From NCBI GenBank assembly GCA_964512995.1, contig CAZELM010000002.1, positions 112,314 to 176,313 on the forward strand: DNA of 64,000 bases. The letters are read 5' to 3'. Every line of letters starts with the position of its first letter. The first letter of the stretch is position 1. The position numbers and the translations under genes were made by a program. This document shows positions 1 through 64,000 of this stretch, in pieces. The notes under the pieces are model-generated. The model did no database searches. It saw only the letters and a program-made list of their open reading frames with translations, and had not been told where the DNA came from. This DNA is from an uncultured bacterium (GTDB lineage Bacteria; CSSED10-310).

Positions 1-1107
1 ATCTGGATTGATGAGGAGAAAGTAGCTGAGATGCCGGATGATCAGGAGTCGATAAAATTCCATCGGCATTTATTACCCGGCCTCCACCATTTCACGCTTT
101 CTTCTCCCGCCATTCAAAATGGCGACCAGATATCGTTGATCTGGGAAACACCTCCAGATCCCAAAAAACGATACTCCACAGAACCCAGAGAACGATCCGT
201 GATACCGGCTCAACATCTCATTGTTCCGCCGATTCCGGAGTTAGCTCTTCCATCGAATACTCAAAAGCCAGCGGGATTCCAATATCAATTCGTCACAAAA
301 ACAAGCTATCGTAACGAGGCGATGAACCGTTTTTATGATCCCTCCATCGTGAAATGTCTACCCGATGGACGGATCATTGCCGCGAACTGGCACAATCGTG
401 TCATCATGGTATTGAGTGAACAAGGGGAACTGCAAACTATATGGGATCCCAATGTATTATCCGATCACCAATTTGATCTGCGCTATCGAATCGATATCAG
501 TGATGACCAGATGATTTATCTGATTGGGAGCCGTAACCAGGGGATGCTTGTATTCGATACTGATGGTAATTTGAAACGGAAAGTACCATTACCCTTGTCT
601 GTTCGGGATATCGCGTGCGCTCCTGAGGGTGACTGTTATCTGCTTGCTCCCAGCACGATATATCGGATTTCGGGACTCGACGGGCAGATCAAATTCTCCG
701 TTGATGTTCGAGGTCAAAATGAGGATGAGTTCTGGGAACCGGAAGCAATCACATCCGACAAAAATGGAAACATCTATCTATTTGATCCTCCCAATCGCAG
801 GCTTTTCATTTACGACAGTACCGGGAAATTCAATCGCTCCTTCCCCTTTCCATGCCCCATTGAAGATACGCTGGGATTAACGATCGATGGGAGAGGCAAC
901 ATTTATATACCGAATGTTATCCAGAATCGAGTATTTGTATTCAATCCAGAAGGCTGCTTGTTGACCGGAGATGAGCAGCACGAGTTTGATCCACTGGATT
1001 CACTCAAGGTTCCCCGTCCCCGCTATATTACATTTTCACCGGACTTGACAAAAATGTATATCGGCAACAGTGAATCCGGCATCTATATGTTTGAAAAAAT
1101 CTGGTGA
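1..1107 (+). CDS. NHL-repeat beta-propeller protein. The frame is open to the window edge, so the gene may start upstream; the first ATG is at 31.
   Basis: Repeated NHL-like blades (e.g. NIYLFDPPNRRLFIYDSTGKF, GNIYIPNVIQNRVFVFNPEG). There is no stop between position 1 and the ATG at 31. The gene is convergent with the membrane-GT operon. Confidence 0.6.
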   Translation: MWIDEEKVAEMPDDQESIKFHRHLLPGLHHFTLSSPAIQNGDQISLIWETPPDPKKRYSTEPRERSVIPAQHLIVPPIPELALPSNTQKPAGFQYQFVTKTSYRNEAMNRFYDPSIVKCLPDGRIIAANWHNRVIMVLSEQGELQTIWDPNVLSDHQFDLRYRIDISDDQMIYLIGSRNQGMLVFDTDGNLKRKVPLPLSVRDIACAPEGDCYLLAPSTIYRISGLDGQIKFSVDVRGQNEDEFWEPEAITSDKNGNIYLFDPPNRRLFIYDSTGKFNRSFPFPCPIEDTLGLTIDGRGNIYIPNVIQNRVFVFNPEGCLLTGDEQHEFDPLDSLKVPRPRYITFSPDLTKMYIGNSESGIYMFEKIW

Positions 1108-1132
1108 AACACCATAAGAACGATTCCATTCA

Positions 1133-3250
1133 TTATTGAGGCAACGGAATTTTGTATGATTGAAACAGCTCCACACCGGAATCATGATTCAGAAATTGCT
1201 CATCATATTTATATAATTCATGTTTCCCATCAGGAAAAATACTTCGCAAACTCTCCAATATCTGATTCCCGTTCTCATCGATTGGCAGCAGAAACAGTGT
1301 GCCAGATGAACCGGATCGCAAGGACGCACCACCACTGGCTGCATTCATCGGGGAATCCGATCCCGGGACACCATCTCGCAATACCGGCAGTTCATCCATC
1401 TTCTGGAAAAACTGAATTGGCAGATCCCTTTCCCCGGGCTGACGATATTGCCCGCAGACAATCCAGATTTTCTGTATCCGTGTATGCGGTTCAAAAAACA
1501 TGTAGGTGTAGTAAGACTGGATATTGTCACGAACGATTTCTGCAAGCCTTCTTTCGGGACCATTCCGGAGAACTTCAGACGCAATTGCATGGTATCGAAA
1601 CGTCGCAAAAGCAGTGGATGACGCGAGCAACATCAACAGAATTCCTGCGATCTGCAACGCATGCCGGTTTACTTTTGCGGGAATTGCTTTAAAATAGGAT
1701 GCACAAACCATAATGAAACTGGCTGCAATAATATAAATCGCCGGATTGGCGCACAGAATTCGACGTGGAGCAACCACTGCGGATGGAATGGTAGGTATTA
1801 TACCGCCGATGAACCATATCATGAGCAGAACGCATCGATAATCCCTGAATCGAGGCAGACACCAACTGATACCACCCAGGAGCGCGACACTCACAGGCCA
1901 CATCAGATATGCACCTTTTTTGGAGAACCACGCACACCCTTCGCCCTCCAGAAACAACCCTCTCAGGGTCAATGATGCATTCCTCAGGATTCGATCCCAT
2001 GCCTGAACCTGGTAATCCGGATGCTCCTCAATCTGGGTATTCAAAAGCTTCACCTTCTCCTTGAATCCAAAAATTCCGATTTTGGGAGAAATGATCAGTG
2101 TCAATAAAACTAAAAATATCACTCCACCGATGAAAACAGGGAACGATTTACGCTTTTGTGTTAACAGTGTATATAGCCAGAAGACAATCAGAATGAAGAC
2201 AATGAATTGTGCGATCACATAAAGAAAAAAGTCCACTGACAGAACGATGAGCGACAAAATGGTCCATGAAATCCGCTGTTCCCGAAGAGCCCGAACGACA
2301 CAATAAACCGATAACGTGACAAAAAGGATGGCAATGGCATGTTCAGTGCTGCTGTATCGGGAGTGCATGATATGCCATGGTGAAATGGCCATCAGAAACG
2401 ACGCCATAAAGCCAGTGTATGTGTTGAATAAATATTCCGCGAGAAGAAACAGAATCAGCACCGTCAATACACCTGTTATCGATGTCACTCCCCGTTGCAA
2501 TAGAAGGCTTGGCCACCAGATGCTGAATATGACCCAGTCAATCAGAATATTAGTACCTTGTTGGTGTGGCCCGAGCAGATAGTTTTTAACATGGCTCCAT
2601 GTCTGACTGAAGGCTATCGGATTCCGGATATCCCAGGAATAATCACGAGCCATCATCGCTGCTTCCATTCCCCATTCTGCGGTATGCTGCGCCTGACCTG
2701 CCGGAATCGTATCCAGTTTATACGCTCGAAAAATAAACGCGATGAGAAGCACTGCTGCCAGGAGCAACCGGCGGTTGATTTTTCCAATTGATTTGGATGA
2801 ATCCTGGCATCGTTTGTCGGGATTCAGTATGGAGGAAATGAACAGGCAGACAGAAGCGATACCTAGAACAACCGGAATGACTGAAAGCGGCTTCCATATA
2901 TACAGACATTGAGCCAGTATGCTCAGAAAAACCCCACTCCAGAGAAACATTCTCCCTGGTTTTCGATCCGCGGAAAATCGATTTTGAAATATAATCAGTA
3001 TCAGAAACAAAAGGCTGAAACTGATTATCTGGATGAAAGGGGATGCGTCGGTGAGTTGATAGATTGCCTCTCCCATTCTTATCAAGGGTTCTATAATTAC
3101 AGCCAACGACCCGAAAACCGGCTGCCTTGGGAATGGCACATTAGCCAGATAAGAGAGGTATTGGATGCAGGCAATGAAGCATAAACACCCGAGAATAATC
3201 TTTCCCGCCAATGGTCTTAGAATGTCTTTCATACACAGATTGAACATCAC
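1133..3250 (-). CDS. Polytopic membrane protein, ArnT/PMT-like (GT-C fold) glycosyltransferase-like, with a ~200-aa C-terminal soluble domain. The start codon is uncertain.
   Basis: More than 10 predicted TM helices. A first-loop motif, FRAYKLDTIPAGQAQHTAEWGMEAAMMA, resembles the (D/E)E..Y..A loop of GT39/GT83 enzymes. It is the last gene of the minus-strand operon. Confidence 0.45.
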   Translation of the reverse strand: MMFNLCMKDILRPLAGKIILGCLCFIACIQYLSYLANVPFPRQPVFGSLAVIIEPLIRMGEAIYQLTDASPFIQIISFSLLFLILIIFQNRFSADRKPGRMFLWSGVFLSILAQCLYIWKPLSVIPVVLGIASVCLFISSILNPDKRCQDSSKSIGKINRRLLLAAVLLIAFIFRAYKLDTIPAGQAQHTAEWGMEAAMMARDYSWDIRNPIAFSQTWSHVKNYLLGPHQQGTNILIDWVIFSIWWPSLLLQRGVTSITGVLTVLILFLLAEYLFNTYTGFMASFLMAISPWHIMHSRYSSTEHAIAILFVTLSVYCVVRALREQRISWTILSLIVLSVDFFLYVIAQFIVFILIVFWLYTLLTQKRKSFPVFIGGVIFLVLLTLIISPKIGIFGFKEKVKLLNTQIEEHPDYQVQAWDRILRNASLTLRGLFLEGEGCAWFSKKGAYLMWPVSVALLGGISWCLPRFRDYRCVLLMIWFIGGIIPTIPSAVVAPRRILCANPAIYIIAASFIMVCASYFKAIPAKVNRHALQIAGILLMLLASSTAFATFRYHAIASEVLRNGPERRLAEIVRDNIQSYYTYMFFEPHTRIQKIWIVCGQYRQPGERDLPIQFFQKMDELPVLRDGVPGSDSPMNAASGGASLRSGSSGTLFLLPIDENGNQILESLRSIFPDGKHELYKYDEQFLNHDSGVELFQSYKIPLPQ

Positions 3251-3376
3251 TTCCTCGACACAATTTAAAACGATTATACGCCATCATCGTTCCATAACGT
3301 AAAATGTTTCTTTTTTTTATCGAAAAATATTTCCAATTGTATGGAAACGTAACGACGTCACTCCCAAATGAACAGA

Positions 3377-6300
3377 TTAAAAATCTGATTTGATCTTGAA
3401 GACACGATAGTGATGTGCGTCAATCACCAGGATATCGCCTGCTTTGTCCAGTGCCAGTCCCATAGGCAGAATGAATGGTTGACTGTCATCCGTTGCTGAT
3501 CGAAATGTCTTGATCAGATTCCCATCCGGATCATAGACAGCAACAAAACGTTTCGTTGGATCAGAGATCCAGATCCGGCCGGACTTATCAGCGACAACGT
3601 ATGGCTCAACAAAAACATCTCCTTCCCACCCATTGAATTTCCATTCTTTGATAAAGTTGCCGTTTGTGTCCAGTATCTGAACTCTGAAATTATGGGTATC
3701 CAGAATGATCAATTGATCATTGAAGACACAAATACCAATGGGAGTGTCAAACTCGCCGGGGCCTTTTCCCAATTTTCCGAAAATGGCGACTTCCTTCCCA
3801 TCATTCGTGTATTTGATGATCCGACCGTTGCCAGTATCTGCAAGGTAAACATATCCTTTGCCATCTGTCGCAATGCCTCTGGGATAGAAGTAGTTCCCCT
3901 GATCCGTTACCCATGTTTTAACAAACTCTCCGGTATGCGTAAATTTCTGGATTCGATTGTTGAATGTATCGGCAACATACACGCCATCGGCATCTACCGC
4001 AACGTCGCACAGGTCGTTGAACTGCCCGGGTTCACTCCCAGTCGTTCCCCAAGCCAAGATCCAGTTTCCATCCGGATCGAATTTCTGTATCCGATGGTTC
4101 CTGAAATCAGCGACATAAATGGTACCATCCGCATCCGTTGTCATCGATCGTGGTTCATCGAACATACCCCGGGACTCTCCCTGACCGCCCTGGAAAACGG
4201 TTCGGGGTGGCATATTTCGAATGGCTGCTGTTCGGGCTTCCTCTGCTTTCTCTGCCTCCTCCTTGCGGCGGACTGCTTCCTGTTCCAATCGTTCCTGGAG
4301 TTTGGCGAGGGCATCACTGTCTGCAGCGACCTTGGCAAAATCGACATTCAACCCATAATCATTGACCTTGTAGATGGTCACATCAGGATTAGCGTATGCT
4401 GGAGTCATATAATCCGTGAGTTCCGCGAACTTGCTGATACCGGCGTCGGAATACTCCGCTTTTTCTGTTTTGCCGACGTAAATATAATCAACCTGATATA
4501 ACCGGAGCAACTCCAATACTTCCGGGACATCCAGGCTTTCGTACATCGTCACGATATCCTGTTTCATCTTTCCGGTATTCCGCTGATATTCCCGCTGATC
4601 GACATGGCTCCACCATCCCAAAACACAGGGTAATCCCGTGTTGGCGGAGATCTTGGCGTATTTATAGAGATAATCCGCTCCAGATGCTTCCAGCAGCGTA
4701 GCATATCCTTTTACATTTTTATTCAGCCAGTCGACAGCGCGATATTCATTTTTCCATTCACCCTGCTTCATATATGCCCAACCGTCCAACGTGAGCGGCA
4801 GTTCCACTCGATTATACTCATCATGGTGTCTTCTGGCTCTGGGACCTTCAACGGTGAAAATCAAACTGCATCCGAGCAATACAATAAATATTGCATTCCA
4901 GACCCACCGGCTGAGCCGGCTCATTCTCTTGATAAATCTCGTTGGATGATCCGGAATACTGATCAATGATCGGTTGGCAAGAAAATAGGCAGATACAATG
5001 CCAAACAGGAACCACGCCTGGAGATAAAACTTGAAAATCGTGTTGAATCGGCGATGATCCCCTCCCTGATAAAAATCCTTGATGAAGAAAATCTCGCATC
5101 CTGCCGTGATCGCAAACGCCATCAAGGCCAGCAGCAGGACGAATACCTGATTGAGTGTCGGCTTTCCGGATAACAGAATATAAATGATCATTACACCAAC
5201 ACAAACACTCCAAAGGAATACGGCATAATCGATCTGGAGCGGGGGGATAAATCTGAAAATGGAATATACTCCAAGAAGACCGAAAAAGATCGCACCTCCA
5301 TAGACATAGATTCTGGTAATGGATCGCCCCTTCTGACGATTGACATGATACCACCACCGGATTACCTGAGTGGTAATAATAAACAAAAACAATCCGAACA
5401 TGGTGATAAATCCGTCCAGATTCGTTGTTTGCCGATGTTTCCAAAGAGTTCCGACACCCATACCCTTGCGAGAAAAATGCATCAGATATGGCAGATACAG
5501 CACGATCGCACCCACGACCAGAACAATACATGGAACAAGAAGCGTCCACAGGAATTGGACATTCTCTATCGACTCCGTCACGGCAAATCTGCTGAACGCA
5601 ATCATTCTTTCTTTGAACGATTTTCGAGGAATTGGAGGTATTGCTGATAGATCGGTAACGGGTGATATTTCTGTCGGCTCCAGACCGGCGACTTCCGGGT
5701 CCTTTCCGCCACATAACTCACGATCCTCATCCGACACCGATTCAGATGCTGCGTCCGTCAATGAATCCTGTGCATTTTCAGTATCAGAACCCGATTCTAG
5801 CTCCTCTTTGTTCAAAATCGATGATTCGGGATCCTCAATCGTCAATGATTCCTCTTCGATCTCCATTTTCTGGGAAACAATCGTATTATCAGAAGAAGCT
5901 GAGGCGAATTCTGCTTGCTTCGCATCTGACACAACGAGATGATCCGTCGGTTCCTCTTCCTTCGTCTGAATAAGATCCGATGAGTCGTCTGAGGACAATG
6001 TAACCTGAGGGATTATCCGTGTCTTCTGATTTTGGATATGTGCGATCGTTTCGACAGGTTCAGAATGGCTGATGGAGCCATAGTCCTTCTCCTGGAGATC
6101 ATCAGCTAGGATTTCTCCGGGAGTTGGTTGCTCCGATGCCGAATTTTCTGAAATATCATCCAGTTCCGGTTGTTCTGCCAGAGCATCCGTTTTGATGTCT
6201 GACGCCCTCGCCGATTCGGGAGATGTTTCTTGGGGAGCGGATTCATGCGGAATCTGCTGGGAAGCAGGTTTTGGGGGTTCGGCTGAAACGATGCGTTTAT

Positions 6301-9268
6301 CCCTGTGCTGGCGTGGTTCAAAAGCTGTAAACCACAGAGAAATCAGCAAAATGATTCCGATGTGAGTCGGGAAATCCCAACTGTTTGTCGGAATCAGAGA
6401 ACCAATCGAGACCAGCATCAGGAAAATGGTTGCATACCGTGTAAATCCAGTTCCGAACAGCGCTATTCCATTTTTCTTGTTTCTGAACAAAACCAGATGC
6501 AACGCAATGATAAACGATGAAATCATCGTAGCGATCGTATGCGCATGAAGATCCATGAAATTATAGGACCAAAACGGAAACTCATGGACAGTCGGATTGA
6601 TGAGTTCATGTGCTGACCTGAAAAAGCGGAAATGATTGGCCTGGCGTCCGAGATTGAGAAAAAGTCCGACAAAACTCTGGAACAGATTGGCCCAGTCTGC
6701 CAGTGCGGTATTTCGTGCAGCAGATGCCCAGATTCGAGCGTACTGAGCGATTCCATCCAGATTCCCGATAAGAATGGTTATCAGCACACTCATCATACCT
6801 GCCCAGATTCGCCGTGTCAGTGCGATGACGATCGAACAGACAGCCAGAGCGACCATGGTTGGTATGGTGATAAAGAAAAGATTATAGCCATAATCCGCGG
6901 TGACTCCAGCAAACTTCGTAATAAAAGCAGCCAGATAATGACCATAATAATAATAATTGATGCCTTCTCCCTGAATCCATGGATCGGCCGGGGGAAAATA
7001 ATCGGCACGGAGAACTGAATTGAGGAATCCAAAATCCATGGAGCTTTCACTCCAGTAAATATCCGGATTATAGGCTTTAAGAAGGGCGAAAATCGTAAAG
7101 ATACAGAAGAATAAAAGTTCATATCCAAGAATTGACCACCAGCGTTCTCTGAAAAACTGCTGAATCGCCTGTTTGCGTGATTGATAAATCATGTAATTGA
7201 TGAAAGCCAATGTCACTAGAACCAGGACGATCAGTGAATTACTGAATGGGAGTAGTTTCAGACTTGGAATCAACCACGCGAAATAACCAGCAATCATCAG
7301 ACCCGTGATTTTGGTCAACGGATAACCGCGGTGTTCAAACTGATGGAAAATCAGAAAAACGAATGGAAAAACAATTAATCCGAGGAGTTCGATGGTTAAG
7401 ATCCATCGCAGAACAGGCATATCGACCGAGCTTCCGACCTCGGAAACCGGGATAGCAGTCAGAATCTCCTCATATGTCAGATTACTGACATCTTTTGGAG
7501 GAGATACGAGATATGGAAGCAATTGTTCGCTGGATAAGTAGGTTTCTTTGACAAAAACATCGACTTTGGCGTGTTCATATACTCCAAAACTTTCATCAGC
7601 CAAGTCATCCCTGAATTTCATAGGTCCCAGGTGAGGTGGATTCGTGAATGATTTTACATAGCGATACCCGAGTCGCTCCGCAAACAACGCCCGATAAAAA
7701 TTGCTGCTGATCGGATACCGATCCGGGACTCGCAGTACGGAGCCATAATGCCGTTTGGATGCGAGGATAACGACATCACCCCATTCCAGGATTTGGGTCA
7801 TATTGCCGGCTTTTCGTGCATTGTCCGGCTCCTGATAGATCTCCAGTTTATCAAAATGGTAATCATCCGGCCGATTATTACCATTCGTTGAAACCGGCAA
7901 TGAATCATCCCAATTGCTTTCCAAAACGATATTGGAGCCTTTGGGGATATTCTCATATACCCAATCAGATGCTACGTGACGCGTATTGGGTTCCGTATAG
8001 ATGGCTGAAAACGCAATACTCCAGAATAATGCACCTCCTATGACAACAACATTCACAAGTCTGGCCCGGAAACGGCCGATGGTATGATGGAGGTCATGAA
8101 GCCAGCGAGCTGCTAGAATGGCGAAAACGGGAAACATGGGGAGCGTATACCGCAAAAATTTCACCTGGAAAGTGCTATTCAGGATGAAGAGCGGTATCAA
8201 CCATGCCAGCAGGATAAGATTCCCCGTGTCGGATCGCTTCCTGAAAACCCGGATAATACCCAAAGCAAAACCGATGTAAGCTGCGAGTCCGAGGGGCAGA
8301 CCCATCGACCAGAAAATCATGTTCCGGATGAGATACAAATAGGGTGTTGTATGGGCATACTGGATGGTGTAGGGAAGCGTGACAGCTCCCGTCACCATTC
8401 GCTTTTGTTCATTTACATCACTGTAGAATTTATCGAAGTCCAGGATCCAATAGGGCATACATGCCGTCATCACCACAACAGACAGCAATCCTGCTGCAAC
8501 CCAATGTGCCCAGGAGTTCCATCCTTTTCGCTTCCCATTGGCAACAGCGAGCACCTGAGCGAGAAAAAAGGCCAGATATATCGGACTGCTGCTGACCTTT
8601 GTCGCCATGGCCATACCGATGAACAAAGCAGAATAGTAGTAATCACGATTACGGTCACTCTGCACAATACGAACGATGAAGAGCAGTGCACACGTTATCA
8701 GAAATGTCTGAGGACCATCAACCACATAAAAATGGGATTGCTGGATCGATAGTACGGTGAAGGCAAACAAGGCTGCTGCGATCAATCCGATTTTACGATT
8801 GTATATCGTTTGAGCCAGATAGAAAATGACCAGGATCGTACATGCAGATAAAAATGCAGATACCGCTCGGCCTGTCAGAACCATGCTCTCGAAATTATTC
8901 ATTCTCGGGAAGGCTTCACGGATGGCGGATTTGACTTCCGGAGAAAAATCAATGGAAGTAAGCGCTCCAGAGATGCCTTTATTGATGATATCCAGTGAAA
9001 ACAGAATGCCTTTCAGAAAATACATCGGTAAGGAACCATACGCAAAGAATTTGGGATTGGGTTCCTGCCAACTCAAATCCGTCACTTGATACATGATCTG
9101 GCGTTCATCGGGATGGAAATAACTCGGGATTCCCCATTGGATGCCAAATAAACGAAACCCAAGGCCGGCGATGAAAATAACAGCGAGCAGCCAATTGCGT
9201 CCTTGCCGGTACTGTGTTTTGGTTTCTCCTCCCAGTGATTCCATACTACCAGCCTCCATCCTTATCAT
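3377..9268 (-). CDS. Giant (1963 aa) multidomain envelope protein. Domain order: N-terminal ArnT/PMT-like GT-C domain, a split Chlor_Arch_YYY (DUF2298) domain, a ~230-aa acidic disordered insert, a coiled coil, and a C-terminal six-bladed NHL propeller.
   Basis: A FHPDERQ first-loop motif follows TM1. The DYFPPADPWIQGEGINYYYYGHY motif matches KYFPPKDPWYVGETINYFYYGHY in the neighbouring 796-aa protein. KDFYQGGDHRRFNTIFKFYLQAW is paralogous to KDAYGKSLERQNTIFKFYYQAW. The C-terminus carries NHL blades (NHRIQKFDPDGNWILAWGTTGSEPGQF...). Its start overlaps the upstream stop by 4 nt (ATGA). Confidence 0.7.
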   Translation of the reverse strand: MIRMEAGSMESLGGETKTQYRQGRNWLLAVIFIAGLGFRLFGIQWGIPSYFHPDERQIMYQVTDLSWQEPNPKFFAYGSLPMYFLKGILFSLDIINKGISGALTSIDFSPEVKSAIREAFPRMNNFESMVLTGRAVSAFLSACTILVIFYLAQTIYNRKIGLIAAALFAFTVLSIQQSHFYVVDGPQTFLITCALLFIVRIVQSDRNRDYYYSALFIGMAMATKVSSSPIYLAFFLAQVLAVANGKRKGWNSWAHWVAAGLLSVVVMTACMPYWILDFDKFYSDVNEQKRMVTGAVTLPYTIQYAHTTPYLYLIRNMIFWSMGLPLGLAAYIGFALGIIRVFRKRSDTGNLILLAWLIPLFILNSTFQVKFLRYTLPMFPVFAILAARWLHDLHHTIGRFRARLVNVVVIGGALFWSIAFSAIYTEPNTRHVASDWVYENIPKGSNIVLESNWDDSLPVSTNGNNRPDDYHFDKLEIYQEPDNARKAGNMTQILEWGDVVILASKRHYGSVLRVPDRYPISSNFYRALFAERLGYRYVKSFTNPPHLGPMKFRDDLADESFGVYEHAKVDVFVKETYLSSEQLLPYLVSPPKDVSNLTYEEILTAIPVSEVGSSVDMPVLRWILTIELLGLIVFPFVFLIFHQFEHRGYPLTKITGLMIAGYFAWLIPSLKLLPFSNSLIVLVLVTLAFINYMIYQSRKQAIQQFFRERWWSILGYELLFFCIFTIFALLKAYNPDIYWSESSMDFGFLNSVLRADYFPPADPWIQGEGINYYYYGHYLAAFITKFAGVTADYGYNLFFITIPTMVALAVCSIVIALTRRIWAGMMSVLITILIGNLDGIAQYARIWASAARNTALADWANLFQSFVGLFLNLGRQANHFRFFRSAHELINPTVHEFPFWSYNFMDLHAHTIATMISSFIIALHLVLFRNKKNGIALFGTGFTRYATIFLMLVSIGSLIPTNSWDFPTHIGIILLISLWFTAFEPRQHRDKRIVSAEPPKPASQQIPHESAPQETSPESARASDIKTDALAEQPELDDISENSASEQPTPGEILADDLQEKDYGSISHSEPVETIAHIQNQKTRIIPQVTLSSDDSSDLIQTKEEEPTDHLVVSDAKQAEFASASSDNTIVSQKMEIEEESLTIEDPESSILNKEELESGSDTENAQDSLTDAASESVSDEDRELCGGKDPEVAGLEPTEISPVTDLSAIPPIPRKSFKERMIAFSRFAVTESIENVQFLWTLLVPCIVLVVGAIVLYLPYLMHFSRKGMGVGTLWKHRQTTNLDGFITMFGLFLFIITTQVIRWWYHVNRQKGRSITRIYVYGGAIFFGLLGVYSIFRFIPPLQIDYAVFLWSVCVGVMIIYILLSGKPTLNQVFVLLLALMAFAITAGCEIFFIKDFYQGGDHRRFNTIFKFYLQAWFLFGIVSAYFLANRSLISIPDHPTRFIKRMSRLSRWVWNAIFIVLLGCSLIFTVEGPRARRHHDEYNRVELPLTLDGWAYMKQGEWKNEYRAVDWLNKNVKGYATLLEASGADYLYKYAKISANTGLPCVLGWWSHVDQREYQRNTGKMKQDIVTMYESLDVPEVLELLRLYQVDYIYVGKTEKAEYSDAGISKFAELTDYMTPAYANPDVTIYKVNDYGLNVDFAKVAADSDALAKLQERLEQEAVRRKEEAEKAEEARTAAIRNMPPRTVFQGGQGESRGMFDEPRSMTTDADGTIYVADFRNHRIQKFDPDGNWILAWGTTGSEPGQFNDLCDVAVDADGVYVADTFNNRIQKFTHTGEFVKTWVTDQGNYFYPRGIATDGKGYVYLADTGNGRIIKYTNDGKEVAIFGKLGKGPGEFDTPIGICVFNDQLIILDTHNFRVQILDTNGNFIKEWKFNGWEGDVFVEPYVVADKSGRIWISDPTKRFVAVYDPDGNLIKTFRSATDDSQPFILPMGLALDKAGDILVIDAHHYRVFKIKSDF

Positions 9269-11655
9269 TTCCCGCTGTGGCGGTACAGATAGCCCGGTTT
9301 TCCATCCGCTTCTTTTACATCAATCAGTTTCTCCAGAAATGTATTGAATTTATCGAAATCGCCACTGGGATACTGATCATGTTCCAACTTGCCGACATAG
9401 ACATAATCGACCTGATATTTATCGAGTAACCGCTTGACTGCATCGATATCCGAGCTTGTATAGATTTCTTTTACATCCTGGACTCTCTCATTCACTTTCT
9501 GCCAAGTTCCATCTCTCCAGATATTTTCATGATTCGCCCATCCGAGGATGGTGCTGAGTCCGGTAGCAGCGGAGATCCGTCCGTAGTGGGAGAATGCAGG
9601 GCCAGTCGCTTCCACAACAACGTCTTCTTTCGGGTTGGCGTGTTCGCGCAAATAGCGAATGGCTTCATAATCTCCTTTATGTTGCCAGGACATGTAATAG
9701 GTTCCGTCCATTGTTATGGCACTCCAGGGATTATCTCCCTTGAATCCCGCAAAATGATTACACTTGACCGCAGTCCCGAAAATCGGGAATGCCAGTGTAC
9801 ATACAAATAACAGACGAAAAGCAGGCTCCCAAAGTAATGAAATGGTTTTAACAGTCCGCTCACGAATCCAGTACACAGCATACGCGGATGCAATCCCGCA
9901 AAAAATCCATGCCTGATAATAAAATTTGAAGATGGTATTCTGACGTTCCAGTGATTTCCCATAGGCATCTTTGATATAGAAAAATTCGCAACCCAGGAGA
10001 ATCGCCAGGACAACCAAAAACAAAGCCAATGCAAAAAATTTTTCCCTGATAAATTCATCTGACAGCTTCAGAGGAATCTGAAGTATCAAAATGACCAGCA
10101 GGATGCATAAGGCGATCATAAATCGTTCAAACAGAATAAAACAGAAGATGAACATGCTCAAATATCCGAACAGAACAATCGGTTGAATACGTGTCGGCAA
10201 TGTTTTGTACTTTGGATACAACAGCACACCGATGAATGACATCATGCAAAAAAATGGAAAACCATAGATCGTCAGGAAATCACCCGCCAATGTCCATTGA
10301 ACGCTTGAAACGACACAAACATCTTTTACGCCTGCCGGATGAAAATTGAGAGTATATGGCAGGAACAAGATGATTGCGAGAGCGATTACCATGCCAGCAG
10401 CCACCCACGACTGCAGCATCGGATACCATAACGGCCGTGAAATCAGGGGATCTGATTCCGATGTCTTCCGCTTCCAGAAACTGGCTATGATTTCTGTAAT
10501 GGGAGAGACAACCCATTTACCGATCGAAATGGGTTCATCGGATGGTATTTTCTGTGTGTTCTGGAGACGGAGAAAAAATTGCCGTCCCAATACCAGGCCT
10601 GCCACCATCAGAGACATATAGGTTGGAGTATCCCATGTGTTCGCTGCCGGAATCGCTCCCAGTGCGATCGCTGCAATCACGAGACGGAAAACCTTTTCCC
10701 TTCCTTTACCCAGTAACGTAAAACCATCTCCAGATAATCGGAAAAACTCCAGAATAACAGCCAGCACCAGCAGGGAAAATGGCACGACGTTCATATGAGC
10801 ATGAAGATCCCCGAGAATGTAGCTCCAAAATGGGAATTCATTGATCGTGACATCGATTCCTTCCCGGACAATAACCCGGGAACTCATCCACCAATTGAAC
10901 CATGTGAACGGATAAAATTGCTTTTCTCCGGAAAAAATCGCAGGCAGATTGGCAATCAGTTGATTGATACCATCCAGATTGCCGATGAATGCTACAAACA
11001 GACCACCCAGAATTCCATATTTCAACCGGTTAATGAGACCATACGAAATACCGGTTGCCATGATGAGTGTGATCGCAAACAAAAAAGCGACTCCCAGATT
11101 ATAGGTGTATTCCGGAGCCAGTCCGGATAATTTGGTCAGCATTGCGATCTGGTAATGGCCGTAATAAAAATAATTGATCGTTTCACCGACATACCATGGA
11201 TCTTTTGGTGGGAAATATTTGCTGTTCAATATGCCAGTAAGAAATGCGAAATCCGGCATTTTTTCGGTCTGTGAAATATCGGCATTGCACATCCGAATGA
11301 TCCCGAAAAAGATAAACGCACCCAGAAAAAGCAGTTCGGTGGTGATCACGAGCCGTCGGCTGGACATTAAAAATGTTTTAAATGTCGAAAGGGGTTCTGA
11401 TCGAAGCAGAATCCATCCGGAAGCACCCATGATGATCAATGAGGCCAGCACTGACAAGAAAGAAAACGGTAGAATATGGAGGCTGCACAGGAACCAGTTG
11501 ATAAAACAGACCAGTGAAAGCCCTAGTCCCTTGGAAAGGATATAGCCTTTATCCGGGAATGTCCGAAAAAAACGCTGAGACAGAGGCCATGCAGCAAGGC
11601 CGATAACGAGGATGATTACCCACCAAATCATGATATCGATCAATCCGGATACCAT
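9265..11655 (-). CDS. Chlor_Arch_YYY / DUF2298-family polytopic membrane protein (796 aa)
   Basis: Highly hydrophobic, with an INYFYYGHY motif. Its C-terminal soluble region (ATGLSTILGW...YQVDYVYVGKLEHDQYP) is paralogous to the corresponding region of the 1963-aa protein. Confidence 0.7.
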   Translation of the reverse strand: MVSGLIDIMIWWVIILVIGLAAWPLSQRFFRTFPDKGYILSKGLGLSLVCFINWFLCSLHILPFSFLSVLASLIIMGASGWILLRSEPLSTFKTFLMSSRRLVITTELLFLGAFIFFGIIRMCNADISQTEKMPDFAFLTGILNSKYFPPKDPWYVGETINYFYYGHYQIAMLTKLSGLAPEYTYNLGVAFLFAITLIMATGISYGLINRLKYGILGGLFVAFIGNLDGINQLIANLPAIFSGEKQFYPFTWFNWWMSSRVIVREGIDVTINEFPFWSYILGDLHAHMNVVPFSLLVLAVILEFFRLSGDGFTLLGKGREKVFRLVIAAIALGAIPAANTWDTPTYMSLMVAGLVLGRQFFLRLQNTQKIPSDEPISIGKWVVSPITEIIASFWKRKTSESDPLISRPLWYPMLQSWVAAGMVIALAIILFLPYTLNFHPAGVKDVCVVSSVQWTLAGDFLTIYGFPFFCMMSFIGVLLYPKYKTLPTRIQPIVLFGYLSMFIFCFILFERFMIALCILLVILILQIPLKLSDEFIREKFFALALFLVVLAILLGCEFFYIKDAYGKSLERQNTIFKFYYQAWIFCGIASAYAVYWIRERTVKTISLLWEPAFRLLFVCTLAFPIFGTAVKCNHFAGFKGDNPWSAITMDGTYYMSWQHKGDYEAIRYLREHANPKEDVVVEATGPAFSHYGRISAATGLSTILGWANHENIWRDGTWQKVNERVQDVKEIYTSSDIDAVKRLLDKYQVDYVYVGKLEHDQYPSGDFDKFNTFLEKLIDVKEADGKPGYLYRHSGK

Positions 11656-11740
11656 CTATAACCCTCCATAAATGAAACTCCGACCCTAATGATCATTCGC
11701 CTGTATGCATTCATGCTTCTTTCTGCCAGGCAGGAGCAGG

Positions 11741-14719
11741 CTACAGAATGTCCTTAGTGAATATTTGTACCCGGTTGTTCTGAGATTCTGTAATATAAAC
11801 CCGATCCGGTCCGATCGCAATTCCCAAAGGTTGACCGAATTCGCCGTTTGCCGTGCCCTGTTTCCCCCAGAATGATTTGAATGTTCCATCCAATCCAAAA
11901 ATCTGAATACGATTGCTTTGCGAATCGGTCAGATAGAGCAGTTCAGACTGAGCATCGATTGCTGCATATGGTTCGGTGTAGTAATAGTCCCAACCGAATA
12001 CCTGGAAGGTATTCACCTGATGACCGTCTTTATCATAGACCACTACACGTTGATTTGCTGTATCCGCTACGAAAAGCCTTCCGAGGTTATCAATCGCCAG
12101 TCCAACCGGTTCCGCAAACTGATTCACACCATCTCCCTTTGTTCCCACAGACCATTGTTCCGCCCCATTTCGATTGAATTTCTGGATCCGGTGGTATCCT
12201 GTGTTGACGACATAGATAAAGCCATCTTTATCGACAACCACTTTTTTCGGTGCCCAGAACAGATTGGAATCACCGAATTTCATCTTAAAGTTGCCATTGG
12301 TATCGAATTTTTGAATGCGATGATTCCAGGTGTCCGCGATATAGACCTCTCCCCGGGAATCCACAAAAATACCTGTCGGCTGATCGAACTGACCGTCTTC
12401 TTTTCCATTCTTGCCCCAGGCGAGGAGGAATTTTCCGGTCGGATCAAATTTCTGAATGCGATGGTTTTTGTTATCCACAACATACACATTCCCCTCAGTA
12501 TCGACAGCAATATCTTTCGGAGAATTGAATTTGCCATCGGTACTGCCAAACCCACCGATTTCCAGGATATTCTGCTTGGTGACGGATTGGGATGTCGGGG
12601 ATTCCTTCCGTTTTGGCGCTTCAGGGGGTTGTCCGATATCGACACTATACTGGAATTTGGCGGCATCCTTCCGAACGAACATACAGATCTCCTGAGATCC
12701 ATATAACTGAGGTTCAAAACGTTCCCGCAATACCACCCATCTGAATGCGTTCCTCCAGGGGTTTCCCTTCATCAAATCCTGGCGTTTGGGCAGATACCAT
12801 GCTCGCAACCCATACCGTCGGGCGACATATTTATCAGCGAGTTTTTCTGAAAATTTATGCCGGTCTTCCCAATTACAGATCACAATGAGATGTCGTTCGG
12901 TATCGACATTCTGGCCGTAGCTTACTCCCGTCCAGTCCCTGAGATACCAATAGAACGGCCATGTTGCATGTCCAGTAATCACCATCGGGAGTTTGGTTCC
13001 TTCTCCAGTCCAGAAACCGAGATCTTCCATCTCCTTGATCATCTTGGGAACATCATAGGTCGTCTGCACGTAGACAAGCTGTTCTGTTGGATCAGCTTCA
13101 TGATACCAGCACAATTGAATGGATGTATGGAGACAATACGCGATCATCAACCCAAACAGATTCATAACAACCAGTCTGGCCCATTTGAAGTTTGATTTCT
13201 TGTTCTGAAAGACTTCGACCAGTTGAATGGCCGCAAAAAAGATCATCGGTGTCAGAATATGCATCACCAGCCAGGGAACTTTCTCCTGGAGATATGAATA
13301 GATGAGATAAGCCAACATCGACCACCAGATCAGAAATCCTTTGAGATAGGCTTTTTCCTTCAGATAATCCAGGACGATAATGATTCCGGCAACCAGAACA
13401 CCCAGTGCAATGATCAGATGGCCATTCGTGAACAGATCTTTTTTCGTGACATGCGCAATGGGTGCCATTTTAAACTCAAAGATGCTGTATGCCACTGCAA
13501 AAAAGATAACATAGCCGGCCGAAAAAACAGCAGTGCGACGTGCTCCACGAATTATCACACTGACCAGCGTGACAACAGCAGGAATGAATCCGTAGATCAG
13601 CATCAGATGATGGTAATAATGAAATGGTCCTGCGATTCGTGCAATACTGTGCTGGTGAAGCCAATAGGTATACCATTCATACATCCCACCCCAGAATCCT
13701 TTGAGGTTTGTGAAAAGAGTGGTGTATAAAAGAACGAAAATTCCAATGAATATGAACATGCTCACTGCAAAAACATGGCTGTCAAGAAAAAATGACGGAT
13801 TCAATCCCCAGATTTTGGATTTTACATCATTGGATCGAACTCTCTCCCCCAGATAGACCATATAGAAAATCAAAACAAAGGCGAATGCATAAACAGCGAT
13901 CCAATACGTATGAACGACTGCATCCCAGTTATCCACTCTTGATTTTAAAAACTGATTTCCAAGTGCATATAAAATGAAGCTGATCCCCCAGATCGAAATG
14001 AATACCATGACTTTTGCAGGCAACGAATACTCCTCGATCACCTGAACAATTGCTCGGAATCCACCCCTCCGTCCATCCGTCTTTTCAAAAGCTTTAACCA
14101 GTGTGAACAGAAGACCGAACGAAAAGATGATGAATGCCTGCACAAACGCATTTTCTTTAGTACATACCAACATCGATAATGATGCAGAAGCCCAGTATAT
14201 CTGCCAAGGTTTCCGGTCGATAAACCACAAATAAACAAAAAATACAAGTAGAATAGCCCACATCGTAAAGAATGGATCTTCACGCATGAATCGTTGAAAA
14301 TACATAAAAACCGGATTAATGGCACATAGCCATCCTGCCATCAGAGCGACATCCTTCGGCAGCCACTTCCGTATGAAAAACAAAAATAATGTAATGACAA
14401 TGCCCGTTAATGCAGGCAGGATTCGTACGGAGTAGTTGGAAACACCAAACAGAAATAACGTGAGCTGAGAAAAGTGGAACATGAATGGTCCATGTTGCAT
14501 GGGATCATATTGATAGCCCTGCCCGACATGAAAATTCCATATATATTTTGAATAAAGGCTTTCATCATGATGGAACGGCTTATCACCGAGATGGTGGAAT
14601 CGTGTGATCAAGATAAAAATGAATAACCCCAGCCATAGCCATGTTCTGAAATCGATTCTAAACATCAATCCATTGGAAGACGTATCCTTCTCGGCTGCAA
14701 CCTTTACGTTATTGCCCAT
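11741..14719 (-). CDS. ArnT/PMT-like GT-C membrane glycosyltransferase-like protein (992 aa) with a C-terminal NHL beta-propeller
   Basis: An RFHHLGDKPFHHDESLYSKY first-loop motif follows TM1, with about 13 TM helices. The C-terminal ~290 aa carries six NHL blades (NHRIQKFDPTGKFLLAWGKNGKEDGQFDQPTGIFVD...). It is the first gene of the operon. Confidence 0.65.
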   Translation of the reverse strand: MGNNVKVAAEKDTSSNGLMFRIDFRTWLWLGLFIFILITRFHHLGDKPFHHDESLYSKYIWNFHVGQGYQYDPMQHGPFMFHFSQLTLFLFGVSNYSVRILPALTGIVITLFLFFIRKWLPKDVALMAGWLCAINPVFMYFQRFMREDPFFTMWAILLVFFVYLWFIDRKPWQIYWASASLSMLVCTKENAFVQAFIIFSFGLLFTLVKAFEKTDGRRGGFRAIVQVIEEYSLPAKVMVFISIWGISFILYALGNQFLKSRVDNWDAVVHTYWIAVYAFAFVLIFYMVYLGERVRSNDVKSKIWGLNPSFFLDSHVFAVSMFIFIGIFVLLYTTLFTNLKGFWGGMYEWYTYWLHQHSIARIAGPFHYYHHLMLIYGFIPAVVTLVSVIIRGARRTAVFSAGYVIFFAVAYSIFEFKMAPIAHVTKKDLFTNGHLIIALGVLVAGIIIVLDYLKEKAYLKGFLIWWSMLAYLIYSYLQEKVPWLVMHILTPMIFFAAIQLVEVFQNKKSNFKWARLVVMNLFGLMIAYCLHTSIQLCWYHEADPTEQLVYVQTTYDVPKMIKEMEDLGFWTGEGTKLPMVITGHATWPFYWYLRDWTGVSYGQNVDTERHLIVICNWEDRHKFSEKLADKYVARRYGLRAWYLPKRQDLMKGNPWRNAFRWVVLRERFEPQLYGSQEICMFVRKDAAKFQYSVDIGQPPEAPKRKESPTSQSVTKQNILEIGGFGSTDGKFNSPKDIAVDTEGNVYVVDNKNHRIQKFDPTGKFLLAWGKNGKEDGQFDQPTGIFVDSRGEVYIADTWNHRIQKFDTNGNFKMKFGDSNLFWAPKKVVVDKDGFIYVVNTGYHRIQKFNRNGAEQWSVGTKGDGVNQFAEPVGLAIDNLGRLFVADTANQRVVVYDKDGHQVNTFQVFGWDYYYTEPYAAIDAQSELLYLTDSQSNRIQIFGLDGTFKSFWGKQGTANGEFGQPLGIAIGPDRVYITESQNNRVQIFTKDIL

Positions 14720-15050
14720 CTTCTTCAGCTCCTCGTTTCAATGTTTGATTTTATTGAAAATACTATGGAATATCTTTTAAATAAACAACCTTCCTCTTAC
14801 CACTGAAACAATCTGGTTGTCAAGTCAGGCTGGATGGACATTGTGGGATTCATTTATAAATGGAATAATTCTTGAATACTAAAGATAATCTCATCTAGTA
14901 TAATTTTGTTCAGGATGAACTTGGCGTATTATCAAAGTTCAATCGAAAGTGAGGTGATGATCCGATAAACGACAGATGTTTATCATCTGGAACCACCATC
15001 CTTCTCTGCTATCCGGAAAATCATCTTTTTTTCACTAAGGAGTCGACGGT
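14720..15050. promoter_or_regulatory. AT-rich divergent intergenic region between the GT-C operon (minus) and folD (plus). The folD RBS AAGGAG lies at 15037-15042.
   Basis: The region is ~330 bp, AT-rich and non-coding. A Shine-Dalgarno sequence sits 8 nt upstream of the folD ATG. Confidence 0.35.
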
Positions 15051-15977
15051 ATGAGATCTAACATGATGGATGGAAAAGAAATCTCCCGTAATCTGCTGGA
15101 TCAGCTCAAAACGGAGATTACCGAATTCGAGAGTATCAACCAGCGAGCTCCGATGCTGGTTGTGATCCAGATCGGGCATGATCCGGCATCGGATTCCTAC
15201 ATTCGAAACAAGGAACGAGCTTGCCACAAAGTTGGTTTCCATTTCAACACACTGAAACTACCTGACACGGTTCCGCGGGACGAACTGATCTCGATCATTG
15301 ATCGGTTGAATCACGATGACGGCTGTGATGGAATCCTCGTTCAACTCCCACTTCCCTCTCATCTGGACAAGGATGAGATCATTTATCGGATCGCTCCAGA
15401 TAAAGATGTTGATGGATTTCATCCGGAAAACATCGGGAAACTGTGGATGGGAACTGCACCGATCGCGCCATGTACTCCCTCAGGGATCATCCAGCTTCTC
15501 GATGCCTATCAGATCGATGTTCAGTCAAAACATGTTGTGATTGTCGGACGGAGCAATATTGTCGGGAAACCTCTGGCCGCACTTCTCTTAGCTCGCCATG
15601 CCACAATCACCATTGCCCATTCCAGGACGAAATGCCTCTCCGATATCTGTCAGGAAGCGGATATTCTGGTCGCAGCAATCGGAAAACCAGGCATGATCAA
15701 TGCCGATTACATCCGGCCAGGAGCCATTGTTATTGATGTCGGGATTAATGCTGTCAGCCGTGAATCAGCAAAAGAACAATGGTTAAGCCCATCTTCCCCG
15801 GTCGCTCAGAGTTTTATCGATAAAGGAAGCGCATTGATCGGCGATGTCGATCCGGTGGATGTCGCGGAACGAGCGTCCCTGTTCACTCCGGTTCCAGGAG
15901 GAGTCGGACCAATGACCGTGGCCATGCTTCTGAAAAATACACTGGTCCTGGCTGCACACAGATTGAAAAAACCGTAA
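15051..15977 (+). CDS. folD: Bifunctional methylenetetrahydrofolate dehydrogenase/cyclohydrolase
   Basis: Typical FolD sequence (PASDSYIRNKERACHKVG, GRSNIVGKPLAALL, PVPGGVGPMTVAMLL). Confidence 0.9.
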   Translation: MRSNMMDGKEISRNLLDQLKTEITEFESINQRAPMLVVIQIGHDPASDSYIRNKERACHKVGFHFNTLKLPDTVPRDELISIIDRLNHDDGCDGILVQLPLPSHLDKDEIIYRIAPDKDVDGFHPENIGKLWMGTAPIAPCTPSGIIQLLDAYQIDVQSKHVVIVGRSNIVGKPLAALLLARHATITIAHSRTKCLSDICQEADILVAAIGKPGMINADYIRPGAIVIDVGINAVSRESAKEQWLSPSSPVAQSFIDKGSALIGDVDPVDVAERASLFTPVPGGVGPMTVAMLLKNTLVLAAHRLKKP

Positions 15978-16075
15978 GGCCATCCGAGTTCGATGCCACT
16001 CATCTTCAATCATAACAGATCCGGAATTCCGAATATCAGATGATCGGAACCTGAGTGGTATCATTTCCGGAAAAA

Positions 16076-16678
16076 TTAATCGGCATTTTGCGATGACTGA
16101 ATGATCGATAATATTTGATCCCATGCATCTGTGCGTCCGATATTCGACAATGCGGAATATATGATGACGCTATCATTCTCAGATAAAGCCAATGCTTCAA
16201 TGATGTTCCGCCGGTTCCGAATCTGATTATTCCGGCTGACTTTATCTGCCTTGACCACAAGTGTTGCTCCAAGGATTCCGCACTGTCTCAACCAGTGAGA
16301 TACTTTGACATCCAGGACGGTTGGGGGATGACGAATATCGATGAGCTGGAAGACTGAAGCCAATGTTTTTCTCGAATCGAAGTAGCTGGCAATCGCCTTC
16401 CGCCATGTTTCGCTGACCATCTCAGGCAATTTGGTATACCCATACCCCGGGAGATCCACGAGCGTCACGAACTCATTGATCGTATAAAAATTTAGAAGCC
16501 GTGTTTTGCCGGGAGTAGAACTGGTTCGCGCCAACATTTTCCGGGCAGTCAGATGATTGATCAGTGTCGATTTACCAACATTGGATCTCCCCACAAAGGC
16601 GATCTCCGGAAGAACACCTGGAGGGTATTCTTCGGGTGTAAATGCACTCTTCACAAAAACAGCGCTTGTGATTTTCAT
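16076..16678 (-). CDS. engB: Ribosome-biogenesis GTPase YihA/EngB
   Basis: G1 motif GRSNVGKSTLIN and the YihA family layout, about 200 aa. Confidence 0.85.
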   Translation of the reverse strand: MKITSAVFVKSAFTPEEYPPGVLPEIAFVGRSNVGKSTLINHLTARKMLARTSSTPGKTRLLNFYTINEFVTLVDLPGYGYTKLPEMVSETWRKAIASYFDSRKTLASVFQLIDIRHPPTVLDVKVSHWLRQCGILGATLVVKADKVSRNNQIRNRRNIIEALALSENDSVIIYSALSNIGRTDAWDQILSIIQSSQNAD

Positions 16679-16759
16679 ATTATATTCAGCGTGGTATCGA
16701 AGCGATGATATTTGAACTCGATTCGAAAGTATCTGCCTGGATATGATCGTATTGGAGCG

Positions 16760-17347
16760 TTATTTCGACTTGGAAACAAGAACTTCATCAATCACGCCAT
16801 AGGCAATCGCCTCTTCGGGACCAAGAAAAAAATCACGGTCCGTGTCCTGAGCAATTCTTTCAAGGGGCTGGCCGGTGTGATAAGCTAAAATTCGGTTGAT
16901 TTCCTGTTTAATCCGCAATATTTCACGTGCTTGAATGTCGATATCCGATGCCTGGCCCTGAAATCCACCCCACGGCTGATGAAGCATGATTCGGGCGTTT
17001 CGCAGAGCAAAACGTTTTCCCTTTTTCCCCGCTGCCAACAGAACCGCTGCAGCGCTGTCTGCGTGGCCGACACAAATGGTGGACACATCTGGTTTTATAT
17101 ATTGCATCGTGTCATAGATAGCCATTGCCGACGTAACCGCTCCACCCGGAGAATTGATATAAAGATGAATATCTTTTTCCGGCTCTTCTGCTTCGAGATA
17201 AAGCATCTGAGCAATCACCAGATTGGCGACCTGATCATCGATGGGGGTGCCGATGAACAGGATATTTTCTTTCAAAAGCCGAGAAAAAATATCATATGCT
17301 CTTTCCCCACGACTCGTCTGTTCGACTACTATCGGTATTAAACTCAT
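16760..17347 (-). CDS. clpP: ATP-dependent Clp protease proteolytic subunit
   Basis: [32 protein letters not shown]...INSPGG, the catalytic Ser context, and the tig-clpP arrangement. Confidence 0.9.
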
Positions 17348-17522
17348 AAATTATGTTCCTCATTTACGATGAGTTACAGCAAAAATCCCGTCGCTGCATT
17401 CATGCATCGATCGGGAATAATGTTACAACAGAGTATCGATTCCTGTCAGATAAATCACTGATCATTCTCTTTGAAAATCGGTATCGCTGGAATGACACAA
17501 AAGCGATAAATACATACGAATC

Positions 17523-18863
17523 TTATTCAGAGACGGGATTCTGATTCGGGTCAACGGGTACCGGGTCAAGGACATTGATTTTTGCTGTCTGTCGAAGACA
17601 TTGCATCGCTTTTTGTCTGGCAATCTGCTTTCTGACTTCACCGAATATTCGATATTCGTACCATTTATCTTTCAGTTGATCCCGGTCCTCACCGGATTCT
17701 TCAAGCTCTTTCTCAAATTCTGCATCCACTTCTTCTGTCGTAGCTTCGATTCGTTCCAACTCAGCGATCCGGGTTAAAATCATTCTCTCACGCACGATTT
17801 TTTCTGCCGATGGAGTAATCGATATCATCAAATTCTCTCGATGCTGTTTTATTTCTGCTCCGCGACCCGACTCGTCCTCATCTGAGTCCTTCATTGGGCC
17901 GATCCACGAATCCAGCATGATCCGGGCTTCCTCTTTAACCAGCTTTTCCGGTAGATCAAATGGATTGTTTTTCCAGATCTGGTCAAGTATCAATGAGTTT
18001 ATCAGATGCTCCTGCTGGGAATTTTTCGTTCCAAAAATATCTTCTTTTATTTTGAGTTTTAACTGGTCCAGATTTTCCAGTCCTAAATCCTGTGCCAATT
18101 CATCATTGATTTCGGGCAGTACCGGCGTTTTGATTTCAGAGACCAGCAGATTGACAGTGACAGCTTTGCCTTTCAAAGCGCTATAGTACTCATAATCCAT
18201 AGGTATCTGGATCGTCCATTCGGACTCTTTACCGACTTCAGCGCCAATGAACTGATCCTCTATGCCACTTCCCGGGAAAAATTTACCGCTGCCGACATCT
18301 AGCTCTATAGAACGATTGTTCCAGCCAGGCAGAGGGTTGCCATCGGTCATCAATCTCACTTTTCCAAAAACCCGATCGCCTTTCTGGACAGGCCGCTGAT
18401 CAGCAACTTCAAATGTAATATTTCCATCTCTGATCTTAAATAATCCTTCCTGGATCTCATCTTCGGTCACATCGGGTTTTGTAACATTGATTTCAACCCC
18501 TTCATAATTTGAGATGTGAAAATCGGGAATAACCTCAATTGTAAATTCATAAACAAATGGTTCATTTTCGTTCACTTGCCACTCTTTGAATTCCGGATTG
18601 TCCACAGGCTCTATCCCGCTTTGCTCAAGAAAATCCTTATAGGATTCTTCTATCAATTTGCTTCCGACATCGAGCCTGATATCTTTTCCGAATCGCATTC
18701 TGATCACAGAATCAGGAGTTCGACCAGGGCGAAAGCCTTTGATAGCGACTTTCTGACGAAGTTCATCATACATTTCTCTAATTTCCTGGTCCACTTTATC
18801 AACGGGGATTTCAATTCGTACGGTTCGAGTCGTCCTGGATAGTTCGTTAACATCAAACTTCAT
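17523..18863 (-). CDS. tig: Trigger factor
   Basis: GFRPGRTPDSVIRMRFGKDI signature, ~446 aa, located upstream of clpP. Confidence 0.9.
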   Translation of the reverse strand: MKFDVNELSRTTRTVRIEIPVDKVDQEIREMYDELRQKVAIKGFRPGRTPDSVIRMRFGKDIRLDVGSKLIEESYKDFLEQSGIEPVDNPEFKEWQVNENEPFVYEFTIEVIPDFHISNYEGVEINVTKPDVTEDEIQEGLFKIRDGNITFEVADQRPVQKGDRVFGKVRLMTDGNPLPGWNNRSIELDVGSGKFFPGSGIEDQFIGAEVGKESEWTIQIPMDYEYYSALKGKAVTVNLLVSEIKTPVLPEINDELAQDLGLENLDQLKLKIKEDIFGTKNSQQEHLINSLILDQIWKNNPFDLPEKLVKEEARIMLDSWIGPMKDSDEDESGRGAEIKQHRENLMISITPSAEKIVRERMILTRIAELERIEATTEEVDAEFEKELEESGEDRDQLKDKWYEYRIFGEVRKQIARQKAMQCLRQTAKINVLDPVPVDPNQNPVSE

Positions 18864-18942
18864 CTATAAATTCCTTTTGCTATTCGCTTGTTGAGTTGAA
18901 ATTTGGCGTCAATGTTCTGGATGTTCAATCCACTGATAGCAG

Positions 18943-19026
18943 GTGTGCGAGGAGGGGGAGTTGAACCCCCACGTTAAAAACACTGGATCCTAAGTCCAGC
19001 GCGTCTGCCAATTCCGCCATCCTCGC
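18943..19026 (-). tRNA. tRNA-Leu (anticodon TAG), long variable arm
   Basis: Reverse complement reads GCGAGGATGGCGGAATTGGCAGACGCGCTGGACTTAGGATCCAG...GGGGGTTCAACTCCCCCTCCTCGCA. The anticodon loop is CTTAGGA. Confidence 0.8.
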
Positions 19027-19053
19027 TTGAAACGCCGATTCATCATCATCGAT

Positions 19054-19128
<75 letters not shown>

Positions 19129-19181
19129 CGTTCAGGAAATCTGCTTCGCTCGTTTTCTGAAACGGATTCCCTAAAAAATTG

Positions 19182-19256
19182 GGTGAGTGAAGGGATTTGA
19201 ACCCTCGACCTCCTGATCCACAGTCAGGCGCTCTAACCAACTGAGCTACACTCACC
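19182..19256 (-). tRNA. tRNA-His (anticodon GTG) with G-1
   Basis: Reverse complement reads GGTGAGTGTAGCTCAGTTGGTTAGAGCGCCTGACTGTGGATCAGG...GGGTTCAAATCCCTTCACTCACC. The anticodon loop is CTGTGGA, and an extra 5' G is present as expected for His. Confidence 0.8.
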
Positions 19257-19315
19257 ATAATAATCTGAACCTACCGACCTGATATGTGGAATCTAAATTC
19301 CGCATTGAATCTGCT

Positions 19316-19389
<74 letters not shown>

Positions 19390-19421
19390 ATCACCAACAG
19401 GTCGCATCATTATCAATGGGT

Positions 19422-19495
<74 letters not shown>

Positions 19496-19533
19496 ATGCG
19501 TTCCGTATTAAACGGCTGCGCAAGCTTCATCTT

Positions 19534-20145
19534 TTACCATGATGTGTGATCGTTTAGCAATAGAAAATCTCGTATGTGTCGCAGTGCTTTTCCACGGTGA
19601 CTGATCCGATTCTTCACCTCCGGAGGCAATTCTCCGAAAGTACGATTCAACTCAGAAATCAAAAATACTGGATCATACCCAAATCCGCCACTCCCTCGAG
19701 GTTTATCCAATATGATCCCTTCTACAGTCTCTGAAACAGAGATAATCAATCGAGTTCCAATGGCCAAAACAACCGTGCACCTGAACCGTGCACTCCGAGC
19801 CTGATCCTGTACACCATGTAAACTCGTCAACAATCGGTCGATGCGCTCCGCATCATTCAGTCCTTCCCCGAAAAACCGGTTGGATTTGATACCTGGATTT
19901 CCATTCAATGCATCCACTTCCAGTCCGGAATCATCTCCCAGAGCCGGAAATCCGGTCCGTATGGAATAGGTCGATGCCTTCAGAAATGCATTATCCCGAT
20001 ATGTCTCTCCCGTTTCAGCAATCTCCTGGATATCCGGAAACTGGCTTCCCGATAAAAACGTCAGGTTCAGGCCAGCCATCAGGTCACAAATCTCAATGCA
20101 CTTTCCCCGATTCCGTGAAGCGATCACAATTGTTCTGCTGGTCAC
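19534..20145 (-). CDS. rdgB: dITP/XTP pyrophosphatase (Ham1/RdgB family)
   Basis: IVIASRNRGKCIE N-terminal motif, ~200 aa, located immediately downstream of rph. Confidence 0.85.
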   Translation of the reverse strand: MTSRTIVIASRNRGKCIEICDLMAGLNLTFLSGSQFPDIQEIAETGETYRDNAFLKASTYSIRTGFPALGDDSGLEVDALNGNPGIKSNRFFGEGLNDAERIDRLLTSLHGVQDQARSARFRCTVVLAIGTRLIISVSETVEGIILDKPRGSGGFGYDPVFLISELNRTFGELPPEVKNRISHRGKALRHIRDFLLLNDHTSW

Positions 20146-20873
20146 TTTTTCAGGCAGTCTCCCTGTTCCAAAGCATGTTCCTGAATACTGAAAAGAGCTT
20201 CTAATCCGTTTTCCGCCAATGCAACCAGCGACAAAAATCGGTCCCGATCACGGGGACCTGATTCAGCCGTTCCCTGAATCTCAATCCAATGCTGACCAGG
20301 TGCTCCAACAAGATTCAGATCGATTTCCGCCATGGAATCTTCCTGATAACATAAGTCCAGGAATGCAGTTCCGTTCACAATACCCGCACTGACGGCGGCG
20401 ATCCAGGGGAATCGTAACAATCCGGGCGGGTACCCTTCCGGGTAAAGTTTTTGAAGAGCGATTCGAAGAGCGATCCAGGCTCCAGTGATAGCAGATGTCC
20501 GAGTTCCCCCATCTGCTTTCAGAACGTCGCAATCAATCTGAATAGTCCGGGGACCCAGCTTATTCAGATCAATCCCGGCACGGATACTTCTGCTGATCAA
20601 GCGTTGAATCTCGAATGTACGCCCATCAACACTCGGACGGCCATCTCGGGAAGATCGTGTCGTTCCTGCATGAGGGAGCATCGCATATTCTGCTGTAATC
20701 CATCCCTGATTTTCTGACCGGCAATGAGTGGGCACGCCATCTTTCATGGAAACATTACACAATACCGTCGTATTACCAAATGAAAGCAGAACAGAACCCA
20801 ATGCCCATGGAACAAAATCAAGATTTATCTTACATGGTCTCAGCTCATTCCATGCCCGTCCATCAGTTCTCAC
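20142..20873 (-). CDS. rph: Ribonuclease PH
   Basis: [13 protein letters not shown]...[14 protein letters not shown]...[24 protein letters not shown] signature. Confidence 0.9.
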   Translation of the reverse strand: [243 protein letters not shown]

Positions 20874-21472
20874 GGTATCTCCTCTTTGACTCGAATCAAC
20901 CGAAATGGTCTGGATATATCAATATGCCCGGCAAATGTTTCATTTTCTTTATGATTGATCAATAACTGCACCGTTTGAATATCATCGAAATTGCTCTGAA
21001 TTGTTTGAATAATGGATTGTATGGCCGCCCATTCCGAATTGATGCCCCCCAGATTCACCGACTCTTCCTCAAACACAAAATCACAAAAGAGATTATTTTG
21101 CTTATCCTGATATACTCCTTCAATACGGGCGGTATCTGGAAAAACCGATCTTCCCTCTCGCTGCGGTCCTTTTATCAGTTCCTCCAGCGCTTTCTGTATT
21201 TCGTTATGCTCCGACTCGAATCCGCTGATCGTTCGCTGTTCGGTTGACCATCCCTCTCCGGCTAACAAAGGAAAATACAAGACGATATCCCGCTGAGTGA
21301 GACTGGATGACTGGAGCGTTCCGGCGGAAAGTTGATCAAACTGGAGCGGTGTCTTGTCATATTTCACCCATACAACGCCAACCAGTATGGCCATAAGGAA
21401 AAACGGTAGATAAAGCCAGACGCTGAATCTATTCTTCAATATTGTCTGATCGTTGTTCAAATCATGATTCAT
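20870..21472 (-). CDS. GerM-domain lipoprotein-like protein
   Basis: GerM-like stretch (VLYFPLL...TEQRTI...IQKALEELIKGP). It is coupled to the Amidase_3 gene upstream. Confidence 0.5.
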   Translation of the reverse strand: MNHDLNNDQTILKNRFSVWLYLPFFLMAILVGVVWVKYDKTPLQFDQLSAGTLQSSSLTQRDIVLYFPLLAGEGWSTEQRTISGFESEHNEIQKALEELIKGPQREGRSVFPDTARIEGVYQDKQNNLFCDFVFEEESVNLGGINSEWAAIQSIIQTIQSNFDDIQTVQLLINHKENETFAGHIDISRPFRLIRVKEEIP

Positions 21473-21476
21473 TTTC

Positions 21477-22655
21477 TCAACTCATCACCAAGCATGCTTT
21501 GATCCCATCGAACAAGGCTTCGATAACTCGACCCAGACCAGCATCTTCATCCAGTGTCACATTCCCGTAAAAAGCTGCGGACCATGAAAATTCCACAAGA
21601 AATCCTGGTATGGATAATCCTTTTAATACCTTCAGATCTGCCCATTTTCGCTCCCATGTTGAATTTTGTGAGGCTTTCAGCATCGCATCTCCCATTCGAT
21701 CGATCATCGAAGAGACAATGGCAGCGGTTTGGGGAGAAACATCATCCCACAAATAAATAGCCCGATCGAGTTCAGATTGATTGTTTGAACTTCCACTCCA
21801 ATAAATTTCCCATTTATCATCTCCCAGATCTTCCGGGGGAGAGATATGGATGCTGATAAACAGATCAGCCTGAGATTGGTTTCCCGTCACTACTCGATCG
21901 ATTGAAGTAACATCATAATCACCGGATCGAGTAAGTATCACTCTCGCTCCCAGACGATCTTCCACGATACGAGCCAATCGTTCGACGAGTTTTAATGTAA
22001 TGTCTTTTTCCAGACTGTTAGTTGGAGAACGGCAGCCAGTATCTTTCCCGCCATGACCTGGATCCAGAACCAGTATCAATTGCCGGTCAATCGTTTCAGT
22101 TTCAGAACCTGGCTGCTCGGGTGAACTTCCGATTGTTCGAAGACTCATATTGGATGCATCCCAGGTGAGATCACCCTCCCACAGGGGATCAACAATCTTT
22201 GAAAACAATTCAAACGGAACCCACAAGCCTGATTCATCCTGAAACACAGGCCATGCCAATGACAAAAATCTACCGTCGATCATAATACCCTTGACACCAT
22301 CGCCTAATCGTATCTGGTGATCTCTGAAATGAATATCTGCAATGCCGGTTATAAAATCCCATTCCCACGTTAACTTCAAGGCAGCAACCCACCCGGATAC
22401 GGACAGGTAACGCTGCCCATCCCGCATCTTTACCTCGATCGCTGATTTGGTCTGATTTCCGGTATCTGAAACTGTGATATACTCCACAGAAGCAGCCCTT
22501 GAAAAGGAACACACAATGACACATATCCATAGAAGAAAACGAATCCAGCAGCAGCGGATATTATCTAGTGGAATGTGGCAAGGCATCTTGGTGGAACCCA
22601 TGAAAACATCTCCTTTCAATGACCTCCATTCTGGTTCTGAAAGGTCTTTTCTCAT
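21477..22655 (-). CDS. N-acetylmuramoyl-L-alanine amidase (Amidase_3, AmiC-like) with an N-terminal AMIN-like region. The start is uncertain.
   Basis: LVLDPGHGGKDTGC...EKDITLKLVERLARIVEDRLGARVILTRSGD, which is the Amidase_3 zinc-binding region. Confidence 0.75.
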   Translation of the reverse strand: MRKDLSEPEWRSLKGDVFMGSTKMPCHIPLDNIRCCWIRFLLWICVIVCSFSRAASVEYITVSDTGNQTKSAIEVKMRDGQRYLSVSGWVAALKLTWEWDFITGIADIHFRDHQIRLGDGVKGIMIDGRFLSLAWPVFQDESGLWVPFELFSKIVDPLWEGDLTWDASNMSLRTIGSSPEQPGSETETIDRQLILVLDPGHGGKDTGCRSPTNSLEKDITLKLVERLARIVEDRLGARVILTRSGDYDVTSIDRVVTGNQSQADLFISIHISPPEDLGDDKWEIYWSGSSNNQSELDRAIYLWDDVSPQTAAIVSSMIDRMGDAMLKASQNSTWERKWADLKVLKGLSIPGFLVEFSWSAAFYGNVTLDEDAGLGRVIEALFDGIKACLVMS

Positions 22656-22708
22656 TTTTGGAGATTACCACAGACAGTGAACGATTGAAATTCGGTATTG
22701 ATTGAAAG

Positions 22709-24931
22709 ATGAAATCCCGGTCATTCGAGAATAACGCCTCCCATTCACTCTGTCTGTGTGCGTGGACTATTGGATTCTCAACGTTGGGGCTTCAAATTCT
22801 GGTTATACGGGAGATCCTGGCCGCATCCCATGGGAATGAACTCAATCTGGGTATTCTGCTCACCTGTTGGCTGTTCTGGAGTGGTCTTGGGAGTATTGTC
22901 GGGCGATCGATCTGGTCCAATCTGACCCAATGCCACATGCTCTGGCTGCTGATGGCACTTGCATTATTGATAACTCCCACGGTATTGACCATGAAAGCAA
23001 CCCGTATCCTGATTGGATTGACACCCGGCGAACTCCCAAGTAACAACTCAATATTTTTATCTTCGATTATGATCCTTTCTGGATTTTGTTTCATGGGAGG
23101 TATGGCATTCGCGCTTGGTTCTCGATTGAGCCTGCAAGGGGGCTGGAAGAGAAATGGTCCTTCCAGATTCTATGCATGGGAAGCATCAGGAGCGCTTTGT
23201 GCCGCCATTTTGTTGAGAGTAATGGCAACGAGACATCTGGATCTGAGCATCTACCTTGGCATCATCACACTCCCGCTCCTCATCACCATACGCGATTTCA
23301 CTCCTTCTGTATCCAGAATCCGAATCATCATCATATCGATCCTGTTGCTGTTGCCGATATATAAATCCATGGAGTGGAACCAACGGATTGAGACTGCATC
23401 CTGGCCCGGCTATACCTTAATCGATAGCCAGGATACACCACATGGGCGTGTTCAACTTCTGGAGAAAGATCAGGAAATCTCCCTTTTCGTCAACCATGCA
23501 TTGGTGGGCACATCGACCATCACAAGCAATGCAGAAGAGGCGGTTCACATCCCCATGGCCATCCATCCCGATCCACACCACATACTTGTTCTGGAAGGCG
23601 GATATTCTGGCATCCTCGCGGAACTGCAAAAATATCCGGAAATCAACATTACGGCAGCTCTACTCAATGAATGGCCCCTGAAAATCCTCTCCCGCTATCC
23701 CGAATCCAATATAACTGCAGGATTTTTCAGCCCTGCTATCCACTTGATATGGATGGATGCTCGAAAATTCGTAGAAATGAGCCATTTACGTTCATACGAT
23801 GTCGTAATTTCCTGCGCTCCCGAACCAGCATCCATCGGAGCTTCCCGGTTCTATACTCTTGAATTTTTCCAGGATGTTCAGCGCATACTCACAGAAGACG
23901 GTATTTTCAGTATGCGGTTACAATCGTCGGACAATTTTCTCAGCCCCTGCCAGCAACAGTATCTGAAAATCGCTTTGACTACATTGCGACGTGCATTTGG
24001 GCCGGATGGGGTTCGGATATTGCCCGGAGATACCGCTGACATCATTGCCTCGCCCAACACGGATCTTCTCAAAACTATCTCTGCCGATCTCATCCTGGAA
24101 CGTCTGTCCGAACGGAATATTCAATCATCTTACGTGAGTGCTGCCTATCTTCCGTATCGTCTCATACCATCAAAGATGAAAACGATCGAGGAGCAGTTCG
24201 ATTCAGAGCCGTCAGTCGTGACAACCGATCAGTATCCACATATTTTCCCAGCATTTTTACGCTTATGGGAGTCCCAGTTCGATCGCTCATTTTCATGGTT
24301 GCCTGAACTCCCTCGAATTCGGATATTCCAACTGACCACCACTCTGCTCCTTCTATGGAATATCTTATTGTTCATCGTACGTCGGAATGATCTGTTGCCG
24401 ATTCAGGGCTGTGTCACTGCGGTCGGATGTACTCAATTGATCATCGAGATCATTCTCATTTTTTTGCTTCAGGTGACTTCGGGAGCGGCTTTTTTAAAAT
24501 CCGGAGTCCTGATTGGATTGTTTTCTTCGGGATTGGCAGCCGGAAGCATCATCGGGAACCGAGCATGGAACAATCAGTCCTTGACCCGAAACACGATCCT
24601 TTTCAATCAATTGACGATTGCGGCACTCGTGTCACTCATTGGATTACCCCAGATGACATCATGGGACGGCCATGAACTGCTCTGGGATATGCTGTCGTTT
24701 GTCATCGCATTTTTCGGCGGGACGCATTTTGTTTTATGCAGCCAGCTTTATCCGGAAAAAACCGCGGCATTGTATGGATTGGATCTCGTCGGGTCCGCGA
24801 TGGGAGCTTTTTTCATTTCGACCGTTCTGCTTCCGAATTTAAGCATCCCGGATATTCTGATCCTGTTATTTATGGTATTAGTTGGAACAGCGATCCCATT
24901 ACGGTTCAGTGGAGCAAGTAGAAGCGGGTGA
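22709..24931 (+). CDS. Spermidine synthase-like (class I SAM-fold) domain fused to a multi-TM membrane protein
   Basis: Central HILVLEGGYSGI...DVVISCAPEPASIGASRFYTLEFFQDVQRILTEDGIF resembles an aminopropyltransferase fold. TM-rich regions flank it on both sides. Confidence 0.55.
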   Translation: MKSRSFENNASHSLCLCAWTIGFSTLGLQILVIREILAASHGNELNLGILLTCWLFWSGLGSIVGRSIWSNLTQCHMLWLLMALALLITPTVLTMKATRILIGLTPGELPSNNSIFLSSIMILSGFCFMGGMAFALGSRLSLQGGWKRNGPSRFYAWEASGALCAAILLRVMATRHLDLSIYLGIITLPLLITIRDFTPSVSRIRIIIISILLLLPIYKSMEWNQRIETASWPGYTLIDSQDTPHGRVQLLEKDQEISLFVNHALVGTSTITSNAEEAVHIPMAIHPDPHHILVLEGGYSGILAELQKYPEINITAALLNEWPLKILSRYPESNITAGFFSPAIHLIWMDARKFVEMSHLRSYDVVISCAPEPASIGASRFYTLEFFQDVQRILTEDGIFSMRLQSSDNFLSPCQQQYLKIALTTLRRAFGPDGVRILPGDTADIIASPNTDLLKTISADLILERLSERNIQSSYVSAAYLPYRLIPSKMKTIEEQFDSEPSVVTTDQYPHIFPAFLRLWESQFDRSFSWLPELPRIRIFQLTTTLLLLWNILLFIVRRNDLLPIQGCVTAVGCTQLIIEIILIFLLQVTSGAAFLKSGVLIGLFSSGLAAGSIIGNRAWNNQSLTRNTILFNQLTIAALVSLIGLPQMTSWDGHELLWDMLSFVIAFFGGTHFVLCSQLYPEKTAALYGLDLVGSAMGAFFISTVLLPNLSIPDILILLFMVLVGTAIPLRFSGASRSG

Positions 24932-25033
24932 TGCGGCTATCCCCAACAATGACATCCCGCGGCTGAACGACAGATAATGTCTTGGTTTCTGCATGGCTTT
25001 GTTCTTGAAACATCGAATACAAGGGGGTAAATC

Positions 25034-26401
25034 ATGAATCGATTAACAGTCAGGGAGATGGCGGATGTGATAAATGGAGATTTGACGGACGCAGGGACAC
25101 AAACCTGTACCGGAATCTCCATTGATACCCGCACCTTGCAGGAAGGAGATGCATACTTTGCTTTGGCGGGTGAACGATTTGACGGCCATGCGTTTGTTTC
25201 TCAAGCCATTGCCAAAAAAGCTTCGGTGTCGGTGTTACGACGCTCTTTCGCACGGCCTGATGCGCCGTGTATCCTTGTAGATGATCCCCTGGATGCGCTC
25301 CAGCGCCTGGCCGCCTGGTACCGTCTCCGATTCAAGATACCCGTGATCGCTATTACCGGAAGTCATGGAAAAACAACAACCAAAGACCTGGTCACGGGTA
25401 TATTGCGAACCCGGTATTCCGTTCATGCAACCCATGAAAATCTCAATGGATTGATTGGTGTGCCGATGACGATCCTTGGGCTTCAATCCCATCATGAATT
25501 TCTGGTAATTGAAGTGGGCATTTCGAAGCCAGGAGAAATGGATCGAATGGCGGCCATCGTAAAACCAACTGTTGCAATCCTGACCTGCATCGCTCCCGCG
25601 CACACCGAATATCTCATCTCTCCTGCTCAGATCGCAGCAGAAAAGAGCAAGCTATTCTCGTTTCTGTTCGAGGGTGGGATGCGCGTTCTCAATGCTCATG
25701 ATCCTCTGGCTGTTCAATATCAAAATACCCGATCCCTCACGTTTGGATTTGATGTGGGGGATGTGCGTGGGGAAGTCCTTGAACTCCATGAAGACCGATC
25801 GATCTTTGCCGTTACTGCTCCGCATCGAAGCCGGGAAGTCTATGCTCTGCCGCTCCCAGGAACACATAATGTCTTGAATGCATTGGCAGCACTGAGCGCC
25901 ATAGCACCTTATTGCATCAGTCGGGACGATATCCAGAAAGGATTCGACAATGTCGTTCTGGCCCCCCATCGGAGTAATGTTCTGAAAATCGGAGGATATA
26001 CGATTATCGACGACACCTATAATGCAGCGCCGATCTCCATGAAATGCAGCATTGAAATGTTATCAGCCATTCGAAACCAGGGGCGAGCGGTTGCAGTATT
26101 GGGTGATATGCTGGAATTGGGGAGTTACTCGGTCACGGCTCACCGGAATCTTGGAACACAGATCGCAAACGTGCGAATCGATCTACTGATCTGTTTTGGC
26201 CAGGCCATCGAAGAGACTTACCGTCAGGCGGTCACAGGCGGAGTTGAAGCGTATTACTATCCCAATGCCGGAAATGCAAAAGATCAGCTCCTGTCCCGCA
26301 TGAAAAAAGGAGATACTATTCTGGTCAAGGCGTCCCGATCAATGCATGCAGATCAGATTGTTAAGGAGTTACTCGAGAAACTCCAGATAATCTATTTTTA
26401 A
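25034..26401 (+). CDS. murF: UDP-N-acetylmuramoyl-tripeptide--D-alanyl-D-alanine ligase
   Basis: Mur-ligase P-loop ITGSHGKTTTKD, ~455 aa, MurF-like domain order. Confidence 0.85.
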   Translation: MNRLTVREMADVINGDLTDAGTQTCTGISIDTRTLQEGDAYFALAGERFDGHAFVSQAIAKKASVSVLRRSFARPDAPCILVDDPLDALQRLAAWYRLRFKIPVIAITGSHGKTTTKDLVTGILRTRYSVHATHENLNGLIGVPMTILGLQSHHEFLVIEVGISKPGEMDRMAAIVKPTVAILTCIAPAHTEYLISPAQIAAEKSKLFSFLFEGGMRVLNAHDPLAVQYQNTRSLTFGFDVGDVRGEVLELHEDRSIFAVTAPHRSREVYALPLPGTHNVLNALAALSAIAPYCISRDDIQKGFDNVVLAPHRSNVLKIGGYTIIDDTYNAAPISMKCSIEMLSAIRNQGRAVAVLGDMLELGSYSVTAHRNLGTQIANVRIDLLICFGQAIEETYRQAVTGGVEAYYYPNAGNAKDQLLSRMKKGDTILVKASRSMHADQIVKELLEKLQIIYF

Positions 26402-26414
26402 TTGCATCCCAATA

Positions 26415-27284
26415 CTATTCCTCCGTTTCTGCAGGTCCGACAGATTCTGCAGATTCAACGGAATCACTCATGGGATCATCCTCTTTCGTTGATTTGGTCA
26501 ATTCTGAAACATCAAACTCCCGAAGATCCCCTTCTTCAATCTCAACTAATGCACGGTTACGAAGAACATTCAATTGGCGCACCCGGCCTTCTCCCTTGGG
26601 TGTCATGACGCGTTTACCGATTCGAGGCATCTTTTTGATCTCTTCTGAGTAGTGATCGTGTTCATATTGCAGGCAGCACATCAAACGGCCACACACACCT
26701 GAAATTTTTGTCGGGATCAGGCTCAGTCCCTGATCTTTGGCCATCTTTATTGAGACCGGATGAAATTCGCGAAGGAAACACACACAACACAGTGAACAAC
26801 CACAAATTCCGATTCCACCAAGAATTCTGGCTTCATCACGTATCCCAATCTGCTTCATCTCTATCCGAGTTTTAAAATGATGCGCCAGATCCCGCACCAG
26901 CTCGCGAAAATCAACACGGCCATCCGCCGTAAACATGAACAATGCTTTTGACCGGTCGAAAGCAAATATGACCTTTACGAGTTTCATCGATAATGCACGG
27001 GCTGTTATTCGCTCGAGACAGAACGTGTAACCGGTTTTCTCCAGTTCTTCGAGTTTGGACAAGTGTTCCCAGTCCGCTTCCGATGTTTTTCGAATAACAT
27101 TCGGAAGAGTCTCCTCCAGAAATCGCTTTTTCATGACGCGAGGCGTTGAAACGATTTTCCCAATCTGAATGCCGATCGATGATTCCGCTAAACAATACTC
27201 CCCGACAGCCAGAGGGATCCGTTGTGTATTATATCGTTGTGAAAAGATTTCTCCCTTTATCAAAACATCCGTAATTTCAATCAT
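26415..27284 (-). CDS. PSP1 C-terminal domain protein (RicT/YaaT-like)
   Basis: The conserved PSP1 region KVIFAFDRSKALFMFTADGRVDFRELVRDLAHHFKTRIEMKQIG is followed by a Cys-rich segment. It is coupled to tmk upstream. Confidence 0.75.
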   Translation of the reverse strand: MIEITDVLIKGEIFSQRYNTQRIPLAVGEYCLAESSIGIQIGKIVSTPRVMKKRFLEETLPNVIRKTSEADWEHLSKLEELEKTGYTFCLERITARALSMKLVKVIFAFDRSKALFMFTADGRVDFRELVRDLAHHFKTRIEMKQIGIRDEARILGGIGICGCSLCCVCFLREFHPVSIKMAKDQGLSLIPTKISGVCGRLMCCLQYEHDHYSEEIKKMPRIGKRVMTPKGEGRVRQLNVLRNRALVEIEEGDLREFDVSELTKSTKEDDPMSDSVESAESVGPAETEE

Positions 27285-28015
27285 TCTGAATCAGTCCGCC
27301 GTAAAAGGTATCGGTTGAGGCGGGTTGTGATCAAATGCCAGATCGATTCCGCAACCGCCTCGATCGATTCTTCTCCACTGAGAATTGTAAATCGATCCGG
27401 ATATTGCCTGGCCATCTCCCGATAAGCCATCCTGACTTTTTTATGAAATGCCAAACTTTCGCTTTCAAATCGGCCTTCTGAATCAAACATGTCCTGTTGT
27501 TTCAATCGCGACCGCGATCGCTGAAGGCTCACAATCTCGTCCGAATCCAGAACAATGGTATGGTCAGGATAAAGCCCTTTCGTCGCCCGATCATTCAGTT
27601 CCCGGATAAATTCCAAAGACAATCCCCGACCAAATCCCTGATATGCGATAGAGGAATCTGCATAGCGGTCGCATATCACTATTTTCCCGTCTTCGAGAGC
27701 CGGTAAGATGATTTCTTTGACATGCTGCGTTCTGTCCGCCTCCAACAGAAACAATTCTGTTAATGGTTCCAGTTCCGTATCACAGCGACTCAGGAGAATC
27801 TCTCTGATTTTCTGACCGAAACATCCATCTCCAGGCTCTCTTGTGAGAACGACATCATGTCCTGATTCCGTCAAACGCTTCTGCAGAATCCGTATCTGAG
27901 TGGACTTCCCGGATCCTTCTATCCCTTCAAAACTAAAAAATAATCCTCGTCTTTTATTCATTTCGCCCTCACGATCTTCTGCATCCAACCTATCAAAGCT
28001 TGTATCAGTGGTCAA
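27281..28015 (-). CDS. tmk: Thymidylate kinase
   Basis: P-loop FEGIEGSGKSTQ and the DRY motif (ICDRYADSSIAYQG). Confidence 0.85.
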   Translation of the reverse strand: MTTDTSFDRLDAEDREGEMNKRRGLFFSFEGIEGSGKSTQIRILQKRLTESGHDVVLTREPGDGCFGQKIREILLSRCDTELEPLTELFLLEADRTQHVKEIILPALEDGKIVICDRYADSSIAYQGFGRGLSLEFIRELNDRATKGLYPDHTIVLDSDEIVSLQRSRSRLKQQDMFDSEGRFESESLAFHKKVRMAYREMARQYPDRFTILSGEESIEAVAESIWHLITTRLNRYLLRRTDSE

Positions 28016-28361
28016 TGTCTGAAAGTCCGGGATAGTATCAATTCCTCATGCTGGAGGGAGCGATTCAGGTGGTCAACGAAGATGACTGGTTTTCGCGTAA
28101 GAATCCAAACCTCCCATTTATCGAACTGGAAGGCGAATGGGAATTTGGGCTCTGGCAACGAAAAAGGGTTTCCGGATCATTTCAGGCTCGACGGGTAATG
28201 CAACAACCCTGGACGAAAGTACACTTGTCAAAACCAGATGGTTTATGGATAACCTTGCTTCATTTTCAGATTGCCATTACTGCATTATTCAGATAAAAAT
28301 AGAAAAATAGAGGAACTTCCACCGGCGATGCATGGTATAATTCCCAGCGTAACATGGACAT

Positions 28362-30872
28362 TTGTTTAAGGAGAACGATATGAGCGATTCGAGATCAGAG
28401 GACAACAAAGACAAATCAAAACCAAATGCCTCTGAAATGACAGACGAAAACGCAACACAAACGAAGCAACCCATACCGGATGAACTTCCAATACTCCCGC
28501 TCAGAGGAACGGTCATTTACCCTACCATGGTCATTCCTCTGCTTGTCGCTCGCGAGAAGTCCATCCAGATGATCAATGAAGTGCTCGAGAGCGATCGATT
28601 GATTGGATTGGTCGCTCAAAAAAATCCGGAAGATGAAGAGCCGAATGTCGAAGATATTTATCGTGTCGGCGTGGCTGCACAGATCATCAAGATGATCAAG
28701 ATGCCGGATGATTCCATCCGGATCATGATTGAAGCCATCTGCCGCGTCAAGGTGACACGGTTCACCGCAACCGAACCTTATTTCAAAGCGGCAGTCGAAA
28801 CAGTGAAGGAGATCACCCGCATTGGAATCCGCACGGATGCGCTCACTCGGAACGTCAAAGCCATATTCAAATCAATCATCAATAACTCCCCGTCTCTGCC
28901 GAGAGAACTCAATCTGATTATTCAAAACATCAGTGAGCCGGGGAAGCTGGCCGATATTATCGCTCCGAGTTTAAGTCTCAGTCTTCAGGAGCGTCAGGAA
29001 ATTCTCGAAATTTTCAATGTGAACAAACGGCTGGAGCGTCTGCATTTTCTGTTGAATCGGGAAAAAGAAATACAGGAGCTTGGAAATAAAATCCAGTCAG
29101 AGATCAAGGATGAGATGGATAAGTCCCAGAAGGAGTATTTCCTTCGGCAACAGATGAAAGCCTTGCAGAAAGAACTGGGAGAAGGCGATGAACGGACCGT
29201 GGAGATTGAGGAACTGGCTGCGCGGATCGAAAAAGCCAACCTGCCGGAGGAAGCCAAAAAAGCATCATTGAAGGAGTTGGACCGATTGAAACGAATGCCA
29301 CCGGCCGCAGCCGAATATACGGTTTCCCGCACCTATCTGGACTGGATTCTGGAACTGCCATGGTCGGAGTCAACAACAGATAATCTTCAGACCAAAAATG
29401 TGCAAAAAATCCTGGACGAAGACCATTTTGGGCTCGAAAAAATCAAAAAACGTATCGTGGAATATATTGCAGTCCGGCATTTGAAAAAAGACCTGAAAGG
29501 TCCCATCTTATGCTTCGTCGGCCCTCCCGGAACAGGCAAAACATCCCTGGGCCGATCCATCGCTCGAGCCATGGATCGGAAATTTCATCGAATTTCAGTT
29601 GGTGGCGTGCGAGATGAAGCTGAAATCCGTGGGCATCGTCGAACATACATCGGCGCTCTCCCGGGCCGCATCATCCAGGGCATCCGAAAAGCAGGCTCCA
29701 ATAATCCCATCTTCATGCTGGATGAGGTTGATAAAATTGGAATGGATTTCCGCGGCGATCCGGCTTCCGCTTTGCTGGAAGTTCTGGATCCGGAGCAGAA
29801 TTACTCTTTCTCCGACCACTACATCGATGTTCCTTTCGATCTTTCAAAAGTCATGTTCATCACGACCGCCAACATTCTGGAGACGATCCCACCGGCACTG
29901 CGGGACCGGATGGAAGTATTGTCATTATCGGGTTACACTATTGAAGAAAAAATCGAAATCGCCAAACAACACCTGATTCCCCGACAATTGAACGAACATG
30001 GGCTGACGAAGAAGCATCTACGATTTCAACTGACCGCATTGCGTCAGATCATTCAGCAATATACACTTGAAGCCGGTGTCCGGAATCTGGAACGAGAGAT
30101 TTCCGCCATCTGCAGAGCCATTGCCCGGGAGGTTGTGGAAGGCAGGACCACCCCGGCATTGATCACGCCACGTAACCTCCATGACTATCTGGGACCCATC
30201 AAATTCTTTTCTGATCTTGAAAGCCGTACACGTGAACCCGGTGTCGCCATCGGTCTGGCATACACGCCACAGGGAGGCGATACATTATTTATAGAGGTCT
30301 CCAAAATGCCCGGGAAAAAGACTCTGCTCCTGACAGGGAAACTGGGAGAGGTGATGAAGGAATCCGCTCAGGCTGCTCTCTCCTATATCCGATCATCGGC
30401 CGCTAAATATCAAATTGATCCGAATTTTTTCGAAAACGCCGACATCCACATTCACGTCCCTGAAGGAGCAGTTCCCAAAGATGGACCGTCTGCTGGAATC
30501 ACCATCATCTGCGCTCTGGTGTCTTTACTCACACGGAAAAAGCTGATTGACCGCATCGCCATGACTGGCGAAATCACTCTCAGAGGAAATGTTCTTCCCG
30601 TTGGTGGGATCAAAGAAAAAACACTGGCAGCGTATCGATCCGGTATCCGGACAGTCCTGCTCCCCAAACGAAATGAAAAAGATCTCATCGATGTTCCAAC
30701 CTACGTCCGGGAAAAACTGTCATTCAAATTCATATCGACTGTTGACGAAGCCCTGGATTATGCTTTGGAGAAACACACGTACAATGGCGAACCCACACAC
30801 CATATGATTCCAGACGCAGCACCTGCAGAGGAAACGGAAGATGATCAGGATCTGGAGATCGATACCAATTAA
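28362..30872 (+). CDS. lon: ATP-dependent Lon protease
   Basis: LonN domain, AAA+ P-loop GPPGTGKTSLGRSIA, and protease catalytic motif DGPSAGITIICALVS. Confidence 0.9.
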   Translation: MFKENDMSDSRSEDNKDKSKPNASEMTDENATQTKQPIPDELPILPLRGTVIYPTMVIPLLVAREKSIQMINEVLESDRLIGLVAQKNPEDEEPNVEDIYRVGVAAQIIKMIKMPDDSIRIMIEAICRVKVTRFTATEPYFKAAVETVKEITRIGIRTDALTRNVKAIFKSIINNSPSLPRELNLIIQNISEPGKLADIIAPSLSLSLQERQEILEIFNVNKRLERLHFLLNREKEIQELGNKIQSEIKDEMDKSQKEYFLRQQMKALQKELGEGDERTVEIEELAARIEKANLPEEAKKASLKELDRLKRMPPAAAEYTVSRTYLDWILELPWSESTTDNLQTKNVQKILDEDHFGLEKIKKRIVEYIAVRHLKKDLKGPILCFVGPPGTGKTSLGRSIARAMDRKFHRISVGGVRDEAEIRGHRRTYIGALPGRIIQGIRKAGSNNPIFMLDEVDKIGMDFRGDPASALLEVLDPEQNYSFSDHYIDVPFDLSKVMFITTANILETIPPALRDRMEVLSLSGYTIEEKIEIAKQHLIPRQLNEHGLTKKHLRFQLTALRQIIQQYTLEAGVRNLEREISAICRAIAREVVEGRTTPALITPRNLHDYLGPIKFFSDLESRTREPGVAIGLAYTPQGGDTLFIEVSKMPGKKTLLLTGKLGEVMKESAQAALSYIRSSAAKYQIDPNFFENADIHIHVPEGAVPKDGPSAGITIICALVSLLTRKKLIDRIAMTGEITLRGNVLPVGGIKEKTLAAYRSGIRTVLLPKRNEKDLIDVPTYVREKLSFKFISTVDEALDYALEKHTYNGEPTHHMIPDAAPAEETEDDQDLEIDTN

Positions 30873-31768
30873 ACGCTCACCAGTTTTCTGAAAACCTGAT
30901 ATCTCTCTTCAATCATCGCGGGAGTCAGGGCGGTCAAAGCCCATGGGCCAAAGCTCGTAATGTTGAACGAGGCCATGACGGATCCATAGACCATCGCCTT
31001 TTTCAGCGAAGTGGGTGTCAGTGTGTTTTCTCGTGCGAGCGCTCCCATGAAACCTCCTGCAAACGAATCACCCGCGCCCGTTGGATCGACCACTTTCTCC
31101 TCGGGATACCCCGGAACATAAAACCATTCATTATCATGGAACAGAACCGCACCGTATTCCCCTCTTTTAATGACAAGAGATTTCGGACCGAGTGTCTGGA
31201 CGATTCCAGCCGCACGAGGGATATTGGATTTTCCGGTAAGCAGCCGCAACTCCCCTTCGTTTATGATCAACAGATCGATCTTTTTCAATGTTTCGAGAAG
31301 CGCATCATGAGAGCCTTGAATCCAGAAGTTCATGGTATCCAGAGCGATCAGTTGAGAGTTATTTACCTGGGACAACACCTGGGTTTGTAAAGAAGGGTCG
31401 ATGTTACCCAGAAAAATCCATTCTGTTGTCCGGTATTCGTCAGGAATAACCGGTTTGAAGCCCTCAAATACATTCAGATGGGTATGTAACGTTTCCGCTT
31501 CATTCATTGATCCATGATATCGACCGGACCACCGAAACGTCTCCCCTTCCTTGACCTGTAATCCTTGCAAGTCGATTCCACGGGATTCAAATACCCGGCA
31601 ATACTCCTCAGGGAAGTCCTGTCCCACAACCGCCACAAGCCGTACCGGTGCAAAATGGGATGCGGCCAGTGAAAAATAAGTTGCCGACCCTCCCAACATT
31701 TCATCTTTTTGATCCCAAGGGGTTTTTACACTATCCAATGCAATGGAACCCACGATTAGAACTGACAT
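30869..31768 (-). CDS. PfkB-family carbohydrate/nucleoside kinase
   Basis: C-terminal PfkB signature DPTGAGDSFAGGFMGAL and a ribokinase-like fold. Confidence 0.75.
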   Translation of the reverse strand: MSVLIVGSIALDSVKTPWDQKDEMLGGSATYFSLAASHFAPVRLVAVVGQDFPEEYCRVFESRGIDLQGLQVKEGETFRWSGRYHGSMNEAETLHTHLNVFEGFKPVIPDEYRTTEWIFLGNIDPSLQTQVLSQVNNSQLIALDTMNFWIQGSHDALLETLKKIDLLIINEGELRLLTGKSNIPRAAGIVQTLGPKSLVIKRGEYGAVLFHDNEWFYVPGYPEEKVVDPTGAGDSFAGGFMGALARENTLTPTSLKKAMVYGSVMASFNITSFGPWALTALTPAMIEERYQVFRKLVSV

Positions 31769-31801
31769 CGCACACTCACTCCTTTCCGGATCTGGTCTGT
31801 T

Positions 31802-32641
31802 TTATCTCAAATAGTCCTGTAAATTCTGTTGAACCGCTTTTCGTCGCAATTTAGCAATCGCTTTCTGTTCAATCTGACGAATCCGTTCCCGTGTCAGGTT
31901 AAATTTATCCCCGATTTCCTGCAAACTCAATGAATCCCCATCAAAGCCAAAGTGAAGTTTCAGTATCTCCTTTTCCCGGTCATCCAAACACGTTAATAAC
32001 AGTTCCACATCATCGACAAACTCATCTTCTATCACTTGATGCTCGGCAAGTTTCGTGTTCTCATCCGGTATATCGATGACGGTGTTCCCACTCTCGTTTT
32101 CATCCGAAGGAATTTCAAGGGGAACGAGTGTTCGGGAAACAGAATAAAGGGTTTCAATCTCTTCTGGGGAGATTTGCAAATCCTGAGCGATTTCCGTGAG
32201 TGTTGGGGAACGGCCGAGTTTTTGAGTCAGGGACAGTGTTATTTTATTGATCGCATGCAGCATATTTTCTTGTTTGGGGGGAAGCCTGACCATCCGCGTT
32301 TTATTGGATATGGCATATAGGATAGCTTGCCGGATCCACCAAACCGCATAGGTAATGAATTTGACGCCTCGGTCATGTTTGAACCGCTTGGCCGCTTCAA
32401 TCAGTCCGATTGTCCCTTCATTGACGAGTTCCAGCAATGGCAAACCTGATTTCACATATTTTTTTGCAACGAGAATCACAAATTTGAGATTCGCTTTCAC
32501 AAGCTCCAGAATCGCCGCCTCATCGCCATTCTGAATCCGTTTCGCGATCTGTTTTTCCTGTTCTCTGTCAAATGTTGGATATTTATTGATTTCTTCAAGA
32601 TGCTTATTACGATGGAGTTCCGAATTGGACATATGGATCAA
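31802..32641 (-). CDS. RNA polymerase sigma factor, sigma-70 family (regions 2-4)
   Basis: Region 2.x FITYAVWWIRQAI and region 4 LSLQEIGDKFNLTRERIRQIEQKAIAKLR. Confidence 0.8.
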   Translation of the reverse strand: MIHMSNSELHRNKHLEEINKYPTFDREQEKQIAKRIQNGDEAAILELVKANLKFVILVAKKYVKSGLPLLELVNEGTIGLIEAAKRFKHDRGVKFITYAVWWIRQAILYAISNKTRMVRLPPKQENMLHAINKITLSLTQKLGRSPTLTEIAQDLQISPEEIETLYSVSRTLVPLEIPSDENESGNTVIDIPDENTKLAEHQVIEDEFVDDVELLLTCLDDREKEILKLHFGFDGDSLSLQEIGDKFNLTRERIRQIEQKAIAKLRRKAVQQNLQDYLR

Positions 32642-33060
32642 TCGTGCTCCCTGGAAGAATCCTCAGGCGTTCCGGTTTTTCTTAAATGAACGATTGTCTG
32701 TTTGGGAGCCCGGACGAGAAGAGTATCAAATCGTTTGGAAAGATCCCGGTCCTCTTTTGTGAGTTCCTCCCGGAGGAAATCGATCAATGATTGAAATTCT
32801 GTTTGCATCAGGTCGATCTGACTCCGAAGTTTCAGAATGATTTCGACGCCCGCAAGATTGACTCCCATATCTCGGGTGAGGGCAAGAATTTTCTTCATCT
32901 GACTGATGTCAGACTCCGAAAACAGCCGTGTGTTTCCTTGACTTCGGGAAGGTGTCAGGAGACCTAGTTTTTCATAAGTACGAATGGTCTGAGGATGAAT
33001 GCCCAGCATTTTGGAAATGATCGAGATCATGTATTTGGGTTCATTTATATCGTGATTCAT
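32638..33060 (-). CDS. MerR-family transcriptional regulator, HspR-like
   Basis: N-terminal HTH MISIISKMLGIHPQTIRTYEKLGLL. The stop overlaps the sigma factor start by 4 nt. Confidence 0.65.
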   Translation of the reverse strand: MNHDINEPKYMISIISKMLGIHPQTIRTYEKLGLLTPSRSQGNTRLFSESDISQMKKILALTRDMGVNLAGVEIILKLRSQIDLMQTEFQSLIDFLREELTKEDRDLSKRFDTLLVRAPKQTIVHLRKTGTPEDSSREHD

Positions 33061-33074
33061 CGCATGTCCTTTTA

Positions 33075-33494
33075 TTATTCTCCCATAATCTGACAGATGA
33101 TGCGTCGGGAGCGGGGTCGATTATCAAAATCAACTAAAACAATCTGCTGCCAGGTTCCCAAAAGCAGGCGTCTGTTCTTGAATGGTATCGTGAGAGAAGG
33201 TCCCAACAGAGCGGCTCGGACATGAGCATGCCCATTGTTATCATGCCATTTCAAATGATGATGATACGAATCGTGTTCGGGCACCAATCGTTCGAATACC
33301 TCAGACAAATCCTGAACTACTCCATCTTCATATTCAATCGTTGTCAATGCAGCGGTTGACCCCGGGACAAAGAGTGTGACAATCCCTTCTTCACGATCTG
33401 ATGAATCGAGGCGTTTAACGACATGATCGGTGATATCCTGGATATGCGTATTTCCTCTAGTAGCGATATCCATCATAAGTGTTTGGACTGTCAT
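33075..33494 (-). CDS. YjbQ/UPF0047 family protein (secondary thiamine-phosphate synthase-like)
   Basis: LFVPGSTAALTTIEYEDGV...HDNNGHAHVRAALLGPSLTIP signature. Confidence 0.8.
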   Translation of the reverse strand: MTVQTLMMDIATRGNTHIQDITDHVVKRLDSSDREEGIVTLFVPGSTAALTTIEYEDGVVQDLSEVFERLVPEHDSYHHHLKWHDNNGHAHVRAALLGPSLTIPFKNRRLLLGTWQQIVLVDFDNRPRSRRIICQIMGE

Positions 33495-33509
33495 GAATTC
33501 CGCCTTTTT

Positions 33510-34556
33510 CTAATTTCCGGGAGTGGTTTGTTTCGGGAACATCTCACCAAAAATACCCGATAGATCCATAAATTGATTGCTTTGATCACCGACTGGAATA
33601 CCCCATATCTTCAGGCTTTCGCTGAGTCGTTTCGCAAACTCCAGTTTCACAAGCAGATCGCCTCCGCCGATAGCTGTTGCCAATGCCCCTTGTACTTTGG
33701 CATTGGCTTGCCCAAGTGCTTCAACCCCTTCTGCTTCTTTGAGTTTTGCATAGAGTGCTGCATCTGATTCCATTTTGATCTTCTCCGCTTCACCTTCAGC
33801 CATCTGGATCATCGCCATTTTCTCACCCATGGCTTCTGCTTCCCGTTTTTTTGCCCATTCCACTGCTGCCAGATGTTGTTCGGACGCGATCCGTTTTTGT
33901 TCGATCGCAGCCTGGTACTCATCCGTGAACTCATACCTCCGGAATAAGACATCAATAATTTCAAGTCCCATTTCTCTGGTGCCATGTTGGCCTTCATAGC
34001 CATCATTAACGAGTTGCCGGATTTCTTGAGAAACCTTCTGACGTGTCTGGCCGTCATAGATTTCTTCTGCGGAGTATTCACCGAGCTTGTTATTGACCAA
34101 CGATCGGATCGTTGGCCGAATTACATTATCGATATAATCATGGCCATATTCCCGGTGAATCTTTGGAAGCTTTTCAAAGATCAGCCGATACCGGATGGAT
34201 ACATCGATCCAGGCCGTTTGCCCATCTTTTGTTTTGAAAGAAATATCATCTCTTCCGTGCTCCGATTCCTTAAACATATGGTATCGAAGTTCATTGACTT
34301 CATATTTGTCAACCTCAGAGAAATTCGGGATATGCACATAAAGACCGGGTTCCAATGGTTTGGATTTGATTCCTCTTTTAAACCATTCTGACTCTCCAAA
34401 ACCTCTGGAAAATCCGATCATGGACGTTCGAACACCGCCTTCTTGAGGTCCCACTTTTGCACATCCGATGATCATGATCATCATTATCCCGAGAATGATC
34501 GACTTCATCTGAATTTTCATCTTCCTGTCTCCATTTGGTAAGAATGCCCTCACCAA
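33510..34556 (-). CDS. SPFH/band-7 (prohibitin/HflC-like) lipoprotein
   Basis: Lipobox IIGC, an SPFH core (TKDGQTAWIDVSIRYRLI), and a C-terminal coiled coil. Confidence 0.7.
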   Translation of the reverse strand: MVRAFLPNGDRKMKIQMKSIILGIMMIMIIGCAKVGPQEGGVRTSMIGFSRGFGESEWFKRGIKSKPLEPGLYVHIPNFSEVDKYEVNELRYHMFKESEHGRDDISFKTKDGQTAWIDVSIRYRLIFEKLPKIHREYGHDYIDNVIRPTIRSLVNNKLGEYSAEEIYDGQTRQKVSQEIRQLVNDGYEGQHGTREMGLEIIDVLFRRYEFTDEYQAAIEQKRIASEQHLAAVEWAKKREAEAMGEKMAMIQMAEGEAEKIKMESDAALYAKLKEAEGVEALGQANAKVQGALATAIGGGDLLVKLEFAKRLSESLKIWGIPVGDQSNQFMDLSGIFGEMFPKQTTPGN

Positions 34557-35780
34557 TCATATTCCGGTATCGGTTGGGATCGGAAAAACACATCCATCCG
34601 CAAAGTTATCTGGATAACCCTCTATTTTTATATCATCTGGTGTTGCCCACTGCAGATCTGGTCCCTTGCTGATCAGAATGAATCCTTCGGTTGTTGTCCC
34701 GTTTTTGGTTGGACTATAATAGAATCGATACCCCCAGGAATCAAATAAATCCCGTTCACGTAAATAACCACGATCCACCAATTCAATAACCGAGGCAGGA
34801 AACTTCATATTGAAAAGCTCATATGTTGCTAAAGCGAATTGGATGTTATGCATTTTATGCCGTGTGATCATTGAGGCTTCCTGTAAACTCATTCGTGGAG
34901 ATAGCTCCGGAAAAATCCTGGGTTGTGCCATTTTGACAATGATCAGCGATAACAGAACGATCAGGGGGATTGTCAGATAGTTCGATATCCTGGTCATATG
35001 TCGGACGAGGGTGGAACGGATCGGATTGCTCGCATTCCTGTGATCTTTAGGGATTTCAAAGCGGATCAGACCCAGTTCTTCCAGGTCGATCAATGATGAC
35101 AGGGTGGTCCACTCGAACTGATGGCATGTATCACAAATATCCCGCACATTTCGTGCGCCATCGATCCTTCGGTAAACCTCTTCCTGACTGGAGGACAATC
35201 TCTTCTTACTAGATTTCCCAGCAGGATCATGTGCGATAGTTTTTTCCGCGATTATAATGGGAACCGCAGCGATACTTGGAATGCGGTGTCTCAGCCAATC
35301 CAGGCTTCTAATAATGCTCTCCCCTTTTTCCAGGAATCCACTGATATCGATACGTGTGGAATCATGATCCAGCAAAATCGTTTGCTCTTGCCGAAAATGA
35401 TAGGATCCTTTGGTCCAGATGATACATTGGAACAGGTGAAGCAGCATTTGATCTTCAAGAGTATCACGAAGCTGATTGATGTTGATCAGTCCCTCCTCCC
35501 TTGCCAACACACCCAGCTTTTTCAGTTCTGATGACTGGCGGACGAGTAGTTTCTCCAATTGTTCATTCGTCACCAGATTCCGTTTGATGAATAGTTGTCC
35601 GAGCCGTATTCCGTCACGTGGGTAATGGGATTCAACCTGAGCGAGGTATCCTGCAATAAAGGTCATGACCAATGTATCAGATACAGATGAAACGGTCAGA
35701 TAGCCTGTGACCTTATTGCGTACCAGGCGAGACAGAATTTTATAAATCGGTCTCTCGGATAAACTGCCTTCCACTACCAC
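34557..35780 (-). CDS. DUF4388-like N-terminal domain protein with one TM segment and a GspG/pseudopilin-like C-terminal domain
   Basis: The N-terminus IYKILSRLVRNKVTGYLTV...LGQLFIKRNLVTNEQLEKLL resembles DUF4388. A TM helix lies at about residue 260. The C-terminus DSWGYRFYYSPTKNG...ILISKGPD resembles the GspG C-terminal fold. Confidence 0.4.
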   Translation of the reverse strand: MVVEGSLSERPIYKILSRLVRNKVTGYLTVSSVSDTLVMTFIAGYLAQVESHYPRDGIRLGQLFIKRNLVTNEQLEKLLVRQSSELKKLGVLAREEGLININQLRDTLEDQMLLHLFQCIIWTKGSYHFRQEQTILLDHDSTRIDISGFLEKGESIIRSLDWLRHRIPSIAAVPIIIAEKTIAHDPAGKSSKKRLSSSQEEVYRRIDGARNVRDICDTCHQFEWTTLSSLIDLEELGLIRFEIPKDHRNASNPIRSTLVRHMTRISNYLTIPLIVLLSLIIVKMAQPRIFPELSPRMSLQEASMITRHKMHNIQFALATYELFNMKFPASVIELVDRGYLRERDLFDSWGYRFYYSPTKNGTTTEGFILISKGPDLQWATPDDIKIEGYPDNFADGCVFPIPTDTGI

Positions 35781-37685
35781 TTAAAACTCACTTCCCTTAT
35801 AGGCGAGAAAAAGCGACAATACATACAAAAATCCAAGCAATAGAAACAGAACAAATGGACCAAACAGCCATCCGATGGATGGAACATTCCATGGAAACGA
35901 AAATCGACTCCCTTCCGACAACAATATGCAGATCAAAAAAGACCAGAAAAAAACGATACTGCTCCCACGAAAATAACGGCCATGAAACAACTCGCTCGAT
36001 CCAGGAAATATAAACGACAAATAGAGCCCTTTGATCCAGGTTCGCCGGTTCCGGCGTTCGATCTCCCGCAGCATCTGCTCACGTTCTTTGATACTGATAT
36101 TGCCCTTCTTGATGAACAGGAGCCCACAGTATGGGCAGTATTTGTCAGGGGCTTCCACCTTTTGGCACTTTGGACAGGTCGGTTCTCCACACATGATGCA
36201 GAACTTACTCAGTTTACCATATCCTCGGAGACAGTGAATCAGAAGCAGAAACCCAACAATGGTTGACATCACGATTACTGCTCCCATCGTACTCAATCCT
36301 GGTCCCAGTCGAATCCAATATTTCTCATGAATACGCAACAAGGAGTCAGCAATCCGCTTCAAATCCTGATAAATCCAGCTATTGGGTATTGAACAATCGA
36401 TCATACTTGGCTGAAGCGTGGCATTATAATTATCCGTTTCCTGTGTTACCCGTTCCGGATCGATCTGGGTTGCTCTATCCAGCATATCGGTCGCTTTCTG
36501 GAATTGAAACTGCTGAAGATAGGCTTTGGATAGATTCAGATAGATGATTGCATTCTCCGGATTCGCCTGTGCTGCCATCAGGTATTCCCGAATCGCATCA
36601 TCCATTCGGTTCAAAAGATAATAGAGATTTCCAAGATTGACATGCCCGGAGTCATCCATCGGTTCCAAACGGGTATATTCGAGGTATTCTGCAACGGCAG
36701 CATCGTACAGACCGCCTCGTTTATACTGAAGACCGGAGATAAAATGTCGGCGTATGCTGAGCAATGAATCATTGTCGGAATTAGGGTATAATTTAAGCCG
36801 ATTCACTGCAGATTCACAATATCCGCCCTGTTTTAAATAGAGCAATGATTGAAAATAGGGATCGTGATAGGCTTTGAAAATCGTAATACGAATGAAGTTC
36901 AAAGGAATGACTAGGAAGGTCAATAAAAGAAATATCCAAAGAATCCGCAATTCTCCTTTATGAAGAAACAGATAAAAAAGGATGATCCACCAGAACATGG
37001 ACCATATCAAACCGAGACCGATCAGGATTGGAAGCGCAAGAACCAGAGCCGTGATCACCAATGGGACATACGGTGGCAGTCCATATGGAATCCGCTCTTT
37101 GAATTCATGAATCCATAACGAAGAATACTTCATGATAACCGTGATCAGAATCACAAGAAGACACGCGGGAAACACCAGAATGAAAACTGCCGATAAATCC
37201 CCGATCAATAAAAGCAAAGTCCAATGATCACTGAGTGCATGCAGATAGGTCTGAGCGAATTGTGGAATCGAGCGGACAAATGCAGGGATTCCCATCCGAA
37301 ACGATGCGATGAGCAAGCCACGTGCTGCCGGAATAAATCCCGGATCCATGTCCAATGCTGCTCGAAAAGACCAGACCGCGGATTCATATCGGCCAACCGC
37401 CAATAATTCCTGGCCTTTCACGGAGTATGCTGCAGATAGCAGAGGGGAACTATCCATCCCCTTCTCTTTAAGAAGCGTCAGGAGGGTATTCTTTGCAGTA
37501 ACACGTTGGCCGGTATTGGCCAAGGGATCATCCAATGTGGTGATCTGGTTTTGCCATGCTTCTGCAATCGGACTGGAAAAACGAGCCAACTCTTCATCTG
37601 AAGCAGATGATACAGCACTCCATAAAAAAAACAGGCTCACGAAAAAATATATACAGAAACGATGATTCATATTGATTACATGCAC
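35781..37685 (-). CDS. TPR-repeat multi-TM membrane protein with a cytoplasmic zinc-ribbon (CxxC...CxxC)
   Basis: Signal peptide, TPR units (GLYDAAVAEYLEYTRLEPMD, NLGNLYYLLNRMDDAIREY), 6 or more TM helices, and CIMCGEPTCPKC...CPYCG. Confidence 0.55.
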   Translation of the reverse strand: MHVINMNHRFCIYFFVSLFFLWSAVSSASDEELARFSSPIAEAWQNQITTLDDPLANTGQRVTAKNTLLTLLKEKGMDSSPLLSAAYSVKGQELLAVGRYESAVWSFRAALDMDPGFIPAARGLLIASFRMGIPAFVRSIPQFAQTYLHALSDHWTLLLLIGDLSAVFILVFPACLLVILITVIMKYSSLWIHEFKERIPYGLPPYVPLVITALVLALPILIGLGLIWSMFWWIILFYLFLHKGELRILWIFLLLTFLVIPLNFIRITIFKAYHDPYFQSLLYLKQGGYCESAVNRLKLYPNSDNDSLLSIRRHFISGLQYKRGGLYDAAVAEYLEYTRLEPMDDSGHVNLGNLYYLLNRMDDAIREYLMAAQANPENAIIYLNLSKAYLQQFQFQKATDMLDRATQIDPERVTQETDNYNATLQPSMIDCSIPNSWIYQDLKRIADSLLRIHEKYWIRLGPGLSTMGAVIVMSTIVGFLLLIHCLRGYGKLSKFCIMCGEPTCPKCQKVEAPDKYCPYCGLLFIKKGNISIKEREQMLREIERRNRRTWIKGLYLSFIFPGSSELFHGRYFRGSSIVFFWSFLICILLSEGSRFSFPWNVPSIGWLFGPFVLFLLLGFLYVLSLFLAYKGSEF

Positions 37686-37709
37686 TTAAACAGACAGTTA
37701 ACAAATTAA

Positions 37710-39668
37710 TCAGCCAATTCGTGGCATCTCTTGAGAAAACCACTTCAACTGCACATCCGAAAAGAGCCGATCTCGTTCTTCGCAATAATAGAGAAACTCT
37801 GACTCCTCCTCCATCAGTCGATTGCCTTCCAGACATCGTTCTGCAAGTGTCAATAATTTGCGACAGTTTTTTGCATGCTCAGAAAACCGCAACTCCGCAT
37901 AATCCGCAGCACTGATCGTTGAAATGAGGAATTGCCAGTCTGAAGCACACGCCAGCATGAGTTCTCGAAGTGCTTGACATAACAGACGCTCAATGAGCGG
38001 ATCAGGCTGCGGGGATGCATGGAAGCGAGCGGCCACATTCTCAAAATAATATTCCTGTTGATAAATTTTCCGCCACGTCCATTCCGTATCTTTATTGAGC
38101 CAGATGTAGTGAAACCCGCCCTGTCCCCACGATCCTTCCGGCAAATTAACAGCATATCTCGGACCAATGGTCTCCAACGCATCAGCACATGTGATGGAAG
38201 TGATTCCAATCTCATCCAGTTTCAGAAACAATTTTTGAAGAAAGCCTGGACCTTCGAACCACCAATGACCGAATAATTCTGCATCGTATGGTGCTGACAA
38301 TATCCCTGGCTCTCCAGTTTCAGTCCGGTATTGATCCAGAAGCTCTGCGATCAGACTCGCAAAATGCGTGGAATGAGCCTCCAGTGCGTCCACTGCTTCA
38401 TCGGGCAGATAGGCTTCCTTATCTCCCATATCCACGCCAGCACCTGTAACCCGCCAATATCGATGACCACCGGGATAATTCTTCTTATGAAAATCCAGGT
38501 AACGGGGATCACCGGGATACCCGATGTTACCACTCCATACCTGCTCCCCGGTCCGGGAATCCCGAGTGAAAAAAGCGATGTCACCAACGGTATCCTCAGT
38601 ACGTCCGATCCAATGAATGCGATAGGGAGACCGATCGGATATTTCTTCCCTGGGCTGATAGCTGCTCTCAAACTGCTTCCATAATTGCCGAAGCGCTTTG
38701 AACCGCGAAATATAAACACCCAGGTTCTTCCCGCCACGAAGGAGATGAGTATCCACGATAAAATATTTCAGTCCACATCGGTCCAGGATCTCCTCAACAC
38801 CCGCTCGCAATACGGGTTCATTCTCCCGGAACTCCCCAACCGGATGGATCCATTTATACGATGGCCGATACGCACACTCCGGCAACCATATCCCCGCTGG
38901 ATATCGACCAAACAACCGATGGTGCGTTTCTACCGCAGTCCGCACCTGCCCATAGACGTTCCAGTCTCTTCCAAGCAATGGGAAGTATCCATGTGTCGCA
39001 CCGCACGTAAAAATTTCTATCGCTCCCAATGTATCCAATTCACGGAAGGCATCGATGACATTACCTCCCAGATCATTTTCAAACTGATCACGAATGGTCT
39101 GATAGTGAGACAGCCACCGCAAGGCCTGCTTCCATGATTCCACACCGGTTTTTTTGAAAAGCTCGGCATCGACCTGAGCTGCTTCGATCTTTTGTTTCAG
39201 ATAGTTCCGGAATCCCTCCGTAAACTCCGGATCAGCCAACTGCTCACCTAACACTGGACTGATGTCAATCGAGAATGATGGCCGGATCCCCCTTGCCATG
39301 AGTTTCCGGGTCATCATGATCAGCGGGACATACGTTTCCGCAGCCGCTTCAAAAATCCAGTCCATTCCATGAGGCCATTTTCCATGAGATAGCACATATG
39401 GGAGATGCGCATGGAGAATTAAATTGAAATATCCCTTTGATTTCTTCACTGCCTCCACTCCTGACCCCTCCCGGTTACGGCTGTTTACCAGTTTCAGCAC
39501 ACCATGCGTGATATTATTCCAGAGATAGCGCGTGTTCGAGCTTGCTATCTGATTTGGGTCTCGATACATAAAATCCATTCCATCCCTCAAAAGAATGGAG
39601 ATGGAATGATCTACACTTCCGGTGAGCATTGCATCAACCGCTGGTTTCGGCGGCAGACAATACCCCAT
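37710..39668 (-). CDS. Glycoside hydrolase family 57 protein (1,4-alpha-glucan branching enzyme-like, with a DUF1957 C-terminal domain)
   Basis: GH57 N-terminal signature FNLILHAHLPYV, ~650 aa. Confidence 0.75.
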   Translation of the reverse strand: MGYCLPPKPAVDAMLTGSVDHSISILLRDGMDFMYRDPNQIASSNTRYLWNNITHGVLKLVNSRNREGSGVEAVKKSKGYFNLILHAHLPYVLSHGKWPHGMDWIFEAAAETYVPLIMMTRKLMARGIRPSFSIDISPVLGEQLADPEFTEGFRNYLKQKIEAAQVDAELFKKTGVESWKQALRWLSHYQTIRDQFENDLGGNVIDAFRELDTLGAIEIFTCGATHGYFPLLGRDWNVYGQVRTAVETHHRLFGRYPAGIWLPECAYRPSYKWIHPVGEFRENEPVLRAGVEEILDRCGLKYFIVDTHLLRGGKNLGVYISRFKALRQLWKQFESSYQPREEISDRSPYRIHWIGRTEDTVGDIAFFTRDSRTGEQVWSGNIGYPGDPRYLDFHKKNYPGGHRYWRVTGAGVDMGDKEAYLPDEAVDALEAHSTHFASLIAELLDQYRTETGEPGILSAPYDAELFGHWWFEGPGFLQKLFLKLDEIGITSITCADALETIGPRYAVNLPEGSWGQGGFHYIWLNKDTEWTWRKIYQQEYYFENVAARFHASPQPDPLIERLLCQALRELMLACASDWQFLISTISAADYAELRFSEHAKNCRKLLTLAERCLEGNRLMEEESEFLYYCEERDRLFSDVQLKWFSQEMPRIG

Positions 39669-39753
39669 TCTGTTACTATGACCGCCATTTGATAATCCAT
39701 TATCTCGAAGAGAAATGGATCAATCCATTTTTTAACGCATAAAATTCAAGATA

Positions 39754-40182
39754 CTATTGACCTGGTTCCGATGCTTTGATCCCCGGAATCCCTTTCATCC
39801 CTTCGACTTTTTCGGTGAGTTTGCAGAATGCTTTCAGCTTATCTGTTTTAAAGACCAGGGATAATCCAAAATCTCTTTGAATCATCTGGGATACCGGCAT
39901 TTCTTCCTTTTTTGTCTCACCTTCGAGTCGATAAACTTTCTGATTGGTGAGATCGACCCAGAAATCACCAAATTCTCCCGAGCTGATTTTCAGATGATTG
40001 CCCTCTTTGTCTCTATAAATTTTGCCTTTTGCATCATCCTTCCATCCACCATCTTCAATTCGATTTATTTTTAATTTGTTGGTAATATCTTTCCATTCTG
40101 GTTTGGTGGTCTCCTGAGCTGAAACAAAACTACTTGCCCACATTAATGAAATCAGCACTGAAGCGATCAAATAATTTTTCAT
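39754..40182 (-). CDS. Small secreted hypothetical protein
   Basis: Signal peptide MKNYLIASVLISLMWASSFVSAQ. No recognisable domain. Confidence 0.4.
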   Translation of the reverse strand: MKNYLIASVLISLMWASSFVSAQETTKPEWKDITNKLKINRIEDGGWKDDAKGKIYRDKEGNHLKISSGEFGDFWVDLTNQKVYRLEGETKKEEMPVSQMIQRDFGLSLVFKTDKLKAFCKLTEKVEGMKGIPGIKASEPGQ

Positions 40183-40309
40183 AATACCTCCTTAATACAA
40201 ATTTTCTCGTATGCACCCTAGCACATAAAGCCATCTTTGTCCAGAGAGCTCAAAATCATTCCCCCATGCTGAGGGACTTGACACTAATCCCAGTTCCGAA
40301 TAATTCTCA

Positions 40310-41914
40310 TTGATGATGATTGCAGACCAACTTTTTGATTTAGCACCTGATAAATTTTACCGCTATTATTATGCTTGTAAACTTGCCGATGCCATCTGCC
40401 ATAACACAGACTCTAACCGCTTCATTGATCTGGGAGCCACGGAGGGCATTCTGCACCTGGCGTTCCCAGATCATTCCGTATTCCAGATGGATCTCCATAT
40501 CCTGCCATCATCAGGTGTTTCCGTACGAGGCGATGCACGTGCCATCCCATTTCCCGATCACATATTCGATATCGTTTTTGCATTGGATATCCTTGAGCAC
40601 ATCTCACCAACCACCCGCGTCAATGCCATACTCGAAGCAATTCGCATTACCCGCAAAGCAGCGATTTTTTCGTTTCCAGCCGATAACCCATTGAACTCCC
40701 GCACCGAAACACTGCTGAATCACATCGAAATCGCCCTGACCAACCGTGAAAATCCATTCCTTCAAGAACACTTCCTCAATGGACCAGTCGACCACACAGA
40801 AGCGGTCCGGATACTATCCGATCATTTTCCCTATGTTCGCACTTTCTGCAATTTTTCACACACCGGCTGGTTGCTCAGTCAGCTCATGGAAGCGGTATTA
40901 TCGATGCTTCCGCTTGCATTACCGCTCCAGAAAATATTCCGACGTCTCTACAATACCGATTCCGTCCATTGGCTCCCCCAAACGCCTGTTTACCGGCTGA
41001 TCCTTGTCGGAAGCCACAGCGAAATTCCATCTATTACTCCCGATACACCCGCTCCCGATTACCAGATCCTTTTCCCTGAAATCCTGAAGGCTGTTTCTGA
41101 GACCTATGCAACATTGCAGAATCTGGATCTCTATGCACGTAAAATGGAACAGGAAGTCGCTCAAAAGGAATCCTATATTCAAAAACTCCTCACCGAACTC
41201 AACGCGAATCAATCGAACCCCTTCCCAACAGATTCTGTTCCCTCCACTCAACAGAATCTCCATTTGATTACCGAAAAATTCACCCTTCTTGAAACCGCTT
41301 ACAAGAAGCTTGAGACTGCTCTGGAAGATCGCGATTCAGCGTTCATCCGGCTCGAATCCGCTTACCGGGATCTGCTGTCCAGTCATGACTCGGACAAACG
41401 GATTTACCAGGAGCTGAGCCTCGCTTACCAGCGGTTGGAATCAGAATACCGCGATTTGAAAGCCGGCCACCTGGAATTGGAGTCCAATTACCTGATCATC
41501 AGCAAATCATACCGGGAACTGGAAACAGAACATATCAGACTGGAATCCGGTTATCATGACCAGTACGACGCCTATCAGAAACTGGAGCAAGCGTATCTGG
41601 CTGCTCTCGACGATCTGAAACGAAACAAATCCGCTCTGGAAACACTTGAAACAGAATATAAAAAACTCGAATCCGCCTATCAGACACTGATCTGCCGGGA
41701 TCAACAGCGTGCCGGCGAAATCACGGATCTGACCCTGACACTCCAGACAATGAAAAACACTCTCCGTCAGTCGACAAATCTCGGAGACCGGCTTCAATCC
41801 GAAATGCGGATCATCGCCCAGCAGAAATCCAGGTACGAACATCGGATCCAGGACCTGGAGATCCAGATCATCGAGCTGCTGAACGGGAAATGGAATGAAA
41901 ACAGCCTAGAATAG
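40310..41914 (+). CDS. Class I SAM-dependent methyltransferase with a ~280-aa C-terminal coiled coil built of tandem ~14-residue repeats
   Basis: Methyltransf_11-like motif DIVFALDILEHISP. Repeats include LESAYRDLLS, LESEYRDLKAGHLELESNYLII, LETEHIRLESGYHDQYDAYQKLEQAYL and LETLETEYKKLESAYQTL. Confidence 0.65.
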   Translation: MMMIADQLFDLAPDKFYRYYYACKLADAICHNTDSNRFIDLGATEGILHLAFPDHSVFQMDLHILPSSGVSVRGDARAIPFPDHIFDIVFALDILEHISPTTRVNAILEAIRITRKAAIFSFPADNPLNSRTETLLNHIEIALTNRENPFLQEHFLNGPVDHTEAVRILSDHFPYVRTFCNFSHTGWLLSQLMEAVLSMLPLALPLQKIFRRLYNTDSVHWLPQTPVYRLILVGSHSEIPSITPDTPAPDYQILFPEILKAVSETYATLQNLDLYARKMEQEVAQKESYIQKLLTELNANQSNPFPTDSVPSTQQNLHLITEKFTLLETAYKKLETALEDRDSAFIRLESAYRDLLSSHDSDKRIYQELSLAYQRLESEYRDLKAGHLELESNYLIISKSYRELETEHIRLESGYHDQYDAYQKLEQAYLAALDDLKRNKSALETLETEYKKLESAYQTLICRDQQRAGEITDLTLTLQTMKNTLRQSTNLGDRLQSEMRIIAQQKSRYEHRIQDLEIQIIELLNGKWNENSLE

Positions 41915-41923
41915 GAACGCGTT

Positions 41924-44293
41924 ATGGCTCGACTGCTCGTATTTGGATTGTGCCCATTGCCTTTCGAAAACATGCAGAAAAATTTCGGACCCGGTATTCG
42001 GGCGTGGCAGTTCATACAACCCATATTGACCCCCTCCAATGAAATTCTCCTCATCGCCAACCGCATCCCGTTCATTTATCCGGATAACACACCACCGGAA
42101 GTGAAAACAACACGCCCTTCACTCACCACCATTCACGTCTCTGATCGTGTCTTTCATGATACCCAGCGGATCCAGGAACTCCATGATCGCTTTCATCCGG
42201 ATGCGATCTTGTGCGCCACAATTTTCGCATCGGTACCCGTTTGGCAGCTCCAGACATCCGCACCGGTATGGATCGATCTTTTCGGACATGTGATGGCAGA
42301 AGCCCAGGCCAAGGTATTCCGATATCAGGACGATCAGTATCTGGAGCATTTCCGGCATCATGAACTGGAAGCGTTGAACATCGGAGATGTCTTTTCAACG
42401 GTCTCCCAGGCACAAGGATACGCCACGATCGGCGAACTGGGATTGATCAATCGGTTGAATGCGTCGACAACCGGGTATGACTTCTGCCGGACCATTCCCT
42501 GTGCCATGGAGCCTGTTCCATACCAACACGACAAACATGTCTTCAGGGGAACAACCGTACCGGATGACGCGTTTGTTGTTTTGTGGAGTGGCGGATACAA
42601 CACCTGGACGGATGTCGATACGCTGATGGATGGACTCGAAATCGCCATGAGCCACAATCCCGATATCTGGTTCGTATCTACCGGAGGCCAGATCGACGGT
42701 CATGATGAGCGGACCTACCCGGAGTTTATCGAGCGTGTGAACCGATCGCCTCACTCCCACCGGTTTGTCATTCGGGGATGGGTACCCAAAGAAGATGTGC
42801 ATAACTATTATCTGGAATCAAACATCGGTATCAACATCGACCGTTTCATGTACGAAGGCATGTTCGGCTCCAAAAACAGAGTTTTAGATTGGATGCGAGC
42901 AGCGCTCCCTTGTCTGATCGGCGAGTTGTGTGAACTCTCGATTCAGATGCCAGCCCTGAAAATCGGCTACAGTTATCCACTCAACAATCCTGAGAAATTA
43001 GCGGAAAAACTGCTGCAACTGGCAGCTCATCCAGACGACGTTGCCGCAACCGGCCGCCGGGCACAGGCGTATGGATTCGAGCATCTGAGTTTTTCCGCCA
43101 CAACCCAGCCGTTTCAGGAATGGCTGACCCATCCGACGGCTGCACCGGATCACGCTCCCCGATCATCCCGAAACTCATTTTTCATACTCAAATCTGAAGC
43201 CCTCGACTACACTCAACGCCTGGAAAAGGAGTTCCATAATCATAAGACTCATATCCAGGAACTCGAGCAGTATGTTCACCATCTGGAACGTGAAATCCAG
43301 TCATTACAGAATCGGAACACTTCGTCTTCGCCCAATCACTCAATCCCGCCCACATATCCGCCATTCCCTCTATCCTCTCCAATACCACTCCTCCTGGAAA
43401 AACATCCGGTATCGGTCAGTGTCATTATCGTAACCTGGAACGGAATCCGGTATCTGAAGGAGTGTCTGGATTCTGTTGTCAACTGTGGCTACCCGGCGAT
43501 TCAATGTATTGTGGTGGACAATGGCTCCAGCGACGGCTCTGCGACGTTCATCCGCAGTTCCTATCCCCAGTTCAAACTCATCGTGAACAGCCGGAACCAG
43601 GGATTTCCCAGAGGTGTCAATCAGGGAATTCACGCAGCCACCGGCGATGTCATGGTGCTGCTGAATCAAGATGCGATCCTCCAGACCGGCGCGATTCAAT
43701 CCCTGATCATCGAACTGGAGAGAGAGCCGATGATCGCGATTGCCGGATGTAAAATCCTGAATCCGGATGCCCGGACGCTTCAGCATGCCGGCGGCATCCT
43801 TCATGATAATGGTCTGACGGATCATTATGGTGCCGGAGAGACCGATCAAGGTCAGTTCGATGAAGATCGGGATTGTGATTATGTGACGGGAGCAGCCTTC
43901 GCTTTCAAGTCAGCATTGATTCGTGAGATTGGATATTTTGATGAGCGATTTACGCCTGCCTATTTTGAGGAACTGGACTTTTGTGTTCGTGCCAGACGAA
44001 AAAATTATCGCATCCGATATGTTCATACCGCCAGAGTGCTCCATCACGAATCGACATCCACCGGGAAATTCAGCACCCGTTTCTATTATTTATATCACCG
44101 GAACCGGTTACTGTTCATGCTGAAGCATTTTCATACCCGGTATATTCTGACGGTATTCCGGCAGAAAGAACAACGCTGGATTCAGAACCATCTGCCTCCG
44201 GAACAGCTTCGCCCATTGGTCCAGGCGTATCTCCGACTGCTGCCCCGATTCGGATGGATTGTCATTCGGGATTCCATCCGGAGGTTTCTGTGA
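41924..44293 (+). CDS. Two-domain glycosyltransferase: N-terminal GT4-like (GT-B) domain, coiled-coil linker, C-terminal GT2 domain
   Basis: GT4-like EGMFGSKNRVLDWMRAALPCLIGE, which is an E(x7)E-type motif. GT2 motifs VSVIIVTWNG...VDNGSSDGS...LNQDA. Confidence 0.75.
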   Translation: MARLLVFGLCPLPFENMQKNFGPGIRAWQFIQPILTPSNEILLIANRIPFIYPDNTPPEVKTTRPSLTTIHVSDRVFHDTQRIQELHDRFHPDAILCATIFASVPVWQLQTSAPVWIDLFGHVMAEAQAKVFRYQDDQYLEHFRHHELEALNIGDVFSTVSQAQGYATIGELGLINRLNASTTGYDFCRTIPCAMEPVPYQHDKHVFRGTTVPDDAFVVLWSGGYNTWTDVDTLMDGLEIAMSHNPDIWFVSTGGQIDGHDERTYPEFIERVNRSPHSHRFVIRGWVPKEDVHNYYLESNIGINIDRFMYEGMFGSKNRVLDWMRAALPCLIGELCELSIQMPALKIGYSYPLNNPEKLAEKLLQLAAHPDDVAATGRRAQAYGFEHLSFSATTQPFQEWLTHPTAAPDHAPRSSRNSFFILKSEALDYTQRLEKEFHNHKTHIQELEQYVHHLEREIQSLQNRNTSSSPNHSIPPTYPPFPLSSPIPLLLEKHPVSVSVIIVTWNGIRYLKECLDSVVNCGYPAIQCIVVDNGSSDGSATFIRSSYPQFKLIVNSRNQGFPRGVNQGIHAATGDVMVLLNQDAILQTGAIQSLIIELEREPMIAIAGCKILNPDARTLQHAGGILHDNGLTDHYGAGETDQGQFDEDRDCDYVTGAAFAFKSALIREIGYFDERFTPAYFEELDFCVRARRKNYRIRYVHTARVLHHESTSTGKFSTRFYYLYHRNRLLFMLKHFHTRYILTVFRQKEQRWIQNHLPPEQLRPLVQAYLRLLPRFGWIVIRDSIRRFL

Positions 44294-45702
44294 AAAAAGT
44301 ACTATTACTTGGCCTATGCCCGCTTCCGACAGAAAATGATACCTGCACGCTGGCTCCCGGAAAACGCACATGGCAGTTCGCCCGGTCACTGCTTGAAGAT
44401 GGGCATCGGGTTTGCATGGTCTGCAGCCGCCATCTTGCCTCCTATAAAAATGCTCAACTGAAAGATATCCAGGCGGAGGATCACGGCAACCTGATTTACT
44501 ACTCGACAACGCAGTCGGTTTTTGAGTCCGGAACATGGCTTCAGACCATCCACGACCGATTTGAACCGGACTGTATTGTCGGTGCGACAGTCTACCCGTC
44601 GTATATCGCCACACGTCTGAATACCGATAAACCTGTCTGGGCTGATCTGTTTGGACATATCATGGCTGAGGCACAAACAAAATCGTTTGTATTCAAAGAT
44701 AATTATTATCTTTCCAAATTGTGGAAGATGGAACGGACGATCCTGGATCGAGCGGATATCTTTTCCGTTGTTTCGACTCCGCAATCCTATGCAACGATCG
44801 GGGAACTGGGAACACGAGGCCGACTCAACAGCAGCACCACCGGATATTTTTTCGTCAGAATCATTCCCTGTTCCATCAATGACTCCATTGTGAACGCTCC
44901 AGCCAATCCCCACCCGGTATCGGAACCCATCCTTCGGAATATCCAGGTTCGCGATGATGATTTTGTCATATTATGGAGTGGCGGTTATAACACCTGGACC
45001 GATGTCAATACCCTTTTCAATGCATTGGAACGGATCTTCTCCATCAATCAAAAAATCAAATTTGTGTCAACGGGCGGCCAGATTGAAAGCCACGATGAGC
45101 TGACCTACCAGCATTTTCTGAACATGATCAATCATTCGCCATACCGCGATCATTTCATCATGAACGGATGGGTTCCTTTCAATGAAGTGCCCCGGTACTG
45201 GCAGGAAGCGGATGTCGGAATCAATATCGATCTGTTTTCATATGAAGCCATTCTGGGGAGCCGCAATCGGATTCTGGACTGGATGCAAGCCGGTCTGCCG
45301 GTCGTGACAACGGAACTGTGCGAGCTGTCCCAGATCATCCGCGAAAATAAGCTCGGATTTACGTTCAAACCCGAGAACATCGAGTCGCTGACCGCGTGCA
45401 TTCTGCATCTGGTTCAGCAACCGGAATTACTGCGTGAAACCGCAGAACGAGCGAAACAATATGTGTTTGATTGCCTGACCATCTCGCGAACCACAGAACC
45501 ACTCCGGGAATGGGTGTCTTCGCCCTGGGCCGCCCCAGACCGGCATCGTCAATCCGCTCTCGAAACCGATGACCTCGATCAGGCCCGTTTCCTGACCAGA
45601 CATTACTGGGCGTCAATCCGGAACCAAATCCGGTATAATGGGTTGGCAGGCACATTGAAATGGATACTCTCGAGATCTCCTTTTTTCTCACGCTTTTTAT
45701 AA
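44290..45702 (+). CDS. GT4-like glycosyltransferase, paralogous to the N-terminal domain of the upstream gene. The GTG start overlaps the upstream stop (GTGA).
   Basis: VKKVLLLGLCPLPTEN...PGKRTWQF versus LLVFGLCPLPFEN...PGIRAWQF, and VILWSGGYNTWTDVNTLF versus VVLWSGGYNTWTDVDTLM. The ORF-track extension upstream of 44290 lies inside the previous gene. Confidence 0.65.
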   Translation: MKKVLLLGLCPLPTENDTCTLAPGKRTWQFARSLLEDGHRVCMVCSRHLASYKNAQLKDIQAEDHGNLIYYSTTQSVFESGTWLQTIHDRFEPDCIVGATVYPSYIATRLNTDKPVWADLFGHIMAEAQTKSFVFKDNYYLSKLWKMERTILDRADIFSVVSTPQSYATIGELGTRGRLNSSTTGYFFVRIIPCSINDSIVNAPANPHPVSEPILRNIQVRDDDFVILWSGGYNTWTDVNTLFNALERIFSINQKIKFVSTGGQIESHDELTYQHFLNMINHSPYRDHFIMNGWVPFNEVPRYWQEADVGINIDLFSYEAILGSRNRILDWMQAGLPVVTTELCELSQIIRENKLGFTFKPENIESLTACILHLVQQPELLRETAERAKQYVFDCLTISRTTEPLREWVSSPWAAPDRHRQSALETDDLDQARFLTRHYWASIRNQIRYNGLAGTLKWILSRSPFFSRFL

Positions 45703-45839
45703 CAGTGGCAGATTTGAACAGCGCCGGTTTCAGTTATACCGGGAGATTTACCCTTTCAAACCAGCCACAACAAGACAATTCAGACGTATTTGAAAAATAA
45801 CTCGCCCGTTTCACGATCAACGATGAATTCAACCACCAC

Positions 45840-47771
45840 TCATGGCGATATCTGACCTTTCAACTGCTGGAGTCTGGACTGGGCATGAGTCAGATACTTT
45901 TTCTCCGATGGAACGGAGCTGGCTGCCTGGATGTAATTTTCCCACGCACGCCCGGCATCCGGTTCTCCAGCCTGATCCAACGCATCCGCAAGTCCATAGA
46001 GCGCCTGAACGTGTACCGGATCGAGCTCCACTGCCTTCCTGTAGCTGGCGATAGCCTGATGCTGATCTCCGAGCAGTTGGTATACCTGGCCCAGATGCAG
46101 CCATCCCAGAAAATAATATGGTTGCGCCTCCACAGATTTCCTGAAGTACTGTTCCGCGTCTGTCAAGTTTCCGGATTCAACCGCAATCGTCCCCAGATTC
46201 GAATAGATCTCCTCCGAATCCGGAGCGAGGCGAAGCGCAGACTGCCACAACGCCACAGCACGGGTCTTGTTTCCCCGCTGATACGCCAGTTTACCCAGAT
46301 TGATCATGGCGGGAGCGGACTCCGGCATGATCTGCAACGCCGTCTGATATGCTGTTTCGGCTCCATCGAGATCACCCAATCGGGTCAGACTGGATCCCAG
46401 GTTGAAATACGATTGGGAGTGGGTGTAATGCGTCAATGGCAATGATTCAACGCCTACGGCCACCACTCCCAGAAAAATAAACAGCAGAAGAGAGACGAAT
46501 TTCCGCTGATTCAGCATCCGGGAACATTCACAAACCGCAGCGCCGGCAAACGGCCAGAGATATGCGACAACGGGCAAACGGTATCTGGAGTAGACATGAA
46601 ATGCCACTACAATCATGACATACGAGATCGTCCAGGCATACAGAAACCACAACTCCCGAAACCGCCTCAGACTGAACACCATTCCCAGGAGCCCCAGGGT
46701 TCCGACGATCATGAACGGGTATCGAGGGTATCGGATCCAGATGGAGTAACGCCGGTAAAAATCAAAATCATAGTTGTCCGGTATCTCAACGCGATTCCAG
46801 AACAATCCCAGTTTCCGTAACTGAAGACGGATTGCATCCCTTGGGTGTCCCTTGATCCATTCCCTGGCGCTGTTCCACCAGTATTGGCTGGCCTCGCTTG
46901 CGGTCAGCTTCCTGCCCAAGGCTCGTTCGGCTTCGCGATGAAAATCCGCTTCCTCATGTTCCGGCGTCATGCGAACGAGGGGCGGTCGTTTGGATGTACC
47001 ATCCGACCAGGGGCTGTTCCCCAGATAAAAGTTGGCACCTCCCTGAGCCGTGATCAGTACCCGTTCCCCGGCTACAAACCAGTTCCGCAATGCCATCGGA
47101 CCGATCACCAGCATCACTCCCAATCCGAACAGGACGCCTTTTTTCATCCAAACCAGGATGTTCCGGATCCCCGACTCCCAGATGATCCAGATTCCGATCA
47201 AGGGAAGTTGCAGCAGGACCGAACCCTGAATGCCTGCAGATAATCCCCCGGCCAATCCGATCAGGATCATCCGAAATCCATCGGTCTGTCGGTTTTCCCG
47301 AAAAATCAGATACAGGAGAACAACGGTGAAAAAGATGGTCCACGTCGTTTTCAGGATCAATCCGCTCTCAAAAATCAGAACCGGATACAGTGCCATCCCC
47401 AGACCGGCAATCCACCCAGCACCGGAACCGAACAACCGAGCCGCAATGCCAGTGACCAGACCAGCGGAAACGGAATCCGCGAGCATCTGCAGAATCCGCA
47501 CCACATCATACTGAACCCCTGTGATCCGATAGACACCCGCCAGGAAATAGGGATAAACGGGGGATTGAAAATAGACTTTGGCCGGGAGACCTGATCCAAA
47601 TGCAATGTCCTGAGCCATTTTGTCGTAGGAAAGGCTGTCGAGAACCAGCACATCGGCCACCGGATCGTTATGAAGGCTGATCAGGTGAAGGAAGCGAATC
47701 AGGAATGCACTGATGAAAACAATGACTGCCGCACGATGCTTCAGTCTGCTATGCCACCGATTGTCCATCAT
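45840..47771 (-). CDS. ArnT/PMT-like (GT39/83-type) membrane glycosyltransferase-like protein with C-terminal TPR repeats
   Basis: A multi-TM N-terminus with a conserved first loop (HNDPVADVLVLDSLSYDKMAQDI), and C-terminal TPRs (AYQTALQIMPESAPAMINLGKLAYQRGN...). Confidence 0.6.
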   Translation of the reverse strand: MMDNRWHSRLKHRAAVIVFISAFLIRFLHLISLHNDPVADVLVLDSLSYDKMAQDIAFGSGLPAKVYFQSPVYPYFLAGVYRITGVQYDVVRILQMLADSVSAGLVTGIAARLFGSGAGWIAGLGMALYPVLIFESGLILKTTWTIFFTVVLLYLIFRENRQTDGFRMILIGLAGGLSAGIQGSVLLQLPLIGIWIIWESGIRNILVWMKKGVLFGLGVMLVIGPMALRNWFVAGERVLITAQGGANFYLGNSPWSDGTSKRPPLVRMTPEHEEADFHREAERALGRKLTASEASQYWWNSAREWIKGHPRDAIRLQLRKLGLFWNRVEIPDNYDFDFYRRYSIWIRYPRYPFMIVGTLGLLGMVFSLRRFRELWFLYAWTISYVMIVVAFHVYSRYRLPVVAYLWPFAGAAVCECSRMLNQRKFVSLLLFIFLGVVAVGVESLPLTHYTHSQSYFNLGSSLTRLGDLDGAETAYQTALQIMPESAPAMINLGKLAYQRGNKTRAVALWQSALRLAPDSEEIYSNLGTIAVESGNLTDAEQYFRKSVEAQPYYFLGWLHLGQVYQLLGDQHQAIASYRKAVELDPVHVQALYGLADALDQAGEPDAGRAWENYIQAASSVPSEKKYLTHAQSRLQQLKGQISP

Positions 47772-47863
47772 AATACTCCTCGGTCCTTCGGTTATAATAC
47801 GGATTGGATCGGCTCTTGACGATCGATTCCATCCACCGTTAATCTTACATGGGAGGATAAATC

Positions 47864-49333
47864 ATGTCGAAGGGTAAAACATGGGTTCTGTCCGGTATTT
47901 CAGCCGCGTATTTACTGATGGTGGGGAGTTCGTATGCCGGGGAGCTGCCGCCCGGATTCAATGTCTATTTTAACGATGCCCAGCATTCGCAATCCAATGG
48001 AATCGACACCGCACTCGTTGCATTCATCGACAGTGCAGACGAAACCGTGGATGGCGCATTCTACTCCATTTCCAGAACATCGATTGTCGATGCGTTCATT
48101 CATGCCGCCAACCGGCTGGGGACATCCAAGGTCCGGATCATTACCGATGCCGGGAACCGGAACTCCACAGGTTGCCGACGATTGGAGGCGGCGGGAATCA
48201 CGGTGATCGATGAGACGTGTGATGGATGGGACGACGATGCGCTTGAATCGCATCACAAATTCTGCGTCGTTGACGGTATAAAAGTCTGGACCGGCTCCTA
48301 TAACATCACCGATTCCGGAACGCTCTACAATAACAACAATGCCCTTGCGATTGAATGTGAGGAGCTTGCTCAGGCGTATCAGCGAGAATTCAATGAGATG
48401 TGGGGAGCGGATTCAGGGGCTCCCGGCGATTGCCATTTCTCAACCCATAAATCGCCCCAGTCAGAAACTCACTTCGTATGCAGCGGTGTCCCAGTGGACG
48501 TCTATTTTTCACCGACCACAAATCCCGAACCCGATCGTGCGCTGGACGCGATTCTGAATGAGATGAACAATGCCGAAACATCGTTTCAGTTCTGCATGTT
48601 CGCTTTTACATCCTATCCGATCGGGAGCAAAGTCGTACAGCTCCATCAACGCGGACTTACGGTTCAGGGTGTGCTGGATGCCGACCAGTCGGAATTCAGC
48701 TCTTCTCAGTATACCATGATGAAAAATGCGGGCGTGGATGTGATACTGGATGAATCCGTCGATCCCCATGGCTCGCTTCTGCATCACAAATTCGGAGTCA
48801 TTGATTATCAGTCAACGGATGCGGTCGTGATCACCGGTTCCTACAACTGGTCAACCGCCGCCCAATTCACCAATGATGAAAACTCCCTGTTCATCCACAA
48901 TCAGGAAATCGCACGCCGGTTTTATGACGAATCCTACCGGTGTTATCATGGGAAAGATCCGGAAGAGAACGAGCTTGTCATCGATATTTCGATGAATCAG
49001 ACCACCTATTATCCAGGTAACTTCTTTCGGGTTGCAGTCGCCATTTCCAATACTGGTCCGCAACGGTCTGTCGATGAATATATCCTGCTGGACCTGGGAG
49101 AACTTTTTGGAACGGATCGATTCTTTTTCTGGCCCGGATGGTCGGAGGTGCTGGATTTTGAAACGATTCTGCTGAGTGAGGGAGCGAGACTGGAGCAACC
49201 GATTTTTCAGTTCGTTCTGCCCAGCGATCTTCCATCCAGCGGACCATTCACGTTCTGGGCGGGACTGCTCGATACCGGAACCGCGACACTCGCCTGCCCG
49301 ATCGACTTCGTTTCGTTCCGATTTTCAAATTAG
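47864..49333 (+). CDS. Secreted phospholipase D-superfamily protein with two HKD motifs and an extra C-terminal domain
   Basis: Signal peptide. HHKFCVVDGIKVWTGSYNIT and LLHHKFGVIDYQSTDAVVITGSYNWS are HxK(x4)D(x6)GSxN motifs. Confidence 0.75.
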   Translation: MSKGKTWVLSGISAAYLLMVGSSYAGELPPGFNVYFNDAQHSQSNGIDTALVAFIDSADETVDGAFYSISRTSIVDAFIHAANRLGTSKVRIITDAGNRNSTGCRRLEAAGITVIDETCDGWDDDALESHHKFCVVDGIKVWTGSYNITDSGTLYNNNNALAIECEELAQAYQREFNEMWGADSGAPGDCHFSTHKSPQSETHFVCSGVPVDVYFSPTTNPEPDRALDAILNEMNNAETSFQFCMFAFTSYPIGSKVVQLHQRGLTVQGVLDADQSEFSSSQYTMMKNAGVDVILDESVDPHGSLLHHKFGVIDYQSTDAVVITGSYNWSTAAQFTNDENSLFIHNQEIARRFYDESYRCYHGKDPEENELVIDISMNQTTYYPGNFFRVAVAISNTGPQRSVDEYILLDLGELFGTDRFFFWPGWSEVLDFETILLSEGARLEQPIFQFVLPSDLPSSGPFTFWAGLLDTGTATLACPIDFVSFRFSN

Positions 49334-49448
49334 TCCCGTTTGTCATTCTCCAAAGATGAGGGTCTCATGGCATCCGAAACTCCCATTTTCGCGGGAATGA
49401 CACTCCCGCCAGAAAACGGGAACCAGCCATCTGACAATCCTCCCCGAA

Positions 49449-50000
49449 TTATTGGAGTGTCGATTTTGCTTTGCGAACCATGTCAATACCGGCAGCCAGA
49501 GCGCGCCGGTTGAGTTCTTCCGTGCCTCGGGGAACGCGAGCCAGCACGGCAGATTCCAGAGCATCGTGGGTGACGACATTGGAGATCTCCACGATTGCGC
49601 CCAGAGCGATGATATTGGCCACGATAATTTTACCGACTTTTTCCTGTGCGGTTTGAAGAATCGGCAACGGAAAGACCGTATATTGACCCTGGGGGATGTT
49701 GTTCACCCGGGAGTTGTCAACGACCAGAATACCTTGTTCCTTGAGATCCGGAATATATTTATTACAGGCTTCCTGGGTCAATGCCAGAAGCAGATCGATA
49801 TTGGTCGCTTTGGGATAAAAAATATCTTCATCGGATATGATGACATCCGATTTACTGGCTCCGCCTCTCGCCTCCGGCCCGTAAGATTGACTCTGTGTGG
49901 CGTTCTTCTCATCATAAATTGCCGCCGCCTCCGCCAGAATAACTCCAGCCAGAATCAGCCCCTGCCCACCTGCTCCACTAAGCCTCAATTCACATCTCAT
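49449..50000 (-). CDS. korC: 2-oxoacid:ferredoxin oxidoreductase gamma subunit
   Basis: LSGAGGQGLILAGVILAEAAAIY...SYGPEARGG is gamma-subunit (POR/KOR) family sequence. Confidence 0.8.
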   Translation of the reverse strand: MRCELRLSGAGGQGLILAGVILAEAAAIYDEKNATQSQSYGPEARGGASKSDVIISDEDIFYPKATNIDLLLALTQEACNKYIPDLKEQGILVVDNSRVNNIPQGQYTVFPLPILQTAQEKVGKIIVANIIALGAIVEISNVVTHDALESAVLARVPRGTEELNRRALAAGIDMVRKAKSTLQ

Positions 50001-50031
50001 TCAGTAGTTCTCCGAAATAAAAATAGTCAGT

Positions 50032-50859
50032 TTAAATGGAATTTTCCGGTGCGGTACCGACTTTTTGCATCAATGCCGCATATTGTTCGGTGTATTCCGG
50101 ACGATCGGTTTCAAAGATGACGCCGGTCGTGAATTTATCTTTGAGTTCTTCGGGTGACATCTTTTCTGCGGCTTGAACAGGTACCGCATGTTCTTTCTGC
50201 CAATGGAGTTGATCCAATGCATTTTTAAATCGATTCCGGCGACCAAACGCGGTCGGGCATTGGACGATCACTTCTACGAATGAAAATCCCTTTTTACGAA
50301 GAGCCTGTTCGAACAGTTTTTCCATCTGAGCCGTATGATAGGCAGTCGTTCGCGCCACAAATGTCGCTCCCGCCGCCTGAGCCAATGCACTGACATTGAA
50401 GTTCGGTTCGATGGAGCCGAATGGCGCGGTGCTGGCATATGAACCCATCGGTGTCGTGGGTGATGCCTGTCCGCCTGTCATACCATAGATGTAATTATTA
50501 TAAAGAATCATGGTGATATCGATATTTCTCCGAGCCGCATGGATGAAATGATTGCCACCGATCGCGGTTGCATCACCATCCCCCGACACAACAATCACTT
50601 TCAACTCGGGTTTCGCCAGCTTGATACCGGTTGCGAAAGCCAGTGCACGGCCGTGCGTCGTATGCAACGTATTGAAATCAACATATCCAGGTGTTCGGGA
50701 TGAACAGCCGATTCCGGAAACCATGACGAGTTCATCCTTGGACAGGCCGATATTGTCAATTGCGCGGAGCATTGATTTTAAGATTGTACCGTCTCCACAT
50801 CCGGGACACCAGATATGCGGAAACTTCTCCATTCTCAGATATTTGCTGTAGTCAAACAT
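50032..50859 (-). CDS. korB: 2-oxoacid:ferredoxin oxidoreductase beta subunit (TPP-binding)
   Basis: WCPGCGDG and TPP-binding GDGD. Confidence 0.85.
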   Translation of the reverse strand: MFDYSKYLRMEKFPHIWCPGCGDGTILKSMLRAIDNIGLSKDELVMVSGIGCSSRTPGYVDFNTLHTTHGRALAFATGIKLAKPELKVIVVSGDGDATAIGGNHFIHAARRNIDITMILYNNYIYGMTGGQASPTTPMGSYASTAPFGSIEPNFNVSALAQAAGATFVARTTAYHTAQMEKLFEQALRKKGFSFVEVIVQCPTAFGRRNRFKNALDQLHWQKEHAVPVQAAEKMSPEELKDKFTTGVIFETDRPEYTEQYAALMQKVGTAPENSI

Positions 50860-51998
50860 CAGTAGACCTCTTTCGTCTTTACCAGGATCTCTTGCGGTGT
50901 AATGGGCTCACCGTTTATCGACCCGACAAGATGAACCTCCGCCCGATTTTTCACAATGCGCTCAATTTCCCGAGTCACCTGGCCCTTGTTGGCTTCGCAT
51001 ACGATGATGTGAGCGGTATTATGCAGATGGGCAAGCAGTTCCTTATCTGGAAACGGCCAGATCGTCATGGGCTTGAACAACCCGACGTGCAGGCCTTCCT
51101 GCCGTGCCAGAGCCATGGCCTGATATGCCGAGCGAGCGGAAGAACCATACGAAACATACATAACTCGTGCATCATCGGTATGTTCCGCTGAATATTCAAC
51201 GATTTCATCCCGATACCGCGATATCTTGCGGTTCAGGCGCTGGAGCATGGCGTCGATTTTGGATGGGCTATTTGTCGGGAATCCCGTTTCATCGTGACAA
51301 AGACCCGTGACATGGTATCGATATCCTGAACCAAAATCCGCCATTGGCGGAATATCCGATGGAACCATCTGATATGGGAGATACTCCTTGGGCGAACAGG
51401 ATGGTTTCGGCCGATTCCAGATCTCGATTTCCGACACGGGCAACTCCCGCAACACCTCCCGCATGTGTCCGACGATCTCATCGAGCAGCAAAATGACAGG
51501 AGTCCGGTATTTTTCAGCGAGATTGAAGGCACGGATGGTGGCTTTATAGATTTCCGGGATGGTGGATGGCGCCAGAGCAATGATTTCATGATCGCCATGA
51601 GTTCCCCATCGTGCCTGCTGAACATCACCCTGGGCCGACTGAGTGGGTAATCCGGTGCTGGGGCCGCCGCGCTGAACATTGACGATAACACAGGGAACTT
51701 CCGCCATCACTGCGTAGCCGATATTCTCCTGTTTCAGTGAGAATCCCGGACCGCTGGTCGCTGTCAGCACTTTCATTCCAGTCAATGAAGCGCCGATCAC
51801 GGCTCCCATCGCAGCGATTTCGTCTTCCATTTGAATGAACTTGCCGCCGATCTTGGGAAGTTCGGCTGCGAGAATTTCAGCAATTTCTGAAGACGGGGTA
51901 ATGGGATACCCGGCAAAGAACCGGCATCCCGCAGCCAGCGCACCGATGACACATGCATGGTTGCCTTGAATAAATTTGATGTTCTTCTTTTTATTCAT
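50859..51998 (-). CDS. korA: 2-oxoacid:ferredoxin oxidoreductase alpha subunit
   Basis: Alpha-subunit pyrimidine-binding domain (GYPITPSSEI, GGPSTGLPT). Confidence 0.85.
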   Translation of the reverse strand: MNKKKNIKFIQGNHACVIGALAAGCRFFAGYPITPSSEIAEILAAELPKIGGKFIQMEDEIAAMGAVIGASLTGMKVLTATSGPGFSLKQENIGYAVMAEVPCVIVNVQRGGPSTGLPTQSAQGDVQQARWGTHGDHEIIALAPSTIPEIYKATIRAFNLAEKYRTPVILLLDEIVGHMREVLRELPVSEIEIWNRPKPSCSPKEYLPYQMVPSDIPPMADFGSGYRYHVTGLCHDETGFPTNSPSKIDAMLQRLNRKISRYRDEIVEYSAEHTDDARVMYVSYGSSARSAYQAMALARQEGLHVGLFKPMTIWPFPDKELLAHLHNTAHIIVCEANKGQVTREIERIVKNRAEVHLVGSINGEPITPQEILVKTKEVY

Positions 51999-52306
51999 TA
52001 TTCATCTTTACTTTCTTCAAAAACAACTTCCAAACAAAAATCCGGACAATTGGCTTCACATCGCCCGCAGACGATACAATTCTGCAAATTGACGACAGCG
52101 GCTTTCAGGTGATTCATTGCCAGAACATTTTTGGGGCACACATCCACACAAATCGCACACCCCTTGCACCAACTTTCGCGGATCACGATTTGTTTGACGA
52201 TTTTCTTTGATCTGCTCAAGATATACTTCTCCTTGAATTCAGTTCGATCTTTAAAAACCTGAATCGGAATACCACAACCCATCCGGGACTTCAAGACCAA
52301 TTCCAT
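51998..52306 (-). CDS. korD: 2x[4Fe-4S] ferredoxin, delta subunit of the 2-oxoacid:ferredoxin oxidoreductase
   Basis: Two CxxCxxCxxxCP clusters (CKGCAICVDVCP, CIVCGRCEANCP). Confidence 0.8.
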   Translation of the reverse strand: MELVLKSRMGCGIPIQVFKDRTEFKEKYILSRSKKIVKQIVIRESWCKGCAICVDVCPKNVLAMNHLKAAVVNLQNCIVCGRCEANCPDFCLEVVFEESKDE

Positions 52307-52318
52307 CCAGAAGCGCGT

Positions 52319-53185
52319 TTACAGAAGTTGTTTCAGGATAGCAGCAATCGAAGATGGATTATCCGCCACATGAACACCGGCACTCCGTAAGGTCGCTATT
52401 TTTTCGGCTGCTGTCCCTTTTCCTCCGGCAATGATGGCTCCCGCATGACCCATCCGCCGGCCGGGAGGAGCGGTCTGTCCCGCGATAAAAGCGACTACCG
52501 GTTTGGACACGTTTTGCTGGATGAATTCCGCTGCACGCTCCTCCGCAGTCCCACCAATCTCCCCGATCATTACCACCGCATCGGTTTCCGGGTCGGCCTG
52601 AAACAGCGCCAGACAATCGATAAAATTCATTCCCGGAATCGCATCGCCTCCGATCCCGATCCCAGTCGACTGTCCCAATCCCAATCCGGTCAGTTGTGCG
52701 GTAATCTCATATGTCAGCGTACCGCTTCTGGAGATGATCCCGACCCGACCTGGCTGATGGATATACCCCGGCATGATACCAACCTTGGATTTTCCCGGAG
52801 AAATCAGTCCCGGACAGTTCGGTCCGATCAACCGGACGTTTTGTTGAGAGATAACACGTTTGACCCGCATCATATCCAGAGCAGGAATTCCTTCCGTAAT
52901 GCAGACAATCAACGTCACACCAGCATCTGCTGCCTCCAGAATCGCATCCGCTGCGTATTGCCGCGGCACAAATATGATACTGGCATTCGCATCGGCATCC
53001 CGTACGGCATCATGAACCGAGTCAAAAACAGGGATACCCTCATGAAATGATCCGCCTTTGCCTGGCGTTACACCTGCGACAATCTTGGTTCCATCATGGA
53101 TCATCTGCATGGTATGAAAGTGGCCTTCCCGACCCGTTATCCCCTGCACCACCAAACGAGTTTCATGTCCCACTAAAATGCTCAT
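52319..53185 (-). CDS. sucD: Succinyl-CoA synthetase alpha subunit
   Basis: [16 protein letters not shown] and the catalytic His context (SRSGTLTYE). Confidence 0.9.
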
Positions 53186-53192
53186 TTTTTAA

Positions 53193-53244
53193 CCTCACCC
53201 CCAACCCCTCTCCATGAATGGCGAGGGGCCCATGGGTATGTTCC
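53193..53244 (+). repeat. REP-like palindromic intergenic element, copy 1
   Basis: CCTCACCCCCAACCCCTCTCCATGAATGGCGAGGGGCC. A hairpin forms between CCCCTCTCCAT and ATGGCGAGGGG. Confidence 0.7.
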
Positions 53245-53257
53245 TTTATTTTTTCGA

Positions 53258-53304
53258 TCTCACCCCAGCCCCTCTCCATGAATAGCAAGGGGCATATTGG
53301 GTGG
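53258..53304 (+). repeat. REP-like element, copy 2 (tandem with copy 1, between sucC and sucD)
   Basis: ATCTCACCCCAGCCCCTCTCCATGAATAGCAAGGGGCATATTGGGTGG. Confidence 0.7.
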
Positions 53305-53407
53305 AGATTATCCTGATAAGATTCCTGCTTTCATTTCTGACTTCGTGACTTCGCGCCTTCGTGTGAGAATCTTCTTTGATTTTGTCTTCTCTTTTTCTCT
53401 TTCCTCT

Positions 53408-54580
53408 TCACTCCACGCTTGCAATCACTTTCTGCGCGGCTTCCGCCATTGTACCAGCGACTTCCAGTTTCAGTCCGGATTCCATCAGAAGCTGATTTGC
53501 GATATCGGCATTCGTGCCATTCAGCCGTACGACCAGGGGCCGATTCATTCCGACATGCTGAACCGCATGAATGATGCCACGCGCCACCCGATCGCACCGT
53601 ACAATCCCGCCAAAAATATTGACCAGCACCGCTCGAACATCCGGATCAGCCAGCAGGATGGTAAACGCGGCGGTTATCGACTCTTCATCCGCACCGCCAC
53701 CGACATCCAGGAAATTCGCAGGCGAAGCGCCATAGTATTTGATCAGATCCATGGTAGCCATGGCCAATCCGGCGCCATTCACCATACACCCGATATTCCC
53801 ATCCAGCTTGATATAGTTGAGTCCATATCTGGAGGCTTCGACTTCCAAAGGGGATTCCTCATTCAAATCCCGCAGTTGCAGGATCTCCGGATGCCGGTAT
53901 AACGCAGATTCATCAAAATTGATTTTGGCATCCAATGCGATCACGAGACCGTTTCGCGTCACCGCCAGGGGATTGATCTCCACCTGAGATGCATCGAGTT
54001 CGATGAACATCCGATAGACATTCAGGAATAACCGAGCGGCATCCTGGAAGTGGCTTCCCTTCAATCCCAGGCCGAGTGCGATTCGCCGAGCCTGATATGC
54101 GGACATGCCGGCCAATGGATGAATATATTCCTTAATGATCAGTTCGGGATGCGCGGCAGCGACCGATTCGATCTCCATTCCGCCTTGTGTGGAAGCCATC
54201 ATGACCGGCTGCTCTTTCTGACGATCCAGCACCATCCCCACATACAGCTCCCGTTCCACATCCAGACAAGCCTGGACGATCATCACTTTTCGCACGATCC
54301 GGCCTTCCGGTCCTGTCTGATGCGTCACCAGCTTCATTCCCAGCATTTTTTCCAGTGCTTTCCCGACATCCTCCAGAGTATCACAGCCAATGACTCCTCC
54401 CGCTTTACCCCGGCCGCCGGCATGCACCTGTGCTTTTACAAACAACCGGGGGCATTCCGAGCGCCACATCTCCCTGGCAATCCGCATTCCCTCCTCCACC
54501 GTTGAAACAGCGTCCCCCAGCGGAACAGGAATGCCGAACTGAGCCATCAGATTCTTCGCTTGATACTCATGGATCTTCAT
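53408..54580 (-). CDS. sucC: Succinyl-CoA synthetase beta subunit
   Basis: MKIHEYQAKNLMAQFGIPVP start, with an ATP-grasp fold. Confidence 0.9.
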   Translation of the reverse strand: MKIHEYQAKNLMAQFGIPVPLGDAVSTVEEGMRIAREMWRSECPRLFVKAQVHAGGRGKAGGVIGCDTLEDVGKALEKMLGMKLVTHQTGPEGRIVRKVMIVQACLDVERELYVGMVLDRQKEQPVMMASTQGGMEIESVAAAHPELIIKEYIHPLAGMSAYQARRIALGLGLKGSHFQDAARLFLNVYRMFIELDASQVEINPLAVTRNGLVIALDAKINFDESALYRHPEILQLRDLNEESPLEVEASRYGLNYIKLDGNIGCMVNGAGLAMATMDLIKYYGASPANFLDVGGGADEESITAAFTILLADPDVRAVLVNIFGGIVRCDRVARGIIHAVQHVGMNRPLVVRLNGTNADIANQLLMESGLKLEVAGTMAEAAQKVIASVE

Positions 54581-54657
54581 ATCGCGACCTCCCAATTTCC
54601 CCGTTATATAAAAACTGGAAATCTCCTCTGAACGAGGCTACATTCTACCTGACAGTG

Positions 54658-55686
54658 ATGGGCTGTCAAAATCTTTTTACTCGATCCACCATAATCCACC
54701 CGCCGAACCACCTCCCCTGGAGAATTCGATTGAGACTGTTTTTCGTCATCGGGAAAGGTGGTGTTGGAAAAACAACCATCACCTCCGCACTCGCCCACCC
54801 ATTCCGCAACAATGGTGGCGTATTGGTTGTTACCATCGATCAGCCGGATCAGGCAGCTCATTCCCCAAAAAAACCATTTCCGCCAAGCGTTCCGCAGCAA
54901 CTCTCCGATGGGTTCTGGACCATTCATCTGGACCGTGATCGATGCCTCCATGAGTTCATCTCCGGATTCCTGAAAATCAATATTCTGTCCCGATGGATAC
55001 TGGATCATCCCATATTCCCCTATATCACTGGAGTTGCTCCTGGGATTCGCGAGTATTTGGTGTTGGACCGCCTGAGAACATTTACTCGCAGTTCCTGGCA
55101 GTCGTCATGGCACACGATCATCGTCGACGCACCCGCCACCGGACATGGCGTTCATCTGTTGCAGGCTTCCGCACCATTGGCCACTATTCTGAAATTCGGA
55201 CCGCTCCGGTCCCGGATCACAAAAACAGACGCCATGATCCATAACCCCCATATCACCCGAGCGATCCTGGTCACCATCCCGGAAGAGCTTCCGGTTCAGG
55301 AAACCATCGAACTGCATGCGCAGTTGCACCGGTCCGGTATACCCATTCACGCCATCGTGATCAATCAGTGCGAGCACCGGTCGCTGGGACCCAGGGAGTC
55401 GGCTATCTGGAAAAATCTATCCACGGAAACCGATCCTCTCTTTCCGGATGAGACCGACTCGCCTCCCCTGATCGCGGATCGATTCCGCAACATCAACGAT
55501 ATTCTCGATCTTCAGGAGAAGCGCTATCATCTTTCCGTCAAAAACATCCAGCGACTCAAACGGGCGATTACAGGTTCATTCATCGAGATCCCGTTCATTC
55601 CGGAACCGGAGCCGTCCCGGTTGATCGCTCAAATGACGCCATATCTGGACTGTCCTGGCATCCTGGAGGAACAACGGAGTGACTAA
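54658..55686 (+). CDS. ArsA/Get3-family ATPase, half-size (first of a tandem pair)
   Basis: P-loop GKGGVGKTTITSALA and the ArsA signature DAPATGHGVHLL (DTAPTGH-type). Confidence 0.7.
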   Translation: MGCQNLFTRSTIIHPPNHLPWRIRLRLFFVIGKGGVGKTTITSALAHPFRNNGGVLVVTIDQPDQAAHSPKKPFPPSVPQQLSDGFWTIHLDRDRCLHEFISGFLKINILSRWILDHPIFPYITGVAPGIREYLVLDRLRTFTRSSWQSSWHTIIVDAPATGHGVHLLQASAPLATILKFGPLRSRITKTDAMIHNPHITRAILVTIPEELPVQETIELHAQLHRSGIPIHAIVINQCEHRSLGPRESAIWKNLSTETDPLFPDETDSPPLIADRFRNINDILDLQEKRYHLSVKNIQRLKRAITGSFIEIPFIPEPEPSRLIAQMTPYLDCPGILEEQRSD

Positions 55687-56818
55687 ACAGCCACATCTCA
55701 TCCTGCTGTGTGGGAGCGGAGGCGTCGGCAAGACCAGCATGGCTGCTTCTCTGGCGCTTCAGGGAGCCATGTTGGGCCGTGATGTGATGGCATTCACGAT
55801 CGATCCAGCCCGTCGGCTTGCAGATGCACTCGGGATCGAACTCCACGGAACCGATGTTTCGGAAATTCAACCGGCGGAATCTTTTCCTGTCCACGGCCGA
55901 TTCCGAGCCTCCATGCTGGACCTCCATGGCACCGCTTCAGAACTGATCAGACGCTACTGTTCATCCCCGGCGATGGCCGATGCCATCATTTCCAATCCGC
56001 TGTTCCGCACCGCAGTGGCTTCCATGGCCGGAGCGGAAGAATTCATTGCACTTGGCAATGTATTTCAGCTTCTGGCAGATGGCGACATGGAGTTTCTCAT
56101 TGTCGATACCGCTCCGTCTCACCATGCGCTCCAATTTTTCACTGCACCGGACCGGTTGATTCAAGTTCTGAATCCCGCAATCCTCCACCGGATCTATCAG
56201 CCTTTGAACCGATTCCGCCTGACTGGATCATTGACATCCCGGACACCGATCGCTCCGCTCCTGAATCAGATGATCCGAGTGTTGTTCGGTCTCGAAATCG
56301 TTCAGAACCTGTCGGATCTCGCCACTCATCTGAAAAGCCTGCTGGATGATTTCAGACATCGTGTGGAATCGATTCGCAGCCTGCTGCGGGATCCTGACAG
56401 AACATCGTGTATCATTGTCACCACACCGGATTACCGGTCGATTCGGGAAACGGAATCCATGATCGATCAGATCGCAACAGAACAGATTCATCCGATGGCT
56501 CTGATCGTGAATCGGATTTTTCCGTTTACGGGAACGGGCCGGGAACCGGATATCGGGATGATCCGATCCATGTCCAGTGCTCAAGAACTGACGTCGATTC
56601 AAAAACGGATTCTCACGAAAATCAGCAACCTGGAACAGGAGTGGCTGAAACGGGCGCAGATCCAGCAGCAGTTCATCGACCGTATTCTCAACAGGCATCC
56701 GGAGATTCCGCATCTCATCCGTATCCCGCTCCGCGCTCTCGATATTTCCAGCCTTTCAGATCTCGTGTGTTTTCACAATGAACTGGAACCGTTGAGCCGG
56801 AAGTTGTTTTTGAAATAA
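55679..56818 (+). CDS. ArsA/Get3-family ATPase, half-size (second of a tandem pair). The GTG start overlaps the upstream stop by 8 nt.
   Basis: P-loop CGSGGVGKTSMAASLA and a degenerate signature DTAPSHHALQFF. Confidence 0.7.
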   Translation: MTKQPHLILLCGSGGVGKTSMAASLALQGAMLGRDVMAFTIDPARRLADALGIELHGTDVSEIQPAESFPVHGRFRASMLDLHGTASELIRRYCSSPAMADAIISNPLFRTAVASMAGAEEFIALGNVFQLLADGDMEFLIVDTAPSHHALQFFTAPDRLIQVLNPAILHRIYQPLNRFRLTGSLTSRTPIAPLLNQMIRVLFGLEIVQNLSDLATHLKSLLDDFRHRVESIRSLLRDPDRTSCIIVTTPDYRSIRETESMIDQIATEQIHPMALIVNRIFPFTGTGREPDIGMIRSMSSAQELTSIQKRILTKISNLEQEWLKRAQIQQQFIDRILNRHPEIPHLIRIPLRALDISSLSDLVCFHNELEPLSRKLFLK

Positions 56819-56864
56819 CCTCACCCCAGCCCCTCTCCATGAGTGGAGAGGGATTATTGGGTGG
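56818..56864 (+). repeat. REP-like element, copy 3
   Basis: ACCTCACCCCAGCCCCTCTCCATGAGTGGAGAGGGATTATTGGGTGG. Confidence 0.7.
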
Positions 56865-57184
56865 TTCTGGTTCTGTTCCCAATGCTTATTCCATTCATCC
56901 TGAACGTATTCCATTTCCTGCCCTCATCCTCCATCCTTCTCCTGTCGGGAGAAGATTTTATGGATTGACGGGTATGATTTACCGGAGCAGCGGCGAGAGA
57001 AGAGAATACAAGATTGACTTTTCGCGACTTCGCGTTTTCGTGTGAGTCACTTCATGAAATGAAAACGCCCGGTTGCTATTCCTGTCTCTGTTTTATCGTT
57101 TGGGCAGGGTTTGACATTGCATGGAAAAAGAAAATGGGTCACAATTTAAACCGCTTACGGAAGAACGGGAAGGATGTCGAACCA

Positions 57185-58609
57185 ATGGCAACTGAAATGA
57201 ATACCGAAAGAAAACCTGAGCGTGTTTTTATTGTGGGAGTGGGTGGTTCGGGGATGAGCGCGATTGCGCAATGGCTGAACGCGCGAGGATGCTGGGTGGG
57301 TGGCTCCGATCGCGAGCATGACCGTGGGTTGCGTCCGGAGTTTTATCAGGTGATGGAATCTCAGGGAATCATACTTTTCCCGCAGAATGGCTCCGGGATC
57401 GATTCCACCATCGATCGGGTGGTCATATCGACGGCCATCGAAGCGCAGATACCCGATCTGAAGGCAGCCCGGGACCTGAATATTCCGATCGTTCACCGCT
57501 CCGAGGAGCTTGCCCGGCTGGTATCCCGATATCAATCCATTGCCGTTGCCGGTACATCGGGAAAAAGCACGGTCACGGGCATGATCGGCTGGATACTCCG
57601 TGAAACCCATTTCTCTCCAACGATTGTCAATGGCGCGCCGATTCGGAATATGGATGATTCCCGGACTGGAGTGGGGTTTTATCCGGGTCATGGTTCGTGG
57701 TGTGTATTTGAAGCGGATGAGAGTGATGGAACGCTTCTGCGATTTCACCCCGATCTCGCCATTATTCATAACATTTCCAAAGATCACATGCCCCTTGCGG
57801 AACTTCGGACATTGTTCGCAACCTTTATCCCCCAGATCGGGCGGCGTCTTGTATTCCATGCGGCGTGTCCCGAGACAACCCTTCTTGCGATGTCCCATCC
57901 CGACAGGATCAGTTATGGATTTCGTCCTGGAGTAACCGTCATGGGGCACGAGCGGATGGAGTGGTCCTGGGGAAGCCGGTTCCGGGTGACGATCGATCGG
58001 AGTCTGTCACCCGGTGATACCGAACTGGAACTGACTATCAATATTCCCGGTTCCCACAATGCTGAAAATGCACTGGCTGCGATTGCTGCGGCGTTGGTAA
58101 TCGGTGTTCCTCCAGCAGCGATCCCTCCGGCTGTCGCATCGTTCCCTGGAATTCGAAGGCGATTTGAATTGGTTGGAACAACCCGGGGGATCGCCGTGAT
58201 CGATGATTATGCTCACAATCCGGATAAAATCCGAGCAGCGCTTCACACTGCACACGCGATGGCTCAGCGGATCATTGCCGTGTTTCAGCCACATGGATTC
58301 CGGCCCATGATGCTGCTGTTTGATGAGATCGTCGATGCATTCTCGCAGGAGACGATACCAACCGACATGATCCTGCTGACACCCATTTATTATGCCGGGG
58401 GCACGGTCAGTCAGGACATCAGCTCTGAGACGATCGCCTCTGCTATTCGACACAGGGAACGGTGTTGTCTGGTGAAAAACCGGAATGACATTCCCGCATG
58501 GATTCGCTCCATCGGCCAGCCGGGTGATCTCGTGCTGGTCATGGGTGCCCGGGACCCATCTCTGTCGGACCTCTGCCGGCAGATTCATACGGCGATTTCT
58601 CAGGGATAG
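57185..58609 (+). CDS. Mur ligase of the MurC/Mpl family (UDP-N-acetylmuramate--L-alanine ligase or murein-peptide ligase)
   Basis: N-terminal VFIVGVGGSGMSAIAQWLNARGCWVGGSD, which is the MurC Rossmann signature. P-loop AVAGTSGKSTVTGMI. The ATG at 57185 is preferred over the ORF-track extension. Confidence 0.75.
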   Translation: MATEMNTERKPERVFIVGVGGSGMSAIAQWLNARGCWVGGSDREHDRGLRPEFYQVMESQGIILFPQNGSGIDSTIDRVVISTAIEAQIPDLKAARDLNIPIVHRSEELARLVSRYQSIAVAGTSGKSTVTGMIGWILRETHFSPTIVNGAPIRNMDDSRTGVGFYPGHGSWCVFEADESDGTLLRFHPDLAIIHNISKDHMPLAELRTLFATFIPQIGRRLVFHAACPETTLLAMSHPDRISYGFRPGVTVMGHERMEWSWGSRFRVTIDRSLSPGDTELELTINIPGSHNAENALAAIAAALVIGVPPAAIPPAVASFPGIRRRFELVGTTRGIAVIDDYAHNPDKIRAALHTAHAMAQRIIAVFQPHGFRPMMLLFDEIVDAFSQETIPTDMILLTPIYYAGGTVSQDISSETIASAIRHRERCCLVKNRNDIPAWIRSIGQPGDLVLVMGARDPSLSDLCRQIHTAISQG

Positions 58610-59066
58610 ATCACAATCTCATTCGGGGATCAGATCAATACTGCGCGTATCGATCATAAGGTTCTTGCTCTGTCAATCACTTCTTACACGCGGAATTTCA
58701 CGTCCGGAATGCTGGGCATCCAATTGACAGGTGTGTTTGGATGCAACCTCATCAAAACGGCGCTTCTGTCATACTTTCAAAAAAATGCGATGATTGGTTT
58801 TCAAAGAAAAAATCCGCCCTTTTATCGGAAGAGGCGGCCTGAAAAAATTTTCAGGAAATGCAGCGAAAAAGATTTGTCCGACCAATACTCTGAAATCCGT
58901 TGCAGTGAGTTAAAATCAGGGATGAAGAATTATCAGGGTATTGAGACCACGAAGCGATGGATTCAGCCGGAACATCCGATAGAGCGGATCGTTTGATGAA
59001 CATGGAATGAATCCACCGCTGCGTTCACATGAGATTCAGGAATTACTGGCGGGTTCTACAGATAGA

Positions 59067-59831
59067 TCAAGCGGACGGTTCAGATGCTTCGGATAACGTG
59101 CTGGCAGGTAAGTCTGCCGGATTGGCGGATTTGGTGCGACGTGTCCCGGCATCGATGATCATCCGAGCATTGAAATAATCCTGATAGAACTGGGGATGAC
59201 TGCTTTTCAGGAAGATCACCATGGGATCCATCTTGAACTTCAGGATGCGATCGACCTCTTTGAAGAGCGCTTTGAGATCGGCAGTACAGGCTTTTTTTAA
59301 GGCGCGGATTTCCCGTGGCTTTACAATGGCGTCTTCGAATGCGCTGACCTTGACACGGAAGTTATCCAGAATGGATTCCGTGATCCCGTAGTCCGCCAGT
59401 GGGATGATGCGTTCTTCGGTCAGTGTCTTGATGGTCGTACACCGCTGTAAAATCTCGAAGTCGCGGAAGCGGATGCTCGAGTAGGTCAGATGCGCTTTTC
59501 GCATCAGGGGCAGATCATCCGTGTTTTCGGCGTAGAAACAAATACCTTTCGCGATCTGAACAGCGGACTCGACCATCGCGATTTTCAGATTGAGCTTGGC
59601 CTGAGTGAACCCGGTCGTTGTCGTGTCCTGAAGGCGGAACAGCTCCTTGATCCGCGACAGAAGAACACAGAATGTCTGAAAGGCTTCCTTGAATGCAGGA
59701 AGACTATTGATCAACTCGATCTGACGTTCACAGACAATCTGGGTAGCATAATTCATCGACATCTTGCTGTTTTGTGTCTTGTTCATACAAAAACCTCCTG
59801 ATAACTGTTTAGAAGATGAAAAAAGAACCAT
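59067..59831 (-). CDS. Hypothetical alpha-helical protein; no recognisable domain
   Basis: A clean 254-aa ORF, probably starting at MNKTQNSK. It lies next to the repeat array. Confidence 0.4.
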   Translation of the reverse strand: MVLFSSSKQLSGGFCMNKTQNSKMSMNYATQIVCERQIELINSLPAFKEAFQTFCVLLSRIKELFRLQDTTTTGFTQAKLNLKIAMVESAVQIAKGICFYAENTDDLPLMRKAHLTYSSIRFRDFEILQRCTTIKTLTEERIIPLADYGITESILDNFRVKVSAFEDAIVKPREIRALKKACTADLKALFKEVDRILKFKMDPMVIFLKSSHPQFYQDYFNARMIIDAGTRRTKSANPADLPASTLSEASEPSA

Positions 59832-59996
59832 GGAATACTGATTGGCCTCTATACCCAGTTACCTGTCACATATGCATTCACAACAACTGATTGTTATATA
59901 CAGAATCGATTCCAATGAAATCAAGGAAAAAATTATTTTTATTTATAACCTGTTATATTTAAATGATAAGGATGAGGGGAGACGATTGGTTTTTGC

Positions 59997-60040
59997 CCTC
60001 ACCCCAGCCCCTCTCCATGAATGGCGAGGGATATATGTGC
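59997..60040 (+). repeat. REP-like element, copy 4
   Basis: CCTCACCCCAGCCCCTCTCCATGAATGGCGAGGGATATATGTGC. Confidence 0.7.
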
Positions 60041-60095
60041 GAGGTGATTCAGGCATATTTCATCCCATCACAACGAACAACCATTGCATTCAGCG

Positions 60096-60500
60096 GAACG
60101 GTTATCACATCAAATGCCGTGATCATTACATTCAAACGCAAAGTAGGTGCAGTTTTTTAACCTGCACCTACGTGTATGCCACCGGCGATTACATCCACCG
60201 GAGCGATCATTACATCACACGCCGTGATCATTACATTCAAACACAGTGGCGATTACATTCAAACACAGTGGCGATTACATTCGCCAAGACGATCATCACA
60301 TCACACGGAACGTTCATTACATCACACGCCGTGATCATTACATTCAAACATAGCGGCGATTACATTCGCCAAGACGATCATCACATCACACGGAACGTTC
60401 ATTACATCACACGCCGTGATCATTACATTCAAACATAGCGGCGATTACATTCGCCAAGACGATCATCACATCACACGGAGCGATCCTCACATGCAAACGC
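60096..60500. repeat. Iteron-like tandem array: about 17 degenerate ~21-bp units (core GATCATTACATCACAC) organised into three ~85-bp super-repeats
   Basis: Near-identical 85-bp blocks lie at about 60226-60310, 60311-60395 and 60396-60480. Sub-units are spaced 19-24 bp apart. The ORF-track 'protein' HYITRRDHYIQT across this region is a repeat artefact. Confidence 0.75.
60143..60171. repeat. Perfect 10-bp-stem hairpin (GTAGGTGCAG-TTTTTTAA-CCTGCACCTAC) bounding the array
   Basis: Inverted repeat read directly from the sequence. No trailing U-tract. Confidence 0.7.
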
Positions 60501-60503
60501 AGA

Positions 60504-60532
60504 GTAGGTGCAGGTTAAAAACCTGCACCTAC
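60504..60532. repeat. Second copy of the same hairpin (GTAGGTGCAGG-TTAAAAA-CCTGCACCTAC) at the other array boundary. A third, partial copy lies at 60594-60616.
   Basis: Inverted repeat read directly from the sequence. Confidence 0.7.
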
Positions 60533-60876
60533 GTGCATGCAACGGGGGATTGGCTCATCATGGATTATATCCGATCAATGGGCGAGAACAGATACAGGTG
60601 AAAAACCTGCACCTACATTCTGCCAGGGGAGAATGGTTTATCCGGGAATATTTGTTCATCTACGTCATTCCCGAAAACAGGGATTCGACTCAATCTATTT
60701 ATCTTGTAATATCTTCTCATATCGATAAAATAGAGTGGTTCAGATGGTTCTGAGAACCTCTGAAGGTCGGTACCATGTCATTTCACATGAACAAATGAAT
60801 TCGTTCCGGAATTCAACACTTTTCAGAATGACGGGCTGATCCAATCTGATAACGGATGTAATACCTTCTATCTTTA

Positions 60877-61407
60877 ATGGGAGATGGCGTCATGGGAGTT
60901 ATCTTTGACGAACTATCAAAACGGTTTCCGAATTATCCACACCTGAGACAGGTCGAAGACTTCGTCAGCGGTCTGGTTCGAGATATGGATCCGTTGTTGA
61001 TCATCATGTTTGGTGCGTTACCCCGGGAAGATTATACTCACAACAGTGATGTTGATGTACTGCTGGTTTTTGATAAACCTGTCACCTGGAATGAGGTGTT
61101 TGCTTATGGCAGCGGCATCGTGCAGCCCATATCCAAAACCAAGGAAGATTTCATATCCCAGCTCAAGAGAGGAAATGCATTCTTTATCCAGATCATGGAG
61201 GAAGGTATCATTCTTCATGCAAAACAGAATGTGCTTGGCGAATTTCGGGAGATCGCGTCAGAAACCATCACCAACATGAAAATGATCCGTGTTGAAAAAG
61301 GATGGGATATCCTGGAATCCGAAGAAGAAGAAGAGAGTGTTGAAGAAGAAATAACCGATACCGACGATGAAGACGACATCGAAGAAGAGAGTTCTGACGA
61401 ATTATAA
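60877..61407 (+). CDS. Minimal nucleotidyltransferase (Pol-beta superfamily, MNT-like) with a poly-acidic C-terminal tail
   Basis: NTase motif FGALPREDYTHNSDVDVLLV (G[SA]...DxD). Tail ESEEEEESVEEEITDTDDEDDIEEESSDEL. Confidence 0.65.
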   Translation: MGDGVMGVIFDELSKRFPNYPHLRQVEDFVSGLVRDMDPLLIIMFGALPREDYTHNSDVDVLLVFDKPVTWNEVFAYGSGIVQPISKTKEDFISQLKRGNAFFIQIMEEGIILHAKQNVLGEFREIASETITNMKMIRVEKGWDILESEEEEESVEEEITDTDDEDDIEEESSDEL

Positions 61408-61649
61408 CGACACCAGATCGCCGGTATCCATTACCTTTTATCTACTATATCTTCAAGCGGTATCTGCGGCAGCAGTGTACCCGATACCGCAAGGCCTATC
61501 TCCCGTCACAAACTGCTGAAACGCTCCGGCGGAACAGATTCAGCACATCCGGCGGAATCCTGTTCATCTATGAAACGACATGTCCGTCTCAAATCTATCG
61601 GGTCATCCATCCCTCGATCATCTGCGACTCCCTCGGATATCCCGCTGTT

Positions 61650-62621
61650 TTGTTATCCTATGAGGAACTGGAGTATTTCCGGTCCTTTGATTTCCTGAAT
61701 CAATTCCGCCTGGTTGTATTGCATCGCCTGCCGATGACTGCATTGATTCGCCAGTTCATCCATTCTGCTCACCGGAATAACACGCCCGTCGCTCTCGATC
61801 TGGATGATTACATTTTCGATCCGGATGTCTATCGGGAATCTGCAATCTTTGATCTTCTGGATCCCTTGGAGCGGGTGTTGCATCTCCGAATGGCCCATGC
61901 CATACAAATGACACTCAAAATGGTTGACGTTGCGACTGTCTCCACGTCGGAGCTTCGGGATGCCATTACTTCAACAGGGAAACAGGCTATAATGATTCCC
62001 AATGCCATCTCCCCCGACATGATTCAATCCTTCGCATCCAGCACCTCCCATTCTCAAAACCGCCAACCCCATGATGCCATCATCATCGGATATCTCAGTG
62101 GAACTTCAACGCACCACCGTGATGTTCAAAGCATCCTTCCGGCTATCGGACATATTCTCCATCAGCATCCGACCGTCAGACTTCTGCTGGCCGGCCCTCT
62201 GTCATTGAATTCGTCGTTCGAGAATCAGTTCAGGCACCGGATCATCCGGTCTGAGCTGGTGAATTGGGAGCAATTATCCACGCTCTATCACCCGCTCGAT
62301 ATCAATCTGGCGCCTTTGGAACTGTATAATGTATTCTGTAATGCCAAAAGTCCCATCAAATACCTGGAAGCCGCTCTGGCACAGACGCCGACCATCGCGT
62401 CCAGCACCCGTGCATTCCGGGAAGTCATCCGCCATGGCGAAACGGGATATCTCGCGACAACGACGGAGGACTGGATCAATAGCCTTGAACAACTCATTGC
62501 CAGTGAATCACTCCGCAAACAAATCGGCCATGCTGCGTTTCAGGATATCCAGAAGAACTATCTCCTGGAGAACACCCGGAGCATCTGGACCGATATGCTG
62601 TCGAACGGCATCACGGGATGA
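61650..62621 (+). CDS. GT-B fold (GT4-like) glycosyltransferase. The N-terminus is possibly longer, with a non-ATG start.
   Basis: C-terminal GT4-like motif NAKSPIKYLEAALAQTPTIAS...GETGYLA. Confidence 0.5.
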   Translation: MLSYEELEYFRSFDFLNQFRLVVLHRLPMTALIRQFIHSAHRNNTPVALDLDDYIFDPDVYRESAIFDLLDPLERVLHLRMAHAIQMTLKMVDVATVSTSELRDAITSTGKQAIMIPNAISPDMIQSFASSTSHSQNRQPHDAIIIGYLSGTSTHHRDVQSILPAIGHILHQHPTVRLLLAGPLSLNSSFENQFRHRIIRSELVNWEQLSTLYHPLDINLAPLELYNVFCNAKSPIKYLEAALAQTPTIASSTRAFREVIRHGETGYLATTTEDWINSLEQLIASESLRKQIGHAAFQDIQKNYLLENTRSIWTDMLSNGITG

Positions 62622-62646
62622 CATTCGAGATGGCCATGAAACTCCC

Positions 62647-63909
62647 ATGAAAATTATTCAGGTTGTTCACCGGTTTCCGCGGGAAGGCGGTGCCGGTGCA
62701 GAAAATTATTCCCGGCAGTTGTGCGACGCTCTGGCAAAAAATCATGAGGTGATGGTGGTCACACGGGCGGAGCCCTCCGGTCTTTCCCGGAGTTACTGCT
62801 CGGTGGAAACCGTTCCGGGCTTCCCGTATCCGGTCCGTGCATTTTCCATTCATCCACGAGATACGGATCGGCTCGCCAAAAACTACTGGAATCCCGATCT
62901 GGATGAGCCATTCCGGGATATCTGCCAGGCATTCCGACCGGATATCATCCATTTTCAACACTGCATCCGGTTGTCGGTTTCTTTGATTCATACCGCTTGT
63001 GAATCCGGTGTTCCCGTATTCATGACACTTCACGATTTCTGGTTCGTCTGTCCGGGGATCATCATGCTGGATATGAAAAACAGTCCATGTACCCGCCACC
63101 ATAACATTCCCTATTGCTGGCTCTGCCAAGCGATCCGGTTTCCAGGACCCCGGATCATCATGGGCGGATTACCCTATATCCGCAGACGGAAACAGCGGAT
63201 GGCTCAAACGCTCCGGATGTGCAGACGCATTTTCACGCCATCTCACTGCCTGAACACGGCCATTTCGAGTCTGGATATCCCGCCATATAAAATACGGTAC
63301 TGGCCACATGGGATCGACCAGACGCCTTTCACCAACCGGAAACCAGTTGATGCACCCAGCCATTCTCCCATTCGATTTGGTTACATCGGCACGTTTTCGG
63401 AACAGAAGGGAATCGATACACTTCTGGAGGCTTTCTCGATCGGGGGAAACGACCATGCGGAATTATGGCTTTATGGCAACGCTGGCCGGGATGCAGACAC
63501 GCAACGTCGCGTTCAGGAGTGGAAAGCCCGATACAGTTCCAATCCGCGGATCACGTTCAAAGGGGTGTTCACTCCCGGTGAGATCGGCACCATCCACCGA
63601 GATTTGGATGTGATCGTCGTACCGTCCAGATGGTATGAAAATCGGCCATTGGCTATTCTGGAATCCTTCGCAGCCGGTAATCCAGTCATTGGATCCGATA
63701 TCGGTGGCATTGCGGAATTGATCGGGCCATCCCAGGCCGGATGGCTATTCGAACGGAACAATACGCAGGACCTTGCGCAGATCATCCGACGCATCATCAC
63801 CGATCCGGAATCCATCACTGAAAAGCGACAGAACATCCCGCAGATACCTCAAATAGCGGATGAAGCTCAGGATCTTCTTCTGGAATATCAGCGAGATGAA
63901 TGCTCGTAA
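62647..63909 (+). CDS. Glycosyltransferase family 4 (group 1)
   Basis: MKIIQVVHRFPREGGAGAENY N-terminus and the GT4 E(x7)E region ENRPLAILESFAAGNPVIGSDIGGIAELI. Confidence 0.75.
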   Translation: MKIIQVVHRFPREGGAGAENYSRQLCDALAKNHEVMVVTRAEPSGLSRSYCSVETVPGFPYPVRAFSIHPRDTDRLAKNYWNPDLDEPFRDICQAFRPDIIHFQHCIRLSVSLIHTACESGVPVFMTLHDFWFVCPGIIMLDMKNSPCTRHHNIPYCWLCQAIRFPGPRIIMGGLPYIRRRKQRMAQTLRMCRRIFTPSHCLNTAISSLDIPPYKIRYWPHGIDQTPFTNRKPVDAPSHSPIRFGYIGTFSEQKGIDTLLEAFSIGGNDHAELWLYGNAGRDADTQRRVQEWKARYSSNPRITFKGVFTPGEIGTIHRDLDVIVVPSRWYENRPLAILESFAAGNPVIGSDIGGIAELIGPSQAGWLFERNNTQDLAQIIRRIITDPESITEKRQNIPQIPQIADEAQDLLLEYQRDECS

Positions 63910-63987
63910 TGATAAGAGGATCTTGGGAGCGGATTTAATCGTTCTCCGAAAAATAGTTTTCCAAACGAACAAGATATTGGGCTCTCC

Positions 63988-64000
63988 CTCACCCCGCCGG
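63988..64000 (+). repeat. REP-like element, copy 5 (truncated by the window edge)
   Basis: ATATTGGGCTCTCCCTCACCCCGCCGG. The tail and head of the unit are juxtaposed. Confidence 0.4.

Follow-up and report, generated by a model that had tools for sequence, protein, structure and literature searches.

The locus considered here raises the question of what a run of very large membrane proteins, two of which end in NHL beta-propellers, does at the envelope of an uncultured bacterium (GTDB lineage CSSED10-310). It lies in a window of 64,000 nt of contig CAZELM010000002.1 (assembly GCA_964512995.1, forward strand), to which all positions below refer. A preliminary description, made from the letters alone, proposed an envelope glycosylation machine of GT-C enzymes. 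That part is well supported by HMM searches, predicted topology and fold matches, and none of the outcomes named there as refuting it was obtained. The cluster is an unusual domain combination within a well-known enzyme superfamily, not a new type of machine.

The four minus-strand open reading frames reported earlier (992, 796, 1963 and 705 aa; here A to D) were recovered, and all four products are indeed polytopic membrane proteins (Table 1). A fifth gene, E, adjoins D and makes the cluster larger than had been said. General translational coupling was not found: only the B/C junction is tight, A and B being 85 nt apart and C and D approximately 126 nt. The ATGA overlap described at 9265-9268 is present as sequence, but position 9244 is the likelier start of C, since GGAGG precedes an ATG there by 8 nt, the product of an independent gene call has 1955 aa, and the B-C gap in close relatives amounts to 14-18 nt. 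The ATG of A has GAGGAG 8 nt upstream. Consensus scans of the region gave 19 promoter-like sites where shuffled sequence leads one to expect 27, and 15 terminator-like sites against 13.6 expected; since this last count is not materially higher than in shuffled sequence, the hairpin between D and E is weak evidence for a terminator. A phage, mobile-element or defence origin was rejected in view of the genomic flanks: they consist of housekeeping genes (tig, clpP, engB and folD, with a tRNA cluster), their synteny extends to relatives, and composition does not shift.

Table 1. Positions of the genes and predicted features of the cluster within the window
Feature	Residues (aa)	Positions	Strand	Remarks
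Gene A		11741..14719	-	992 aa
A membrane domain, ArnT-like	1-539	13103..14719	-	approximately 15 TM helices
A H51-D52-E53 codons		14561..14569	-	first external loop; part of HHDESLY
A extracytoplasmic alpha/beta domain and Pro/Ser/Thr linker	540-715	12575..13102	-	model secondary structure; outside by loop parity
A six-bladed NHL beta-propeller	716-992	11744..12574	-	
Gene B		9265..11655	-	796 aa
B INYFYYGHY signature	160-168	11152..11178	-	first long external loop
B C-terminal extracytoplasmic alpha/beta domain	639-796	9268..9741	-	AglB/STT3-like
Gene C		3377..9268	-	1963 aa as maximal ORF; 1955 aa from likely start at 9244
C N-terminal GT-C membrane domain	1-425	7994..9268	-	approximately 11 TM helices; PMT_2 match, hydropathy and positive-inside rule
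C H52-P53-D54-E55 codons		9104..9115	-	first external loop; part of FHPDERQ
C soluble domain between membrane modules	426-614	7427..7993	-	predicted outside; hydropathy
C YYY/DUF2298 module	615 to ~1640	4349..7426	-	paralogue of B
C acidic low-complexity insert	984-1232	5573..6319	-	net charge approximately -35; composition
C NHL propeller	1690-1963	3380..4201	-	NHL matches
Gene D		1133..3250	-	705 aa (704 from ATG)
Candidate terminator		1102..1114	-	short hairpin and T-run between convergent D and E; consensus scan only
Gene E, 3' part		31..1107	+	convergent to D; truncated by window start

In HMM searches the models PMT_2, DUF2298, TIGR03662, TIGR03663 and NHL all gave matches above their cut-offs. 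Protein A scored 258.6 bits with TIGR03663 (curated NCBIfam cut-off 126.25) and 37.1 bits with PMT_2, over the Pfam cut-off, and its C-terminus matched NHL with an E-value of 7e-43. The NHL domain has six blades in a closed propeller, and the AF2 model of the whole protein has a pLDDT of 91.2. Residues R40, H51, D52, E53, H76, G77, R99 and R143 of A do not vary among 50 TIGR03663-type sequences, at least 90% of which also keep P78. These residues agree with the family signature, which we take from the TIGRFAMs description to be an invariant DE, an HGP and two Arg near the N-terminus. A is a member of the TIGR03663/Agl23 family, modelled as an ArnT-like GT-C with an outward-facing NHL propeller.

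Protein B, which stands alone as a DUF2298/Chlor_Arch_YYY module, reached 522.8 bits with TIGR03662 (cut-off 300.25) and 338.8 bits with DUF2298 (PF10060), also over its cut-off. Fold searches with its AF2 model (pLDDT 94.1, pTM 0.95) identified a GT-C fold, including a membrane core and a C-terminal globular domain of the STT3/AglB type, and all eight significant Foldseek matches of the YYY model are DPY19, AfAglB or human STT3A. Neither B nor C is matched by the STT3/AglB HMMs, WWDYG is absent throughout both, and a DUF2298 profile run against the PDB retrieved nothing relevant (best match a chemokine receptor, E 1e-3). The homologue alignment yields the consensus VVLEATG...TVLGWxxHExxWRG, in which LEATG may take the position of WWDYG, judging by a visual alignment to STT3 that serves as a lead only. 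Comparison of 50 homologues showed that Y164 and G166 of the YYY signature are invariant and Y162 nearly so, as are E131 and, nearly so, D152. Eighteen YYY residues are invariant, including E131, W154, Y164, E273, H285, D563 and R571. Model helices and the positive-inside rule predict 16 TM helices with both termini outside, and in this topology all 18 residues map to external loops, the external domain or, in the case of N186, the outward end of a TM helix. In the model YYY/DUF2298 has the GT-C fold, and its external domain resembles that of AglB.

Protein C unites, by its sequence matches, PMT_2-type GT-C, YYY and NHL modules in one chain. The PMT_2 match (51.2 bits, over cut-off) spans residues 133-266; the scores with DUF2298 and TIGR03662 are 285.4 and 439.1 bits (cut-off of the latter 300.25), and the C-terminus matches NHL with E 3e-29, the second of the two terminal NHL domains that had been reported. 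Its N-terminal membrane domain matches ArnT weakly, and HPDE is present in 14 of 14 aligned full-length C-type N-terminal domains from four phyla. The YYY module shares 31-32% identity with B (E 1e-51 and 8e-37); it departs from the 18 invariant positions at one, retaining 17, and reads INYYYYGHY where B has INYFYYGHY, in line with the signature noticed earlier in two proteins. The soluble domain ahead of it is predicted to lie outside because the N-out topology of the YYY module requires this, and the acidic insert corresponds to loop 369-409 of B, on the cytoplasmic, Lys/Arg-rich side of the predicted topology. The propellers of C and A are 35% identical (E 7e-50).

The TIGR03663 model matched neither the N-terminus of C nor D. 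Protein D scored 35.2 bits with PMT_2, over cut-off, and 21 bits with the STT3 HMM, below its threshold of 24.5. MIR and PF02366 gave no match in A to D, PMT_2 being the broader model that does match. An ArnT/PMT-like acidic motif had been attributed to three proteins; it stands for A and C but not for D, whose 'HTAEWGMEAAMM' is not that motif. D itself has QHTA in place of xDEA. D and its relatives, which form 11 representative clusters at E<=1e-30 among 1.84 billion, carry QH(T/A)A where generic PMT_2 proteins have xDE(A/T); the next Glu is not conserved, His190 is. As judged from these alignments D represents a narrow, divergent PMT_2-like GT-C subfamily that lacks the canonical Asp-Glu, the catalytic dyad, and probably has an accessory or non-canonical part in the cluster. 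Gene E is complete in the locus of one relative (L002), where it encodes 1012 aa with PMT_2 and a degenerate propeller; orthologues at two further loci (L004 and L005) scored 34.5 and 36.1 bits with PMT_2, and the E propeller is 24% identical to the NHL domain of A (E 1e-15). In BLASTP the PMT_2 domains of A and C did not resemble each other significantly, and D gave only a weak local match to C (E 4e-5), so that these are not recent duplicates.

Topology was assigned from AlphaFold-model helices and family-wide positive-inside statistics, and for C and D by hydropathy peak-picking. Lys/Arg density is 0.068 outside versus 0.168 inside in the YYY family and 0.081 versus 0.165 in the TIGR03663 family. 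Since the side poor in Lys/Arg carries both the motifs and the NHL domains, we infer that the conserved motifs of A, B and C, including the acidic first loops in A and C, face outside together with the propellers, whose extracytoplasmic position had been anticipated.

The A-B-C triad is kept in six relatives, with identities of B down to 35%. At one of these loci (L087) the triad genes overlap by 4 nt, and directly upstream lies a small GT2 gene together with an MsbA-like ABC pair. A survey of the YYY loci of 80 other species showed an adjacent Agl23-like gene at 39, a GT-C-YYY fusion at 16 and either of the two at 47. A TIGR00374 flippase-like gene occurs at 24/80, a small GT2 (best matches ArnC, PgfS, PpgS and AglJ) at 13/80, and the arrangement Glf-GT2-YYY at 6/80. 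The pairing of TIGR03662 with TIGR03663, which the preliminary description mentioned, is correct and has long been recognised; the TIGR03663 family as first described adjoins a TIGR03662/YYY gene, and A does likewise. DUF2298/YYY was found in at least 587 species genomes among 185,579 scanned, with carriers in Chloroflexota, human-gut Blautia and other Lachnospiraceae, and Archaea. The claim of uniqueness could not be upheld, as GT-C-NHL fusions are common and multi-GT-C clusters of this type occur in Chloroflexota and Sumerlaeota. TIGR03663+NHL fusions are plentiful in Chloroflexota, where one paralogue has PA14, a family usually viewed as carbohydrate-binding, beside NHL; one such fusion gene from Anaerolineales is solitary. 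Archaeal TIGR03663 members measure approximately 590-660 aa and lack a propeller; a profile built from them matched Methanoperedens-type sequences only, and at those loci neither YYY nor GT2 genes lie alongside. Our literature search found no functional study on DUF2298, TIGR03662/3, PF10060 or GT-C+NHL; papers matching 'YYY domain' concern the unrelated Y_Y_Y domain.

The models of the cluster match ArnT, AglB/STT3, DPY19, PMT and Aft. In the YYY modules the modelled fold is nearest to AglB/STT3/PglB and DPY19, with an AglB-like C-terminal domain, but YYY shows no detectable sequence similarity to them, has no WWDYG, and has three extra N-terminal TM helices that turn the N-terminus outside. 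Identity to ArnT (GT83)/PMT_2 is approximately 11% and the C-terminal domains differ; lipid A, the substrate of ArnT, is unlikely here since archaea and Chloroflexota have these families too. PMT (with MIR) and TMTC (with TPR) likewise fuse a GT-C membrane domain to a luminal or external repeat domain, and these MIR and TPR domains are thought to engage the acceptor protein; A to D, however, have neither, and a literature search for a GT-C-fused NHL propeller in an acceptor role found no characterised precedent. The relatives that pair YYY with a small GT2 and flippase-like or ABC genes resemble the GtrA/B/C, ArnC/ArnT and Pgf systems, whereas in the present cluster GT2 and flippase genes lie outside and up to five GT-C genes stand together.

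Starting from family membership, fold, motif conservation and synteny, we propose, at a probability of roughly two in three, that the cluster performs extracytoplasmic glycosylation, in which several GT-Cs would use polyprenyl-phosphate-linked sugars on a surface glycan or glycoprotein, the acceptor being suggested by analogy and context. A, the N-terminus of C and probably E would supply ArnT-like modules, in which the (H)DE motif is external, and these would work alongside the YYY/DUF2298 modules formed by B and by the central part of C. A polyprenyl-phosphate sugar as donor is suggested by what adjoins YYY in relatives, namely genes for small GT2s, Glf and flippase-like proteins; since small GT2 genes neighbour YYY there, analogy suggests monosaccharide-phosphates rather than pyrophosphate-linked oligosaccharides as the YYY donors. 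In this window the cluster neither contains nor adjoins a gene for donor synthesis (a GT2 polyprenyl-phosphate sugar synthase) or for a flippase, and donor synthase and flippase would be encoded elsewhere in the genome. The three-module set is present twice, split over A (GT-C and NHL) and B (YYY) and fused in C; because both arrangements occur, A and B probably form a complex equivalent to C. By analogy with known systems the outward NHL propellers would most likely hold the acceptor. The absence of donor-synthesis and flippase genes from the cluster and of a catalytic dyad from D speaks against this proposal.

The Agl23-like modules, A and perhaps the N-terminus of C, could instead translocate lipid-linked sugars and leave transfer to the YYY modules alone, in which case the strongly conserved YYY-Agl23-like gene order would reflect a flippase-transferase couple. 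Haloarcula hispanica Agl23, the sole studied TIGR03663 member, is described as a putative hexose-P-dolichol flippase that rescues a yeast rft1 deletion, translocates M5GN2-PP-Dol in liposomes when purified, and works on the glycans of the S-layer glycoprotein (PMC11182771). A passes TIGR03663, which NCBI names 'flippase activity-associated protein Agl23', and shares its invariant HDE, HG(P) and Arg residues, but adds a 450-aa external region with the six-bladed NHL domain, and its modelled fold and motif point to a transferase. On balance we regard translocation by these modules as unlikely. Doubtful too, though slightly less so, is an extended form of the glycosylation proposal. It takes YYY to be an unrecognised class of protein glycosyltransferases, akin in fold to OST and DPY19 but with an acceptor rule of its own (no WWDYG), that, with ArnT-like Agl23-family partners and external acceptor-binding NHL propellers, would constitute a general surface-protein glycosylation system. 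If true, this system would be common to Chloroflexota, CSSED10-310, Sumerlaeota, gut Lachnospiraceae and some Archaea, and Agl23 would be a Dol-P-hexose-dependent transferase or transferase subunit, not a dedicated flippase.

The acceptor could also be a growing polymer. Stepwise building of a cell-wall or capsule polysaccharide or a lipoglycan, by analogy with the mycobacterial arabinofuranosyltransferases Emb/Aft and with the propellers as carbohydrate-binding modules, is a serious possibility, if short of an even chance; it concerns the acceptor alone and is compatible with the main mechanism. EmbCAB and AftA-D belong to other families and phyla, and they have CBMs where NHL propellers are found here. 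Against a polysaccharide stand the Foldseek matches, whose only significant members modify proteins (DPY19, AglB, STT3A), the AglB-like external domain of YYY and the reported activity of Agl23 on S-layer glycoprotein glycans (PMC11182771). We consider it very improbable that some or all of the proteins, despite a GT-C-like fold, transfer no sugar and act for example as a scaffold, receptor or sensor: the external loops of A, B and C contain invariant acidic and His residues, HMM searches found no signalling output domain in A to D, and the genes of relatives adjoin GT2, Glf and flippase-like genes. Such roles do have precedents: PIG-U and GAB1 of the GPI transamidase show the fold in this way, and PknD is a sensor with NHL.

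For DUF2298, a function-unknown family, the analysis provides a fold, outward invariant residues and recurrent partners (Agl23-like GT-Cs, small GT2s, flippase-like genes and Glf), and with these a testable hypothesis for a large family that includes environmentally dominant Chloroflexota and human-gut bacteria. It also sharpens a question of archaeal and eukaryotic glycobiology, whether Agl23 is a flippase or a transferase. Elsewhere in the window, at 45840..47771, a further protein with PMT_2 and TPR is encoded.

Four ORFs, A (992 aa), B (796 aa), C (1963 aa) and D (705 aa), lie in the same direction on the minus strand of the region 1133-14719, as had been described, and HMM searches for PMT_2 (a family of the membrane glycosyltransferase superfamily GT-C), DUF2298, TIGR03662/TIGR03663 and NHL all found matches among them; such scores cannot be of chance origin. 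The cluster is bigger than these four genes, with a fifth, E, lying convergent, and is flanked by the housekeeping genes folD, engB, clpP, tig, a five-tRNA cluster, rph and an amidase. Identical copies of the cluster proteins occur in one NCBI contig and one Logan assembly, and their closest named relatives come from CSSED10-310, an uncultured candidate phylum whose members are predicted Gram-negatives (PMC8248873).

Features of the cluster and of the remainder of the window
Feature	Coordinates	Strand	Description
A		-	TIGR03663 ("flippase activity-associated protein Agl23") 258.6 bits (cut-off 126); PMT_2 37 bits; NHL E 7e-43
B		-	TIGR03662/Chlor_Arch_YYY 522.8 bits (cut-off 300); DUF2298 338.8 bits
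C		-	PMT_2 51 bits at aa 133-266; DUF2298 285 and TIGR03662 439 bits, split by insert; NHL E 3e-29
C, insert	5573..6319	-	248 aa, Ser/Glu/Asp/Ala/Pro-rich, net charge about -35
D		-	PMT_2 35 bits; STT3 match sub-threshold
D, His-Thr/Ala-Ala site	2677..2688	-	aa 189-192
E, C-terminal part	31..1107	+	1012-aa protein; orthologues match PMT_2 and have a degenerate propeller
Five tRNA genes	18945..19496	-	Leu(tag), Arg(tcg), His(gtg), Arg(tct), Pro(tgg); between tig and rdgB/rph
740-aa protein	22709..24931	+	spermidine-synthase-like domain at aa 276-403
GT2 and GT4	41924..45702	+	789-aa GT2 with roughly 490-aa N-terminal extension, overlapping 573-aa GT4 ORF
Sixth GT-C-like gene	45840..47771	-	643 aa; N-terminal PMT_2 32.5 bits, C-terminal TPR repeats
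Two GT4 ORFs	61650..63909	+	mutual overlap 293 nt

Tight spacing is limited to the B/C junction, with A and B 85 nt apart and C and D about 126 nt. The ATGA reported at 9265-9268 exists, but a better start for C is the ATG at 9244, with GGAGG 8 nt upstream, and an independent gene call gives C 1955 aa. The B/C gap is 14-18 nt in three close relatives, and a more distant relative (L087) shows 4-nt overlaps at both junctions of the A-B-C triad. Co-transcription is plausible; a promoter and terminator consensus scan of the cluster region gave no signal for or against it.

B belongs to the Chlor_Arch_YYY/DUF2298/TIGR03662 family, hereafter YYY. Its AlphaFold model, built with 50 homologues as input, has a pLDDT of 94.1 and a pTM of 0.95, and the significant Foldseek matches number only eight, each of them to DPY19, AfAglB or human STT3A (E 1e-7 to 6e-5). 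A sequence profile search found no PDB relatives, and the WWDYG motif that defines oligosaccharyltransferases (OST) is absent from YYY, in spite of the likeness in fold. Because of these three results YYY is, as modelled, a separate GT-C family with a fold nearest the protein-modifying OST/DPY19 branch. In the alignment of homologues its external domain has invariant W706, H709 and W713, within LGWxxHExxWR.

The model of A (pLDDT 91.2) consists of three parts, one of which is an external alpha/beta domain, and all 50 bacterial and archaeal TIGR03663 sequences compared share H51-D52-E53, H76-G77 and three Arg. In C, the HPDE of the N-terminal GT-C domain is invariant across four phyla and the YYY domain retains all but one of the 18 invariant YYY positions; it is interrupted by the acidic insert, in a loop predicted to be cytoplasmic that in B has only about 40 residues.

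Topology was derived by rule from model helices and Lys/Arg loop counts over each family alignment. YYY has 16 TM helices with both termini on the low-K/R side (0.068 vs 0.168), and since its invariant-residue loops and AglB-like domain are on that side they are predicted to be outside. TIGR03663 has 15 TM helices, with the N-terminus predicted inside and the HDE loop and C-terminal NHL region outside (0.081 vs 0.165). Counts and model helices together predict the propellers, and the acidic loops of A and C, to be extracytoplasmic, as the preliminary description had expected. The order of modules in C fits this topology: an N-in/C-out 11-TM GT-C domain is followed by an external soluble domain and then the N-out YYY; the 11th helix was assigned by homology to A, peak-picking having given 10.

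Identical A-B-C architectures were found in four CSSED10-310-type genomes and two deeper relatives (B 35-37% identical), while the position of D varies (upstream of A in two genomes, missing in one). With one genome scanned per species, at least 587 species carry YYY genes; carriers among the matches listed include Chloroflexota classes, Sumerlaeota, Lachnospiraceae (including cultured Anaerocolumna) and one archaeon. Neighbourhoods were counted for the 80 best YYY loci. An Agl23-like gene adjoins YYY in 39 of the 80, mostly immediately downstream, 16 have a stand-alone YYY gene after a GT-C-YYY fusion, and 47 have an Agl23-like gene, a GT-C-YYY fusion or both. GT-C-NHL fusions are present in 9/80 and a TIGR00374 "flippase-like" (PF03706) gene in 24/80. 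TIGR03663+NHL fusions abound in Anaerolineales, and in a 1208-aa Chloroflexota protein (L017, 17324..20950) PMT_2 occurs together with a PA14 domain and NHL repeats; a PMT2/PA14 gene adjoining DUF2298 is listed for Chloroflexi bacterium 44-23 (PMC8756737).

Gene context offers clues to the donor. Thirteen of the 80 loci have a small GT2 directly upstream of YYY with sub-threshold top matches to ArnC, PgfS, PpgS and AglJ, which are polyprenyl-phosphate glycosyltransferases. Directly before A-B-C, L087 (2184..6749) encodes a small GT2, with AglJ as its best match, and a pair of MsbA-like ABC half-transporters; the 1002-1146-aa proteins after the triad in L086 and L087 gave no family match. UDP-galactopyranose mutase (Glf)-GT2-YYY runs, six of the 80 and all from Lachnospiraceae, suggest a YYY transferase dependent on polyprenyl-phosphate-galactofuranose. 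Their hosts are cultured and uncultured; in L027 (Anaerocolumna sp. MB42-C2, NZ_CP133190.1, 8013..12271) Glf, an overlapping small GT2 and YYY stand in series, as also in L042, L050, L058, L065 and L082. Dehalococcoidia have a conserved operon, (RNase III) - FtsY - YYY - Agl23-like - TIGR00374 flippase-like (PF03706) - PRK07233/HpnE-like FAD oxidoreductase (L009, L011, L022, L023, L030, L034, L039, L041, L044, L046, L063, L066, L070, L071, L075 and others), whose oxidoreductase might act in polyprenol modification.

The best-supported reading is that the cluster encodes several GT-C transferases that act outside the cytoplasm and would use polyprenyl-phosphate sugars as donors, with two module types cooperating, one ArnT-like with a DE motif and one OST/DPY19-like (YYY). 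Three modules are present twice, split over A (GT-C+NHL) and B (YYY) and fused in C (GT-C+YYY+NHL), and from this Rosetta-stone relationship an A-B complex is therefore predicted. For the outward-facing propellers the best explanation is that they hold the acceptor, as an analogy with the CBMs of Emb, the MIR domains of PMTs and the TPRs of TMTC suggests; we infer their role, the sugar and the acceptor alike. OST/DPY19 affinity and the role of Agl23 in S-layer glycans favour a protein as the acceptor, whereas an AftA match, PA14 and Glf favour a glycan polymer; either could apply.

The main rival holds that Agl23-family modules, including A, are flippases of lipid-linked sugars. Haloarcula hispanica Agl23, a putative hexose-P-dolichol flippase, rescues yeast deleted for rft1 and, in liposomes, flips M5GN2-PP-Dol (PMC11182771). 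However, the ArnT-like fold, invariant external HDE and large external domain point to transferases, and many operons have a separate flippase-like gene besides the Agl23-like one. We argue for a transferase role of the TIGR03663 proteins, or at any rate for a role beyond flipping alone.

The TIGR03662/TIGR03663 pairing mentioned in the preliminary description has long been recognised. Its claim of uniqueness does not hold: a member of one of the families has been studied, and public data contain many multi-GT-C clusters and GT-C-NHL fusions. The YYY-NHL triple fusion was seen only in the CSSED10-310 clade and deep relatives. This fusion is new, as are the model-based assignment of YYY as a putative N-out GT-C with an AglB-like domain and without WWDYG, the split/fused module logic of A+B versus C, the donor clues from gene context and the DE-less subfamily of D.

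In D, 'HTAEWGMEAAMM' had been taken for a GT-C acidic motif; alignments with a few close relatives and more distant PMT_2 proteins show instead that QH(T/A)A replaces the canonical xDE(A/T) and that the next Glu varies (E/V/L/Q/Y). The His-Thr/Ala-Ala site is conserved in D relatives where other PMT_2 GT-Cs have Asp-Glu. The subfamily is very small, with 11 representative clusters out of 1.84 billion matching at E<=1e-30. GxAxHAA is common to a wider group of about 700-aa proteins. From these alignments, D and its HTA/HAA-bearing relatives may form a GT-C lineage that is inactive or differs in catalysis, and the place of D in the system is probably accessory or non-canonical.

No donor-synthase or flippase gene was found beside the cluster in the window; further glycosyltransferases lie 27-50 kb along it, including the PMT_2+TPR protein, which has a TMTC-like architecture. 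The overlap of the two GT4 ORFs may be due to wrongly called starts or a frameshift. The first 40 kb have a G+C of about 0.45, which increases to 0.50-0.54 at 42000..58000, where glycosyltransferases, PFOR/OFOR subunits, succinyl-CoA ligase and a pair of ArsA/Get3-like ATPases are encoded. The size of the 740-aa protein suggests extra, possibly membrane, regions either side of its spermidine-synthase-like domain.

What the first reader, a model, noticed from the sequence alone, without database searches (positions are those of the whole stretch)
60096..60616. Iteron-like array (~17 x 21 bp, organised as 3 x 85 bp) bracketed by two identical perfect hairpins
About 400 bp of non-coding DNA consist of tandem ~21-bp units with core GATCATTACATCACAC, which includes a GATC. 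The period is about two helical turns, as seen in plasmid/phage iterons, DnaA-box clusters and transcription-factor arrays. Near-perfect 85-bp higher-order repeats indicate recent expansion. The array is flanked by two copies of a 29-bp perfect inverted repeat (GTAGGTGCAGG…CCTGCACCTAC) plus a third half-copy. No gene explains the array. Its only partners are a hypothetical protein (59067-59831) and an MNT-like nucleotidyltransferase. Candidates include an origin-like or partition-site (parS/centromere-like) element of an integrated replicon, a binding-site sponge, or a recombination hotspot.
Basis: seen in the sequence. Interest (0 to 1): 0.65.

Follow-up and report, generated by a model that had tools for sequence, protein, structure and literature searches.

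The report
Phased 21-bp array tied to gene
The 21-bp repeat array is real and non-coding, and it is not a stray origin or centromere: distant relatives of the neighbouring unknown gene in other bacteria carry their own 21-bp arrays just upstream, so array and gene form a conserved, apparently undescribed pair.

Summary
The array is real. About 19 head-to-tail units of 21/22 bp lie at 60062-60548, each starting with ATYACAT, and part of it is organised as 3.5 copies of 85 bp. Three details need correcting. Only one hairpin is perfect. The hairpins sit inside the array, in 63-bp (3x21) units, and do not bracket it.

The array is non-coding, matches no Rfam family and occurs nowhere else in the window.

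The main result concerns the neighbouring hypothetical gene (59067-59786, minus strand). It belongs to a large unannotated all-helical family (4449 representatives). Of 10 independent, very divergent homologous loci, 6 carry their own tandem array within about 850 bp upstream. The unit sequence differs between lineages but the period is always 21 bp, sometimes held without a slip over about 18 degenerate units. The chance probability is about 1e-9.

The family is absent from the plasmid, phage and viral collections, and the flanks are housekeeping genes. An origin or partition site of an integrated replicon is therefore not supported.

My best reading (0.45) is a helically phased DNA platform that controls the adjacent gene. 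The main rival (0.25) is a transcribed repeat RNA working like a type III toxin-antitoxin locus. The mechanism is inferred, not shown.

The parts
60062..60548 (.). Phased tandem array of 19 units: 13 of 21 bp, 4 of 22 bp and two 63-bp (3x21) hairpin-bearing units. Each unit begins with the core ATYACAT on the + strand. Consensus: gcGatcATtACAT.c.ac.
60183..60479 (.). Higher-order repeat: 85 bp (21+21+21+22) x 3.5 copies at 90% identity, the recently homogenised part of the array.
   Evidence: (D2)
60143..60171 (.). Hairpin 1, GTAGGTGCAGTTTTTTAACCTGCACCTAC. The perfect stem is 10 bp (13-bp arms with one mismatch). On the gene-sense (-) strand it is followed by TTTGCGTTTG. It is the hairpin nearer to gene A.
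   Evidence: (I9)
60504..60532 (.). Hairpin 2, GTAGGTGCAGGTTAAAAACCTGCACCTAC, a perfect 13+3+13 palindrome. On the - strand it is followed by TCTGCGTTTG.
   Evidence: (I7)
60549..60616 (.). Decayed distal end of the array, ending in a third, degenerate hairpin copy (60585-60616). Its four substitutions keep 12 pairs only on the - strand, through G.U pairs.
   Evidence: (D5)
59067..59786 (-). Gene A, 239 aa, with AGGAGG 7 nt before the ATG. All-alpha elongated bundle with no known domain. It belongs to a large family whose members carry 21-bp arrays upstream, so it is the conserved partner of the array.
59787..59875 (-). Leader or promoter region of gene A. It is about 85% identical in DNA (my by-eye alignment) to the 88 nt upstream of a homologue whose protein is only 52% identical (L121); this includes an identical 28-mer, GCATATGTGACAGGTAACTGGGTATAGA.
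   Evidence: searches compared
59876..59995 (.). AT-rich spacer (28-30% G+C) between the array and the gene A leader.
59996..60030 (+). Copy of a dispersed intergenic repeat (CCTCACCCCAGCCCCTCTCCATGAATGGCGAGGG; 4 copies in the window). It lies between the array and gene A and is probably an unrelated insertion that lengthens the spacer.
60877..61407 (+). Divergent neighbour: a Pol-beta/MNT-like nucleotidyltransferase with an acidic tail. No other family locus has one, so I treat it as not part of the module.
   Evidence: contexts

Best explanation
The array is this genome's copy of a conserved cis element that travels with one uncharacterised gene family, represented here by gene A (59067-59786, minus strand). 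The module has three parts: a tandem array with a 21-bp period, a spacer of about 50-390 bp that holds the gene's own promoter or leader, and the gene.

I think the array most likely works as DNA. One unit spans two helical turns, so the short conserved core of every unit (ATYACAT here) faces the same side of the helix. That would give a long one-sided platform, straight or gently superhelical, on which a protein binds cooperatively or around which the DNA bends. The platform would then set the transcription of the adjacent gene.

Shown: the array is real; the gene-array linkage is conserved; the period is conserved while the sequence is not; the family does not occur on known replicons.

Inferred: that it acts as DNA and not as RNA, and that it regulates gene A.

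Open: which protein binds it. The gene's own product is the only conserved candidate, but nothing marks it as a DNA binder.
For: (1) Linkage. I used a uniform periodicity scan on 12 loci that encode homologues of 22-33% identity. Eight loci, representing 6 of 10 independent lineages, have a 21-bp-period region within about 850 bp upstream of the start codon: L122, L124, L127, L129/130/131, L132 and L139. The remaining roughly 87 kb of those loci holds only two more such arrays, one just downstream of the gene in L128 and one 1.85 kb upstream in L141. The control rate is at most 1 per 63 kb, measured in 879 kb of unrelated loci that were themselves biased towards such arrays. That gives P of about 1e-9 for 6 of 10. 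All 13 Logan contigs carrying P0173 break at the same point, 106 bp upstream of the gene, at a repeat.

(2) The period is conserved and the sequence is not. Unit consensus sequences are unrelated between lineages, yet the period is always 21.

(3) Phase is under constraint. L132 keeps about 18 degenerate units in exact register up to the ATG. Only TGTTGAAT..CTT is conserved in them, and there is not one phase slip. L139 behaves the same way. In the window, the hairpin-bearing units are exactly 3x21 bp.

(4) The units have a short contiguous conserved core plus a free spacer. That is the pattern of binding sites, not of RNA units that must each fold.

(5) The arrays start just after the terminator of the upstream gene (L124, L141). 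A strongly conserved leader lies between array and ATG (window against L121), which places the array upstream of the promoter.

(6) Related proteins have related units: L122 and L124 are 50% identical as proteins and share ATGCGGAC. L129-131 share CATYGGNATAATTCC with 10.9-12.2 copies.
Against: No binding protein has been identified.

Four of 10 lineages lack an upstream array (L123, L125, L128, L141).

Some features point to RNA on the gene-sense strand. The window's hairpins have U-rich tails on that strand. The degenerate third hairpin keeps pairing only on that strand, through 4 G.U pairs. L129-131 fold better than shuffled sequence on the sense strand only.

The window's mean unit length is 21.25 bp, so phasing is not strictly planar. 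No expression or binding data exist.
Confidence: 0.45

Rival explanations
1. RNA-level module resembling a type III toxin-antitoxin or abortive-infection locus. The array is transcribed on the gene-sense strand from a promoter distal to it. The 13-bp hairpin acts as a leaky terminator that sets the ratio of repeat RNA to gene A mRNA. The repeat RNA binds, titrates or regulates the gene A protein.
For: The architecture (tandem array, then a palindromic hairpin, then a single gene) is how type III loci are defined (PMC3401426).

In the window both 13-bp hairpins are followed by U-rich tails on the gene-sense strand. The third copy keeps 12 pairs only on that strand, and all 4 of its substitutions are wobble-compatible there. 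The tool also flags 3 small hairpin-plus-U sites on that strand.

L129-131 arrays fold better than shuffles on the sense strand only (z -2 to -3.3 against about 0).

The module is a stand-alone two-part cassette found in unrelated chromosomal contexts. One copy lies next to a SIR2-HerA defence system. The unit sequence is lineage-specific, as expected for a co-evolving RNA-protein pair.
Against: Gene A has no similarity to ToxN, CptN or TenpN and gives no PADLOC hit.

No conserved hairpin lies between array and gene in the other loci.

Many arrays (L132, L139, L122) are too degenerate for each unit to be a functional RNA; only a 7-8-nt core survives.

Local folding is at chance level in L122, L124, L127 and L132.

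Units of 21 nt are much shorter than the 36-nt ToxI unit.

A conserved leader or promoter sits downstream of the array.

The consensus scan finds no sigma-70-like promoter distal to the array on the minus strand.
Confidence: 0.25
2. A selectively neutral or selfish tandem repeat (microsatellite-like expansion). It accumulates upstream of this family for a mutational reason and has no function of its own.
For: The 85-bp higher-order repeats at 90% identity show recent unequal crossing-over. Copy number differs among close relatives, 10.9 to 12.2 in L129-131. Four of 10 lineages do without an upstream array.
Against: A neutral repeat would not recur with the same 21-bp period in lineages as distant as 22-33% protein identity. 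It also would not keep exact register through about 18 units that have diverged at most non-core positions. Inside degenerate units the cores are still conserved.
Confidence: 0.1
3. A phase-variation or contingency switch. Changes in unit number, or inversion of the 332-bp segment between the two palindromes, would turn gene A or the divergent nucleotidyltransferase gene on or off.
For: The two hairpins are inverted as well as direct repeats of each other (29 nt, 97%, I1). Near-identical higher-order repeats are prone to slippage. Logan assemblies break at the array.
Against: There is no recombinase nearby. The hairpins are absent from the other family loci. Degenerate arrays such as L132 and L139 cannot slip efficiently.
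Confidence: 0.07
4. An iteron origin or a parS/centromere of an integrated plasmid, phage or ICE.
For: The units are 21-22 bp direct repeats upstream of a gene, with an AT-rich stretch (28-30% G+C) beside them, as at iteron origins.
Against: The partner family is absent from PLSDB, INPHARED and IMG/VR. No Rep, Par or integrase genes are present. The flanks are housekeeping genes. DnaA boxes are at chance level. Across taxa the module is a single gene in unrelated chromosomal contexts.
Confidence: 0.03

Closest known systems
Iteron arrays of theta-replicating plasmids and secondary chromosomes (for example R6K gamma ori with 7 x 22 bp, pPS10 with 4 x 22 bp, P1 with 19-bp iterons, Vibrio chromosome 2 RctB sites). 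Examples are from my own knowledge, not tested here.
   Same: Direct repeats of about 17-22 bp, spaced close to two helical turns, lie immediately upstream of one gene. The sequence is lineage-specific, each unit has a conserved core with a variable spacer, and an AT-rich stretch lies alongside.
   Different: The partner gene is not a Rep protein and has no winged-helix or other DNA-binding domain. The family is not found on plasmids, phages or viral contigs. The module sits among housekeeping genes. Arrays are longer (10-20 units). DnaA boxes are not enriched.
Type III toxin-antitoxin loci (toxIN, cptIN, tenpIN; PMC3401426)
   Same: A stand-alone cassette made of a tandem nucleotide-repeat array, a palindromic hairpin and a single protein gene. 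The repeat is lineage-specific. Loci are scattered in chromosomes, sometimes near defence genes.
   Different: The protein is an all-alpha bundle with no similarity to ToxN-type endoribonucleases. Units are 21 nt, not the 36 nt of ToxI. Arrays are often long and degenerate. The hairpin is seen only in the window. Gaps of 50-390 bp and a conserved leader separate array and gene.
Partition centromeres made of tandem iterons (R1 parC with 10 x 11 bp, F sopC with 12 x 43 bp). Examples are from my own knowledge.
   Same: Long arrays of phased direct repeats that form an extended nucleoprotein structure.
   Different: There is no adjacent ParA/ParM or ParB/ParR gene, the locus is not on a replicon, and the nearby P-loop ATPases are ArsA/Get3/BagB-like.
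Phased direct-repeat operators: AraC I1-I2 half-sites 21 bp apart, LytTR regulators with 9-bp repeats and 12-bp spacers, tandem pho boxes; also curved upstream activating DNA. Examples are from my own knowledge.
   Same: A 21-22-bp period of short cores on one face of the helix, upstream of a promoter.
   Different: Known operators have 2-4 sites, not 10-20. No such regulator is encoded next to the module in most loci. The core differs completely between lineages.

Membership tests
Iteron-type replication origin | Tandem direct repeats of about 17-22 bp, phased with the helix | tested here: met
   Units are 21/22 bp and about 19 in number.
Iteron-type replication origin | The adjacent gene encodes a Rep initiator | tested here: not met
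Iteron-type replication origin | Carried on a plasmid, phage or integrated mobile element | tested here: not met
   tblastn finds nothing in plasmids or phages and nothing in IMG/VR. The flanks are murC, sucC and glycosyltransferase genes.
Iteron-type replication origin | DnaA boxes and an AT-rich unwinding element next to the iterons | tested here: inconclusive
   An AT-rich stretch is present at 59850-59999, 28-30% G+C. DnaA boxes number 19 against 17.2 expected, with none in or beside the array apart from one inside the nucleotidyltransferase gene.
parS / partition centromere | Adjacent parA/parM and parB/parR genes | tested here: not met
   The neighbours are gene A and a nucleotidyltransferase. 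The ATPases at 54430-56818 match ArsA/Get3/BagB models and are separated from the array by murC.
Type III toxin-antitoxin | A tandem nucleotide-repeat array upstream of the protein gene | tested here: met
   The criterion is taken from PMC3401426.
Type III toxin-antitoxin | A palindromic terminator between the repeats and the gene | tested here: inconclusive
   In the window, hairpin 60143-60171 has a U-rich tail on the gene strand, but 3 more units and 275 bp follow it. No equivalent hairpin exists in the other family loci.
Type III toxin-antitoxin | The toxin belongs to the ToxN/AbiQ, CptN or TenpN endoribonuclease families | tested here: not met
   Pfam and PADLOC give no hit, and the fold is all-alpha.
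Type III toxin-antitoxin | The array is transcribed and processed into unit RNAs that inhibit the protein | not testable with these tools
   This needs RNA-seq and toxicity assays.
CRISPR array | Repeats separated by unique spacers of similar length | tested here: not met
   The units are contiguous, with no spacers.
REP/BIME-type dispersed palindromes | Many dispersed copies in intergenic regions of the genome | tested here: not met
   The hairpin and the unit core occur only at this locus within the 64 kb. The hairpin is absent from the 143 fetched loci and from viral contigs. The rest of the genome could not be searched.
Known structured RNA (Rfam) | A match to an Rfam covariance model | tested here: not met
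   Nothing reaches the gathering threshold. At E up to 1 there are only chance-level hits to snR33 and STnc560.
Tandem-repeat protein gene | An open reading frame kept in register through the repeats and conserved as protein | tested here: not met
   The 22-bp units shift the frame. The minus strand has 13-25 stops in every frame. The plus-strand ORF has no Pfam hit.

The most novel reading that the evidence does not exclude
The array and gene A together are a previously unrecognised, widespread two-component cassette of FCB-group bacteria. It pairs a lineage-specific 21-nt/bp repeat array with a co-evolving all-alpha protein that recognises it. Two forms are possible: a new class of repeat-RNA/protein (type III-like) toxin-antitoxin or defence module, or a self-assembling nucleoprotein structure on phased DNA.
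Probability: 0.2. Interest if true: 0.85.

Novelty: new variant of a known kind. Interest (0 to 1): 0.66.

Why it matters
A family with thousands of members and no annotation would gain its first functional handle: a cis element conserved in geometry (21 bp, two helical turns) but not in sequence.

If the array is a DNA platform, it gives a natural system for studying how helical phasing alone is selected, and a portable regulatory part.

If it is an RNA partner, it would extend repeat-RNA/protein systems beyond the three known type III toxin-antitoxin families.

Either way, these arrays are currently being miscalled as small ORFs, for example the 88-aa and 112-aa 'genes' in L139 and L141. They also break short-read assemblies at a fixed point.

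Tried and rejected
Routes that failed or gave nothing:
- **Closest relatives.** Exact-protein look-ups of the window's own genes and of the three closest homologues (P0001-3) found nothing on record. The array in the nearest relatives (75% and 53% identity) could therefore not be compared.
- **Genome collection.** The protein scan found nothing. My second and last scan used too loose a pattern (ACAT..ATYACAT..ATYACAT) and returned 120 chance single matches. I reused those loci as a conservative control set.
- **Metagenome scan.** The conserved leader 22-mer gave 0 hits.
- **Hairpin in viral contigs.** 0 hits.
- **L121 (52% homologue).** The contig ends 88 nt upstream of the gene, so it cannot be tested for an array.
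- **First structure model.** Built from 3 sequences, it was mediocre (pLDDT 74) and Foldseek found nothing. The afdb50 library was unavailable.

Ideas I tested and rejected:
- Fur-box, DnaA-box and sigma-54 readings of the unit or spacer. A sigma-54-like site occurs only in L122.
- A Dam/GATC switch. GATC is over-represented across the whole window.
- One hairpin per unit as a general feature. Folding is at chance level in 4 arrays.
- A common oriented core shared by all arrays.
- A conserved neighbouring regulator.
- Gene A as HEPN partner of the nucleotidyltransferase. By eye I saw no conserved Rx4-6H motif in the alignments, and the nucleotidyltransferase is absent from the other loci.

Literature searches found no description of this array-gene pair.

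Full report
**1. What is in the sequence**

Window 60062-60548 is a head-to-tail array of 19 units: 13 of 21 bp, 4 of 22 bp, and 2 of 63 bp. Every unit starts on the + strand with ATYACAT. The consensus is gcGatcATtACAT.c.ac, and the rest of each unit varies.

Tandem Repeats Finder reports period 21 x 14.8 copies and a higher-order period of 85 bp (21+21+21+22) x 3.5 copies at 90% identity. The motif is confined to this locus. GATYATYACATYV occurs 8 times against 0.23 expected, and there is no other tandem array of this kind in the 64 kb.

The two 63-bp units each carry a palindrome. The one at 60504-60532 is a perfect 13+3+13. The one at 60143-60171 has a mismatch. A decayed third copy lies at 60585-60616. 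The palindromes are embedded in the array, 361 bp apart, as part of a larger repeat in which 60083-60190 matches 60444-60551 at 77%. They keep the 21-bp phase because 63 = 3x21.

GATC is 2.4-fold over-represented across the whole window, so it is not a special property of the units.

**2. It is not coding and not a known RNA**

The minus strand has 13-25 stop codons in every frame across the array. The long + strand ORF (59842-60438) is a by-product of a stop-poor repeat. It changes register at each 22-bp unit and has no Pfam match.

Rfam gives nothing at the gathering thresholds and only chance-level matches at E up to 1. Single-strand folding beats shuffled sequence on both strands (z -7.8 and -5.5), but the palindromes dominate that result.

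**3. Context**

The array lies in a 1.09-kb gap between two divergent genes.

To the left is gene A (59067-59786, minus strand, 239 aa, with AGGAGG before the ATG). To the right is a Pol-beta/MNT-like nucleotidyltransferase (60877-61407).

Further out are murC, two ArsA/Get3/BagB-like ATPases, sucC and GT4 glycosyltransferases. This is an ordinary chromosomal neighbourhood. SucC's best hits (57-67% identity among those listed) that carry a taxon name are Calditrichota, KSB1, Ignavibacteria, Acidobacteriota, Thermosulfidibacteraceae and Aminicenantes; I read the host as an uncultured bacterium probably of the FCB group.

Three segments separate the array from gene A:
- a copy of a dispersed intergenic repeat (59996-60030; 4 copies in the window);
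- an AT-rich stretch;
- an 89-nt leader.

**4. The key result: the array belongs to the gene**

Gene A has no Pfam, NCBIfam, PADLOC or PHROGs match. Even so, an exhaustive profile search found 4449 family representatives, 2389 of them at E up to 1e-10. Most are about 230 aa. Some carry a C-terminal CarboxypepD_reg domain.

I fetched every retrievable locus and ran Tandem Repeats Finder and an autocorrelation scan on them.

A tandem array with a 21-bp period lies upstream of the homologue in these loci:

| Locus | Array | Position relative to the start codon |
|---|---|---|
| L127 | 14 copies, 125-bp higher order | ends about 390 bp before the start |
| L129 / L130 / L131 | 10.9-12.2 copies, 42-bp higher order | ends about 120 bp before |
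| L124 | 3.6 copies | ends about 240 bp before |
| L122 | all 250 bp available | — |
| L132 | about 18 degenerate units | in exact register right up to the ATG |
| L139 | about 11 degenerate units | — |

L128 has its array just downstream of the gene. L141 has one 1.85 kb upstream, behind an intervening gene. L123 and L125 have none.

All 13 Logan contigs carrying P0173 start at the same base, 106 bp upstream of the gene, at a short repeat. That is the behaviour expected where a tandem array breaks a de Bruijn assembly.

With one uniform detector, 6 of 10 independent lineages are positive within 850 bp upstream. Controls gave 14 positive regions in 879 kb, and that set was itself enriched for such arrays by the way it was fetched. 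None of the control arrays lies next to a family member. The resulting P is about 1e-9.

Unit sequences are unrelated between lineages, but the period is always 21. Closer relatives share cores: L122 and L124 (50% identical proteins) share ATGCGGAC, and L129-131 share CATYGGNATAATTCC.

The 88 nt directly upstream of the 52%-identical homologue in L121 are about 85% identical in DNA to window 59787-59875, by my by-eye alignment. The gene's own leader or promoter therefore lies downstream of the array.

**5. What this excludes**

The family gives no tblastn hit in PLSDB or INPHARED, using either the window protein or a Bacteroidota-type member. It gives none in IMG/VR with two different profiles.

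No locus has Rep, Par or integrase genes beside it, and the neighbours differ in every locus. DnaA boxes are at chance level.

An origin or centromere of an integrated replicon is therefore not supported. The nucleotidyltransferase is not a conserved partner.

**6. How it most likely works**

Two observations point to the geometry of double-stranded DNA. The first is a strictly conserved period alongside free sequence. The second is a short contiguous core per unit, held in exact register through arrays whose non-core positions have largely diverged (L132, L139). One unit spans two helical turns, so all cores face one side of the helix.

The arrays begin right after the upstream gene's terminator (L124, L141) and lie upstream of a conserved leader. 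That placement fits an upstream control platform for the adjacent gene. It could be bound cooperatively by a protein or could act through coherent bending.

**7. The main rival**

The layout (array, palindromic hairpin, single gene) is how type III toxin-antitoxin loci are defined (PMC3401426).

Several features in the window fit RNA on the gene-sense strand:
- Both 13-bp hairpins are followed by U-rich tails on that strand.
- The decayed third copy keeps 12 pairs only on that strand, through four G.U pairs.
- Three small hairpin-plus-U sites are flagged on that strand.

L129-131 fold better than shuffles on the sense strand only. One homologue lies next to a SIR2-HerA defence system.

Several points count against this reading:
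- The protein is unlike any type III toxin.
- The other loci lack a hairpin between array and gene.
- Four arrays fold no better than chance.
- Degenerate arrays could not supply functional RNA units.

I give it 0.25. The remaining readings are a neutral satellite (0.10), a phase-variation or inversion switch (0.07), a replicon element (0.03) and a coding repeat (about 0.01).

**8. Novelty**

Six literature searches found no description of this family or of its arrays. Phased binding-site arrays and repeat-plus-gene cassettes are known kinds of element. This one fails the membership tests for each named family. I therefore file it as a new variant, with a 0.2 chance that it is a new class of two-component system.

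**Limits**
- Only about 13 family loci could be examined.
- The closest relatives and the rest of the source genome were not retrievable.
- No reads, expression data or binding data were available.

Noticed in passing
window 53205-53227, 53269-53291, 56830-56852, 60008-60030 (+ strand): A dispersed intergenic repeat, CC(T)CACCCCAGCCCCTCTCCATGAATGGCGAGGG, has 4 copies in 64 kb against 0 expected, all in the same orientation. One copy sits between the array and gene A. It looks like a genome-wide REP-like element.
   Followed up: partly
whole window: GATC occurs 601 times against about 247 expected from base composition, a 2.4-fold over-representation. This is unusual and unexplained.
   Followed up: no
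window 59787-59875 (minus strand) against L121 1-88: The region just upstream of gene A is about 85% identical in DNA (by-eye alignment) to that of a homologue whose protein is only 52% identical, including an identical 28-mer, GCATATGTGACAGGTAACTGGGTATAGA. It may be a conserved promoter or a structured leader.
   Followed up: partly
window 60877-61407 (+): The MNT/Pol-beta-type nucleotidyltransferase has a very acidic C-terminal tail (EEEEESVEEEITDTDDEDDIEEESSDEL) and no adjacent HEPN partner. It gives only sub-threshold hits to HalB (Hailong), MntA and the PADLOC candidate PDC-S09.
   Followed up: partly
window 54430-56818 (+): Two adjacent ArsA/Get3-type ATPases. The second matches the mycobacterial BagB model (E 3.7e-57, below the model's cut-off).
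   Followed up: no
window 18945-19496 (-): A cluster of five tRNA genes: Leu-tag, Arg-tcg, His-gtg, Arg-tct and Pro-tgg.
   Followed up: no
L005 2780-2988 (Bacteroidetes MAG CANIQT010000039.1): Ten copies of a 21-bp unit that is itself palindromic (CTTTACAATATGATTGTAAAC) lie in an intergenic gap between a T9SS-type secreted protein gene and a small membrane protein gene. No gene A homologue is nearby. Arrays of 21 bp may therefore be a wider feature of Bacteroidota.
   Followed up: partly
L022 about 868-955 (Fictibacillus sp. NPDC058756): Four copies of ATCACATAAA plus a fifth degenerate one (AACACATAAT), at about 21-bp spacing, just after a terminator-like hairpin. It looks like a phased binding-site array and is unrelated to this family.
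   Followed up: no
L139 895-3982 and 5001-5978 (Flavobacteriales MAG WGMW01000012.1): A gene A homologue with its degenerate 21-bp array lies directly beside a SIR2-HerA anti-phage system and a small Cro/C1-type HTH gene. The 88-aa 'gene' called at 4645-4911 overlaps the array and is probably spurious.
   Followed up: partly
L133-L138 position 1 (Logan contigs carrying P0173): Six of the 13 independent contigs were shown, and all six start at the same base, 106 bp upstream of the gene, at TCACTTTTTT x2. This looks like an assembly break at a tandem repeat.
   Followed up: partly
family proteins P0009, P0010, L129 4001-4918: Weak but co-linear hits (E about 0.01) to the NCBIfam 'PQLLE family protein' model NF052641. 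This may be a remote relationship. No literature was found on that family.
   Followed up: partly
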